Below are positions 1 to 64,000 of a stretch of DNA of 64,000 nt, in pieces (position 1 is the stretch's first letter; each line of letters starts with the position of its first letter). The translations under genes were made by a program, and so were the position numbers. Under the pieces are notes generated by a model, which was not told the DNA's origin, searched no databases, and saw only the letters and a program-made list of their open reading frames with translations. This DNA comes from Lingula anatina (taxonomy: Eukaryota; Animalia; Brachiopoda): positions 32,426,001 through 32,490,000 of the forward strand of contig CM120642.1 in the NCBI GenBank assembly GCA_051362555.1, in the 5' to 3' direction.

Positions 1-705
1 TAGATTTTTTATGTAAGTTTTCTTCTCTATTTAAATACAAGTTATTTTTTTACTATGTAAACAAAACCTAATGATTTTTTTTGCTCGAATTTTGACATAC
101 GCCCCCTCTCTCTCTGGTGACCTCATAATGTGAATACAGAAGCCATAGTGACTACTGCGGCTTCCGTCATCAGGTCTCATTAATTAATTGTAATACAAAG
201 TGAATAGGCGTTACTGCACGGGCTCAGAGGGAATCAAGTGCGTAAATGTTTGTGGTGAGTATGTCTGATGACAAATCATTAACATATGTAAATGATGTGA
301 TGGAGGTCTGAAAAAATTCGCTTTAGGAAATTTTATTACTGCACATTTTGGTGGGCTTAAAATTTTCTGACTTTGTTATTTTCTGTTTTGGTTATTTGAA
401 TACTGACTTTTTATGCATAACTGAGGTCATCTTGGGGACATTTTCTTATTTGGTTTTTTGGCCATAACTACAAAACAAAAGGTCACAAAACCTCTTGTTT
501 TCACACACACCATTTGTGTAAAACCACAGCATTATTTCTATATGTACACACGGAACTTTTTAAAACCTGAGTCACTGTAAATATCACCTACGAGGTTAAC
601 ATTGATTGTCACATATCACATCGAAAAGAAATGAAAATGTTAATGAAATTCATTATTGTATTTAAAGTTGGGCAAACCAAAAAAATTGAATAAAAAATCT
701 CTTAC

Positions 706-3700
706 CTTGGCAAGTGACAAATCGTCTGCCTCTGCTGCATCATAATCAAAGAGAGCTATCACAGTTTTTGTTGACCTGGGTGGGGTAGACGGGTAATACT
801 GAAAGGTGAACAAACCGTTACTGTATCATTTAATTCTATTATTAAACTACATTTAACTACAAAAATTTTTTCTACATGACAGAAGATATATACACATTTC
901 TGAGGTTTTCAGCTCAATAAACATTCAAAAACACAAGCATACCAATATCCTAGGCTTAGTTTGAACTATGGGGTATTCTCCATGCCAATAGGCAATCTTA
1001 GCCATGGTCCTATCTTCTTCAAAATAAATATTGTGGACTTAATGCTCTCGGTTCCTTATCATTACACATCCTAGACAGCACCTTGAAACTGCCCTGACAA
1101 CTTAACATCTGTCACCTTCTTTAAGAACTGTTGAAAGGTATTTATTTCACGTCATTTAAATTTAAAAGCCACGATGAAAATAATCCTGTGCGTAATTTCA
1201 TTCCAGCATACTCATTATAAGACATACAGTTAGGCATTCGGCCCTGACACAGCATTTTTCATTTTTTATTCTAAACACTTAGGGCCTTAATAACCACACT
1301 TTAAGACCTCTTCTACAGGAATTACAAATGTTAACAGCATGCAAAGCCTGATCAGGTGAAAGTCTGGGGCTGGCGCATCTGGTTGCCAGGCAACCCTGGA
1401 ATACATGGCAAATAAGGCACCTCTCTGTGCAAAAGAGGTATACTAGTAAAAAACAATGGGAGAAATTAATATGAAAGCTGTAAAAGGCCTGTTGCCATTA
1501 ATTTCAGAAAGGGGAAAGGGGTTCTTTTTCTGAAAAAATGAAACCTTTTGCCTCCTCAGTTGACCCAACTTGACAAATGGCTTAGAACCTACATGGAATT
1601 TTGAGTCTGACTTTTTCTGGCCAAACAGGCTTTTTTTTTTTCAAATACCCCACCCCATCCAACCCTGCCTCCTGGCCTGTGTAACAATGTTTTAAATAAA
1701 GAGTCTCATTCACTAAAATACCTTACTTTAATCTCATTTGAATATCAAAATTTTGAAGTAGATTAAAAAAAGGGTTGCCCCTGGAAAAAAATAAGTTTGT
1801 GGAAGATGCCCCAGTATGATATGAGTCAAATGACATCAAATTAGAAAAAAAAAGGTTAATCTCTATCCTCAAATCTTAACTAGTCATGACATCTCTTAGA
1901 GTAAAAACAGCCCTCCCTAAGTGAGCCACAGACACATTATGCATGTAACATATGTCAAAGGGTGGAACCATCAACTGAATTCTACACATACACTTCGACT
2001 GTGAAATATGCACTTTTTTCATACAGACTGTGATTAAATATTCATTACATGTACATTTAAGCTGTATACTGCATAGAATAAATATTGAAAACATGTAAGG
2101 TGACAGAGAACACTAGGACTTATTTCCAATGAAACAACTGTTCTATGTAGATTGATCAACTCCTCATAGACTCTCGCTTAATGCAATCAGATTAACACAC
2201 CTCCGGTTGTTTCCAACATACTCACATAATTCCCAGCTTTTCAGTATTCTATTCAGAAAAAGGTGTATTAAAATATGTTAATCTGATTGTATTAAGCAAG
2301 TGTCCCATGAAATAGGATCGATCTACGCAGAGCCGTAGTTTCATTGGGAATGAGCTCCTATACAGGTAGATACTTTATACTTAAAATTTATAATAAACTG
2401 AAAGTTCCCTATCATGTACGTACACTTAATATACTCATGGTCACTCCTCAGGTAATTAAAGAACCATCTGTTTACAGCTTCAAAATAAAAACTAGTTCTC
2501 AATTACAGACTTCAACTGCACATGCCTCCCACGTACAGAAAAAATGACAACTATCTGACTTTAAATTAGATGGCACTATTCAACCATTCCTTACAATAAG
2601 GAACGTGACACATAATTGAAACACATACCATACTTCATCAAATCCACTTAACTACTTAGAAATGGATAAATATGCTGACAGTGCCTCTTCCAATATTGCA
2701 TGAATTAAATTCTTATTCCAATGCACTTAGCACATTTTTTCAGGATGCCCCAAATATCTTGCGTTTTCTCAGTGTATCATTTATTCTACTACTCTAACTG
2801 GTGTGAGTTTGCTTTTATTTTTTTTTTAGGTACCTGATCATGAAGGACACTATAATTCTTCAGCCATTCTATTATATGTTTTTATATTTTAGTCAGATAA
2901 TTTATTTTTTCATAAAATCAATAATTTTAACTTGGTAAGCTATATATGTAGCTCTAATCTTTTGCAAAAACAAAATCATGACAGTGAGACAAATCAGAAC
3001 TATTTTGTGGATTCTGTTAAAAAAAACACTTTTCTTTACTAAGCTGAATAACAAATCTAATCCATCCCTGCCTTAAAGATACCACACAAAAGTTCTTCTC
3101 AAGTTGAAGTTAAGCATTGCAAGCTTTACTTACTGGTGTTTTAGATGAAGGATTCACAGTGGAAGATGACGTGGATTTGATTAAAGAAGCTGAAATGAAA
3201 TCATTTTGACACTTCATATCAATATAAACAGACTTCAACAACATGGTTTTTCTGTCACATAAAATATTACATGTATTACTTTTCAAGTGCATCAATTATA
3301 CTAGTTTAAATAATATGCCATGTTTAAATATCACAAAAAAAATTATCAATAAAAAAAAAATAAGGAGAGGACAACCATTTACCTGCAGAAGTGTCTCGGC
3401 CTTGATTAAAATGGCCGTCTGACTGGTTCGTAGATGTGGGTTCACATCCAGGTGCATTCTTGTCCGTCTGTCCGCAGCAGGAGTACGCACGGTTCCGCGT
3501 GGTCCACACACCCGGGTGGTACTTGTCTAGAAATTTGGCATTGTTTTTGGAACATACTGAAAGTTACATAAAAAGAGGTGAGCTTAATATATAAGAACAT
3601 GTTTCAGTCTACATTGGTTTTATGTAAAATATTAGATCAACACTGTCTTATTTTAATATTGTAATAATACTGTTATTCTAAATATTGCAAAAGGCAATGT

Positions 3701-4098
3701 TCAATTCAACATATTTTCTCTAGCTGATTTTAATCCATTTGTTGATAAAAGTATTAAATAATGCTTCTTTCATGATTAGTTTATCATTAAACTCATCCAC
3801 TTCTGAGTGGATAACTGATAATACATATACATATGACCTACTAAAGTTTTAAAAAATATTAAAGTGCAGTTGTGACCATAAACCATGTTAGGTGTGACAT
3901 GTTGTACCAATTCTACTAAGTGAAATGTGTTAGGTGTGACATATGTAGCAATCCTACTCACAATCCCTGAGAGTCATCACCCAGTCATTTCTCTGGTCTT
4001 CACTGGTGGCTATAATATACAGTGTGTAGAACTCCAGGGTATTGCCATCAGTGTAGACAACCTGAAAACACAACAGGAAGTGTGATGAGAAATGGCTG

Positions 4099-4135
<37 letters not shown>

Positions 4136-7100
4136 GAGCTCTGGTCTCAACAAGACTCCTCAAATCTCGAGCACTTTGCGTAGAATTCTGGCTGTGTGTA
4201 GCAAAAGGGTCTTTTGAAGTTCCGTACATTATTATTATTATTATTTATTATTATTGTTGTTGTTGTTGTTGTTGTCATATTAGTACTTGGCTAAATCAGT
4301 GATATACTGAACATACCATTACAAAGATACACCTCTTCAATTTCTTCTAAGGAAGTCACCTTTAATGTCTCTGACAAAACTTTAACCTTTATTGACCAAT
4401 ATAAACTTTCAAGCACAATTTTTTACTTTACTCAATAATTTTTGCAGGGAAGGGTTAGCCTTAATTAACACTAAAACTTGGGGAAATTCATCAGTGGTTC
4501 TGTCAAAGCAACAGAAATGCACTAACTTCAGTCAGTCCTCGCGTACTTACAATCTACCTCAAGGCCGAACAATTTCTTTTTTGTTTGGTATAAATTTAGA
4601 CATGTCCTTTGTAAACGAGACCAATAACATCATTCATTTACTGCTAACAATGCTCCAAAGTTTATCAATTGTCATCCAAAGACAAATGAGGCAACATGGA
4701 CCCTGTTGGTTTGTATGGCTTTACTGTAGAACTGTGCATGACACAAGTGATTTCAATAAGAAGTCGGCTCTTTGGGGCCCGTGCCGTCTGCAAGTTGGAT
4801 CACAATACCACATATTGTTAAAGCTTTACCAAAGTTTAAGACAAAGTCTAAATGAGTAATATTTTGTGTAGGTGATCTATATAGGGCTACAAGTGAAATC
4901 ACTATATGTTATCAATAGCCAAAATACTCAAGATAGTGAAATGGCCATATTAATAAAAAATGGTATGTCAAGTGGTGGTAGACTCTCCTAATTTTGGTTG
5001 CTAATAAATTCACCATTGCATGCCAGACATCAAAAGCCCATCACTAACATCATGCTGATCATCATGATTGTTTTCTTGTCTGAAGTTGGTCATAAACTAT
5101 CAACCCATAACAGAGGACTGTCAGCCAGTAGTTTAAGACCCCATTCCCAGAGATTAGATCGATCTACTTTAGATCGACCTAACTCCCTGGGGGTTCACGC
5201 TAGATAGCTGTCAGCCGAGCGGGCACGAAAGTTAATTACCCTCTTATAGCTTGTAGTAGGCGGGACGGACATTTAAGCAGAATTATCTGACAGTAATCTA
5301 GTGAGACTCTCCGCGGGGATAGATCGATCTAAAAGCTCTGGGAATACGCCCTTAGACAACTGAAATATATCCTTATACATGATAAAGTAAAGTATCATTT
5401 TACATCTTTATTGCCAATTTGCATAGCTTGAAAATGAGATAATAAGTCAATTCTTTACAGAGCTGGCATAATTTTCTTTTTATTTAGAGGCCTTGGAAAT
5501 GGCAGAAATTTCACTGCACAGATGCACATAAAAATCTGCACCAAAAAGACTTTGTGAAGTATAAATGGGACTTGGATTTCTTAGAAGTATTAATTTTAGT
5601 ATGCAATTTTTTTTCAAGTGATATACAGTGCTCTGCATCACAACTTTCCAACCAAATTTTTATGTGTTTACTGTGTTTAAAGGGAGGAAAATCACTCACT
5701 CAAGTCACATTAATTTTTTTTTTTGAAATGAAACTTCCCAGAGAAACAGATGCAAGAATGCTAGTCAGGCTAATTCTCTTAGAAAAAAAAACTTTAATGT
5801 ACACTTTAATGTTATAACATAACACATTACCCACTCCACAAAAGAATTTAATCAACATTTTAGAAGATAAGCTTTAATTACTAAAAGATAATAATATTAC
5901 ACTGCCTTTGTTTTCAAATGATCTTAGGAACATCACGCCACAGAAAGAGCTAATTAATCAGCATGTTTGTAAGAGGGACTGGTAAAGAAAAATGTCGAAA
6001 TGGCTTCTATAAATTTTAAACATTCACTAATTGTACATATGCTTAATCTCATGTATGCTTTTAAATCATTATGAATGGAGATTTGCCATTTTATTGTACC
6101 ACATCACTGTTTGGGGTTGGCACAAAACCATAGGTATCTCAGCAAGAACTTGCATAATCACAGAACTCCCACATTTCATTGGTAAAAGCCCATCAGGAGG
6201 AATAACATATTCTTACAAATAAAACCAAATTAGTTTACAGCAAAAACTGCTTTAGGAGACATAAAAACCGCTTCTATGTTGTTTTCTCATTCATAAGTGT
6301 CAGCATCAGCCTGCAGGAGATGAGACATTAATTTGTTTTATTGATAACATCCATTTGGCGTAAAAATAAATTCCATCGTAGATGTCCATTACCAGATACC
6401 ATAAATTTATAAACATCATCTGACGTCAGCTCACTGAAGACTGCCCTGCAGGTAACTCCTAGACAGTCTTTAGTTACTGCTTCTTCTGAATTGCTATGTT
6501 CAATGCATATAATAATACCGCAAGGGATTTGTGTTCCCCATCATTTATGTCAGTGCCATTCTTTTAAACTTCCTAGAGGGCAAGGGTAGCTATTTCCAAA
6601 GTCTTTTTGATATTTTTGTCTTACTTGGTGGATCCAGGTGCGAACTGCCCAAAAAAACATTTCTTTATTTAGTGCCCCACCCCCTTAATTTTGCCCCTCT
6701 CAGCTGCCACAAGACCCTGGATGTGCCAATTTTTCTAGTAAATTGATTGCACAGTAAAGAACACTTCAAATATCACACAATCGTTTCTTACGCTTATTTC
6801 CCTCATCTCAGAGGACATAGTTGTAGCCAGGTGTTTTACATTCCATAATAAATAAATTGCTTTATACACTTACCTGTAATGCATGTTGTCTATTGTCCAG
6901 TGCACCATTGTCAACGTTTTCTACTATCTTTACCTGGGCCAGGTTTAGACGACCCTTCTCTTTGCCAGGTCCTTTCTGTGAAAATAAATAAATAAAAAAT
7001 AATAATAATATAAAATAAAATAAAAATGACAGGTTTAACAATACAGTCATGTGATTAAAAAGAGCTAAAAAACTTTTAAATCAGATATCTATATACGAAT

Positions 7101-9248
7101 TCTATTTATATTAACTTATTTATTCCAATTAAAGGATTTATTTAAAGGGAACTCCCTCAAACTTAAAATAACAGACATAAAAGTCAGTCAGTGATAGTAA
7201 CAGACTATTTTAGCAACTGAACCAAATGGAAGATATTTTGTGAAAAGATTTCTATTCCATATTTGTTGTGACATCATAGCGAGCTCATAGTGACATAGAT
7301 GAGTGATCCTATGACATCACAGTATTAGATAAGTGACTTCATAATGATGTTGATGTCATGTTTGAGCTCTTGGACTCCCGCAGTCACCTTGTAGAAAATG
7401 CATCACAATTGAAACATGGATGTTGCTAAAATAGTCTGCAGACATCCACAAAATACAGTAGGTTTTTTTGATAGCAATGTAAAGGTCTTTTTTTTTTATT
7501 TTCCCAGATTGATACAAGTTATAACATGTCAGAAAAGGATAAAAGGTAGGTTAGATAGCAAAAAGTATTGTTTACTCAAGGATTATTTATTAAATATGTT
7601 TTTCATTGGAAAATCTTACACTGGATACGTTTAACCTCGCGTATAGTCATTACTCAACATTATGACTAATAAGTGACTAACACATTTGCTAGGTAGCAAA
7701 TACAGCACTGTTTTTCTATACCTCCCGTATACCTGACATTGGGCGTGGACAGAGATACTTATATATTATACACTTATTATACTGAAGATAGTATTTCTAT
7801 GGTTCTTTGGTTCATGTCACCCTCAAAAAATAAAAATGAGCCCCATGACAACTTAAATTTTCATAAAGCATGTAACATCCTCAGAATCTAGATTTTACAG
7901 AAATTTAAGTAGTGAAACTTATCGGACATCAACTTGGTGAAGTAAGGGCAGTGAAATGCCAAGATACAGTAAGCAATTCAGAGGAGCTGATACCAGATAT
8001 TAGTACCTTATGGAAAGAATTCCACAGTTTGCTGAACAGAGACATCCTTTCCCACTGCTCCTGAGCCACCGCATGCTGTAACAGCATTAACACCTCAGTC
8101 GCCATCTTTAATCATGAAGGAGATTTTGAGAAAAAAAAGAAACGTCTTCTCAGAGTAATCCAAGTGCTCCTAGTCGCCCCTCCTACTATTCCTAAGTTAG
8201 CAGTCTCTCTCATGAAAACATCTGTTTATCAATTAGCAGTCTGCGTGAGAAGAAATTCAATTGCAATGTCTACTAAACCACACACACACATTATGACCTT
8301 CCATATATGTATCCCTCGTCACCAAATTATCCATTATCCCTACAAGGTTACTATTCCTGTGCAATACTTATGTTCTCTGGAGCATACAGCATAAGTTTCC
8401 ACTCAGATACACATCAGAGATGACACGAGTAGATATTCGGTTGCTATGGAGTCTGTTTTGGTTTTCCGTGTACTTTAAAATCTACAAAATACAGCCCTAG
8501 TCCCTGTTAATTTGTCGCAGAGCAAGAACGTTTTTGTAGATCTGAATCCATTTTCAAAAGTTATAGATAGCCAAATCAACAGGTAATATGTTCTGCCTAA
8601 TCCTCCTTTCAGACATATGCAAAAACGCTATCAGTTCATATGATAATGTCTGGAATATCTAAGAGCCGAATGTCCCTGGTGGATTCCAAACTGATAACTC
8701 TTTTCAGTTTTAGGTTTCGTCCTTCATAAAGTTCCTTGCAAACCTATCGGGAACACAAACCAGTACTGATCAAGTGTCTTCTTGATGCGTTCATACACTC
8801 TAACCCCTCAGACTGCAGTGACAACGTAATCAAAGTTATGCCAGCCTTTGGTAAATTATATCTTAGTGGTACAACCAGGTTATATAAAAAGAAAGTATTG
8901 TTACGCGTCTTGCCCTCAGCTAATAGTTAACAGAGGGTGTCTAGCGTGGATAACCCCATTACACTTTCACTGTGATCGGAATAGAGATAAAACAGTACAG
9001 TCATGAAATTGAGGCATCCTGTGTAATATTGCAACAGCAATTTAGAATGTACTCTGACATGTATTCTAATGATATGTGCAAACAGAGACTGTAGGGTATA
9101 AAATTTGGGTGGGTTAATACCATGGCCTAAAGGAGCCTATATGCGAGTTTTTTTTTTTTTTTCACCAGGCTTCAAAAATACGGAAATTGTAGCAACTGAC
9201 ATGAACCACATTGATTTCATTTTGGTCTTTACTTGTGTCCAAAAAAAA

Positions 9249-9279
<31 letters not shown>

Positions 9280-12200
9280 TAAATAAAATAAATTTAAAAA
9301 AAAAAATAATAATAATGATAAAATAAAAAATAAATAATAAAATAACAAAAAAATTAAATAAATAAATAAATAATCTTATATCACTTTAGTGTCATCCTTT
9401 ACTAGAATTCAAAAATTCAAAATGGTGAAAAAAGCACAGTCTGGTTACTATGGTCCATGGCAGATTGGTCATGAACTGCTTCTGATCAATAAAACGCAGC
9501 CTTGTTAATGATTAAAATGCATTCCTCAGTTTTTCTTTGTTTTGTTCATTAGTAAAAGTTTGTTAACTTAAGTTAAAACGAATTATTTACTCCGAGATAA
9601 CTGGATACAACCCTGAGATTCAGAAATATTGGGTCTGTCCATGTACACTTTATTCTAAATGTATTTTCTATTCAAGACAAAGGAAATACAGTGTTGACAA
9701 AGGCTATGAACACTCCCTTTTATCATTTGTTCATTAACATTATGGTTATCTGTCTTACTTGCATGCTTAGCTCCATAAAAACAACGGCAATTTATAACAG
9801 TTATATATGAAAACATTTGCCTAGTACAATCATGGTCAAACAAAGTCAGAATATATATAGGGGATTTGAGGCCGAACCCTGCTTCTAGTCTGTAGTACCC
9901 CAATTACAAGGATACTTCTGGTGATTAATTAAAATGTGAACCATTCATCTATCTTGGGCAAGATGGGATGAAATGACCTTCAAAAATTTGACCAAAATCA
10001 CAAAATGGCAGTTTGGCGTGACTACTGCGTCATACATTTCTGACCAGTAGGGATTTATAGGAGTCAACCCAGGTGATGGTCTCTCATGTTTTTCATTTTT
10101 TTTTTGTAATTTACATTTTTGTTTTGGATAGACAAAAATTGCCTAAAGCCCGTGTATAAATATAGAAAACCTATTTCAATTAAAAAAAAAAAAAAAAAAA
10201 ACTTTCAATAAGGAAAAAAAGACATGGTATTATTTCCATAATTATCTTTTCCCTGTAGGTTGTTCATCTCGCAGCTAGACAACCTACAAACACCAAGTTG
10301 TAAAAACAAACCTATGATTACCAAATTCTAAAAACTGAAAATTTATTTAAAACATTTTACCTCACAGTTAACAAAGAGACATTCTGTGCAGCTGATTTAT
10401 GAGATGCCACCAGGTATTTCCTTCCTGCCACTACAAACTATACACTGCCATCTATTTCAACACCTTTCAAGGCTTCTGGAGAAAGTCAATGTTTTTTTTC
10501 ATTTGTTTATTTTTTGTTTCTTTTAGAAATAATAAATAAACATAGAATATAACAAACATGGTAAGACTTCACTAATAAATATGCATATGAAGCAAGTCAT
10601 CAAATAGGGTGTCATAACTGAAGTAATGTGTAGGGCAATGCATTGACATGTCTTCTTCCATCTGACAGTGATCACTGATGACAATACCAATCCAATACAA
10701 TATCTATATCTCTATGACCACATATACATCAGTTCATGTGCCTGGTAGTGACATGTGAACTCAACAAGTCCATGATGTCCATCATCAAATTATGGCACCT
10801 AATTAAATTTTGTCCAGTTGTCTGCCAAACCAGATCATCCTTAAGGGCCCGTTCCCATAGATACCACTGGTCTACATAAATCGATCCAGCTCTGTAGGGA
10901 CTCCAGCTGAGTGCAGTCAGCTTAACTGTATGACAGTCCTCCTCCTAGCATTAAGATGAATACGCTATTATTACAGCAAAACTGGTGATTATACCAGTTC
11001 TTGGAAACAAGAGGAGAAATGTTGTTCATTTAAGCTGGTGGCACTCAGCCAAAGTCCCCACAGAGTTAGATCGAACCACTTAGACTGATGGTGTTTATGT
11101 GAATGAGGTCTTAATTACCTCTTCTCCACCCATGTGTCCACAAAGAGAACTAAGCTACATTATTACACAGATCTACAAGGAGCCAATAGATCAGAGAGGC
11201 ATCTTGTGGCAGGTATAAACCTAGCACGCTCCTCGCTAACCATAATCCCTGTTATCTTAGAACACCACAATTCATTTAGTTTACCCTAAGAGCAGCTAGG
11301 ACTATTACATATCTGATGAGATCTTTACACTGATGCTGCCTGCCTCTGCCTGACATCTGTGCTACAAAATGGACAATGAATGAAAGACAGATGCATTTCT
11401 TTCTTTTTCTTTCCTTCATTTTTTTTTTACAAGAACCACATTTTCATGGAGCCAGAATTGAGGATATATCCTTAGAGTGTCAAGCTAATTTTCAATCAAT
11501 TTCCTATTCTTTTGCCATTTCATTACTGACCTATCTGTTGCAAATAAAAATTCTTAAAAACAGAAACAAACTATTGCAAGTTAATGCTGACTTTTCTCTG
11601 ACATTACTACGGTAAAGTCTTGAAAATTTCGTCGTTCTTGAAAATTTCGTCGGCAGACGATTTTCCGCCGACGTAATTTTTTTCCCTTTGAAAACTTCGT
11701 CGACCTTGTAAATGAGGTACTCGATAATTTTTGAAAAGTTCGTCACCAAATATGGCCGTGTTGTCCAGCTCAAACATGAAGGTAATGCGTCAGTTGATGC
11801 AAGACAATGATACGATCAAGATATCATTGCTGATAACACTCTCAATGGGAGATAGGAACAATAGTGCGCCCCTGCGAGCGGTTACTCACAATATAGATGG
11901 TTTAGATGTGAATTCCCGTTCTCAATTGCGGGAACGTCGGCCTTTTGTCTTTAGTTTCATTACTATTACCTGGCTTAAGGTTCGTTATCAAGCCGGCAAA
12001 TAGAAGTCACAGGCCGCGGCTTTGTCATTTGTAACGCCGTTATTGTTATCGGCGGCTGTCCTAAATGAGGAAGACACAATGAAAAAATCAAGATATTATC
12101 TCGAAGTGAAATGTACCCGTCACTTCTATTCATGTCAATGTTCAATTTCGGACCATTTAACGATTACCTGGCTCGTACATGGAGATCGTTCGCAATGCAA

Positions 12201-15200
12201 ATGGGACGAGATGGCAATATTCATATCTTCAGCGGAGAATCGTTCGCGTAATATAGTCAACAGATCGTTCGCGATCCAAACGAAACGAGAAGATAATTTT
12301 CATATTTGTAGCGGACTCCGTTCGCGTAAGATCATCAGCGGGAGATCGTTTGCGATTTGAGAGAGACGAAAAGGCAATCTTCATATCTTCAGCGGCAGAA
12401 CGTTCGCGATGTAAGCGGGAATAAAATGCACTTTTCATATTAGTTCAAGGGAACCTCGTTTGTGGAAGATCGTCAGCAGGAGATCATTATTTTAACCCCC
12501 CCTCCCCCTTTGAATTTTATAAATAATATATATTTTTCATTTTATCTTTAACCCCCCTTCCCCCGCTCACGGCATATCTTCAGCGGAGAATCGTTCGCGT
12601 AATATCGTCAAGACTTTGTTCGCGTAAGATCGTCAGAGGGAGATCGTTCGCGATCCGAAAAGGCAATTTTCATATCATCATCGGGAGATCGTTCGGGATG
12701 TAAGCAAGAATGAAATGCAATTTTCATATTAGTTCAATGGATTTAGGGAACTTCGTTCGCGGAAGATCGTCAGCGGTAGATTATTTAAACAACCCCCCCC
12801 CCCCCCACACACACACACACACACACACACACTTTGGATTTTTAAAAAATATTCATTTTCATTTGATCTTTAATCCGCCCCCCCCCTTCCCCCGCTCACG
12901 GTATATCTTCGGCGGAGAATCGTTCGCGTAATATCCTCAGGACTTTGTTCGCGTAAGATCATATCAGAGGGAGATCGTTCGCGATCCTAGCTTGACGTAA
13001 AGACAATTTTCATGTCTTCATCGGGAGATTGTTCGCGATGTAAGCAATAATAAAATGCAGTTTTCATATCAGTTCAAGGAACTTAGTTTGCGAACGATCG
13101 TCAGCAGGAGATCATTATTTTAACCCCGCCTCCCCCTTTGAATTTTATAAATAATATATATATTTAGTTTTATCTTTAACCCCCCCCCCCCTTCCCCGCT
13201 CACGGCATATCTTCGGCGGAGAATCGTTTGCGTACTATCGTCAGGACTTTGTTCACGTAAAATCGTCAGAGGGAGATCGTTCGCGATCCGAGCGAGACGA
13301 AAAGGCAATTTTCATATCATCATTGGGAGATCGTTCGCGATGTAAGCAAGAATGAAATGCAATTTTCATATTAGTTCAAGGGATTTAGGGAACTTCGTTC
13401 GCGGAAGATCATTATTAAACCCCCCCCCCCCCACACACACACACACACACACACTTTGGATTTTTTAAAAATATTAATTTTCATTTTATCTTTAATCCGC
13501 CCCCTGCCCCGCTCACGGTATATCTTGGGCAGAGAATCGTTCGCGTAATATTCTCAGGACTTTGTTCGCGTAAGATCATATCAGAGGGAGATCGTTCGCG
13601 ATCCTTGCTAGACGAAAAGGCAATTTTCACATCTTCATCGGGAGATTGTTCGCGATGTAAGCAATAATAAAAATCAGTTTTCATATTAGTTCAAGGAACT
13701 TAAATTGCGGAAAATCGTCAACGGGAGATCATTATTTTAACTCCCTGTAAATTTTTAGGAAGTTACAGATGGTAATTTTAGAAGGCCTGACACTCAATCC
13801 TGGGAAAAGCCCTGCATGCAACAAACCTTCCCAAGTGCGTAATTTTTTTTAACATGTCGCGTCCAGGTTATGATGCAAGGTTGCAATTAGGCTTATTTTG
13901 ATCCTTCTCCTCTACCAGGAGGTATGTTTCTTACCGAGAAGATAATTCTCAACATGTTTTCGGGTAGCCTACAGTAAGTTAAGTATAACTTAATCGAGAT
14001 GCACTAATAAATAGATTATTATTTACCACCAGAAAATGACTTAGGAAGTGGTAATAAATATCCCACAATACAGGAGCGTCAAAGATAACAGTCGCTAAGG
14101 ATAAAAGCCCAAAGGCCGGATTTTTGAAAATTTCGTCATACCCAGGAGTCGGGGAGAGGTAATTTTGAAAAATTAGTCGGATTTACACAATTAAAAATAT
14201 TAATTAATTTTTAAGCGACGAAATTTTCAAGACTTTACCGTATATGGCTGAAAGAAAAGGGTGCATGAAATCGCAGTCTAATGACATGATGCATCAGAGG
14301 AGATCCATGAGTCAAGCCTTTGTCCAAGATCACACTTACAGGTCTGATTTAATCATAACAACATCACCATTGTTTTTAATTGATGCCTATGTGATAAAGA
14401 AATTAATATGCGATCTAGTAAAGAGGTGTTAATGTTTCACGCATTCAAATTTACATTATCTGCTGTCCTTTGCTTTGGTTAATTAGTTGTCACTGTGTAT
14501 TCAGAATTAAAACTGCATGTAAATTGACTAAAAAAACTACCAATTTAAAAGATTAACAAGATGAGAAACCTGCCAGATTATATATTATTACATTAACAGT
14601 AAGCATAAGTTAAACAAGAGTTTTAGCTTGACTAAATATTTGGAAACAACTCACCAGTACTCATGATGTCAGCCATTGTCAGTTTGAAACTTTTTTGAAG
14701 TTTCACCAATTTTGAAGGCTAAAACATATTATAATATTGGCTGAAAGAAAACTGCTTCCCTACATAATAATAGTAAGTTAAATTGCACAATTCTAAAAAG
14801 GCTACCAAGAAAGACAGCCCACGCCCTCCTTTCAAACTACCCTTTAGCATAGTCATTTGGGTGCTACTATGATGACTACAAAGTAAAGTCCCCAATCAAC
14901 TATAAAATGTGTCATTTCTCTGTGATATAACATTGTGTCATTGATGAAGGTGAGCAATTACATGAGAGTGACATGACTAGAGTCATTACAGTCAAATTAA
15001 TATCAATACAATGAAAACAATGCCAGCTGCATTGAAAGACACCTTTATTCCAGCTGAAGCTATCTTTTAATATCTTCACCTGAATACATTCATTTTCACA
15101 ACTTGCTCCTTGTTATACCTCAAATGCTGTCATTGTTCTTGTTATTTCTTGATGAATCTCTTATAACATGGCAGGCCCCTAGCGGGGGGGGGGGGGGGTC

Positions 15201-18200
15201 GGGAAACCCCTCTTTTTGCTGGGAAAAGGTCCTCTCTGGGTAAATTTATCTAGGCACACAAAGATTTCATGGTAAATTGTCCACTTTTTCAGAATAAAGT
15301 ATAACACTTTTGAAACCGCTGGCTACGGGACTGCATGGCATTTAATTGTGTGTAACTTCCTTAATTCTCATGACTTCCTTATTTGTTAAGAAGACAGAGT
15401 GGCAAAACCTCCTTCTTTTTGCTACCCCCCTCCCCCTCTTCCCATTAAATCAAGACAAGCAACAAAAATGTCTTGACATAAAAGTGTTCCAGCAAATAGT
15501 GATGATATATCACTGCATGTTATGTGGCCCTAGGTGTGTCTAGGGAAGGGTAGGTTATTACTGTGGAGAAAGTATGTACTGGAGTTACTCACACATATTA
15601 GACATCTCTCTTGTATCAATATTTCATTTTTCAATAATCCTTTTAAAATAAAGTTTATTAATTTCTTAAAACTTTCAAATCATGCTTTCTTTTTAAATGT
15701 TTTTAAAAAACAATGTCTCTTAAGAAATTAAATTGACCACTTTTGTCCAAATTAAATAATTATTATAAATGTGTGTGTGTGTGTGTGTGTGGTCAACTAT
15801 TTCACGTACTTCAGTTTTGAAGGATATTTACATAAAACAATAACATTTAAATTTTGCATTTAATATATGTACTGACTGATTCCGGATATCAAGTCAGGAA
15901 GGGGAAAACATCTTCTGTGGGCCCCAGAATGTCATTTCTCCTCCTATATCTTTGAAATGTGTTCCCATAGATACCACTTGTCTACATAAATCGATTCACA
16001 ATGTGTGTGTGTGTGTGCATGTGTGTGTGCTTACGTGCATGCATGCATATCCATAGCTATGTGTATGTGACCCCGAATATCTTCATGTGTAACAGCATTC
16101 AGCTTTTCAAAAGTAGTTTTTCATGTAGATAAACCATTAAACTAAATTACAGTAACATACATACTCATAAACATGGTTGTTTTGAACCAGACACGACAGA
16201 TGTACTTAAACATATGTATACATGGGGGGACCAAGCACCACTCCCTTCTTTCCTAAATGAAAAAGAAAAAAAAAATCTCTCTACCTTATACCAAAAAGGG
16301 AGAAGATTCAAACATCTGACACGAGGTTAAAAATTACTCAGTACTGAAATTTATGTTCAAACTTGCACTGACTTTTCGGAAATTGTTTTTGAGACAAGAG
16401 AGAAAGGGTGAAGTGACATCTTAGATCCACCTGTGGTTTAACACAATCCAGATACAATAATGAATAAAAAGTAATCTGATATACTGTCATTTAACTGACT
16501 GCTCAAAATACCATAACAAGACACCAATGGTATTCATATATAACAAGTATATTTCAGTAACAGCCTACCTTTCTTGCTTGAACCTGTGCAACCATTTGGT
16601 CTACGATGTTCAGAATCATACTTTCACTTTTCTCTGGCAGGGAGTTTATATTCATAGATGCTGTAACTGATGAATTATAATTTACAAATCTTGTCAACAG
16701 TCAATCAAATCAATTTTAGGTCTCTTCATAAATAAGCCTGAACCCATGGATCGACAACAGAGATGTAACGAAAAGTCAACTGAAAATTTCCCCGAGTTTA
16801 GGTCACTGGAAGTCTCATGTACAATGGAATCCTTCCTTCCTGTGCTACCAACACATGGTGACTGCCTCAGGTGTCCTTCCAATCTGTACTGTCAGTCAGC
16901 TGTCTCTCTTTTAAAATATTTCCTTGAAAAGTGTGTTTTTAAAAATATTTCCTTGAAAAATGTGTTTGTCAACAGCTGACAGACTGAGGCTACTTCAGTG
17001 AAGCTGAGTCTGTGCTGAGGATGTTCACAAGATAGAAGAGGTATCTCTCAGAGGACAAGACATGGTCTGTCCCATGTTAACACTACTGTCCTGTGGTTGT
17101 GGTTACAACCTCTGTTAACAATGGAGGGAAAGTTCATTGAATCACTTTTCTATGGATAGGCTACCAAAGGGGGGGGGGGGGGGGTACACAATACCTGGGT
17201 TTATGAAAGGTGCTATCATGCTACTGTTTACTACATTTTATTTGTTCACATCTTAAAGATGGATCTTTAAGAAGTTTTGAGTTATTTGGACAGAATTTTG
17301 TATGTACACTGCACAAAGTGTCACACTATATGGTAGATGACTTATCAGTCACATCATACTGTTAGAAACATTCTTTTCTTTCATCCATTTAAATTGAGTC
17401 ATGTCATGTTCATTAATTTTGTAAAATTGTGCTTGAATTACACACACATCCTTATCAACAAAAATTTTTAAAAATGTATATCGAATCATTTTGTCCACTT
17501 TAAAACAAGTCAAACACAGACACCCCCTGGTGTCAACCCTCTCCCCATAAATACATGTCATAGCAGGTAAAGTAACAGGAATTTGAATACCCTGTGTATG
17601 ACATGCGACCTGACACATGCAACCTTCCTGTAGATTTATAAAAACAATATATATAAATCATAACTTAGGACAAGACACAGCATCGAAGTTTTGGTTATCT
17701 TTATTCTGATCAGTTGTTTAAGTGTTTTTTTATAGCTACTCTCAGTGATTTGGGGGATCTTTATCAATCATTTTATTACTAGTACTGAATTAATTTCAGT
17801 GATAAAATACTTAAGTGGTTAAATAAGACTATCAACATCAATTTATCAATCACTTATAACAGTGATTACCAAAAGGAAAATTAAAAATTAAATCAAATTA
17901 AAAAAAAAAAAAACGCTTTTAGGGCTTTTTGCATAGAATTTTCCAAAATAATCCACAAGAAAGCTTGAATTATTTCTATCTGTGTTAGGGTGTACAGATC
18001 TTTCTATAGTGCTGGTCTATGCATCACTACGAGAAAATCTGCCACTTGCACCTTTGCACACCATAAACAAAAGGAATTTCCGGAAACCCACATAACTACC
18101 AATAAAAAAAACTCATTCCAAGAATTAAAGATTAGATAATGCTGTGGTGATATTAGGTGTTGATTTAATGTCAAATGATTCACTTTAAGTATTTCATTAC

Positions 18201-20619
18201 CCATCAACAGTCATTAAGTCCAGTGGTAAGAAACAGTACACTTGTATCCTTGTAAGGTCACATGCTTTTGTAATGACGTGCCACATGAGACGACATGAAC
18301 CTGTAACAGGGCTAATTATGGTGATGAAAAACTTATGCAAATCTTCAACATTTCATTGATTAATACTTGCAACTTTGGGCAAGTGCGAGGGCACTGCAGA
18401 ATATCTTGTTTTTTACTTCGAAGCTGCCAAGTGAACCCCACTATTGTAGAATGCTTGTTTGCAGTTACTGTTAGTATAACATATTGTTTTTATTATGGAT
18501 AGGACAATCCTAGTTTAAAATGTTGCAAAAATCAGATGTGTGCAATATAAGCTTTCACACAATCACCTGGTAGGGCTTTTTCAAAAGAAGCATTTTCAAA
18601 ATTTATTTCATACTTTCTGCCAGAACACTCGCAGTACTACATTCTCAAAATGTTCTCAATTTTCAGTTTGCTCATCCACTTTTACATTCACCCAGGCCTG
18701 AGGGTTAGATAAATATAATTTCACCAGCTGGACTTCATGAGTACCTGGGTGGCTACAAACTATCCAATCATCTCTAAAACATCTGAAGTTTAGAAATTTA
18801 AAATTATCTTTTGTAATCTACCACAATCATAAAAATATCTTTCATCACTGACAACTGAATCTGTGCTTATCAATGCATAAATATGCCAATGCACTTAAAA
18901 CCAAAAACAACTTAGATTTGCAACACCTGACTAGGAAATTCATCCTCAGGGGAAAATACTTTTTTATAAAGCTAATTTCTGTCATACAGCTTTAATATCA
19001 AAATCTTTCACAAATTTTCCATTGACATAAAGTAATCAAGTACATTATTCTATTACACCTTTACTCCAATCTATATGGAAGTTTGACCACAGTGCAGTGG
19101 ACATGAGAACAGCAGACTAGATAATAGGGCAGCAAGCAGTTCATCATGTCCTCAAATGATAACCTCTGACTCACAGGACAAGAGGAATGTTGTAGTTGTG
19201 ACAATGTCAGCATCAGAAAACATGGACACAATCAAGGGATGATAATGTCAAGGATCAACTTGATATTTTACCCCTCTTGATAAAAAAAATGAACAAATAT
19301 TTTAAAGTTTCTTCTGGGAATGTCACATTTTCCTAAAGCTGGGGCTTATTTTCTTAAGCATAACCGTGTGCATAAGTCTACTGTATTGAACCTAGCTTCA
19401 TCCTAGCATATTTTAAATCACCTAATCTACAGACTAACAAAATATGGAGCATCCCTTTGAAAAATCTTATCAGTTACCAAGTGATATACTTAGTGACCTA
19501 TAGTACAGGTGAATCTACATTTGCCAATTTATCATCATTGTCAGTTTATGAACTGTGTCATGAACCCCAAAGCAGCCTTACCAGCTTTGTGGCTTCTGCC
19601 TTAAAAACTGTGTGGTTTATACCCCATTCACACTACAGTTGCAAAAATGCGCATTTCTATAATCCGAATTTTTCGTAAGGAATTCGATTCGGTATTGCGT
19701 TCACACACGCTAAGCGAATCCGAATTACACGTTGAAAATTTCAGGTTTAACTTCCTGTTTTGAACACTTGCGCATGTGCCGCACAGGAAATCTTAAAATA
19801 CCAACAAAAATTTGTGACGACAAATGCAACTCTAAAGACATTCCAGCATTCTTGAGAAGTATAAGATGGCAAAATAAGTTTGTTTCCTCATGTTGTAGTG
19901 AGTGGTGACCTCCAAATACGTTTGGTGCAATCGCTAAAGTAATAAACAAGCGTTCATAGATACCCGCACTTATCTGCACACATGCGCAGTTAGATCTGTA
20001 CAGGTGTCGATTCCGGTAAGTTATCCTGATCGCGCTTAGAAATCCACCTCGCTTGCAGGATTTTGAAAATGCGCATTACAAAAATCCTCTTGCGTTCACA
20101 CTACTGCATTTATTCGAATTGTGACCTAATTCGCAATTTATCCGGATAACTGAGCGTAGTGTGAACGGGGTAATAGATTCACAATAAATTAAAGAAATTG
20201 CTTATAGTCACTGAGTATAGTTCTGATTATGGCACAAAGTTATTTATAAGCAGTTGCACTTTCAGAGCCTGGAAAAAGATCAAGAGGGGTAAACCAAAGA
20301 AAAATGCACCCAAAAGAACTTTTAAAAAGATTAATAACTTTTCCATCTTAAGAATTTTCATAATTGCATTTTGAAATAAAAAAGCCTCTAAGAATAATGA
20401 GAAAGAGAGGAGGGGAAAGAGAAGAGGGGGGTTAATAACTAAGGAAATCTGTAAACCATTGTTCTTGCTCACCTCAAGTCCACCATCGTGATACCTTAGA
20501 TGATCACTAGTGAGAATGAACCAGCGACTGCGATAGTTTTCTGACGTGAATCTGCTACGTAGCTGTGCACGCTTGATCATAAAGTCCTTCTTGACTATGT
20601 AGTCATTAAAGGCAGCCAT
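706..20619 (-). CDS. Tec/Btk-family non-receptor tyrosine kinase, 5' part (PH, BTK/TH motif, start of SH3); continues beyond left edge
   Basis: Phase-consistent GT-AG exons: 20473-20619 (MAAFNDYIVKKDFMIKRAQLRSRFTSENYRSRWFILTSDHLRYHDGGLE; an in-frame ATG also lies upstream at 20646), 6874-6975 (KGPGKEKGRLNLAQVKIVENVD...ALQ), 3962-4061 (VVYTDGNTLEFYTLYIIATSEDQRNDWVMTLRD), 3383-3556 (BTK Zn motif KYHPGVW...YSCCGQTDKNAPGC), 3134-3189 (Ser/Pro linker), 706-798 (SH3 start VIALFDYDAAEADDLSLAK). The domain order PH-BTK-SH3 is diagnostic of Tec kinases (Btk29A/TEC/ITK/BTK-like). Confidence 0.93.
2116..2358. mobile_element. Harbinger-like MITE (degenerate palindrome)
   Basis: Arms GGACTTATTTCCAATGAAAC..GTAGATTGATC..ATCAGATTAACA / TGTTAATCTGATT..GATCGATCTAC..GTTTCATTGGGAATGAGCTCC. 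Confidence 0.65.
4099..4275. repeat. (ATT)n and (GTT)n microsatellites
   Basis: Runs at ~4099-4135 and ~4227-4275. Confidence 0.9.
5137..5351. mobile_element. Harbinger-like MITE
   Basis: TAA|GACCCCATTCCCAGAG..TAGATCGATCTA ... TAGATCGATCTA..CTCTGGGAATACGCCC|TTA. A partial inverted copy lies at ~21568-21700. Confidence 0.75.
10845..11110. mobile_element. Harbinger-like MITE
   Basis: GGGCCCGTTCCCATAGATACC ... GGTGTTTATGTGAATGAGGTC, flanked by TAA/TTA; internally similar to 32003-32268. Confidence 0.7.
11610..14240. mobile_element. Non-autonomous TIR DNA transposon (Tc1/mariner-type TA TSD) with internal satellite
   Basis: Perfect 25-bp TIRs: CGGTAAAGTCTTGAAAATTTCGTCG (11610-11634) and CGACGAAATTTTCAAGACTTTACCG (14216-14240), flanked by TA on both sides. 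No transposase ORF. Confidence 0.85.
12180..13745. repeat. CpG-rich higher-order tandem array inside the TIR element
   Basis: The core motif GGAGA(A)TCGTTCGCG recurs more than 20 times, grouped into ~310-bp subunits and a ~625-bp higher-order unit (anchor GGAGATCATTATTTTAAC at ~12479, 13107, 13724), with poly-C and (CA)n linkers. Confidence 0.9.
15172..15333. mobile_element. MITE with CAG...CTG ends and exact 5-bp TSD CATGG
   Basis: CATGG|CAGGCCCCTAGC ... GCTACGGGACTG|CATGG. Confidence 0.7.
19620..20172. mobile_element. Harbinger-like non-autonomous element, CpG-rich
   Basis: TIRs TACCCCATTCACACTAC / GTAGTGTGAACGGGGTA; internal TTGCGTTCACAC direct repeats. Confidence 0.75.
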
Positions 20620-20935
20620 GTTGGGTTCTTTCTCTTTCAGTTTCATACATGCATATACATTTCAGACGTGCAGTCCAGACTTCAACAAGCTGAAATGGTG
20701 TCTCGCAGAAAATTTCCCTCAGCCCTGGCTGCAAACCTGAGCTCTCTCTACTGCAGAAGATAGGGAAGACATTCTATCTTCTTAACTGACCTGAAGAGAA
20801 ATAACAGGACGCAATTAGCGATATGATTATTGGCATTATCCAGTGCAAGTTTTCAGCCAGTTCAACATCTGTAAATATTTATGGTTAACAAAACCAGAAA
20901 TGCAAGTCAAAGTTGAAGTGAATCAGGCTTCCTAA

Positions 20936-21196
20936 GACCCCATTCCCATACCAAGATTGATCTAGCAGGATCGACCCATCTCTGGGAGGATTCTCACTAA
21001 ATTGCACTTAGCTAAGCAGCTTAAATGTCTGGCATACCTACTGAACCTGCTTAACTATACTAGTAGTTAATCACCCCCTAACAGCTTCAGGGGGCATGCC
21101 AGACATCACAGCCTCTTCATTTGGTTGCAATTTAGCGAGAAACCCCTCGGAGATGGGTAGAATCTGCTAGATTGACCTAGGTATGGCAACGGGGTC
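20936..21196. mobile_element. Harbinger-like MITE
   Basis: GACCCCATTCCCATACC..GATCTAGCAG / CTGCTAGATT..GGTATGGCAACGGGGTC. Confidence 0.7.
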
Positions 21197-22180
21197 TATA
21201 ATATATCCAGTTAGGAAAATGGAGTTGATTATTCAGTTTCTTTATAACACACATTGTTGCATTAGAAAACAGAGTTTTATAAGTTGGTCTTAAGTTTTAA
21301 TTTCAAGACATGACATATTAGCACAGTGACAATCATGTGCAATGAAAATAAACTTTCATAGAATTTTATCACTTTCACATTCATTTTTTAATAGATTCAA
21401 CCGCAATAGTGATGGAACTTGGTGCAATGCTTAGATGAAAATCAGAACTTCACTGTATGGAATTCTATTATAGTGCTGTATCATTTGTTAATGTGATTAT
21501 TTTGGTTATAAGATCATTACAGACTGCATGATACAACATTGGCAGTTTCCTAGAAATACTCTTAGGTCAGATAATCCAGTTTAAATGTCCTTCCCGCTTA
21601 CTACAACTTTCGTGCCCGCTCGGCTGACAGTTATTTAGCGTGAACCCCCAGGGAGTTAGGTTGATCTAATTGGATCGATCTAACCTCTGGGAATGGGGTT
21701 TTTAGCTACAGATAACATGTGCATTTTTAATGAATGATACCCCATACTGAATCATGATCTCTCTCTCTCTCTCTCTCTCTCTTTTGCATAAAATACAGCA
21801 AATATCTCAGTTCAAATGAAAGTAGATTAATAGCAACTAATTGAGTTTTGATTTCATTTGTACACAAGCCTCTGTCAATAATTTTCAGGTTAAACCACAG
21901 GAAGGAGGACACTGATTGCTGCAGAGTATTTCAAGTTATTAGTTACTAGTACGTAACCACTGCAATTAGCTGGAATAAAACAAGAAAGCGAAAGACATCC
22001 AAGGAAAATGTCCCAGTTTCTTGCATCCGTCCTCCTGTATGCATAACACTGATTGCCACAGCATTGAAGTGATAGTATTCAGAACCAGTTATCTACCTTA
22101 GATATCTCAGTGTGTTAAAGAGGGGCTTTAGAAGTCGTGCGTCTCCCATCCTCACCTCAGGAGGTTCTAGTTTACTGTAC

Positions 22181-22355
22181 GGCCCCATTCATAATAGAGG
22201 ACTAAGTAGTCTGAGGATCAAATATGGTCGACCCACCTGAAATTTTCCCAATGGGATATCTATTCAGTGTCTATTAGCTGATTAAACGGCAAGCTTTGTA
22301 GTGGGTCGCCATATTTGACCCTCGGACTAGTAAGTCCCCTATTCTGAATGGGGCC
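22181..22355. mobile_element. Harbinger-like MITE, 175 bp
   Basis: GGCCCCATTCATAATAGAGGACT..CAAATATGG..GACCCAC / GTGGGTC..CCATATTTG..AGTCCCCTATTCTGAATGGGGCC. A truncated copy lies at 54881-55021. Confidence 0.8.
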
Positions 22356-22951
22356 TATGTTACCTGAGAATTTCCCATTCTTTAAAATCAGCCACTTAGT
22401 TGATTATGTAGTGTGTTGCCCATATTGCCCAACTTGCTATAAAAATGAACTAGCCATGGTATCTCCACCACCAAGGTGGACAAAAAATTAAAAGGAGCAG
22501 TCAAGAATATTTTCCTATTGGTGCAAGTACTGTATGGCATTTAAGAACTAAGAATTCCTGCTTGATTTGACTTAATAAAGCACTGTAGCTTTGCTCCTCT
22601 AACAAAGTCCATATAAACTCCCAACAGTATAATCAGTTAGGAACTTACATATTGTGAAGAAAATCAAATTTATTCACTTGAAACTGACTCGAGCTGGTGT
22701 TGAAATTCTACCAATATATAATAGGAACCAGTATTTACACAGTAAAACATCTTCCAGTAACTTAACACTACAGCAGAAACCTGAATACTGCAGAGTTGTC
22801 TGTATTGATCTGCTGCATGGGACAAAAAGCAGGTGCCCAAAAGCAGCACAACAAACCCCCCCTGAGAGCACCTGTCTGACCTATAGATACTAGTACCTTT
22901 CAGCTTGTGAAATCCTGGCCTCCAGTACCAGATCACTCATCTGGTCCCTTA

Positions 22952-23208
22952 GGGACCATTCCCAGACCCTATCATATTAACTTTGGATCGAACTATCTCC
23001 AAGGTGATTCTCACTCAATTGCAATTGACTTAGGCGGCTTAGATGTCGGCCAGGCCTTCTGAAGCTGATATCGGTAATTAACTATTGTTTAGCAGCTTTA
23101 GTAGGTATCCCAGACATCTAAACCACTTGAGCTGAAAGCAATTTAGCGAGAAATCCCATGGAGATGAAGCGATCTTGTTAGATTAATCTAGGGATGGGAA
23201 CCCAGTCT
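22952..23208. mobile_element. Harbinger-like MITE
   Basis: Left arm GGGACCATTCCCAGACCCTATCATATTAAC; related to the inverted copy at ~52433-52666. Confidence 0.7.
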
Positions 23209-26200
23209 TACACCACATTCATTTCTTGTTACAGTCCAACAAACATCATGATTTGCAGTGCCGATGCCTGACTGATAGAATTCCTGTGTAATTCATGTCA
23301 CATGTTATATAGCATTATTTTTGCGTGTTCTTTTACCATGCATTAAATGCAGGATTACTGGGTAAATTTATACATACAAGGCATTCTGCTACTCTAAAGC
23401 ACTGACAAAAGTTCTTTCTAACATGTGAACATCTCCATTCAACATGTACAAAACAATTATAATTTTAGTTCTGTATCTTTAGATTCTTGATTGGCTTATT
23501 ATTTAGATGCCACATTTAAGGAGAAAATCTTAATGCTCTTTTCAAATATATGACTAAGATAAATAACATTAATCTAAAATCAACTAAATAAGGCCTACCC
23601 TATTATTATATGTGTCCTAGCTTAAACACACAATTAATATTTCAGAGATGATCAGATTAATTCTCACAGATCTAACTAATATTTCAGATTTTAATGCAAG
23701 GACTTTGTAGAAGAATCTCGAAACATCAAAATTTTCCCACACACACTTCCCTACCCCTACACACACATAAAAGAAACAAAAATACACAGGAGCACTGCAT
23801 ACTATTTGTTCACATTATGCTACATGTAGTTAAGACAAACAAATCTTTGTTCAGTCTTTCTATTATGAGCATTTGTTAATCTATAACAAATTCTCCAATT
23901 CACTAGGCAATATAACAAGCCTATATGACAGGTGTGTTTCATGTCCAAAATACAGATCACTTCCCTGTTTACCTGTCATTGGCCAGCAATAAACTCTTAT
24001 TACCTTACACACTGATATCTCAGGCAGGATATACGGAAGTATATTAGATCAAACCTGATGACAGATCAACAGCATAGCTTCATTTAATATGGAATTAAAG
24101 ACAAAAGGTGACTGGTAGATTTGTAAAAGGAAACAAATATATTTACAAATGTAATATTAACACAATCAGTGCAGAGACTATCGCATTGGCAAAGTTTCTT
24201 CAAATTCTTTTGAGAAAATAAATAATACTGCATCCCTTGCTCAGTTGTACGCAAAAAAATGAATGATCTGTATATTGCAAATGGTTTTAGGAGATATGTA
24301 TATAAGCGTATTTAGAGCAATCAGAGTGCTATCTTGTCAATGCTTATTGTATATTTTCATCAGTTCTACCTGATGCCTAAGTATGAAATAAAACATATGC
24401 TGATTGAAGAATGCTCACGCTTACCATGAAAAGGCATGGACTTTTGATTTTGATTTAAATACTAAGCTGAAATTCAAATGACAAACAGTTTTCTTTTCAG
24501 AGCAACTCCTTTCTCATATCTCACCAAATGATAAATTGATGTATTAAGACTTCAGTATCTATAATCATATTGTAAATGCACAGATTAAATTCTGTGAAAT
24601 CCAAAAGGAAAGTTAAATTAAACATGTCAACACTGTTAAAACTTCATTATAAAAAAATATAATACAGACATTTAAGGATAACATACCTGAGTTGAATACT
24701 ATTTCACACAATCCATATATCAGCATTTTACTTGAATCTCTGAAGCAACTTTAAATAGACAGCTATTCAGATTACTTTTTTTAGCTATAAATTATTAAGA
24801 TGTTAAAACAAATACCCTTGTCTTGCTAACAAGAACATGAATGGATGCTCAGAAAAAAATTCAAAATATATTGGAATAAAATAAATGAATCTAGAATCAA
24901 CCAAAATGGGTAAGTACAAAGAGAGGGGGTCACAAAAATGATTTTCAAGTTACACTAGCCAAGTATGGGGTAGTGCCAATTGCTGGTTTCACACCGAAAA
25001 AAATTATCTTCAAAAATGTAACTTATAAGTCAGAATATATATATCTCAAAGTTACCCTCTACCAAGGCGACAGATTGATTTTTCACAAGATATTCACAGA
25101 TATATCTTTAGATAAAAAGACGCTCATTTGATTCTCTGTCTGGCTTTTGGAAAGTCACCTGTGATATCTGCCACCCTGGTAGAGGATAGCTCAAAGTTGT
25201 GTTATGAACTTCTAATAATTATTTTGGTGTACCTTTTGAAAATAATTCTGAAAAAGGGGACATTTAACTTTGAAGTTATAAAAAATCAGGAGATTACATG
25301 GGATGTACCTACTTAGCATACTTATTTTGGTAGGACACATATAGGTAAACCAAAAAAAAAAAAAAAAAAAAAAATTCACTTCCTGGTTAAAAGTTATAAA
25401 TACTACAAAGCATGCAGTTTTTTTAACCTTTTTGTCAAATATATCAATTTCAAAGGTAAACACCCAATAGTCTTGATCCAATGAACATTATTTCTTTGAG
25501 TTATTCAGTATTTTTTTCATTATCTAGGCTCATGCTTGTGACATAATAATTATTATCAGGGGACAGCTCACAAGTACTCATACATGTCTTTTGTTTTTGT
25601 TTTTTCATTACATCCCAAATATGGCATATATACCAAGAAAAGCCAACAACAGCACAGTTTTCACTTAAATGGGATAAGATACTGTGGTTGTATTTTTCCA
25701 CTTTCCACAACAGGTTTAAATAAAATAGCATTTATTTTATTCAAATCACTAACTTTAATGATTTAACATGAGCAATGTCCCTAAGACTTCCAACAATTTG
25801 TTGACATATTGGTGTATGCTTGCATTCAATCTAAAACTATTTAAGACTGTTTTACAGTTTTTTTTACAAAAGAATTTCTTCAAAGGTTTTGAGAAACTTG
25901 TGTTGGTAGTTCACAAAAGCTGGACATACATGAAAAAAAAAAAATGTTGGTGAATTCATAAAACTCATCTATCTATCGAACAAAAATTATTTTTAAATGT
26001 TCGAGGTGTTTGGAATTAAGTAAAGATCCCTTGACTAAGGACTGCAACCAGTCATTTTTGTCAAAATTACACACTCCATAAGCAGACAATATATAACCTC
26101 AAGAAATGAGATAAAAGTGCTCTTTATCTCAAACTCTTATCAACTTTATGTTCACTTTTGGATATCCATGTAACTGTTTAACTAACCCAGCTTTATCTAT

Positions 26201-26844
26201 ATATATATATTAGTATCCTGTAGGCAACAAAAATGACCCTTTAAAACATTTACCTTTTACATTCTGTGCCACTGACATCAGAATTTTTTGTTTGCCAAAA
26301 AATTGGCATATTTAGTGAAACCTGATCTCTAAGCATTTTATTATTTTATTGTATGTAAACTACATAAGTGGCTTGGAAACTGTTATTATGCCAAAGTTCA
26401 TAAGACTAGTAGCTCACACCATGACTTAATCATTTGTCACAGAAGTTAAACCAGCATTCTTCCATACACATAACACTATACCATATTTTCTCCAACTATG
26501 GCGAAATCTATTACAGAAAAAGTCACTAGATACTACTTTGCTGCATTCATTCACTCACTCTGGGATAATTTTGTTTTACAGGCATATAGCTGAAAAATTT
26601 TAAAGTCAAGATTTTGAGTGGAAATGATAAAAATAATAATTTTGTCATTTATTTTGACTACAATTCAAGCATTTTCATATATATATAAAACAATAAGATC
26701 TAAATACTTCATCTGGGCTGCTCTTGTATGATTCTACACATAACTGTACAAATACATTAACCTATACAGATAAAACATGGGGAATGTTTGGAAAAACAGC
26801 AGAAAACAAACATGACCCCTTACAACATCCTGGTAATATACTGA

Positions 26845-27720
26845 CAGTATATTACTGTACAAGATCCTCACTGGCAGTACATTACGTGATCCTCACTGAC
26901 AGTATATTTCATGATCCTCACTGGCAGTATATTATATGATCCTCATTGGCAGTACATTACGTGATCTTGATTGGCAGTACATTATTAGTACATGTTCCTC
27001 GCTGGCAGTGCACTATAAGATCCTCACTAACAGTAAATTGCATGATCCTCATTGGCAGTACATAACATGATCCTCACTGGTAGTAAATCACATGATCCAA
27101 ACTGGCAGTACTTAACACGATTCTCACTGGCAGTACATAACATGATCCTCACTGGCAGTGCATTACATGATCCTCACTGGCAGTACATAACATGATCCTC
27201 ATTGGCAATACATTACATGATCCTCACTGGCAGTACATTACATGATTCTCACTGGCAGTACATAACATGATCCTCACTGGCAGTACATTATATGATCCTC
27301 ACTGGCAGTACTTGATTGATTACTAGTACATGCTCCTCACTGGCAGTTCACTATAAGATCCTCACTGGTAGCTAGTACATTACGTGATCCTCACTGGCAG
27401 TACATAACATGATCCTCATTGGCAGTACATAACATGATCCTCATTGGCAGTACATTACATGATCCTCATTGGCAGTACATAACATGATCCTCATTGGCAG
27501 TACATAACATGATCCTCATTGGCAGTACATTACATGATCCTCATTGGCAGTACATAACATGATCCTCATTGGCAGTATATTACATGATCCTCACTGGCAG
27601 TACATAATATGATCCTCACTGACAGTACATAACGTGGTCCTCACTGGCAGTACATAACATGATCCTCACTCGCAATACTTTACATTATCCTCACTTGCAG
27701 TATATTACATAATCTTCCCA
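26845..27720. repeat. 25-bp minisatellite (about 33-35 units) in Tec 5' intron
   Basis: Unit TGATCCTCA(C/T)TGGCAGTACAT(A/T)ACA; GATCC at 27486, 27511 and 27536 shows period 25. Confidence 0.95.
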
Positions 27721-28011
27721 GGCAGCACATACTGGTAACATATCAACAGACGTGTGGTTATCTCTGCAATAACAAATCCTGGACCACTTCCTCCCTTTAA
27801 GAGGTATACTATAAGGGATTTTGATGCCAAATCTTGTTGCAGTGGAGAAAAAGCAATTTGCTTCTTCTGATGAAACACTGCTTGCCCCCCCCCCCCCCCC
27901 CGACTTGCATTTGGATATGTTTCGTACCATTTCAGATTTAAATTTAACTTTTATGTTGAAAAGGTATCTATTAAGACTGCAACGCCTTTACACTTTAGAA
28001 GAAATATTGAC

Positions 28012-28012
<1 letters not shown>

Positions 28013-28056
<44 letters not shown>
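28013..28056. repeat. (GA)n microsatellite
   Basis: Direct inspection. Confidence 0.95.
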
Positions 28057-28060
<4 letters not shown>

Positions 28061-28770
28061 ATATCTGATGAGATCACACACATACACAAACACAGACAGA
28101 CACACACTCACACACATTCATTCATTTTTTTCTTTTTTTTTGTGGGGGGGGGGGGGGCATAGCATATAGCAATTGGCAAAAGAACCTTGTTTAATAATAT
28201 AGAATGGACTGCCCACAAAACTAATATTCTCACACATCCAAATATCATCTTATTACCTCTATTTTGAATATTTAACATAAACAAATAACATAGGTTTTGT
28301 AAGAAAAAATATCCAACTATACAGTCAATGCCTAATAACCTGAGGGATCTGCATGAGTAAACAGTTGGTTCGCTTCTGTTTCCCCATACTTTTAAAAGTG
28401 TTCAATATAATGGACTAATATGGCAATTATTGCATGTTACTCACCAGCGATTTCAAAATATACTGTATATTGATATAATACATATGAAAATCAAACTAAT
28501 AACGGCTTTTTTCTTTACGATAAAAAGACATAATACCGTTTTACTTGTGTCTAACTATTGTAAATCATTGTATAACTAGACTATCCTACAGAAGCGGTTA
28601 ACACAAAAAAACGTCATAATTACTAGACATCCTACAGCGGCAGAATTAGGGAACGTCCTACTTTTTAGTGTTATTTTTATACACATTAACAAACTGCACT
28701 CCAAATAAAACACACACAGACAGTTTCATTTAAATTACTTAAAGAACTATTATATCTTTAAGGGTCTTAC

Positions 28771-29993
28771 CTGAACATAAATTACTTTTATCGGCGAATT
28801 TAATAAGTTGTAAGACTCATCCATGCAATGCGGAAGTTATGTTATTACGATAGAATTCTGGGAATGTGGTGATTCTTTTCAAACATGCGCACTAGCGGTT
28901 TGACCTGCTTTACCTGTTGCACCGATGTTAACAGTTAAGCAGTGATCGAATGCCCAACTGTGAAAAATGGGAAAACGTTACGGTCCATCATTCCTGTAAA
29001 TTTTACATAGACGGATCGTACTTGCACGTGGCGTATTCCAGTAAACGTTGTCTTACCCGAGCGACTATAGGGATCTACAATTAATTGTGTTTTTAAATAT
29101 TCGTTTTTTTTTTTTTTTGTTTTTTTTTTAGAAAAGCGTATAGCACTACAATCAGCTTATACAGTTTAATCCGTTTTCGCTCTTGGGCTTTGTACTCTGA
29201 ACGCTCTCGATTTCTAACCATCTGTAGCTTAATAACCTTAATTAATTATCCCTCCCTCCAAAAATAATATATAATAATATTATAATATTACAGTTATTGT
29301 AATGGAGCATTTTAATTAGAATTATAATTAATTTTAGGATGTCTGTGTGAATAATTAAATAACTGTGTATAGTGATTAATAAGGCTTCTCAGCTTTACAC
29401 CAACCTGGCCAATATGCTAATTTGCCTGCATGTCTATGAAGGACAAAAATAAAAGGAAAGTGAAAGTGACACTGTCATGAATTAGGGGAAACACTGGGGA
29501 AACGGCTCATTATATCCATCTGTCATATGAACTTTTTAATTTGAGTTCGAACAAGAACATTAAATTCACATTATTTACATCTGTTATATGAAATTTCAAA
29601 TTCGAGTTCAAATCGACTTAGACAAAGACTTATATTAGATTCCTTGATTTAGATTAAAAAAAACTCATGACTTTTTATAAACAAATAAATTTAATGCACA
29701 TTAGCCAGCTAGCTCTCTCGCTTTTTTCCATCTTCAATGACCAGATTTATTACGAACATTGCTTTTTGTCTTCATATTGCCTCCCCCGTTAAAAAAATGT
29801 TATATTTAAATAAGCATTTAATTAGAAACAACCTTAAAGAACGGTGAGAGGGGTGGGGCGTGGACAGGACTTATGTGATTGGTTGTCTACTGACAAGACT
29901 TCACTTACGACCTTGACCTACATAGGTGCGCATGCTTGCTTGGTTGCAAAATAAAAACAATCCGACGACATAACACTAGAGCTGGTTAAAAAG
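28771..29993. promoter_or_regulatory. Probable divergent promoter region: Tec kinase non-coding first exon (-, donor at 28770) and FAXDC2 non-coding first exon (+, donor after 29993)
   Basis: Local CpG enrichment; minus-strand donor CAG|GTAAGA at 28770; plus-strand donor AAG|GTATGT at 29994; ETS-like CGGAAGT (~28832), NRF1-like CATGCGCA (~28884) and TGCGCATGC (29927-29935), GC-box GGGTGGGGCGTGG (~29851). TSS positions are inferred. Confidence 0.55.
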
Positions 29994-30882
29994 GTATGTT
30001 TATGGACTGTTTAGAAAAGTTGTGCTGTAAAAAGAGAGAATATATGACTCTGGTGTTGTGTGCATGTGTATTTTGTATTTTGAGACGATATTCGAAGGAG
30101 TTTTAACGAGAATATACACATGCCTGAAACTGACATATGAAATGGACTTTGGACTGCAGTAATGTAATGATAATTATGTGATACGGACTTTGGACCAACA
30201 AAGAAAAAAATCTCGTAAATATATAGATCTATATAGATAAATATATTGATATGTTTACATATTTTTACTATTAATACAACAGATTCAATTTGTTCACATG
30301 CATTCTTGTGTGATCGTAAATTAACAAAAATAAATATACTGGTATTTATACTGGTAGTGGATTGAAATCGAGAAGGGAAAGATCGGAGAAAGAGTAAAAA
30401 AAAAAAGGTACATATTTGTAGTCACCACCCAGTCAAATTAGGAGACTTGGTGACTTCAAGCAGTGTCTCTGCTATTTAATTTAGAAATTTACTGACAATT
30501 TTTACCTTTTATTAATAAACCTTAATGCACTTAATTTAAACAATGAGATTACAGTAAATCTTCAATCCGTATAAGTGACAGTCCTGGTTCTCACTAAATT
30601 TGGATGGCATCAAGGTTAATGTTAAAGCATCTTTTAATTTGTAAATGAATTGCCAAACTAATTTATTTGAATGGTGGAGACATATGCTCAAAGTAATCAC
30701 ACAAATAAATTCAGAAAAGATATTAAAAATATGGTAAGGGGAAATACTGGATAAGTGCCAAAAAAAAAAAAAAAAAAAAAAGGATGTCCTCCATTTTTGC
30801 TTTTGTTGCCCTTTTATCAGTTTGACTTCAATAAAAAAAAATTCAAAATAACATTTACACATTTTTTCCCCTTCAGATCATC

Positions 30883-33800
30883 ATGCTGGCCCAAGAAGGT
30901 CCTGCTACTTCCACAGAGTCTAGTCCTCCACAGAAGGCAGTACGCCTGGTAGACTCCGTGAGAAAGGCAGCATGGATCATAGGCTCAGCTCTCATTACTT
31001 TTGCTGCTTTTAGGAATTCTGTTACTTGGTAAGATAATTGTTACTCTACCAATCTTGTAGAACTGGATGATGGAGTGAGTTATAGTTACTACTACAATTC
31101 ACATGGTGACTTGGTCTAAACCTTCAGGAATTGCTTCTGCTGCAGTAATAGAAGGACATTTGATTCCAAAGTTCTGAAAATGATTTCCTTTTCACCCAAA
31201 GTGTGGAGTGTACCTAAAAGTAGATTTTTTGCCCCAGCTAGTTTTTGCCATGTCTGACCTATGTTATTTTTAAAAAGTTAAAAAGAATTAGTTAAATTGG
31301 CAGTACTGTTATATACTGCAGTTCTGTTTTTATACTGAATTCAGTCTTTGACTTTATATTTATATTCAGTTTTTGACATTGTATTTATTTTTTAGGCATT
31401 TACAACAAGTGTGGGGTGCATCAGGAGATTTTTGGCAAAGACAGTGGGAGAAAATATACAATTTCTGTGATGGAAATGAGTTTGTCATAGGAGTAATCGG
31501 TAGGCTATATTATTTGCTTGTTTGTTAATAAGAGATAAAACTATTAAATTCCTGAGATAAATATGTATTGCCAACTTTAACTTCAACATACACATTTGTC
31601 AGTGGCCAGGTATGTTATAGTACAGCATCATATGATGACCTTAACAATATGGTGAAACTAAAAGGGAAACGCTTAGGCTAAGATCTTCAAAAAGTTTACA
31701 GTATCAATACTTGAAAGCCAGTACTGGAGTGACATTCAATATCGAAATACTATCTAAATATAACGGCATTTAAGGGAACTCAATCTTTTATTAGCTGCAA
31801 GTTTCCACGTCTCATATCTGTTTTAAATCCTTTAAATTTTTTTTTCTCAAATTTTTATCATTTGCAGGTGCTAATTTGCTTGCCTTGGTAGTATTCTGGA
31901 CATTCAATGCATTGTTCCTGCTAGTGGATGTTACAGGGTTTCCACAGAGTGTGCTCAAGTATAAGATACAGCCAGATGCTAACGTCCCTGTAAGTAGTCA
32001 TAGGACCCACTCCCGTAGACACTATCGATCTATGTAGATCGATCTCACTCTGTGGGGACTTCTGCTGAGTGCAAACAGCTTAACTGACTAACATGCCTCC
32101 TCCTGGGTTTTAAGTACAGTAGAAAAACAGAAAAGCTGTGTGTTTATCCTGATATGTTTGAAAACAAGAGGAGGCGTGTCATTCAGTTAAGCTGATTGCA
32201 CTCAGCAAGAGTCCCTGCAGAGTTGGATCAATCTACATTGACCAATGTTGTCTCTGGGAATGAGATCGTAAAGAATTGATGTGACCTGGTTTGTTAAGGT
32301 CTGCTTGATGCCATGTACCTGTTTTTATAAATGACATTCACATTAGAATACCTTATAAATGTGTTCAAACTGTTTACTTAAATATAATATGGTAATTGAA
32401 TGAATTTTCTATATTTTATCCTGTAACATGTGCAGTCAGTTCCTTAGATTCTCGAGACTGAGAAATTTAAGGCAGGGCACAGCTAGTTACTAACACAACC
32501 GTTTCCCAGCTTCCCTAAATTATTGTTTTACATTCACACACACACACACCAACACACACACACACACGTGAAAAATATTCTAATCAAAGGTTCTGCCTTA
32601 CATCAGGTGGACCGCAAAAAGCTGAAGAATGCAGTGCTCACAGTATTGTTCAACCAGATGGTGATTGGACTCCCAGTTTGTGCTCTGTGGTTCGTGGTGA
32701 TGAGATGGAGGGGTTGTCAGTACACGCCTGAAAGTCTTCCAACGTTTCAGTGGGTGCTTCTGGAATTACTGGTGTTTTCACTGGCGGAGGAGTTTTTCTT
32801 TTATTACTCACACAGGTAAGGCTGCGTTGTATTGGATTATTTAAAAAATCAAAGATTTATGATAAAAGAATTAACAGTAATACCTGTCATGATTTATAAA
32901 ATGAAATACCTTCTCCTAAGAAAAAAGAGAAATTTCACTGTTTCACCCCCCTCATTATTAATTTGAGAAAAAATGTTTAATGAATTCGACTGCTACTAGT
33001 ACATAAAATTAATAATATACGTGAATATTTAAACATCACTAGACACTGTGAGAAACTAAAACTTAAGTCAGATGAACATTTATTATAAGCAGTAGGGGGC
33101 TCGCCATTGAAAATTCAAGAGAATATTCATAAACTTTTTACTTAAAACTTGTGTAATTATGTGTTCAATATCCAGGACCTTTCATCACCCCCGCATTTAC
33201 CGCCTGATCCACAAGCGTCACCATGAGTGGACTGCCCCCATAGGGATCATAGCACTGTACGCCCACCCCATTGAACACATCTTCAGTAACATGTTACCAG
33301 TGTTCATGGGGCCGACCATCATGGGATCCCACATGGCCACTTCTTACCTGTGGCTTGTCCTGGCACTGTTGTCAACCACTGTGTCACACTGTGGATACCA
33401 CCTGCCCTTCCTACCCTCACCTGAGGCACATGACTTTCACCACTTCAAGTATGTATCTTTGTGAAGATGTCACAGTATTTTACAAGACTTTTTTTCAAAC
33501 AGATATTGTGTGAAATGTCATATAAGTTATGTGCACAAGAATGTGAGACAGTGGTAGTAGTCTTGAACCTCATTCATGACCTATACTCAGTGTATATGTA
33601 CTCAGGGTTGGCAATGCTGTATTTCTGAAACATTGCAGAGTTGTGAACCCAGAGAAACAAATGTGAACTGAAAAGACCATTTGGAATGTGACTATTTGGA
33701 ATGTGACTATTTTGCATATATTTATTTATAATTTTTTATAGGTTCACCAACAACTTTGGAGTTCTTGGTGTTTTGGATCGTCTTCATGGCACAGATAACC

Positions 33801-33901
33801 ATTTCCGTGCTTCAAAAGCTTACGAGCGCCATGTTTTGCTCCTCAGCTTGACTCCGATGAGAGAAACTATCCCAGATGTGGTCAAAGGGAAGAAGATGTG
33901 A
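30883..33901 (+). CDS. FAXDC2: Fatty acid hydroxylase domain-containing protein 2 (sterol desaturase/hydroxylase superfamily)
   Basis: Exons 30883-31028 (MLAQEG...AAFRNSVTW), 31396-31499 (HLQQVWGASGDFWQRQW), 31868-31989 (..KYKIQPDANVP), 32607-32815 (..EEFFFYYSHR), 33176-33448 (HKRHHEWTAPIG..YAHPIEH..SHCGYHLPFLPSPEAHDFHHF), 33742-33901 (FTNNFGVLGVLDRLHGTD..TGA). His boxes are intact and all phases are consistent. Confidence 0.94.
32003..32268. mobile_element. Harbinger-like MITE in FAXDC2 intron 3
   Basis: GGACCCACTCCCGTAGACAC..GTAGATCGATC..CAGCTTAACTGA / TCAGTTAAGCTG..GATCAATCTAC..GTCTCTGGGAATGAGATC. Confidence 0.7.
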
Positions 33902-35462
33902 GGGTGGTTCTCTCTCTTAAATTTCTACTTTCTTGCTAAAAGAACTAGGTGTCATTTAGGACATATAACTGTATACATGTAGCTTCATTACAATTCAGCT
34001 GACATCTTTTAGACGTCCTATTTGTTGTACAAAACAAGGTACGTATATGCATACTCTTGTTGGCAATGAATGATTGAACAACGACAGAATCTCTCTTCCT
34101 CTTTGTTTTATATTATGTAATATTATGTTTGATGCTTCAACACAGTTTGGTGTTCTTGGTTTACTTTTTGCACCATGACACATAAAGGTTTTCATTTTTA
34201 CAGTCTCTGAACTGTAATTGCCAGTACTACAACATCAACAACAGACACCTAAGAGAAAAAAATTATTATGCAAAAATACATACAAAAACAAACACCAAAA
34301 ATTCAATAACTTTCATAAACATTATCCATTTATGTTAATTTCCAAATTAAACACAAATTCTTCAGAGGAAGCTCCCTAATGAAATATAAGAAAAATAAAT
34401 TGTAAAGGCTTCAATTGGCATGTGTGGGTGGATATTGTATGTTTGTCAAAAAGATGCTGTGACACTGAACCATTTCTTATATGATTAAGATGCCAAATTG
34501 TGGTTTCACATAGGTTTATCTTAAAATCAGCACATTATGTCATATATATTTTTGGCTACATTTGTTTAGCATAATCTTTTATACGATTTTTAAAAATCCA
34601 TTACCTGTAAGTAATTTTAACATTCTATTGAAATGTTGAAAAGGATTTAATTTTGAATCTCAGAAGCTTCTTATAAAGTTCGTTTGATAACAAAATTTGA
34701 TCTTTTATACTTGTGAGTTTGGTTTGAATTTATCACAAGAATTTTTATTAAGGGCTTCAAATGCATGAGCTGTCAAATTATTCTTTCTCCATTAAGTGAC
34801 TAATCAAATTATTTGAATCATTAACCAAAATTTCATTACAGAAAAAAATAGGCCATTTTGTTCCTATATCTTTACTGGAATAAATGCTATAAATGTACTT
34901 GTATAAAAATGTGTTGGTGTTCACTTCTTTCATTAAAGTTTAAGCTTAATTTTCTGAAGTGTGGCCAGTTATTTCTGCCAATTACCTTTCACATGCACTG
35001 AACTCGGGATGTCAAAAGGGGAAAAAGATGAGGACAAAACATGGTTTTGTTACATGACCGATGAATATTTGAAGAATTCATTTTGAAGCTGTAGTATTTT
35101 CCACTTTTAAGTATCAAGAATTGGAAAGAATCTACAGTAATGTGACACATCTGAAGAATCTTTTTTACTGCGTCTTCAACATGTTTGATGCAGTGTTCTG
35201 ATGGGTTTACAAATAATTTATTTTGTAACCATGTAACACACGGTTACTCCTCACAACAGTCAGAAAACAGGGCAATAAATGTCTTTTCTAGTATCCACCA
35301 TGGTTCTAAATTAAAAAATACTTCGAAACAGAAAATTTTACCATACAAATGATCGACATTCAAAACCATTTACAGTATGACTTCATGCTACAGGCTTTCT
35401 CTGGGTTGGCATATATCTTTATATTCGACCATAAACTGTTTCACTGCTGTATCAGTCAAAAT

Positions 35463-36643
35463 TCATGTAATAGAATCAACAATGTCACACATCATTACAT
35501 CTCGTAGATCTAGATAATCTCCCTCAGACTGTTTGTCATCTTGTTGTGTCTCTGTCGTGACGGTCTCTTCCTCCGTTTTCACCAGAAGCTTATTGTCCAA
35601 GCTGGTGTCACTAGGCAAAGAACTCACACAGGTTTGGAGCATTTCATACACTTTTTCCAAATGTTTCTGAAATCTGTCAGCGGTCTCTAATCTCTGTCTC
35701 TTCTGCACCTCTAACATGACACGCAAAGTCTCTCTTGCTTGGTGTGGACGGAATTCGTTGATTAAGTGATGTATGTGAATAAACAGGAGATTCAAATCAT
35801 CAATTTTTTCTGCTCGTTTCGGGGAATCGGGACTCTTTATAAGAATGTCCAGCAAATCTAAAAAGTTGGCCAGTAGAGAATGGTTGAGTTTTTTCAGTTC
35901 TTTTTTGTGGTCGTAATTCTGTGGATACAGTCTGCGCAATCCCTGACTCTCCAGGGGGCGAATGATGACATCATCTGCATGGAATGTATTCCCAAACATA
36001 GCATAGCTATCCTAAAAAAAAAAAAAAAAAAAACAATGAGATACTTTATATATGTCTGAAATTGTGCCAAAGTCATATCTTTACATCTAAATATCCTGTA
36101 AAATTTCTTATCCTTCAAAATTCACAACCAAAATTGGATAAAACTGCTCAAAACCTGTCTGATGTCCGAATTGCAAAATATCAGTTGATTAGAAATATGG
36201 TACAAAACATCAAATCCAAGAAAAATTGTTTGTAAGGTTTTTTTTCTTGAAGAAATGTGAATTTGGCACGAAAGATTCTGTATAGAATACCTTGAACTTC
36301 ACTTTAATTTTGCCTAGGCAAGGGCACGACAGGGGCGTAACCAGACCCTTTAAAATTGTACGCACAGATTTAGAAAATTTCCAGGTATGATTATATTCCG
36401 TGAAAAATACACTGAATTTATGGAGAATAATATCATGGTTGGCTCAAAAAATTGTATGCACAGTGCATCCGTGCGTATGCCTGGTTACGCCCCTGCATGA
36501 TAATGGACAATACTTGTTACCTGTATTGGGGGTGGTGGTTTGGGAACTCTTCCTCTGGCCACATTTTCATCTGTGTAGTGGTTAACAAACTGCATGGGAG
36601 GAAGAGGATAGGAGCTGCTTGTTTGCTGCTGACCATCTGCCAT
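35463..36643 (-). CDS. MED7: Mediator complex subunit 7
   Basis: Exon 36521-36643 ([41 protein letters not shown]) splices in phase 0 to 35463-36011 ([70 protein letters not shown]). These are characteristic MED7 motifs. Confidence 0.96.
36330..36495. mobile_element. MITE in MED7 intron, TIR CAGGGGCGTAACCAG, 5-bp TSD CACGA/CATGA
   Basis: Perfect 15-bp TIR CAGGGGCGTAACCAG / CTGGTTACGCCCCTG; flanks match at 4 of 5 positions. Confidence 0.8.
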
Positions 36644-37134
36644 CTTGGTCTATCTGAATTGTTCACAATAATAATAATTAGGGTGAAGAATGATAAATAA
36701 AGATCACTTAAATACAATCTGTAAGTCGTCTTTTTTACTTTCAGGCAACACTTAATCATAATTATGTCAAGCAATTAATTAAATAAATTTAAAATGACCA
36801 ACTGTAATTATGATTGGGGTGTCAAAAAACCTAGCTCATCATGACTTAACTCCCACTCCCAGGCCCTTTTACTGCCAATTTACAACCCTTCCCGGAGGTA
36901 ACGTTAATGATGACAGAAAATGCTTCAGAATCTATTATACCTGTATATTGTGATTGACTTCGTTTGGATGCACCTTAACACAAACGCTAAGAATGTACCT
37001 CTATTTAAAACTTAAGAACATTTTATAGGTAATTGAGTACATTAGCGTCAAAGTTACACGTTGGCAATAATTATTTATTATCCAAATCCCGTTTAAACGC
37101 CCTTTAGTAGTAGAAGATAATACAAAACATGCAC

Positions 37135-38533
37135 CTTCGGTTCCCCACACCAGGCTTTACGGAAGTTGTTACTTACGCATGCGTAGCACAATTAGGTCAG
37201 AGCACCCAGCACCTGCCACCTTTCTCAGTGTGCATCTGAGATGTAGCGGCCGATTCGTTTGCTGCATGAAACAAAACTGCGCTCCGTACGTGTTTGTCCA
37301 GTCAAACGCCTGTCATATATATTTTTAATCAACGGTCTAACGCTCATGAAAGTTACCTACATTTTCTTAAACAGAACGTTAAAAAAAATTCCCCCCTTCC
37401 CAATAAATAAATAAATAAATTAATTAATTAAGTAGAAATAAAAAAATTAATTAAAATAAAATAAATAAATAAATTGGTGTCGACATTTCACTATGAACTA
37501 AAGGTGGGACATCGAAACCAGTGCAGGGTCGAGTGGGACAATGATACGCACGTAAGAGAAATTTCTTTCTTTCTTTCTTTCTTTCTTTAATTCTTTCTTT
37601 CTTTTTTCCGAAGAAACGAAAACCCCGTCCAGCAACCCTTTTGCTTACCTCTGATACTGAAGACAAAAAGCCTCAGTGTCTGAATTGATGATTATATCTT
37701 CGCAGGATATTTTTATAGGCCTACCAGTAAATGTGACATCGGGACATATCCAAGCGCTTTATATTAATACTTTAAATGGAAGAAAATATAACGCTGATGT
37801 GGGTGGAGGGTGAACGAGGGTTCGTTTTATTTGGCTGTTACAAATGTATCAGCATAATGCGTGCACATTTTAGGCGTATCTATAATTTCGCAACGTACAT
37901 TTTTTTGCCAGGACAGGCCCGTATGTCAACTAAAATAAATCAATAAAAAATTCAACCGCCCTAAGTTTCGGGAGTTGCATTATTCAGGCTCGGACAGTGT
38001 TGTAATTACTTGCCTTTTATGAAACCCTATTCAAATGTCAAGTTTATATACCTTGCTTTGAATCTGTGTTCCTCAAAGGAACTTTTAACACAGGGTGTGT
38101 GTGTGTGTATGTGTGTTTTAATGGGGGGGGGGGGGGGGGGAACGCACTGCACGTGGCTTTAGCTGCATTTAAGTAAAAAATACGCCAAACTATTGTACGT
38201 GTAGGCCTACCTTTTAAAATTATAAAAATGAATAAAAAATATCTGCGCACCACCCTCAACAAAGGCAAAAGTTTGCAAAAACGAGTTTGCAAAAGTTTGC
38301 AATTAAACTTTGAATTGCTGCCAATTTTCAGCAAATTTGTAAAGAAGGAATTGCTTTTTGCCGCATAGTTGCCGCAGGCCTGATATTTTGTGGAGGGCGG
38401 TGCACCATACTGGTACTGCCCCCTATCGGCGACCCCGCAACATATGTTTAAGTTGAAGTTTATGTGGATCTAACTGGGTCATCGGGAGAGGTTATGTTTA
38501 CAAACTTTAATTTATCCTTTGCAAGGTGCCGTT
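37135..38533. promoter_or_regulatory. Probable divergent promoter region MED7 (-) / ACSF2 (+)
   Basis: CpG-enriched interval between head-to-head genes; minus-strand donor GAAG|GTGCAT at 37134 suggests a MED7 non-coding first exon; ETS-like CGGAAGT (~37160) and palindromic ACGCATGCGT (~37175). Confidence 0.55.
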
Positions 38534-41500
38534 ATGACAAGGCGACTGTTAATCAAGTACTCTCGCAATCTCGGCTGGTTTGTCAACAACCGTTATACAC
38601 AATCGAGAAGGCATCTCAGCGCTGACAGGTAATGTTTATAACAAAACTCACGATCCAGAAGTTACAGTAAATACTCCTGACATTTACATTCTGCGCTGCA
38701 GATGCGGAAATCTTAATTCTGATTTTAGGGGTCATTGCCCACAAGAAATGATATAGCTAATACGACCAATAGCTGCAGTGTTGCCGAGCATTGTCCACGG
38801 CTGTAAAGCACGTCTCATACACTAACACGAAAAACATATGCGTTCCCATTGGCATTTTTATTTACGTATTTTTTTTATCTGCTTTGTGTCTCGTTAGTGT
38901 TAAACAGAGCGTAAATTCACAATTAGTGGCCGGCAGTGTAGTAACGCCAGACTTTCAAACATTGCCTTAAGAGTACAGGAATTATGTCACCACTTGCAGT
39001 TTATCCCAAAATAAGTATGGGGGCTGGTGTAAAGAAACAGTTAAACCGTAAGCAGAGAAATATGCAAGTGGATAGGTAACGTGAAGGAATTTTTGATGAC
39101 AAAAATGTTCAGTATGAGAAATACAAATTGATACAAATTGCATCTTCTAAAGCCTATGCAGTAGACCACTCCGCCTAACATTGGCTCCCTGTGATTGCTA
39201 CAATGATGGAGTGGGGAGGATGACAAAAAAAAAAAAAAAAGATTTGAAAAAGGTCGTTAGAAATATTGAAAATAGATTGTAAATTTTAATTTTAATAAAG
39301 TACAAAATGCAAAATGAGTGTGAAACCTATATTGTAGCAAAATTAAAAATAATAAAATAAAATAAAATGAGTGAAAGAAAAAGAAAAATGCCATCTGTGC
39401 CTTATTATGTTCAACAATGTTTTATTACTCTCTGTCCTTTTCAGTGTCCATGAAAAAACAGGAAAGTTTTAATAAAGTACAAAATGCAAAATGAGTGTGA
39501 AACCTATATTGTAGCAAAATTAAAAATAATAAAATAAAATAAAATGAGTGAAAGAAAAAGAAAAATGCCATCTGTGCCTTATTATGTTCAACAATGTTTT
39601 ATTACTCTCTGTCCTTTTCAGTGTCCATGAAAAAACAGGAAAGTTGGACTGGAGTTATGTCCATGGACCTGCGGAGCGTCCTCTGATAGGGAAAACTATT
39701 GGCAGATTGCTAGACGAAACCAGTGACAGATGTGGAGATAGAACTGCATATGTGTTTTGTAGGGATGGAATCAGAAAAAACTTTACACAGTTTAGAAATG
39801 AGGTACAGGTTATAAGATGTAAATGCTGTTTTAAAATATTTCATTTAGCTGTACTTGCAGGAAAAACTTATAGGAATATCAGTTGTCAATTTGATGGCCT
39901 TTTGGCGAAAAAAAAAAAATTCCCATTTTTCTCTGTCACTGTGTACTACTGCCAGTGCATATCTGGTATGTTATATTAAATATAAATTTAGCTTTAATGT
40001 CTGTCTGTTCAGGTTGACCGTCTTGCAGCAGGTTTTCTGGCCCTTGGACTCGAGCCAGGGGACAGGGTTGGAATGTGGGGACCCAATACAGAGGAGTGGG
40101 TCCTGACACAATATGCCACTGCCAGGGTTGGCATAATACTGGTAAACTATAGCCTAGATTATACTTATTACAGTAATGGGTCCATCATTTCAATGGGGAA
40201 AATGTATCAATTTTTCAGGTACATAATTTTGGAAGCATTAAACATACATTTCTGTGTAGAATTGTGGTGCTCTTACTGTGTGGAATAGAACTATTACGTA
40301 GATATTCTGCTTTTCACTTGTGTTGCTGCCACTCAACAGTAATGTTTCAATTTTAAAAATTTATTACTGAACAAAAATACAGTATCTATAAAATTTGGAA
40401 TTTTCCCGGATTGAAAAGATCAAGCAGTTACCGTAGTTTTAAACCTTTTTTTGAAGAGGTAGAATAGCTGTTAAATTAAATTTTTTTCTCTATAGTTGAT
40501 ACACTGGTACCTGTATGGCGTACATGCCACAGAAGATTTTTTTCAGTAATTGGTTTAAAAAATAACACTATTCTGGTAATAACATGTAAAATATTGTCAA
40601 TTTAAAAAACAATACATATTTGTAACTGTACATACATAGAAATGGTTTGGAATGTTAGGAATGAATGAATTATTGGATTGAAGATGAAGAACTTTTTATT
40701 TACAGGTGAACATCAACCCTGCATATCAAGCTAAGGAATTAGAATTTGCCTTAAGGAAGGTAAACAATCCATTTTATTGAATAAGTTGAATATTTTCACT
40801 TCCTACTCAGGGGCGGACAGAAGCTGTCTTCTGGGTCTTCCAGGAGACAGTCAGAATTTTTCAAGTTTACATTGAAAGGTATCTAATTTTTCTGTCAGAA
40901 GATGGTCAAAAATGGAGGATGGATCATCAAAGAGAATTTGGAAGGCCGTCAAAATTATATATCTGGATCTGCCCCTGTTACTGAAAACAAAAATTTATAA
41001 CTAGCAACCTTGAACATTGGTCCCTTATTTACATAAATTTTTCCATGACTTTAGCTTGTAAGATTCACAGTCTGCCTAAAGGGAACTCATCTTTCTTGTT
41101 TTACTTGTCAAGTGCATGTACTGTCAACATACTTGTATTGAATCTTTCTTTTACTTTAACTTTTAATGTACTTTCATAACTAGTATATCAAATTACTTGG
41201 AACCAGTAGGTTATTTATCAAATTCAAATCAAACACAATTACATGTCAGTATACTTTAAAAAAAAATTACAAATTCGGAAAATAATATACCAGTATTGGC
41301 AGTTATGATCTTCAGTACAACATTTAAATAGTTCCCACTGGTACTCTGTAGAATTCTTTAACACAGTCACATTTTCACCTATTGATAAAGGTCTTGGAAT
41401 TTTCTTAACTACACTGTACTAACTACTCTTGTTGTATTAGTTATCAAAGATTCCTGTCAGTTTACTTTTCCTTTATTGTCATTGTTCTTATTTTGCATAT

Positions 41501-44500
41501 TTTGATTATTACATGTGCTCTGAAATATTTTCCTCACTTGATCAGTTCAAGAAGATGAGTCTGTCCTTGATATTGAAAACATTTCGCTCACTTGATCAGT
41601 TCAAGAAGATGAGTCTGTCCTGGATTTTGAAAACATTGACACAATATATCAAATGCCCTGTTAGGCTTCCTGGTTATAATGTCCAGGAATGCTGCAATTT
41701 CCTTTGGACATGCCACTGTTACATGATCAATTCAAGAAGATCAGTCCGTTCTTGTTCCAGCAGACACTGACACAGTGTAACATGTGCCTTTGAAGGTTTT
41801 CTCATTAGAATATCCAGGAATACTGCAACTTTCTCTGTATATTTCACCCTGTCAGTTGAGGGCTGGGCTTTCACTGTCTGAGCTTCACGGTCAGTGATGA
41901 TGCTTTCTTGGAGGAACATATCCAACATGTCCAGGAGACAAGGTTCTGTGATGTTTTCACACAGTTCAGTTTTATGTTTACGTATAGCTGAAAAAGATTA
42001 AACAATAGTGTATTATTTATTAAAAGCTTAAAGATGCATACAAAGTCAATTTTTTGTCACAAAAACCAACCAAATGCCAGCATATAGTTTCAGGTAGTAT
42101 AACTAAGAGAATTACCAAAAGGCATTGTTTAATTTTACCCGAAAATGATGTTTGAACAGATTTTTCTGCTGGCATTCTAAGCTGGATGTCAATGGGGTAG
42201 GAAAGTAGGTCACAGAAGTAGGTTAAATTTACAACCATAAATTTAAAGAAAGAAGCAGTCTAAAGGTCTTTTATGGCTGATCGAGTGATCTATTCAGTTT
42301 ATCCCTTGGCATGTCGAATTTATTTGAGCCATATAAGAATCTAGTAGAAGTGGTTTACATGTGTTACTGGGAATCCACACTCCACTGATGCTCGGTTCAT
42401 ATGTACCTTTAACACACATTATACTGGTAGTAGGTTCCTTAAAGGTGTGAGGCATTGCAATTAGCAGTTTTAATTCCATTGTAATATAGCAGTTGAATAA
42501 TGAAAATACAGTACCTGATCATCTGATCAATGATTTTACATACTAGTTTATGTACTCTGAATGCACTTTACATAATAATTATACATATATTAAGCATATA
42601 TACTGAAATACTGTTTTGTCATGTTTTGTCATGTTTTTACATGTCAGAAGTGTGTTCAAGACTTTATACTGCATTAACACAATAGTATGTGAGAGACAAG
42701 GTTGTTTATTATGTATCACCTTATAAGTTGAGGACACCCCGAATAGAAATGTATAATAGAATAAATATTATACAGATCAGTAGCATTATTCAGATTATTA
42801 CAAGTTTATGGATATGTCATCTTAAGGTGAAGAAAATGTTTTTAAACATTTTATATAACAAAGATCTTAAAAAAACAAAAGAAGTATGGAATCAAAATGC
42901 TAATTTTGTCAGTGCTGTGCTTACCATCCTGCCAGCTGGGTGGATAGACCAGGTTTGCAGGAATGTAGTCACCAGTATTGACACATGGAACCCACTTTTC
43001 TTTGGGGCCAGACCCTGGTACATTGGCTTGGTCAAGAATCTCTCCAGGGAAGAGAGTTGGTGATTTCTGAGTATATCTTTTTCTCTTGGTTGGTACATGT
43101 ACTTCTTCTGGATCTTGAGTAGTGGTTAGGGGAACATTAGGTGTTTCTTCAAGAAGGAGGGTTTGGTGCTCACTGTCCTTGTTGTCCTCACTCATACAGT
43201 GGGGACATACCAGGTACTTGTCATATCGCAACCCACGCCAGTCCTCATGAATGATGTCCATGAGGTCACGGTGGGCACGTTTTAGAACTTGCCACTGGTC
43301 GAAAAGATCTGTTCCACGGACAGCTATACTGATAATCCAGTCTGGGTCTTGCCCAGGACTAAGATTTTGCTGGTCTCTCCCCTTTGTCAGCAGCATTTTG
43401 CACCTCTCAAGTTCTGCATACATCCCATTCCTCCAGTCCATTCGTTTGGCCTTTAGGTATCCAAGATGCTTGTGCTGACGAACAGAAAATTTCTCATATA
43501 AGCCATCTGGACACTTGTACGGAAAGATAACCTGAAGAGTTAGTTGATTGATGTCTGGGGGAACCTTGCTGGGCCATTTGGTTTCTAGTTCAGGTTGTCT
43601 TTTTTCTTGAAGGAGACATGGAAAGTGAAAAGAAAGGTTAGACTCATGTTCCTGAACTTGGAAACACAGCTCAAGTTTCAGCAACAGATCTATCATGGCA
43701 TCAACTTCAGTGGGGGACAATTTGAAGGGCTCACACAAGCAGCTCATAGCTTGTCTAGATATGATGCCTCTGGTGAAGATGTCTTCATGTAAGGTGCGTG
43801 CTTTGTTTCTGGTAAACCTCATGGACATCTGGAGTTTTTGTAAAACTGCCTCTGGATCATGACTAAGTACTGCCTTGAGAACATTTTCAAGAACTTCTTG
43901 CTTGTGGAAAACAACTTTTGTCAGTGAGGGGCTTTTATCAAACCAAATGATGTCTCCTCGATGAGCGAGGAAACTTAAGATGTCACACATTATTTTCTCT
44001 GTTTCTGCATCTGCATCTCTCCATGCCGGAGGTGCAGACTGCATAATGAGTTCTTGAAGCATCTCCCAACCAAGCGTGTTTTCAGAGCCTTCTCGTTTCT
44101 TGGTGCAGATGTTCTTGGCTGCATCCAACCACATTCCTGGCAAAACTTCAGCATTTCCCCTGGCAAAATCAATGAGGTACTTTTTCAAATTTTCAACTCC
44201 ACTCATGTTTTTGGAACTCACCCTGAAAATATGCTCATGGATGGGTTGAACTTGCTGAGACAAGGACTGCATTTTATCTATTTTTTTTTGGTAGGCCTTG
44301 CGAAGAGCTGGTGGGAAGTCACTTGTTTCTTGTATTTCATTCTCAACAGTCTCTTTTTGAATGTCATACCACTTCTTATTTTTGTTTTTGTGGTCTTCAA
44401 GTTGTTTCTTTATTGCAGAACATTTTGTTTCTACACTTTGAGCTTCAACTTCATCAAGATGAGTTCCAATAAGTGCAATTTGTATCCCTGGCATCTGTGC

Positions 44501-47500
44501 TTGCACCTTGTCAATCCAGTCTCCAATATAGAGCTGATAATGAGCCTTGTCTTCTGGATCATATTTTGAAAGGTCAAAAGTGATGAAAACCAAGCTACTG
44601 GTATGTTTGGACATGAAAATTGGATGTCCTATTTTGTAGACCTCATGCCCCCCAAAGTCATTGATATTGAAGGCAATATCTTGGTCATATACCCATGTTT
44701 CTTGTTCCACCACTCTCGTCCTGTCTGCTGACTCAGTGGATGCTGGCTCTCCCAGTTGCAGTGAATGTGAAATGCTAGTTTTTCCCGATTCTGTTTCACC
44801 CAGAAAGTTGACCTGTATTCTACTTGACTGGATTGCCTTGGTGTCAGTTAAGGCCTCAAAATACCTGTTGATGGCATCTAGTCCTTGCTTGGCTGTATGT
44901 ATAGGTGGTTGAAGCAGAGGAGTACCTACCACATCTAGTTCTTTTAGACTTGCCATGTTCTTCATCTCAGCTGGCAAGCGAGTTATATTATTAAATGACA
45001 TACCAAATGACTGTAGTTTTTCCATTGTGGTAGCCTCCAGAGGTATGTCAGATAACTGGTTGTCACCCAGGTCCAGCTCCCTTAAGTTAGTCAAGCCACA
45101 CAGTGCTGTGGGAAATGTTTTGAATTCATTGTGAGAAAGCCAGAATATTTTAAGTCCCTTCATCCCAGTGATTTCTGTTGGTATGTCAGATAGCTGGTTT
45201 TTGTCTAGGTAAAGCTCCTCTAAGTTAGTCATGCCACACAGTGCTGTGGGGAATTTAGTGTACTTATTCTTATACAGATATAATTTTTTCAGTCTCTCCA
45301 GCCTGGTGATATTCTCTGGAATGTCAGATAACTGATTGTCACCCAGGTAAAGCTCCTCTAGGTTAGTCAAGCCACATAGTGCTATGGGGAATGTAGTTAA
45401 GACATTGTGATCGAGCATGAATATTTTAAGCCCCTTCATATTTGTGATTTCCTTTGGTATATCAGACAGCATATTGTTATTAAGGTAAAGCTCTTCTAAG
45501 TTAGTTAGGCGACAGAGTACTATGGGGAATGTTGTGAAGGCATTCCTGTATAGGTCCAACACTGTGAGGTGTGGCAGGTTGGATATGGACTGTGGTAAAG
45601 AAGATAACCTGTTACCTCCTGCTAATATATGCTTAGCATTTTCGCACCTGCCAATGGACTCAGGTAGACTGTCTTCTATATCAGCATGACTTATATCTAG
45701 TTTAGTCCATTGCAACACAGTTTTTAGTATCTGGGGCGTTGGAGACAACTGTAGTCTATGTAAGAGATCAAGACATTCCTTTCCTTCTGCTACTTGTCTG
45801 TAAGCCATGTTGGTAGAGAGGAGATCCTGCTGGTTCTTTTAAGTTTTTGTTGGTCTGTGTTACCATTGAAATTCAGAGAAGGGGAATTTTGTTTACTTTG
45901 CTAAAGAAATACTTTAGTTTTTCCCCCTGATTAGAAGCGAAAGCAGTTGATATTTTTACTGCAGTGCAGCCAAGCAGGTTTGTATATCCTAGATTTGATC
46001 TTCTTTGTCTTCTTCATCTTTATCTTCTGATAATTTGTAAATTGTGACCATTTCCACTGCTGGTTCTGGACCTTAAGCTTGTTTAATATGCTGAAAACTC
46101 TTTTTCTTTGGGTTTTAATAGCTCTATGCATATAACTTCTGGATAGGAATTGTCACCTGAAATGAAAAATTTGAAAAAAAAAAATTAATTATCTAAATGC
46201 ATACAATGCATATATTTGATTTAAAATTGGCTGTGATGTTGCCCTTAGAAGCTATCTTGGATGACTTCTCACCCCCCCCTCCCCCAAATCCAAAACTGTT
46301 GAGAAGTTAAGATCATGAATACCCCAAGAGCATACTGTCATTAAACTAATAATTCATGTTGTGCAGAAAGTGGCATTGGCTGTTCAAAGAGTTGCATCTT
46401 TACTGTTATATATGTAAACTCATCCAATACAACAGCGAGGGAAAAGTTTTAATAGAATGAAGCACATATTGTATTGACAAAAGAGGAGGGAACAGATTTA
46501 AATTGAGACATGCCCATCTATTTTATTCTAACAGATATTTACTGTTTAAAAATATGTTATATTTACAATGATATTTCACCATGTAAAGACCAACTCTTCA
46601 AGGACAATCTTGGATATGCAACTTATATATTATCAGTTGATTACTTTCACTAAGTATATAATATCTAATTCAAGAATACGTAAGAGGCACATGTTCAATT
46701 TCCAATCTCCTTCAAGCTGCATAGTAAAAATGATGCCTGCATGCTTTTAAAAGTCATTTATCAACAGAAAAAAATGATATGTTTATTGTTAAATTTTTTG
46801 CATAAAGTTAAATGCATGATTAAATGAATTCATAATAATTGAACTGGCTTGAGCCAATTTGAAAAGCCTTACCTTTTCTCATGTCATATACTTGCTACCC
46901 CTGCAAGCCATTATTTTTTTCACAGTGTATCCACCATCCTTTTATCGGTGTCTGATGGACATAGAAAGAAATGTTACAAGAAATTATACAATTGTGAAAG
47001 GAAAAAATCCAGAAAAAATAAGTAGTACGGATGGGTTCTGGACTTGGCAAACATTGCCGGGGTGGGGGGGATTCAGCTATAAGGGGGTGGTCACATGCCC
47101 TGTGCATGTGCATTTACTCCCTGGCTCCACCATTTAGAAGGAGACTTCTATAATTTTATTTAAAACTGAATTCTGAAGAAAGACCTTGTGTGTCAGATAT
47201 TGTTAAGTTCATGTCTGCTTCTGAGAAATGTGAAAATGAAGAATAGGCTAACGACATAGCTGTTGCTTTGGTTGGTAAATGACCAAGTACCCCCCTCCCA
47301 CACACACACACATACACACACAAAATACAATGTTTCTTCTATTAAATTTTATCAAATATCTTTGTTGTGTTTTAGCAGGAGAAATTCTTATCCTCCTTTT
47401 ATATTCTATTACATATTCTGCAAAAATAAATAAATAAATAAAAATTTAAAAAAATTGAATAATCCAGGTATCATATAGGATAATAAAATTCATTCATTGC

Positions 47501-48892
47501 ATGCTTGAAAAAAAAAAAATAGCTTGCTAGCTATCATCTCTGTATGTTTTCCTTATTTACAGTACAAATTTGACAATATCTTTTATAATTTTGCACACAG
47601 TTATCTAATTCGTTCATACCTAATACCTGCAGTGTCCTTGAGCATGTTATTTAAAGGGTGAAAAAATGGCTTCCACAAACACAGCTGTTACTAGTCACGT
47701 GATCCACTGTCAAAACAGTTGTTCTTTTCATGAAAAATGCCTTTGTGTTTTTCTTCTCTAACACAGTTGTATTGCTACAGGGCGGGTCGATCAGAGGCTG
47801 ATATAATATATATAGGATTCCAATATCAAGAACAAAATGACACATGATTAGGCTTTAATTGGAGACCTACATGTTTTATTTTTATGTATGTACACAGTGT
47901 GCATGTCTGTATATATTTGATACTGTCCCAGTTGCCATTATCATTTGTGTCATATGTTGGTGGCACTGTGCACTAACCTGTTTTTTTTTCACATAAACAA
48001 AATGAAAGGACAATCCCATTACTTATGATGCTCAAACCAACAGGAATTATTTTAATACAGTTCAATTAAAATACTATCCTGAAATGCCAGAAATTCATTC
48101 TTTGTCTGTATCTAAAAAGTTTGCTGTATTTCTCCAGGTTGGATGCAAGGCCATAGTGGCTGCCTCAGAGTTCAAGACCCAGGACTATTATCAGATGCTA
48201 TTCCAGATAAACCATGAACTTGCCTTCTGTAAACCTGGCCAGCTCAAGAATCCACAGTTAATATGGACTTTACTATCTTTGCTTGCTTGTATAATTTACA
48301 TTTATTTAATGAATTTTTTAAAGTTTTGGAAGTTTTGCATCATATTCAGAGATCTTCTCAATTTGTAAATCCTTGCACAGTTAATGCTGATTTTACCTGC
48401 AGCTAGATGTCTGAAAACAAAAATGTGTCTGATATTAAAAATGGAACTTATTTAACATTTTATTGATGGACTAAAAAAAATTAAGGCTTTTGATAATTGT
48501 AAGGGCTATATATTTCTTACAAAGGCTATGATTTTCATGGTTTTTTTTTTTTTTTTTGCAGTTTGCCAGAGCTTAGTATAGTGATTATGCTTGGCAAAAA
48601 GAAATTCCCGTAAGTATATATCACACACAACCATGCATATTGATTAGTTAACCTTATGATAAATGTTTCCCTTGCTTTTATGTTCTATATGCTTAAATGG
48701 TTATCCATATATATATGTATGCTGGGGTAGCGCTAACACTCGCCAATTTAGCCAAATGCTAAAACTGGCCTTAATTGGCTAAGGAAAACGGGCTTGACTT
48801 TACTTGTTTCAGTCAAATTATAACCATTTTGATAACAAATTGATAAAAAATTTGTATTTTGGCCAAGCGAAATAAAATGCTGGCGCAACCCC

Positions 48893-48952
<60 letters not shown>

Positions 48953-50949
48953 CTTTTGTTAATGCTGCTGATTCTTGCTTTTATGACATACCTTAGAGAT
49001 ACATTGTACATAGTAATTAAATGTCATGTTGGATATTTTTTGGTCCATGCATCAGTGTATTTGTAGACTAGTATATGTACATATGTACAGAGTGATCTGT
49101 AGTCAGAAGCATTCGAGTTACAAACAGTGCAACTTTTCTCATGCACTTCCTCAAAACAGCCATGACGCAATTTCAAAGTAACTTTATACTTCAAACAATT
49201 AAGAACATGAAAAACTTCCCATTGTTATTCACCAGCGAAATACTGCATGAAAACTGTACTAGCATACTGGTACTTCATATCTTCTGATTAACTTATTAAT
49301 TAAGTAAGTCAGAACATAGCCTGTTTGTAGCTTGTTGTCACTCTGTAGCTCAATCATTGTAATTTACTGTGACTAAATGGGTCCAGAAAATGAAAGTGAT
49401 TGAAATGACTTCACACAATTCGCACGGCAGGGGGACATTTGCATTTGACGATGTACTGTCAATGGGCGGGAGTGACGAAGAGAAAGAGTTACAACGCCTG
49501 CAGAATAAACTCCAGTTTGACCAGCCAATTAACATCCAGTTTACATCTGTGAGTGATTTTCACGCTGCTGCTTTCTCATTTTCATCCAAAGCTTGACTGA
49601 TTTTGTCAATATCTAACCGACCTTTTTCATACCCCATACAAAAGTGTGTAACAAAAAGAAGGTGGAATGCATGACTGTTTTGAAGTTATAAACAAAATTA
49701 ACCCAGCCTCATTGCAACAAACTTCACATTAAGATATCATGAAAAGTTAGTTTTTATCATTATAGGTGTATCAAACTTTGTTTTGTTAGCTTTGAGTTAA
49801 ACTAAAACTTTATTTCAAATCAGTATTTATCTTTTTTAAAATTATCACTGTTCATTATTGGCCTTTTAATATATATTATTAACTATTATTTCATATCTAG
49901 GTTTAAGGGTAATATATGATGTAAGTTGCAATATTTTCTCTTAGGATTCAAAAGAATTAGATTAAACTTAGGTGCTAGTTTTAAAATATTTTAGTGACAC
50001 TGGCTAGAAAGACATTTTCTATTCTATGCAGCATATATTGTATTATTGTTTGATTAGAATTACAGTAAGATATACTCATTAATCAGAAATATCCTTTTTC
50101 TTTTTTTTTCTAACCATTTGCTCCATGACCCCAGGGGACTACAGGCCAACCCAAGGGTGCCACCCTTACTCACCACAACATCGTGAACAACGCCTACTTT
50201 GTGGGCCTCAGAATGGATTACCACCGCAGGGTGAGATATACGCATACATGCAGCTTGTGTAATAGACTGTGTTACCAAGTATGGCTATTTCTTTAAAATT
50301 TTTTAAATGCTAAATTTTCTTTTTTTCAGTATTTTTTATTACAAAATTTCACTCAAAGATTCAAGATACTGAAAATACCTTCTCACATACATAGTCACTG
50401 AGCACAATTAACAGAGTAGTTTTTATCTATGAAAGTCCATAATTTTGCAAAATAATTTCAGTTATCAGTTTTTGTCTAAAGCAAAAGTCTTGTATCTATT
50501 TTAATGTTTAGAGCAAATTTTACACCTTACATAATATTCATACAAGTAATAAAACTGTTCAGCTATTGCTAATACCTTGTATCTATTTAAAAAAAATTCA
50601 AAAGATTTGCAGAAGAGACAATTAAGTCATTTGGTTCTTTGAATATAAAAAAAACTTGAAAACATTCTATTTTGCAGGACACCAGGATCTGTATTTCTCC
50701 TCCTTTATACCACTGCTTTGGAATGGTGCTTGGCAGCCTCATGAGTCTTGTCCACGGTGCTACGCTGATATTTCCTTCTCCAAGTTTTGAGCCAGAGGCA
50801 GCTCTGAAGGCTGTTCATGATGAAAAGTAAGGGGAGTCGGGACTTATGTAACTGTGTAGTTACATGACAAGGTCAGTCATCTGCACTGTGAATTGAAAGA
50901 TCACTATAGAGAAGTATAGTGAAATATAAGCAGGTTATATTCATCTTTA

Positions 50950-51002
<53 letters not shown>

Positions 51003-54000
51003 TGGGGGGGGGTGTATTTTTGGTCTGGCATTGGACATTTTGATTTTCTTGTAATATACATCTGGTGGTATTCAAATATTGACGGGGTTGTCCTGTGATA
51101 TAAGAAACTATTTATTCTGAGGGATTGTGTATGGTGCACAGATCTACATCTATTGCCTGCAGCTGTAATGACAAAAACCACCCATGTCTGCTCTGTAAAA
51201 CTTTCCCCAAGATTCCAAGCATTTCCTGGCTTAAGACTATTCATACGAACAAGTCATGCAAATGCAATTTGTTTTACAATTTCTTTTCACACAATGCACA
51301 ATTTCTACTGCAGATGTACTGCACTTTACGGCACCCCCACCATGTTCATAGATATGCTAAACCACCAGAACTTCTCCAGTTATGACCTTGGAAGCTTGTA
51401 TACAGGTAAGTGGATAAGAGACCATGCACAATGAATTTTGTTGACCTAGCTAATGGCCAATGGGGACATCTGCTGAAAGTAATCAGGTTTACGGACAAAC
51501 AAGCCTCCTCTTATTTCCAACACAGGCCCCATTGAGAATGAGAAGATCTGAGTGCTAACTGGTCCACAGCTCAAACATGGCGAACCTTCATAAGGGAAGA
51601 CCACTTAATTTTGAAATGGTCTCTCTGCCCCCCCCCCAGAAGTCGTCCGTGAAGTAATTAAATCTGGACTCCATTTGACCAGACAAGTGGGAAGGGGTGT
51701 GGTGTGACAGGGGGAGAGACCATTACAGGATTAAGCGGTCTTTCTTTCATGTAGGGTCTGCCATAATTGAGCCTTGGACTAGTTCATTGATACTCAGATC
51801 CTCTATTCTGTATGGCCCTGTAGTTGTATAATCATCAGCTTTTCTTTATTCTACTCAATGCCACTGTGAGTCCCCTTAGACTTTGTGCCCCTAAGCAAGG
51901 TTGACTACCAGTATATTCATTTTGAATGGTCCCCAAAGGGTCTGCCTAATTAATGACCACAAATGGCTACAAACAACCACAAACATAAAATGGTTGAGAA
52001 ATCAGTTTATATATATATTAACTGATTTCCCAACCATTTAATGCTTGTAAACATTTGTGGCCGTTAATTAGACAGATCATCCCCAAGTGCATGTGCAAAG
52101 AGAGAAGAAATTCTGTTGTCTACTTCTCAGTCTTCTCAAAATTAATTATTCCAGATACTGATTAAATGATTTACATTAAAGCTAATGATCAAATGTAACA
52201 GTTAATTACTCAAATTCTTTGATTTTCTTGATTCTTTTAAAATCAATTTCCAAGTTGTACATGTCATATATCATATCTTAGTTTTCACAAGACTGAAGTT
52301 GCTCTTGATTTTAGGTATTATGGCGGGCTCGCCTTGTCCATCTGTCATTATGAAACAGGTTGTCATTAACATGCATATGAAGCATTTGACAGTAAGTTTC
52401 CTGGTGCTCACTGGTATTGTTTTACAGCATTTGGTTCCCAGAACCATCTTACAGGATCGATCCATCTTCGAGGGGTTTTATGATAAATTGCTTTCAACAT
52501 AAGCGGCTAAAATGTCTATCACGCCTACTGAAGCTGCTAAACTATATGATTAATTACCCCCTAGCAGCTTAAGTAGACATCTAAGCAAGTTGATTGCAAT
52601 TTAGCAAGAATTCCCTGAGAGATAGATCGATCCACAGTTAATATGATAGGATATGGGAATGGTCCCTTAGATAAAGGTTAATTTACACTGTATTGGTGCC
52701 TGGTTACCATTAGAGGTGTTACAGAACCATATTTTCTGAAGAGAGAAATATAAAGAGGGGCATAAATTCAAGAGTTTGTAGGGTGGGGAGCAGTATTAAG
52801 AGCATTTTTCTGTGCACCAATACTTTGTGATTGGCCTAATCTTACACAAGTATGCTACCCCTGGTATGATGTAAATGTTGTTCATCAATAATTACAGGCA
52901 TCATTGGTGGGACCCCATGCCCAGTAGCAATCGTAAAACAGGTTGTAAAGACCATGTATATGAGTTATATTACAGTAAGTCAAAGGTCACAGTAATTAAA
53001 TATATACATCATATTGCCTGCATGATGTTAACAAGCACCTGGACATTTTTTGTTGAAGGGTTTTTTGTGCTTCTTTGCAATATATAAAACTGACATTAAC
53101 ATTACATTAAATAAAACTTTTAAGGTACAGTATTAAATGGGATTAGGTATAAAGTGTACTTAAAAAGTAAATATGTTATGTCCCAGTGATGCTCAAAGTT
53201 TTGAGTTTTGATCTGCAGCATTACAGAGGTGGAAAAAATTAAACTGGTAAAATGTGCTCCATTTTGCAATGCAAAACGCATTACTATATGTAGCACATAC
53301 ATGTAATTAAGTTTTCACAGGCCTTCTGCACACAGTTTCGCGAGAGGACACTGGTCTTGGTTTATGTACAGCTTTGGGGTGAATTCTCCCTCAGTTTTTA
53401 GTTTTTCCTGCCTTAATTATTTTCATAGATAGTTTAAATTCTGTTAGATGTTCTTCCTAATATTAAGGATAAGGATGCTTCACAGGATTAAATTCTGTTA
53501 GATGTTCTTTCTAATATTAAGGATAAGGATGCTTCACAGGATTAAATTCTGTTAGATGTTCTTCCTAATATTAAGGATAAGGATGCTTCACAGGATTAAA
53601 TTCTGTTAGATGTTCTTCCTAATATTAAGGATAAGGATGCTTCACAGGATTAAATTCTGTTAGATGTCCTTCCTAATATTAAGGATAAGGATGCTTCACA
53701 GGATTTAGCAGATTGGTTTTATTCCTTTGCTTTTTCTTCATTTTTGTTAGTTTGTGACGCTTTTCTTTATTTTTGGAACCAAATCACTTTCATGTAGATT
53801 ACTAACAAGTACAAATGTGCAACAGCTAGGGACACTGTACAACAGTATTTTTATTGACAAAAAACCTTGAGGAACACTCTTATGTATGAGTACCAAGTGA
53901 TTATGTAACAATAAACAATAACTAAGCCAGGGGCGGATTTAGGGCGTCTTCTGGGTCTTCCAGAAGACGGTCAGATTTTTAATTTTACATTGACGGTTAT

Positions 54001-56306
54001 CTATTTTTTTCTGTCGGAAGACAGTCAAAAATGGAGGATGAATCAACAAAGATAATTTGGAAGACTGTCAGCAAATAACTCTGGATCCGCCCCTGTAAGC
54101 AGTACTGTTTTGATGGCATTCTCTTTCAAAATACATTTTATCAGTCTGCTACATACAGTTAGCCTTGTTTTGTTCAAGGTTTGCTATGGTACTACAGAGA
54201 ACAGCCCAGTGACACTCCAAAGCTTCATGGAGTCACCTTTTGAAAAGAGAGTGTCCTCAGTGGGAAAGGCTTCCGCTCATGTGGAGGTGAGAGACAAAGT
54301 TTTGGACAAAATTTACTTTAATAAATCAAAATGGCAAATATGGAACCTGCACTGTGCAGTTAAATAGTTAATAAAACTAATCATTAGTAAAACAGGGTGG
54401 AGTGAGCAGCAAGCATTATTTCAAACGTTTTGATATGAATACACTTAATCTGCCTTTTTGACGAAAAAAAGATTCCCTCGGAGAGAAAATTTGATCCAAC
54501 CTCATGGTCATTTCTCAAAGTAGATCCACAAACATAGTGAATTAAACAAAGTCTTCCTTTTCAGAAAAAAAAAACCTGTCTCAGAATTGCAAGTTTTAGG
54601 TCTGGCCTGGTTTAAAAACAGCAAAACATGGCATTTTCCTATACATATCCCAGCCACTTTAAAACTCCATCATAGCAACAAAACCAGTAATGAATACATC
54701 TGTATGTTTTAGCTCAAAGTGGTAAACAGCGAGGGTGACATTGTCCCTGTGAACACAGTGGGAGAGCTCTGTACAAGGGGGTATGCCACCATGTTAGGCT
54801 ACTGGGGTGATGAGGACAGAACAAGGGAGGTGGTCAAACCAGACGGATGGTATCACACTGGGTAATCCATTCTAGATTATGGCCCCATTCAGAATAGGGG
54901 ACTAACTAGTCCGAGGGTCAAATGTGGCCGACCCACTTGAATACTTCCCAATGCGATATATATTCAGTGACTATTAGCAGATTAGATAGCAAGCTTTGTG
55001 GTGGGTAGCCATATTTGACCCAGGGATGTTGTCCTGCTTTGCTTGCAACTTCTGTCATTGTAGCAGAACCTTTGATCAGTGCCGTCTACTTACAATGTAT
55101 TGTCCAAATTCTTCCATTAAAGCATAAAAAACACCAAAAATAATGTAACTCTAACCATAAAGTCAATTTATTCACCACAAAGAGAGTATAAATATTGAAT
55201 TAATGTTTGCATCAATGTCATTATTTTAGAGATTTGGCCTTTCTAGACGAGGAGGGCTATGGTCATATCACGGGGCGTCTGAAGGACATGGTCATACGAG
55301 GCGGAGAGAACATCTACCCTCTGGAGGTGGAGGAGTTTCTCTATACTTACCCTAAGATTGAGGACGTTCAGGTGAGTGGTTGAAGTACGTGCCAGTTAGC
55401 AGCAGTATTTACAACATGAAACATCACTAAAATAAAGTGTACCAGCAAATTTATCATATCATTTAAGGTACACTGGTGCATTTTGAAAATTATCTGGCCA
55501 CGTGTCTGCACATCCCCTTTAACTTTACCAGTGAAAAAGAAGTTGTCCAAACTGTTGACTATTACAAAATCATTTTCAAAGTTTTAAAGCAATACATATG
55601 CCACATATCCCCCTCATATAACAAGCATTAAGTCATATTAACGAAATGACTGTGTATTTAAGGTGATAGGAGTACCTGATGAGAGACTGGGGGAAGAGTT
55701 GTGTGCCTGGGTCAGGCTGCACAAAGGGGAAACTGCCACACAGGAAGAAATTAAAGAATTTTGTAAAGGAAAGGTAGGAGGGAAAAATAAAATGATTTTT
55801 GTAACATATGTACATTGGTCATAAAAAGGAGTTATTTCAATTGCAATTTTGTGAGGTTAACAGAAAATTTTCTTGGAACCTACCAATTTTGAAATGTGTG
55901 ACATAAATAGCAATCTCCTTGGAACGTGCGCCAAGTTTGTGAGAAGTGACACTTTTTTGAGATGTTCAAATCTTCGTGGCACTATCAAGTTTTTTTCCTA
56001 CATTTTGTGATGAAATTTAGTAAATTTTTCTTCAAAGGCTGAGAAGAAGCATTTGTTTTATCAATAAATGTCTAAATCCACAGCATATATATATATATAT
56101 ATATATTTAAAATTGATATATTAGTATAGTACACGTATGAAATCCGACTTTTCAATAATTTTTTCCAGATATCTCATTTTAAGATACCAAAGTACATCAT
56201 GTTTGTGGACAGTTTTCCTCTGACAGTGACAGGCAAAGTTCAGAAGTTCAAGATGCGTGAACAGAGCACAAAAGAGCTGCATCTGGACCATGTGATACCC
56301 CACTAG
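38534..56306 (+). CDS. ACSF2: Medium-chain acyl-CoA ligase ACSF2, mitochondrial (ANL adenylate-forming enzyme)
   Basis: Exons 38534-38628 (Arg-rich presequence [29 protein letters not shown]), 39622-39802, 40013-40141 ([10 protein letters not shown]), 40706-40759 (VNINPAYQ), 48138-48256, 48562-48609, 49431-49548 (INIQFTS), 50135-50230 ([20 protein letters not shown]), 50678-50826 (PPLYHCFG), 51314-51405 (YGTPTMF), 52315-52391 or 52898-52974 (alternative), 54179-54286 (YGTTENSP), 54713-54861 ([13 protein letters not shown]), 55230-55371 ([18 protein letters not shown]), 55663-55773, 56169-56306 ([14 protein letters not shown]). Confidence 0.95.
39290..39643 (+). repeat. Exact 177-bp tandem duplication spanning ACSF2 exon 2 acceptor
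   Basis: 39290-39466 equals 39467-39643; acceptor TTTTCAG|TGTCCATGAAAAAACAGGAAAG ends at both 39444 and 39621. Confidence 0.95.
40808..40977. mobile_element. MITE, TIR CAGGGGCGGA, copy 1
   Basis: CAGGGGCGGA...TCTGCCCCTG; flanks CTACT/TTACT; colinear with 53928-54095. Confidence 0.8.
41534..41715 (-). pseudogene. Relic/duplicated copies of the CARD C-terminal half directly behind the Roco stop codon
   Basis: 41588-41715 translates [42 protein letters not shown], aligning without gaps to [38 protein letters not shown]. It is followed by a 54-bp re-duplication, [17 protein letters not shown] (41534-41587). Confidence 0.75.
41719..45808 (-). CDS. MFHAS1/MASL1-like Roco protein (LRR-Roc GTPase-COR) with C-terminal CARD-like death-fold domain, nested antisense in ACSF2 intron 4
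   Basis: Exon 42925-45808: about 11 LRRs of 23 aa; Roc P-loop [10 protein letters not shown]3 DFGGH, G4 GTHLD, G5 VSSK; COR ending CPHC..FPGEIL..LVYPPS like MFHAS1. Donor GATG|GTAAG at 42924 splices in phase 1 to exon 41719-41987 ([73 protein letters not shown]), which has a CARD-like pattern. About 1050 aa in total. Confidence 0.9.
45040..45530 (-). repeat. Coding tandem repeat: 138-bp (46-aa, two-LRR) units, about 4 copies
   Basis: The anchor GTCAGATA(A/G)CT or its variant recurs at ~45047, 45185, 45323 and 45461 (period 138); peptide unit [46 protein letters not shown]. Confidence 0.9.
48722..48894. mobile_element. MITE-like element embedded in (TA)n
   Basis: Inverted ends CTGGGGTAGCGCTAACA / TGCTGGCGCAACCCCAG; flanked by TA-dinucleotide runs, (TA)n 48895-48950. 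Confidence 0.6.
50951..51003. repeat. (TG)n microsatellite
   Basis: Direct inspection. Confidence 0.95.
51525..51818. mobile_element. Degenerate Harbinger-like MITE related to the 60600 element
   Basis: Starts GGCCCCATTGAGAAT with imperfect inverted arms; shares TCTCTC..GTCGTCC..GTAATTAAATC blocks with 60600-60745. A truncated relative lies at ~58119-58263. Confidence 0.65.
51940..52078. repeat. Imperfect ~140-bp palindrome with (TA)n loop
   Basis: TCTGCCTAATTAATGACCACAAATG..AAATGGTTGAGAAATCAGTT-(TA)n-AACTGATTTCCCAACCATTT..CATTTGTGGCCGTTAATTAGACAGA. Confidence 0.75.
52315..52391 (+). CDS. ACSF2: ACSF2 alternative exon 11a (77 nt): [26 protein letters not shown]
   Basis: TTAG acceptor, ACA|GTAAGT donor, phase 1 in and phase 0 out; carries the ACSF2-typical GIMAGSPCP motif. 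Confidence 0.9.
52433..52666. mobile_element. Harbinger-like MITE between ACSF2 exons 11a and 11b
   Basis: GGTTCCCAGAACC..GGATCGATCCATC / GATAGATCGATCC..ATGGGAATGGTCCC; reverse-complement similarity to 22952-23208. Confidence 0.7.
52898..52974 (+). CDS. ACSF2: ACSF2 alternative exon 11b (77 nt): [26 protein letters not shown]
   Basis: TACAG acceptor, ACA|GTAAGT donor; same length and phases as 11a; open frame with a gap-free paralogous peptide. Confidence 0.8.
53434..53703. repeat. 54-bp tandem repeat, 5 near-identical copies
   Basis: Unit TTAAATTCTGTTAGATGTTCTTCCTAATATTAAGGATAAGGATGCTTCACAGGA. Confidence 0.95.
53928..54095. mobile_element. MITE, TIR CAGGGGCGGAT, copy 2, exact 5-bp TSD TAAGC
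   Basis: TAAGC|CAGGGGCGGAT...ATCCGCCCCTG|TAAGC. Confidence 0.82.
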
Positions 56307-58750
56307 GACAGCATTTCAGCAGTTTGTAAAAAGACATTATCACATATTATCAGTTCACGGCTGGAGAACTAGACAGGTTCAGGGATTGAAATGAAGGTTA
56401 TAAAAATACAGAAAAATGTTGCATTATATATTATTTTTATATTATATTTTTGATAACAGTAAGAGTAGGATGGGGCATTTTGTACCATTATGCATTTATT
56501 CAAGGTAAACTAGTAGCATTTTTAGCTAAATCAAGAGATTAGGACTTGTTTGTTTTCATGGTATTCATTATCCAAGTGCAAACTACGTGTAAAGATATCA
56601 TTACTCATTTAATATTCTTAAACCTAAAAATGTTATAAATATGTTTTTAGGCCTAAAAATGTTATTAATATATGTTTTAACACAGCATTGTTTATCCGGT
56701 CTGCATGTACTTTACAACAGCATTAACAGATCATGATTTATGAAGGGTTGCCCAGCAGCGATTTTTTTGTTTCTAAACAAAGAAAGTTTTGGTACAAGTA
56801 CCATATATATGCTTTTTTTGGGATACATTTTGTGCCCATAACAAATGTGGGACAAAAAATGAGTGCAATGAAACCAACAAGAAAATACAGTAGGCTGAAG
56901 AAAAGATTTATGAATGCTGTCAAAGAAAAGAAAAAGAGTAGAGGACCATATGCAAGACCTGCGTGGGTGGAGGTGTTTAACTTGCTATGGCGCTATATAT
57001 GCCTGTTAAACTCTTCAAATTGATACAAAGTGACAAATCAGCTTAACTACATTATTTAGCAGACAAAGTGTAATTTTATGTAGTTCTACCTTATACTGAC
57101 AAAGGAAGTGGAATAAAGGTGGGTTTTGAAAAGTAAATTATTGAAGATGTTTTACAAACAAGAGCAATAACAAATTCAAAAGAAACAGAAACCGATTGTG
57201 ACACGGTAGTTTGGGACATTTTCCCCTTGACAATACCTTCCAGCAATTGAAACAATATTGATATACATTATTCTCAGTGGTGGCTATGAACGTTGGACTA
57301 AATGGAAAAAAAGTTATTTGGTTATATGCTTGGGAGAGTCTTAGAGACCACATGAGTAATCGGATCGACTTAATTGCAATCAATGACAGATTAAAGGACA
57401 TTAATCGACGTAAATATGAACCCAGGAACAGATTGTGAAAGTGACTGTTATGTAGCACATAGTACTATACTGTGTCGACCAGTCATGTACAGCGTCGCCC
57501 CCTATGGTGAATAAAGTTTACCTCAAGACATGTCAGTGATCATGTGCTGGCACGTACACTAGCTTTATTTCAGTGCAAACTAAAGAAAGGATGTCCAGTC
57601 AAAACCATTAAGTTTGCGTGGTTCTGTATTCTTAAATGTGCACATGGTCTGTCCCCTCTCAAACTTCTTCACATGACGTGCACATTTAAGTATGTTAAGT
57701 GCCTCTGTGTATACAGCACGTATCCTGATGCCTCTTTGTGTGCAGATTTCTTTGAAGTTGATGCTCTTTGTGTGTGTGCCCGGATGATTTTTTACATCCA
57801 CATCTTCCACATTTCACTTCTTCACTCATGGCAGTTTCCCTCAATTTCTGATGTAGCTGTCATATGTTACATGCATAAGCGTGTGATAAAATGTGCCAGA
57901 CCTATGTCTCAATCAATCTGAAAGAATAAAAATAACAGTTGGATACATAAATATCAACTCACTGCATAGCCCTCATTGGCCTAAAAGAGCGGTTATTTTG
58001 GGTTTTAAATATGTTATGTGACAAGCACTGGTCATTATAATATTACAGTTGAAAAACTAAGCTGAAACAGGCTAATGCAAAAAACAACTTCTCACTGCTT
58101 GATATAGTCTAACAAAGAGACCATTCAGAATGAGAAGTGCCGAATGCTAGCTGGTCCACAGCCTAAATATGGAGGACCTACATGAAAGGAAGACCGCTTA
58201 ATCCTGTAATTGTCTCTCCGTCTCTCACACACCTCGTCCTTACAGGGGCACAGTAATTAAATCTTGTCTCAATTCAACCGGTTAAGGGACAATGCCATTG
58301 TTGGTCATTGTGGGACCCCACATTTGCAATTGAACTCTTTTAAAATTGGTTCACACGCCAGTTTGAGAAAGTCCCTAGTATTTAGCAGCAGTGCTACCAC
58401 TTCTACATATTCACGCCATTTAAACGCATACATGTATTTGTACAGTAGCCTCAAGTGTTTCTGAAGCAGGGTGTTATAAGACCTCATTTTACTCTACGTA
58501 ATCTGTGTAGAACGTTATTGTAAGGACTAACTTGGATCAAATATAAATGTTTTGGAACAATATATGGAGGAAAGAATGACGCCAATTCATAATGATAATA
58601 TATATACCTTTTCTTATTCAAAGCTAGCCTTCATGTGAAAAAAATAATACTGGACACTGTCCTCTTCTTAACCTAAAAGTAATAAAACAGAATTTAGCAT
58701 ATCATTAATTACTGAACATACGATTTGACAGCTTGTGAACGTGTTTCAAC

Positions 58751-59685
58751 CACGCTCGGCTGTCACCTTGATTGGATAGTAAACGATTGTCGTAAAATCG
58801 CTAAATGATATTAAAATCGGGTACATAAACTTAAAAACCACCTAGGACAACCTAAGACTGCCACATTAATCCAATACAATGCAAAAATAAACTATAACAA
58901 GTGGTTAAAGCCTTCAAACCGAATGTCGTAAAGTCCCCATATACCTCCATAGAGACAATAAAATAGAATGAGCTTCTGAAACAAACCTGATCCAGTTCCA
59001 ACAGAATAATCGAAATAAAATACTGCCGGGCATCGGAGCGGCCTAAAACTTGGCACGTTTACCGCTAATACTGCAGGCTACATCATCCTGTCGCTCGTTT
59101 GTAAATTCCGTGCATGGCATACGCACAATCAAACCGTAAAGCCAAATATCACCAAATATCACCCCTGATGTTTATCTTGGTCCTCTCAACAATCCAATTC
59201 AGGAAATGACGTAACCGCAGAGGTCGCATTGTCCAATGGCATGGCTTCTTTTTCGTAATGGTAGGTTAGAGTGGACCAACTTAAACATCAGAGGTGGAAT
59301 TTTGATTTAAGGTTTGATTGTGCACGGAACTTACAAACGAGCGACGGGATGATGTAGCCTGCAGTATTAGCGGTAAGCGTGCCAAGTTTTAGGCCGCTCC
59401 GATGCCCGGCAGTATTTTATTTCGATTATTCTGTTGGAACTGGATCAGGTTTGTTTTTAGAAGCTCATTCTATTTTATTGTCTCTATGGAGGTATATGGG
59501 GACTTTACGACATTCGGTTTGAAGGCTTTAACCACTTGTTATAGTTTATTTTTGCATTGTATTTGATTAATGTGGCAGTCTTAGGTTGTCCTAGGTGGTT
59601 TTTAAGTTTATGTACCCGATTTTAATATCATTTAGCGATTTTACGACAATCGTTTACTATCCAATCAAGGTGACACCCGAGCGTG
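58751..59685. mobile_element. Foldback-type TIR element, 935 bp, ~370-390-bp near-perfect inverted arms, 8-bp TSD
   Basis: The left arm CACGCTCGGCTGTCACCTTGATTGGATAG... is the reverse complement of the right arm ...CTATCCAATCAAGGTGACACCCGAGCGTG. Direct repeat GTTTCAAC at 58743-58750 and 59686-59693. Confidence 0.88.
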
Positions 59686-59899
59686 GTTTCAACGTCTGAG
59701 TGACAAAAAATTCAGAAAGTAGAACAATCCACTACTAGCACCGAACCACGTACGTGCGACAATAAAGACATCAGGATTACAATTAAGTGCACAATAAATG
59801 GAGAAACAAAAAAAAACTAAGAGGATGAAAGATTGTTAAGCGATACAAGTGTTCCCACTAAACTATACTACCTGAAAATGCATACATTGAGCACAAAGC

Positions 59900-60070
59900 A
59901 ACATCGCAGTGAACGCTGCACACCCTCTGCAGGTCAACCAATGTGTCAAGAAAAGCGGAAGTTAATATATATAGTTCCTCGAAAACGAGGCAATATGGCC
60001 GACTTAAGAAATTGGAAGTCCTCCTTAGGTGCTTGTGTTATGGTTTTATACTGATTGCAGCAAAACGGTG
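59900..60070 (+). promoter_or_regulatory. Probable PLEKHJ1 promoter / non-coding first exon
   Basis: CpG-enriched; ETS-like GCGGAAGT (~59955); YY1-like AATATGGCCG (~59992); donor AACG|GTGAG at ~60068. Confidence 0.45.
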
Positions 60071-60599
60071 AGCCCTAGTATTTTAAGATTTATCGAGATA
60101 ATTGTAACTATATCCTGTCTTTTTATAGCAATATACATATAACAGCAATATCATTTCAAATTATTTGTAGTGTAGATTATTTTACGTCTTGAGACGTCTG
60201 ATTTCCTTCCTACCCATCCCATCGCAAATATGCTGTTAACGATGATACATATCTTCGTATCCAATGAAAGTATATGACTGGTTTTATTTGCTGCAAGTAG
60301 AGTTACTTTTCCCATTGAATTTAATATTGTCGGCCATAATATATAATCCGTAAAGACGGTCAATGCAATTTATATGCATAAGATATATGAATCACAACTG
60401 ACTTGGAATCTGAGCACTTGCTATGCTTGGAATGCTATTGGCACCAAACTGTTTCCCTTTGCACATAATCTAATATATTGTTAAAAAAATATGCCAGAAC
60501 ATGTCCTGGTGTGTTGAAGCCCTTGTAAGAGTTACCTCAGTGTGTGACAGGCAGACTTGCATTAATAATTAATGGCATGGAGTAATACTGCCAGTGTAA

Positions 60600-61134
60600 G
60601 AGCGCATTCTCAACGAATTAAGCCAGGCTTTACAAAGCCGGTGACCTAAAAATGGCAGACGTACATGAAAGAAAAACCGCCTAATCTTTTAATAGTCTCT
60701 CCGCCTCCCCACACGTCGTCCCTGCGGGGTACAGTAATTAAATCGCGTCTCCGTTCGCCATGCGGAAGCTACCTGAGAAATATTAAGTGCGCATGCTCAT
60801 CAGTTAAACTCGTGGTGAAGAAAGCATGGCGGCTGAAGGCGATCAAAGGAAAAAAGCTCTTCTGTTCTATTATCTTTGAAAACAGAGACGAAAAAGGAAT
60901 AATTTGGCCCGTAGAGCAGCAATGAATCGACTATCTACGGAGATAATATCACCAGAGATATTCACGGAGATATTCATGTTCGGAGCCGAGATTTAATTAC
61001 TGTACCCCGCCGGGACGACGTGTGGGGAGGCGGAGAGACTATTAAAAGATTAGGCGGTTTTTCTTTCATGTACGTCCGCCATTTTTAGGTCACCGGCTTT
61101 GTAAAGCCTGGCTTAATTCGTTGAGAATGCGCTC
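60600..61134. mobile_element. PIF/Harbinger-type MITE with ~145-bp TIRs and TAA TSD
   Basis: GAGCGCATTCTCAACGAATTAAGCC... / ...GGCTTAATTCGTTGAGAATGCGCTC; TAA at 60597-60599 and 61135-61137. Confidence 0.85.
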
Positions 61135-61914
61135 TAATACAATATTCTTCAACGGGTGTATGGTTTCACAGAGGCATAACTAATAAACTGGTACTTGAGC
61201 AGATTTACCTTATCCACAGTACTGTTGATGGCAATAGTTGTTGACTTTAAAATGGTGTTTGACTTGAGGTTGTGAGAGGTAAGCTAAAGAATTGATAGGT
61301 CCTGACTTACAGCTGACTAAATATTGCTGGCTGTCATTTTACATTTATGTGTACCTTGCATGCATCTTTCATGCATTAGCACATATATACGTAGGAGATA
61401 TTAGAAACTGAAAAAGGAATGCTAAGATATGAAACTGTGCTATGCCTTACACTGAGGCAGTTGAAAGTGACCAGTATACAGATAGTTTCATCATTCATAT
61501 TTTGACGGTACAATTTTTTTATTTTTTATTTTAGATAACCTCACGTCTGTTAAAAGTACAAAGGCGAGGACTGTTCCACCATGTAGCGCTGCAGTCTCTA
61601 TGGTAATGGGGCTGTTAGCCTATACTTGAGTCACAGTTGGGTCCAGTGTCACATACTTACAAGCCCTTATATATCCGCAACCTTATACCTGGGTCTCAGA
61701 GCCACACCAGAGCTTGGTGGGTGCATACTTAACATTCATACATGTGGGCCATTTTCTATTGCCAGCGTCCACTTCCTTTCCATCCCCTGGTATCTAACAA
61801 GCTCCTAGTAGACCAGATGAAACTACAGCAGCTTGGTCTTGTCTTGTGTTGAGCACTGTTTGCATCAAGTGTTTCCTAGCTTGGTTTGTGGTGCCCTCTA
61901 TATAGGGTGTCACC

Positions 61915-63488
61915 ATGAGGTTCAATGCTAAGGAGATGGCAGCACTGGCCAAGGAACCCAAGGACAAGTTTGACCAAGAGGGGGTCCTATGGGTGAAAGA
62001 AAAACAGGAAGGATTATTCCGAAAAGGGGAAGGTAGGATTTTTGTCTCTAATTAGATTTGAAGAGTTGTAGATTAAATATAGATCTGATTTCTATCTGAA
62101 TGCCTGTTGGAAATTTGTTTATCAGAAGGGTTATGTAACTTTAAAGGAGTTGGACTATGTACTGTAACAATAAATTACCAAAATACAGTACACAGTTTTA
62201 AACTTGAAAGCACAGCTTAATTTCAAAAATTGTTGCGGTTTGTGAAATTAAAAGAAAATATGTCTCTAGTTTCTTAGAAGTTTCACTTTCAAAACTTGAC
62301 CTCTCAAGGTATGAATATATAACTAAAGACCATCAGATTATAAAATTATGATTTCTGAATGAGACACAGCTTATTTCATTCCATGTGCAAATTTTATGCA
62401 CAATTTCCCTCAAGATTAAATGCCATCTTATAACATACATTGTTTTTTGCAGTTTATGTGCAGAGATGGTGCCGACTGCGTGGAAATGTCCTGTTTTACT
62501 TCAAATCTAAAGAGCCAGTGAGTATTGATATATGGAGGCTTTGAAATAACTGTAATTGTATAGTCTGAATAGCAAACATGTTAATAGAAATCTTTTGTTC
62601 TCAAAAAGATATTTATTATAGATATACATTATAGATATTTATCAGAGGCATTATTTCTTATTTAAGTTGCTTTTTTCTTCCTGCAGACATCAGAACCTTA
62701 TGGTGCAATTATTCTTGAGAGATGTACAGTTGAACTAGATCTCAAGGAAGAAATGCAGTTCTCTTTCCAAATTGGTAAGTCAGTATAAAAGTGCTCACTT
62801 TACACGTTGGTTTATTAGTTTCTTTTGATCAGCCTTCCATCTAATTTACATTTACTAATACTTCCAAGGCAGTTAGAAAATTGCAGCTAATTTGATTTTG
62901 AGTTTGACTAAATTGATCATAATGGTAGTGCCAAAGCTATTGAAAATGAATTGACTTTCTGACCTCTTCTAACCAGTGTTAGAAATTAAGGCTGGACCGT
63001 CTGCCCGGGGCAGACAACTTTCAGAACAGGCAGAGAAGTTTTCCCACCCGGCAGGCATTCTGGCCAGCTAATTTCCAAGATGGCTGAGCTTTCAGTCCAG
63101 CAACTTATTTTCCTAAGAGGCAAACACTGCTTCTAACAGTGCCTCTGAAACCTCTTACCCACTACCACCAACCATTCAACTTTTACGTCACAATTTTCTC
63201 TTTTGATGCTCTTTAAGCATTTTGTTTGTTTCTGCATCTCTCTAATATATTTACTTGATGCCTTGTTATTTTTTTCTTGCACAGTGTTTGAGGGTGATGA
63301 CAGAGTCCAGTTTTTTGCTGCCCGTACAGAAGAAGAGCGAGATGCGTGGATTGAAGTCCTCCACATAGCCAGCTATGAGTGTCTCAAGATGCAGTTGGAG
63401 AGTCTCCGTGAGCAGATCAGGAATAAAACTGGGAAGGATCCCATTGATGACCCCGACCCCACAGTACTAGAGGATAACACAGAAACAG
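61915..63488 (+). CDS. PLEKHJ1: Pleckstrin homology domain-containing family J member 1-like, 5' part; probably continues beyond right edge
   Basis: Exons 61915-62032 (MRFNAKEMAALAKEPKDKFDQEGVLWVKEKQEGLFRKGE), 62453-62517 (VYVQRWCRLRGNVLFYFKSKEP), 62687-62774 (TSEPYGAIILERCTVE..FSFQI), 63285-63488 (VFEGDDRVQFFAARTEEERDAWIEVLHIASYECLKMQLESLREQIRNKTGKDP). The MR(F/Y)NxKE start and the ASYE..TGKDP tail match PLEKHJ1. Confidence 0.88.
62974..63129. mobile_element. hAT-type MITE with exact 8-bp TSD
   Basis: CTTCTAAC|CAGTGTT ... AACACTG|CTTCTAAC. Confidence 0.8.
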
Positions 63489-64000
63489 GTAGGACAAATC
63501 AGTACTCTTCTTTTGGTTTTAAATTTTTTTCTTAATTGATGAAGAGATGCCCCTGGCACACAGTGAAGTCTACCTTTGATGCATCTGCATCATAAATTAC
63601 AGGGCTCACCCAAGCCAAAAGGCTGTGTGTGGGGACTGTCTATGAAATTGAAAGCTTTTTTTCAAGTGCATCACATATTTTGATTTGGCTTTGTAAAATG
63701 TAATTTAATTTTTTTAAAGCCGGATTTGTAGTTATCTATATTAGAATTTATTTTGACTTAATATTATCTAGCTATTTGCCATTTGGACTTTGACCTCAGT
63801 GAGCCCAATTAATGATGATGGATTTGACAAAACACAAAATTTGAGACAAACATTTATCTATAAGAGGTGCATTTGTGCTACTTTTGTGTATTATTGATTG
63901 ACTGATAGTTTGACCAAATATCTTCATTCATATGGTAAACTAATAATAAGGTTTTGTTTATGGTTAGTTACTACTGAAATACAAAAAGGAAAAAAAAAAA

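Follow-up and report, generated by a model that had tools for sequence, protein, structure and literature searches.

The window, by which is meant the whole 64,000-nt stretch of Lingula anatina DNA that was analysed, raises the question of what purpose is served by a minus-strand gene in which LRRs, a Roc-COR GTPase module and a CARD are joined in a single chain. The reading preferred here is that this is an intact, transcribed gene of a Lingula-specific expansion, and that its product is probably a Roco-based, NLR-like cytosolic sensor of immune or danger signals.

The large exon was found to have a coding part of 2,884 nt (42925..45808, minus strand; 961 codons plus one base) which encodes the LRRs, Roc, COR and a Cys/His linker and ends in phase 1, with its donor GT at 42924. 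It is separated from the CARD exon by a 937-nt phase-1 GT-AG intron (41988..42924; acceptor AG at 41989-41988), which is seen both in the sequence and in reads. The CARD exon contributes 269 coding nt (41719..41987), which specify 89 aa and the stop. When spliced in silico, the two give a frame of 1,050 aa with a single terminal stop, and the exon coordinates and in-frame phase-1 join proposed in a first-pass annotation were thus right. A dispersed repeat lies at about 42028-42412 within this intron. The 3′ UTR was placed at 41068..41718 from reads and sequence (its end being approximate), with poly(A)-type signals in the sequence at 41477 and 41167. The large exon also includes 5′ UTR (45809..46156), assigned from sequence and low read depth and lying behind a putative splice acceptor at 46157; further upstream, a non-coding exon probably has its end at 46873, and no junction from it to the 46157 acceptor was present among the read joints listed.

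Transcription was assessed with four raw-read runs (X1, X4, X7, and X8), the reads being mapped over 39000-47200. The predicted 41987-42925 join (CT..AC ends) was found in four reads with four distinct starts, all from one of the four runs (X4). In X7 and X8 reads are joined at the same donor with five other letters, which fit a close paralog, and X1 had no junction in its mapped reads. The large exon was covered in three of the four runs, expression being low in those three and near zero in X1. Most of the mapped reads were 90–95% alike to the locus, which indicates that part of them derive from paralogs. Read-through past the donor, which would end in a short tail (ORF to 42851), was not accepted as the main form, given the junction reads and an intron depth of zero at 42562-42835 in all four runs.

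The gene lies within an intron of 7,378 nt (40760..48137, plus strand) of a gene for an acyl-CoA synthetase, identified by its flanking exons (40706-40759 and from 48138) and an AMP-binding Pfam match, and which we take to be ACSF2-like. In X4 the first mates map to the plus strand over the exons of the nested gene and to the minus strand on a host exon, and the nested gene is therefore antisense to its host, as had been suggested. The upstream host junctions are also present in the reads. The assignment to an intron of this synthetase was upheld, but its number, intron 4, is putative, as three upstream host exons were seen and the first was not located.

The predicted LRR-Roc-COR-CARD architecture was recovered by Pfam in the joined protein, with matches to LRR_8 (E 4.9e-35), Roc (2.9e-9), COR-B (7.6e-11) and CARD (PF00619; E 1.2e-9, its 38.5 bits exceeding the cut-off of 23.9), and with COR-A (E 7.4e-6) under its curated cut-off. 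The LRR array (44921..45709, aa 34-296) consists of about 11 repeats of 23 aa in which A and B units alternate with a period of 138 nt. Within the LRRs, joints with a net length of 138 or 414 nt were rejected as splicing, as they are without GT-AG ends. The Roc domain (44150..44833), delimited by Pfam, motifs and model, has intact G1, G3, G4, and G5 motifs; the first three were found in the sequence, and G5 was recognised on visual inspection of the translation. A helical hairpin is inserted between G4 and G5 (about 44249-44452), and the G4 region is alignable to the Roc domain of LRRK2. COR follows at 43181..44143 (COR-A at about 43604-44143, COR-B at about 43181-43546). With Roc followed by COR-A and COR-B and with intact G motifs, the protein belongs to the Roco family, and GTP binding and hydrolysis with a nucleotide-controlled dimer-monomer cycle are predicted for it. 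The linker (42926..43213), defined by alignment and model, contains a CPHC motif and a distal Cys; C870, H872, C873, and C944 are conserved in 28-31 of 30-32 aligned rows and may possibly form a metal site. It also carries a disordered insertion (pLDDT < 50 at aa 876-916).

Structure models were made for the RefSeq copy XP_013413808.1 (P0003) in place of the joined protein of the locus. A single-sequence model was poor except for the CARD (mean pLDDT 37.3), and a 33-row alignment raised the mean to 81.5, with 82-97 per block in the LRR array. The fold search with this model returned LRRK1, CtRoco (6hlu, E 4.3e-29) and LRRK2. For the CARD of this copy (94% identical to that of the locus) the search returned Apaf-1 (Z 12.3, rmsd 2.1, 88 aligned) and the caspase-1 CARD (Z 12.1). 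Fourteen of the top 15 rows were CARD-bearing chains and the remaining one a designed protein; death-effector (DED) and death domains reached Z 7.7 or less. The C-terminal exon is thus of CARD type, as first proposed, and homotypic CARD-CARD binding or a filament is predicted for it. By sequence, phmmer with the CARD alone gave no matches against PDB sequences, and a CARD profile matched CARDs there weakly.

The exon join is already predicted in RefSeq, in XP_013413808.1 (1,054 aa), whose name "MFHAS1 homolog" is automatic and which was matched to the locus gene by sequence, not by location; identity is 90% across the N-terminal 960 residues. A word-based protein search returned 29 matches, 28 of them from Lingula anatina, of which 14 had LRR, Roc, and CARD together and 18 a CARD. 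Over all searches 41 Lingula-named family records were found, a count which includes split halves and possible alleles (P0028/P0034, 98% alike), and a CARD was demonstrated in 31. Some family models are split or truncated (P0024 + P0035; P0017). In a FastTree tree (no vertebrate rows, base unresolved) 15 of 16 Lingula rows formed one clade (98 SH-like).

The number of LRRs varies between Lingula copies. Most of the variability falls on the predicted binding face of the LRRs. Its positions 5, 7, and 8 had entropies of 2.55 and 3.11 bits, whereas the nine remaining non-consensus positions had 1.57 and 1.22 bits; the 59 A and 67 B units compared come from 17 proteins and are related, non-independent repeats. 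Exposed concave positions are variable in many LRR proteins. Among the gene's own repeats pN/pS was 0.50/0.58 on the face and 0.19/0.53, or about 0.36, off it; as the face value does not exceed 1, giving no sign of positive selection in these repeats, and is based on 14.5 synonymous sites, relaxed constraint fits too. Compared with XP_013413808.1 no folded domain is less conserved than the LRR (87% vs 91–94%); compared with P0024 the LRR is conserved like Roc (91% vs 90%), and among several more distant paralogs the difference is a few points at most. The locus had been regarded as a dispersed member of an expanded immune family, of which the expansion and the receptor-like variation held (41 records, LRR-face entropy), with immune induction remaining putative.

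The first-pass description of the gene as hidden is not supported, and neither is uniqueness of the layout to Lingula, which word-based searches alone would have suggested. A full HMMER search identified Branchiostoma belcheri XP_019643705.1 with the same four-domain order, in a separate, mostly amphioxus clade with Death-, GT4- and ankyrin-bearing members. Among relatives the same C-terminal slot is filled by CARD, Death, Trypsin_2 or GT4-conflict domains; those with Death, trypsin or glycosyltransferase domains occur in amphioxus, mussels, and an anemone, and the mussel and anemone proteins end in a Death domain. The nearest Atlas clusters are named MFHAS1 homolog. Passages of Civiero et al. 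(2014; PMC4104024) describe a Trichoplax repertoire of at least 17 genes in which Roc-COR occurs with CARD, death, TPR or LRR domains, so that the Roc-COR and CARD pairing is in print. The layout is known as a RefSeq model, and no description of the Lingula family itself was found in the literature searched (the Lingula immunome study of 2018 was outside this coverage).

Vertebrate MFHAS1/MASL1, a group-1 Roco protein, has LRR-Roc-COR without a kinase, as does the locus protein, where no kinase family was present among 18 Pfam matches; however, it is described as LRR and RocCOR only (PMC6337361), whereas the locus protein adds a CARD after COR. It is reported to bind GTP and to undergo a change in the state of its complex (PMC3995007). 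DAPK1, with its N-terminal kinase, death domain and no LRR (PMC6337361), does not fit. Brown algal ROCO candidate immune receptors are likewise expanded LRR-Roc-COR proteins with diversified LRRs, but there each LRR is its own exon (PMC11378527), whereas in the Lingula gene a single exon encodes the whole LRR array and the protein has a CARD besides. The bacterial LRR-AP-GTPase-COR-effector systems share variable N-terminal LRRs, Roc-COR, a swappable C-terminal effector and many paralogs, and a role against invaders has been proposed for them in prokaryotes (Kaur et al., 2021; PMC8195603); no "COR+CARD" was found among the entries listed in 13 supplementary files of that paper. The Lingula family has the same pattern of variable LRR, constant GTPase-COR, swappable effector and paralog expansion, and counter-invader activity of the locus protein is putative.

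The analogy to NLRs drawn in the first-pass annotation is a loose one. NLRC4/NOD1-type NLRs also combine sensor repeats, a nucleotide switch and a CARD in one chain. However, they have a NACHT ATPase with an N-terminal CARD and C-terminal LRR, while the locus protein has a Ras-like GTPase and the reverse order; neither NACHT nor NB-ARC was among its Pfam matches, Roc being present instead, and it is not an NLR. In addition, GTP binding turns CtRoco, the best-studied protein of the LRR-Roc-COR type, from a dimer into a monomer, not into a ring.

In the sensor model, the LRR arm would bind a putative ligand and the Roc-COR GTP switch would open. By analogy with CtRoco and LRRK2, the resting state may be a dimer closed through COR-B which opens on GTP around the LRR-Roc hinge. 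Once freed, the CARD would draw in a caspase or adaptor that bears a CARD of its own (a putative partner) and, from what is known of CARD biology, could seed CARD-CARD assembly leading to caspase-driven cell death or NF-kB-type signaling. GTP-driven monomerisation as in CtRoco does not by itself cluster CARDs, which counts against this model. A predictive study reported a CARD caspase, NLRC and GSDME in Lingula (PMC11508797); a search for a Lingula caspase or adaptor CARD returned only five members of the Roco family.

An unlikely alternative, though the best of the rivals, is a non-immune scaffold: a Roco protein at membranes or the cytoskeleton, with a CARD linking it to developmental apoptosis or stress and LRRs acting as an autoinhibitory lid only. 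The LRR is an autoinhibitory element in LRRK2 (PMC11052575), Roco proteins of Dictyostelium and of plants function in chemotaxis, division and patterning, others have roles in trafficking, cytoskeleton and development, and human MASL1 influences ERK signaling and necrotic death. However, a scaffold leaves unexplained the dozens of lineage-specific copies, the face-biased LRR variation and the swapped effector domains. Those swapped domains also weigh on a rather improbable proposal, that of a decoy or brake whose CARD would bind to the CARDs of caspases or adaptors and so reduce signaling under GTP control, like CARD-only inhibitors: trypsin and GT4 effectors in the same slot fit an activating output. 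The Pfam scan found no catalytic effector in the LRR-Roc-COR-CARD protein, a Roco dimer would bear two CARDs only, and the CARD profile matched ICEBERG weakly (E 0.0084), all in keeping with a decoy, but Apaf-1 and the caspase-1 CARD were matched more strongly than ICEBERG. That the family is repeat-prone and spreads neutrally, the locus copy having little function, would suit the dispersed copies, the split or truncated models, the low expression and an intronic site with dispersed repeats, but is highly improbable given the intact 1,050-aa frame, conserved G motifs, correct splicing, pN/pS of about 0.36 off the LRR face and confident structure model.

If the sensor model is extended to the relatives, these proteins may tentatively be viewed as a third class of cytosolic immune receptor in marine invertebrates, parallel to NLRs and RLRs. 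Its members would combine LRR-Roc-COR with a C-terminal effector that can be exchanged, and would have undergone separate expansions in Lingula (CARD) and in amphioxus (CARD, Death, trypsin, GT4). The Lingula copies would trigger CARD-caspase death; recombination would reshuffle their LRR number and CARD tails, and spare tails would be kept past the stop codon. If the family does sense microbes, surveys restricted to NACHT proteins overlook, in Lingula and amphioxus, dozens of receptors that act inside the cell. A natural LRR-Roc-COR-CARD protein ties the Roc-COR GTP switch to an output that is easy to assay (CARD clustering, caspase activity), and so makes testable the question of what this GTP cycling turns on in kinase-less Roco proteins, a question that also concerns human MFHAS1 and LRRK2. 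The surprise is limited by the precedent for each pairing of parts and by the existing RefSeq gene model.

Reshuffling is suggested by the CARD halves, which are mosaic: in copies P0009 and P0020 the N-terminal halves are 96% alike and the tails 36%. Changes in LRR number and the exchange of CARD tails from one copy to another are probably due to unequal crossing-over, and such shuffling would tune input and output separately. Directly past the stop codon of the locus gene, within the 3′ UTR, lies a stop-free spare copy of the C-terminal half of the CARD (41588..41716, minus strand). Its inclusion by splicing was rejected: no such joint was listed, and the nearest GT-AG found by eye shifts the frame. 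The spare tail is followed on the same strand by a third piece of 54 nt (41523-41576).

The Roco gene was found to comprise two coding exons on the minus strand, the larger opening with an ATG at 45808 and followed by a GT donor at 42924 (2,884 nt, phase 1, in an open frame) and the second, at 41987-41719, being preceded by a pyrimidine-rich acceptor. When joined they encode a protein of 1,050 amino acids, in which Pfam identified LRRs, Roc, COR-A and COR-B, with the second exon matching CARD (E 1.2e-9). Transcription was examined over the region 39000-47200 in four RNA read runs labelled with the same species, 6-26% of each being sampled. The 41987-42925 junction was present in four reads of run X4, while reads of X7 (n = 5) and X8 (n = 2) used the identical donor but differed in five letters, fitting the close paralog P0035; in X1 the depth over the gene was near nil. 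Mates in X4 had opposite orientations for the gene and the host exon, which places the gene antisense to its host. The LRR-Roc-COR-CARD locus is a real gene, and the two-exon join, domain order and antisense position proposed in the first-pass annotation were borne out by the open frame, the Pfam matches and the X4 reads. The majority of mapped RNA reads were 90-95% alike to the window, indicating that they derive from other individuals or populations and in part from paralogs. The predicted 5' UTR (45809-46156, minus strand) contains four upstream ATGs, which could limit translation.

The closest protein is XP_013413808.1 of Lingula anatina (90% identical, with the identical exon join), so that the gene is not hidden from annotation: RefSeq already has the join. 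The alignment-based structure model of this RefSeq copy (mean pLDDT 81.5, pTM 0.72) matched LRRK1, CtRoco and LRRK2 across 830-1,060 columns, and its last 94 residues adopted a CARD fold even without an alignment (Z 12.3 for Apaf-1, 12.1 for the caspase-1 CARD, 11.5 for NOD1 and 11.4 for NLRC4). A helical hairpin of ~65 residues is sited in Roc between the G4 and G5 motifs of the model. The protein is a Roco and not an NLR.

CtRoco is a monomer with GTP and a dimer without nucleotide, opening at the LRR-Roc hinge, and LRRK2 dimerizes via COR-B and has an autoinhibitory LRR (PMC11052575); GTP binding and a shift of complex state are described for human MASL1 (PMC3995007). By analogy, a ligand on the LRR would favour the open GTP state, in which the CARD would be freed and a CARD caspase or adaptor recruited to it. 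A sensor role is moderately favoured; which nucleotide state would signal is less certain, because a dimer could equally unite two CARDs. An immune reading is plausible. Inflammasome parts are reported for Lingula in a predictive study (PMC11508797).

The searches returned 41 records named Lingula, with CARD seen in 31 (24 by tail alignment and seven by Pfam or a custom CARD profile). The number of genes is likely to be lower, at ~30, since some records are split halves or possible alleles. Four CARD-less models (P0004, P0005, P0017 and P0026) terminate at or just beyond the donor position of the window gene, which suggests that the COR-CARD intron is conserved. In a FastTree phylogeny of 41 hand-picked Roc-COR rows out of ~195 proteins, one clade (98 SH-like) held 15 of the 16 Lingula rows, including that of the window, with P0068 outside on a long branch. 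Among the Lingula models, P0039 (XP_013404860.1), P0017 and P0040 had odd architectures: a kinase N-terminal to LRR-Roc-COR-CARD, a fragment of HEPN, or a pair of units joined together; these could be true fusions or merged gene models.

Pattern-based LRR counts ranged from 3 to 26 across the family and from 9 to 15 in full-length close copies, with variability peaking at positions 5, 7 and 8 of the beta-strand face. Among the window gene's own repeats pN/pS was 0.86 at face positions and 0.36 at the remaining ones, a contrast that does not prove positive selection. Within the LRR array, RNA reads contained joints with a net size of 138 or 414 nt, fitting copies with different repeat numbers or cross-mapping among repeats.

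Immediately 3' of the stop codon lies a second, stop-free C-terminal half of CARD (41716-41588, minus strand; 72% DNA identity, 131-nt spacing). The comparison of this spare tail gave 30/40 identities; over its final 28 residues it shares 89% identity with the tail of P0035 and 50% with the window gene's own. Among 13 close copies (78 pairs), identities of the CARD N-half and tail were correlated with a rho of only 0.37, some pairs sharing 91-96% of one and 29-36% of the other. Tail swapping by unequal crossing-over is the likely cause of such mosaic CARDs; gene-model error may also lie behind the discordant pairs, the paralogs having been compared as protein models. The 3' UTR contains the spare half and a third piece of 54 nt (together 41523-41716, minus strand), and reads of X7 and X8 omit approximately one 54-nt unit.

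When 1.84 billion representatives were searched with a profile, 4,398 matches were obtained at E 0.001; the best 150 were listed and 20 of these were named. In a domain scan of 21 proteins, picked and not random, the Branchiostoma belcheri records XP_019643705.1 and KAI8484076.1 had the LRR-Roc-COR-CARD order, so the architecture is not unique to the window gene. P0074 carries two CARDs after LRR-Roc-COR, its Roc-COR being from a profile match and not from Pfam. In the same scan, LRR-Roc-COR-Death was found in two freshwater mussels, the anemone Actinostola and amphioxus, the last slot in amphioxus also holding Trypsin_2 or GT4-conflict. The custom CARD profile matched 8 of 141 new proteins, six of them from Lingula. 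In the Atlas, CARD was present in 26% of a Roc-COR cluster (n = 85), commonest in Porifera, and Roc-COR-Death clusters were commonest in molluscs. This variety of effectors indicates that LRR-Roc-COR is constant and the last slot exchangeable. The C-termini of P0061, P0052, P0058, P0066 and P0073 end in short RHIM-like motifs, which suggest another effector type; Pfam RHIM at E 2e-5 gave no match in the four of these relatives that were scanned.

A literature query for 'Lingula' and 'MFHAS1' gave 0 results. One study reportedly deals with MFHAS1 in sepsis. The family and the LRR-Roc-COR-CARD order were found nowhere in the literature searches, the coverage of which does not extend to Gerdol et al. 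(2018), where an earlier account would be likeliest. CARD and death domains have been described in Roco genes of Trichoplax (PMC4104024), and further precedents are provided by bacterial LRR-AP-GTPase-COR-effector systems (PMC8195603) and brown algal ROCOs (PMC11378527). LRR-Roc-COR-TIR is known from anemones and Aplysia (PMC5094078, PMC9334734), and AIG1 GTPases fused with CARD from amphioxus (PMC12373286). Passages of a scheme with three Roco groups leave CARD unmentioned (PMC6337361), and PMC6321704 does not mention Roc or COR.

Spliced host exons on the plus strand were placed by RNA reads and sequence at 40013-40141 and 40706-40759, with the next from 48138; the intron carrying the Roco gene is 7,378 nt. 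One host exon has an acceptor region that is apparently duplicated in tandem ~177 nt upstream (39375-39683, plus strand), with one translation at both 39375 and 39552. Dispersed repeats (40829-40943 with 53928-54070, and 42028-42412) had deep read coverage with numerous loose ends, and a copy of 40829-40943, 83% identical, lies in a later host intron. A degenerate tandem array at ~12100-13700 was seen as recurring translations. The window also holds a weakly matched PH-domain exon, presumably Tec-like (20227-20661, minus strand), a fatty-acid hydroxylase gene (32487-33464, plus strand), MED7 (35463-36011, minus strand) and, at its right end, a PH-like gene (61906-63535, plus strand), a neighbourhood which may resemble one at human 5q33.
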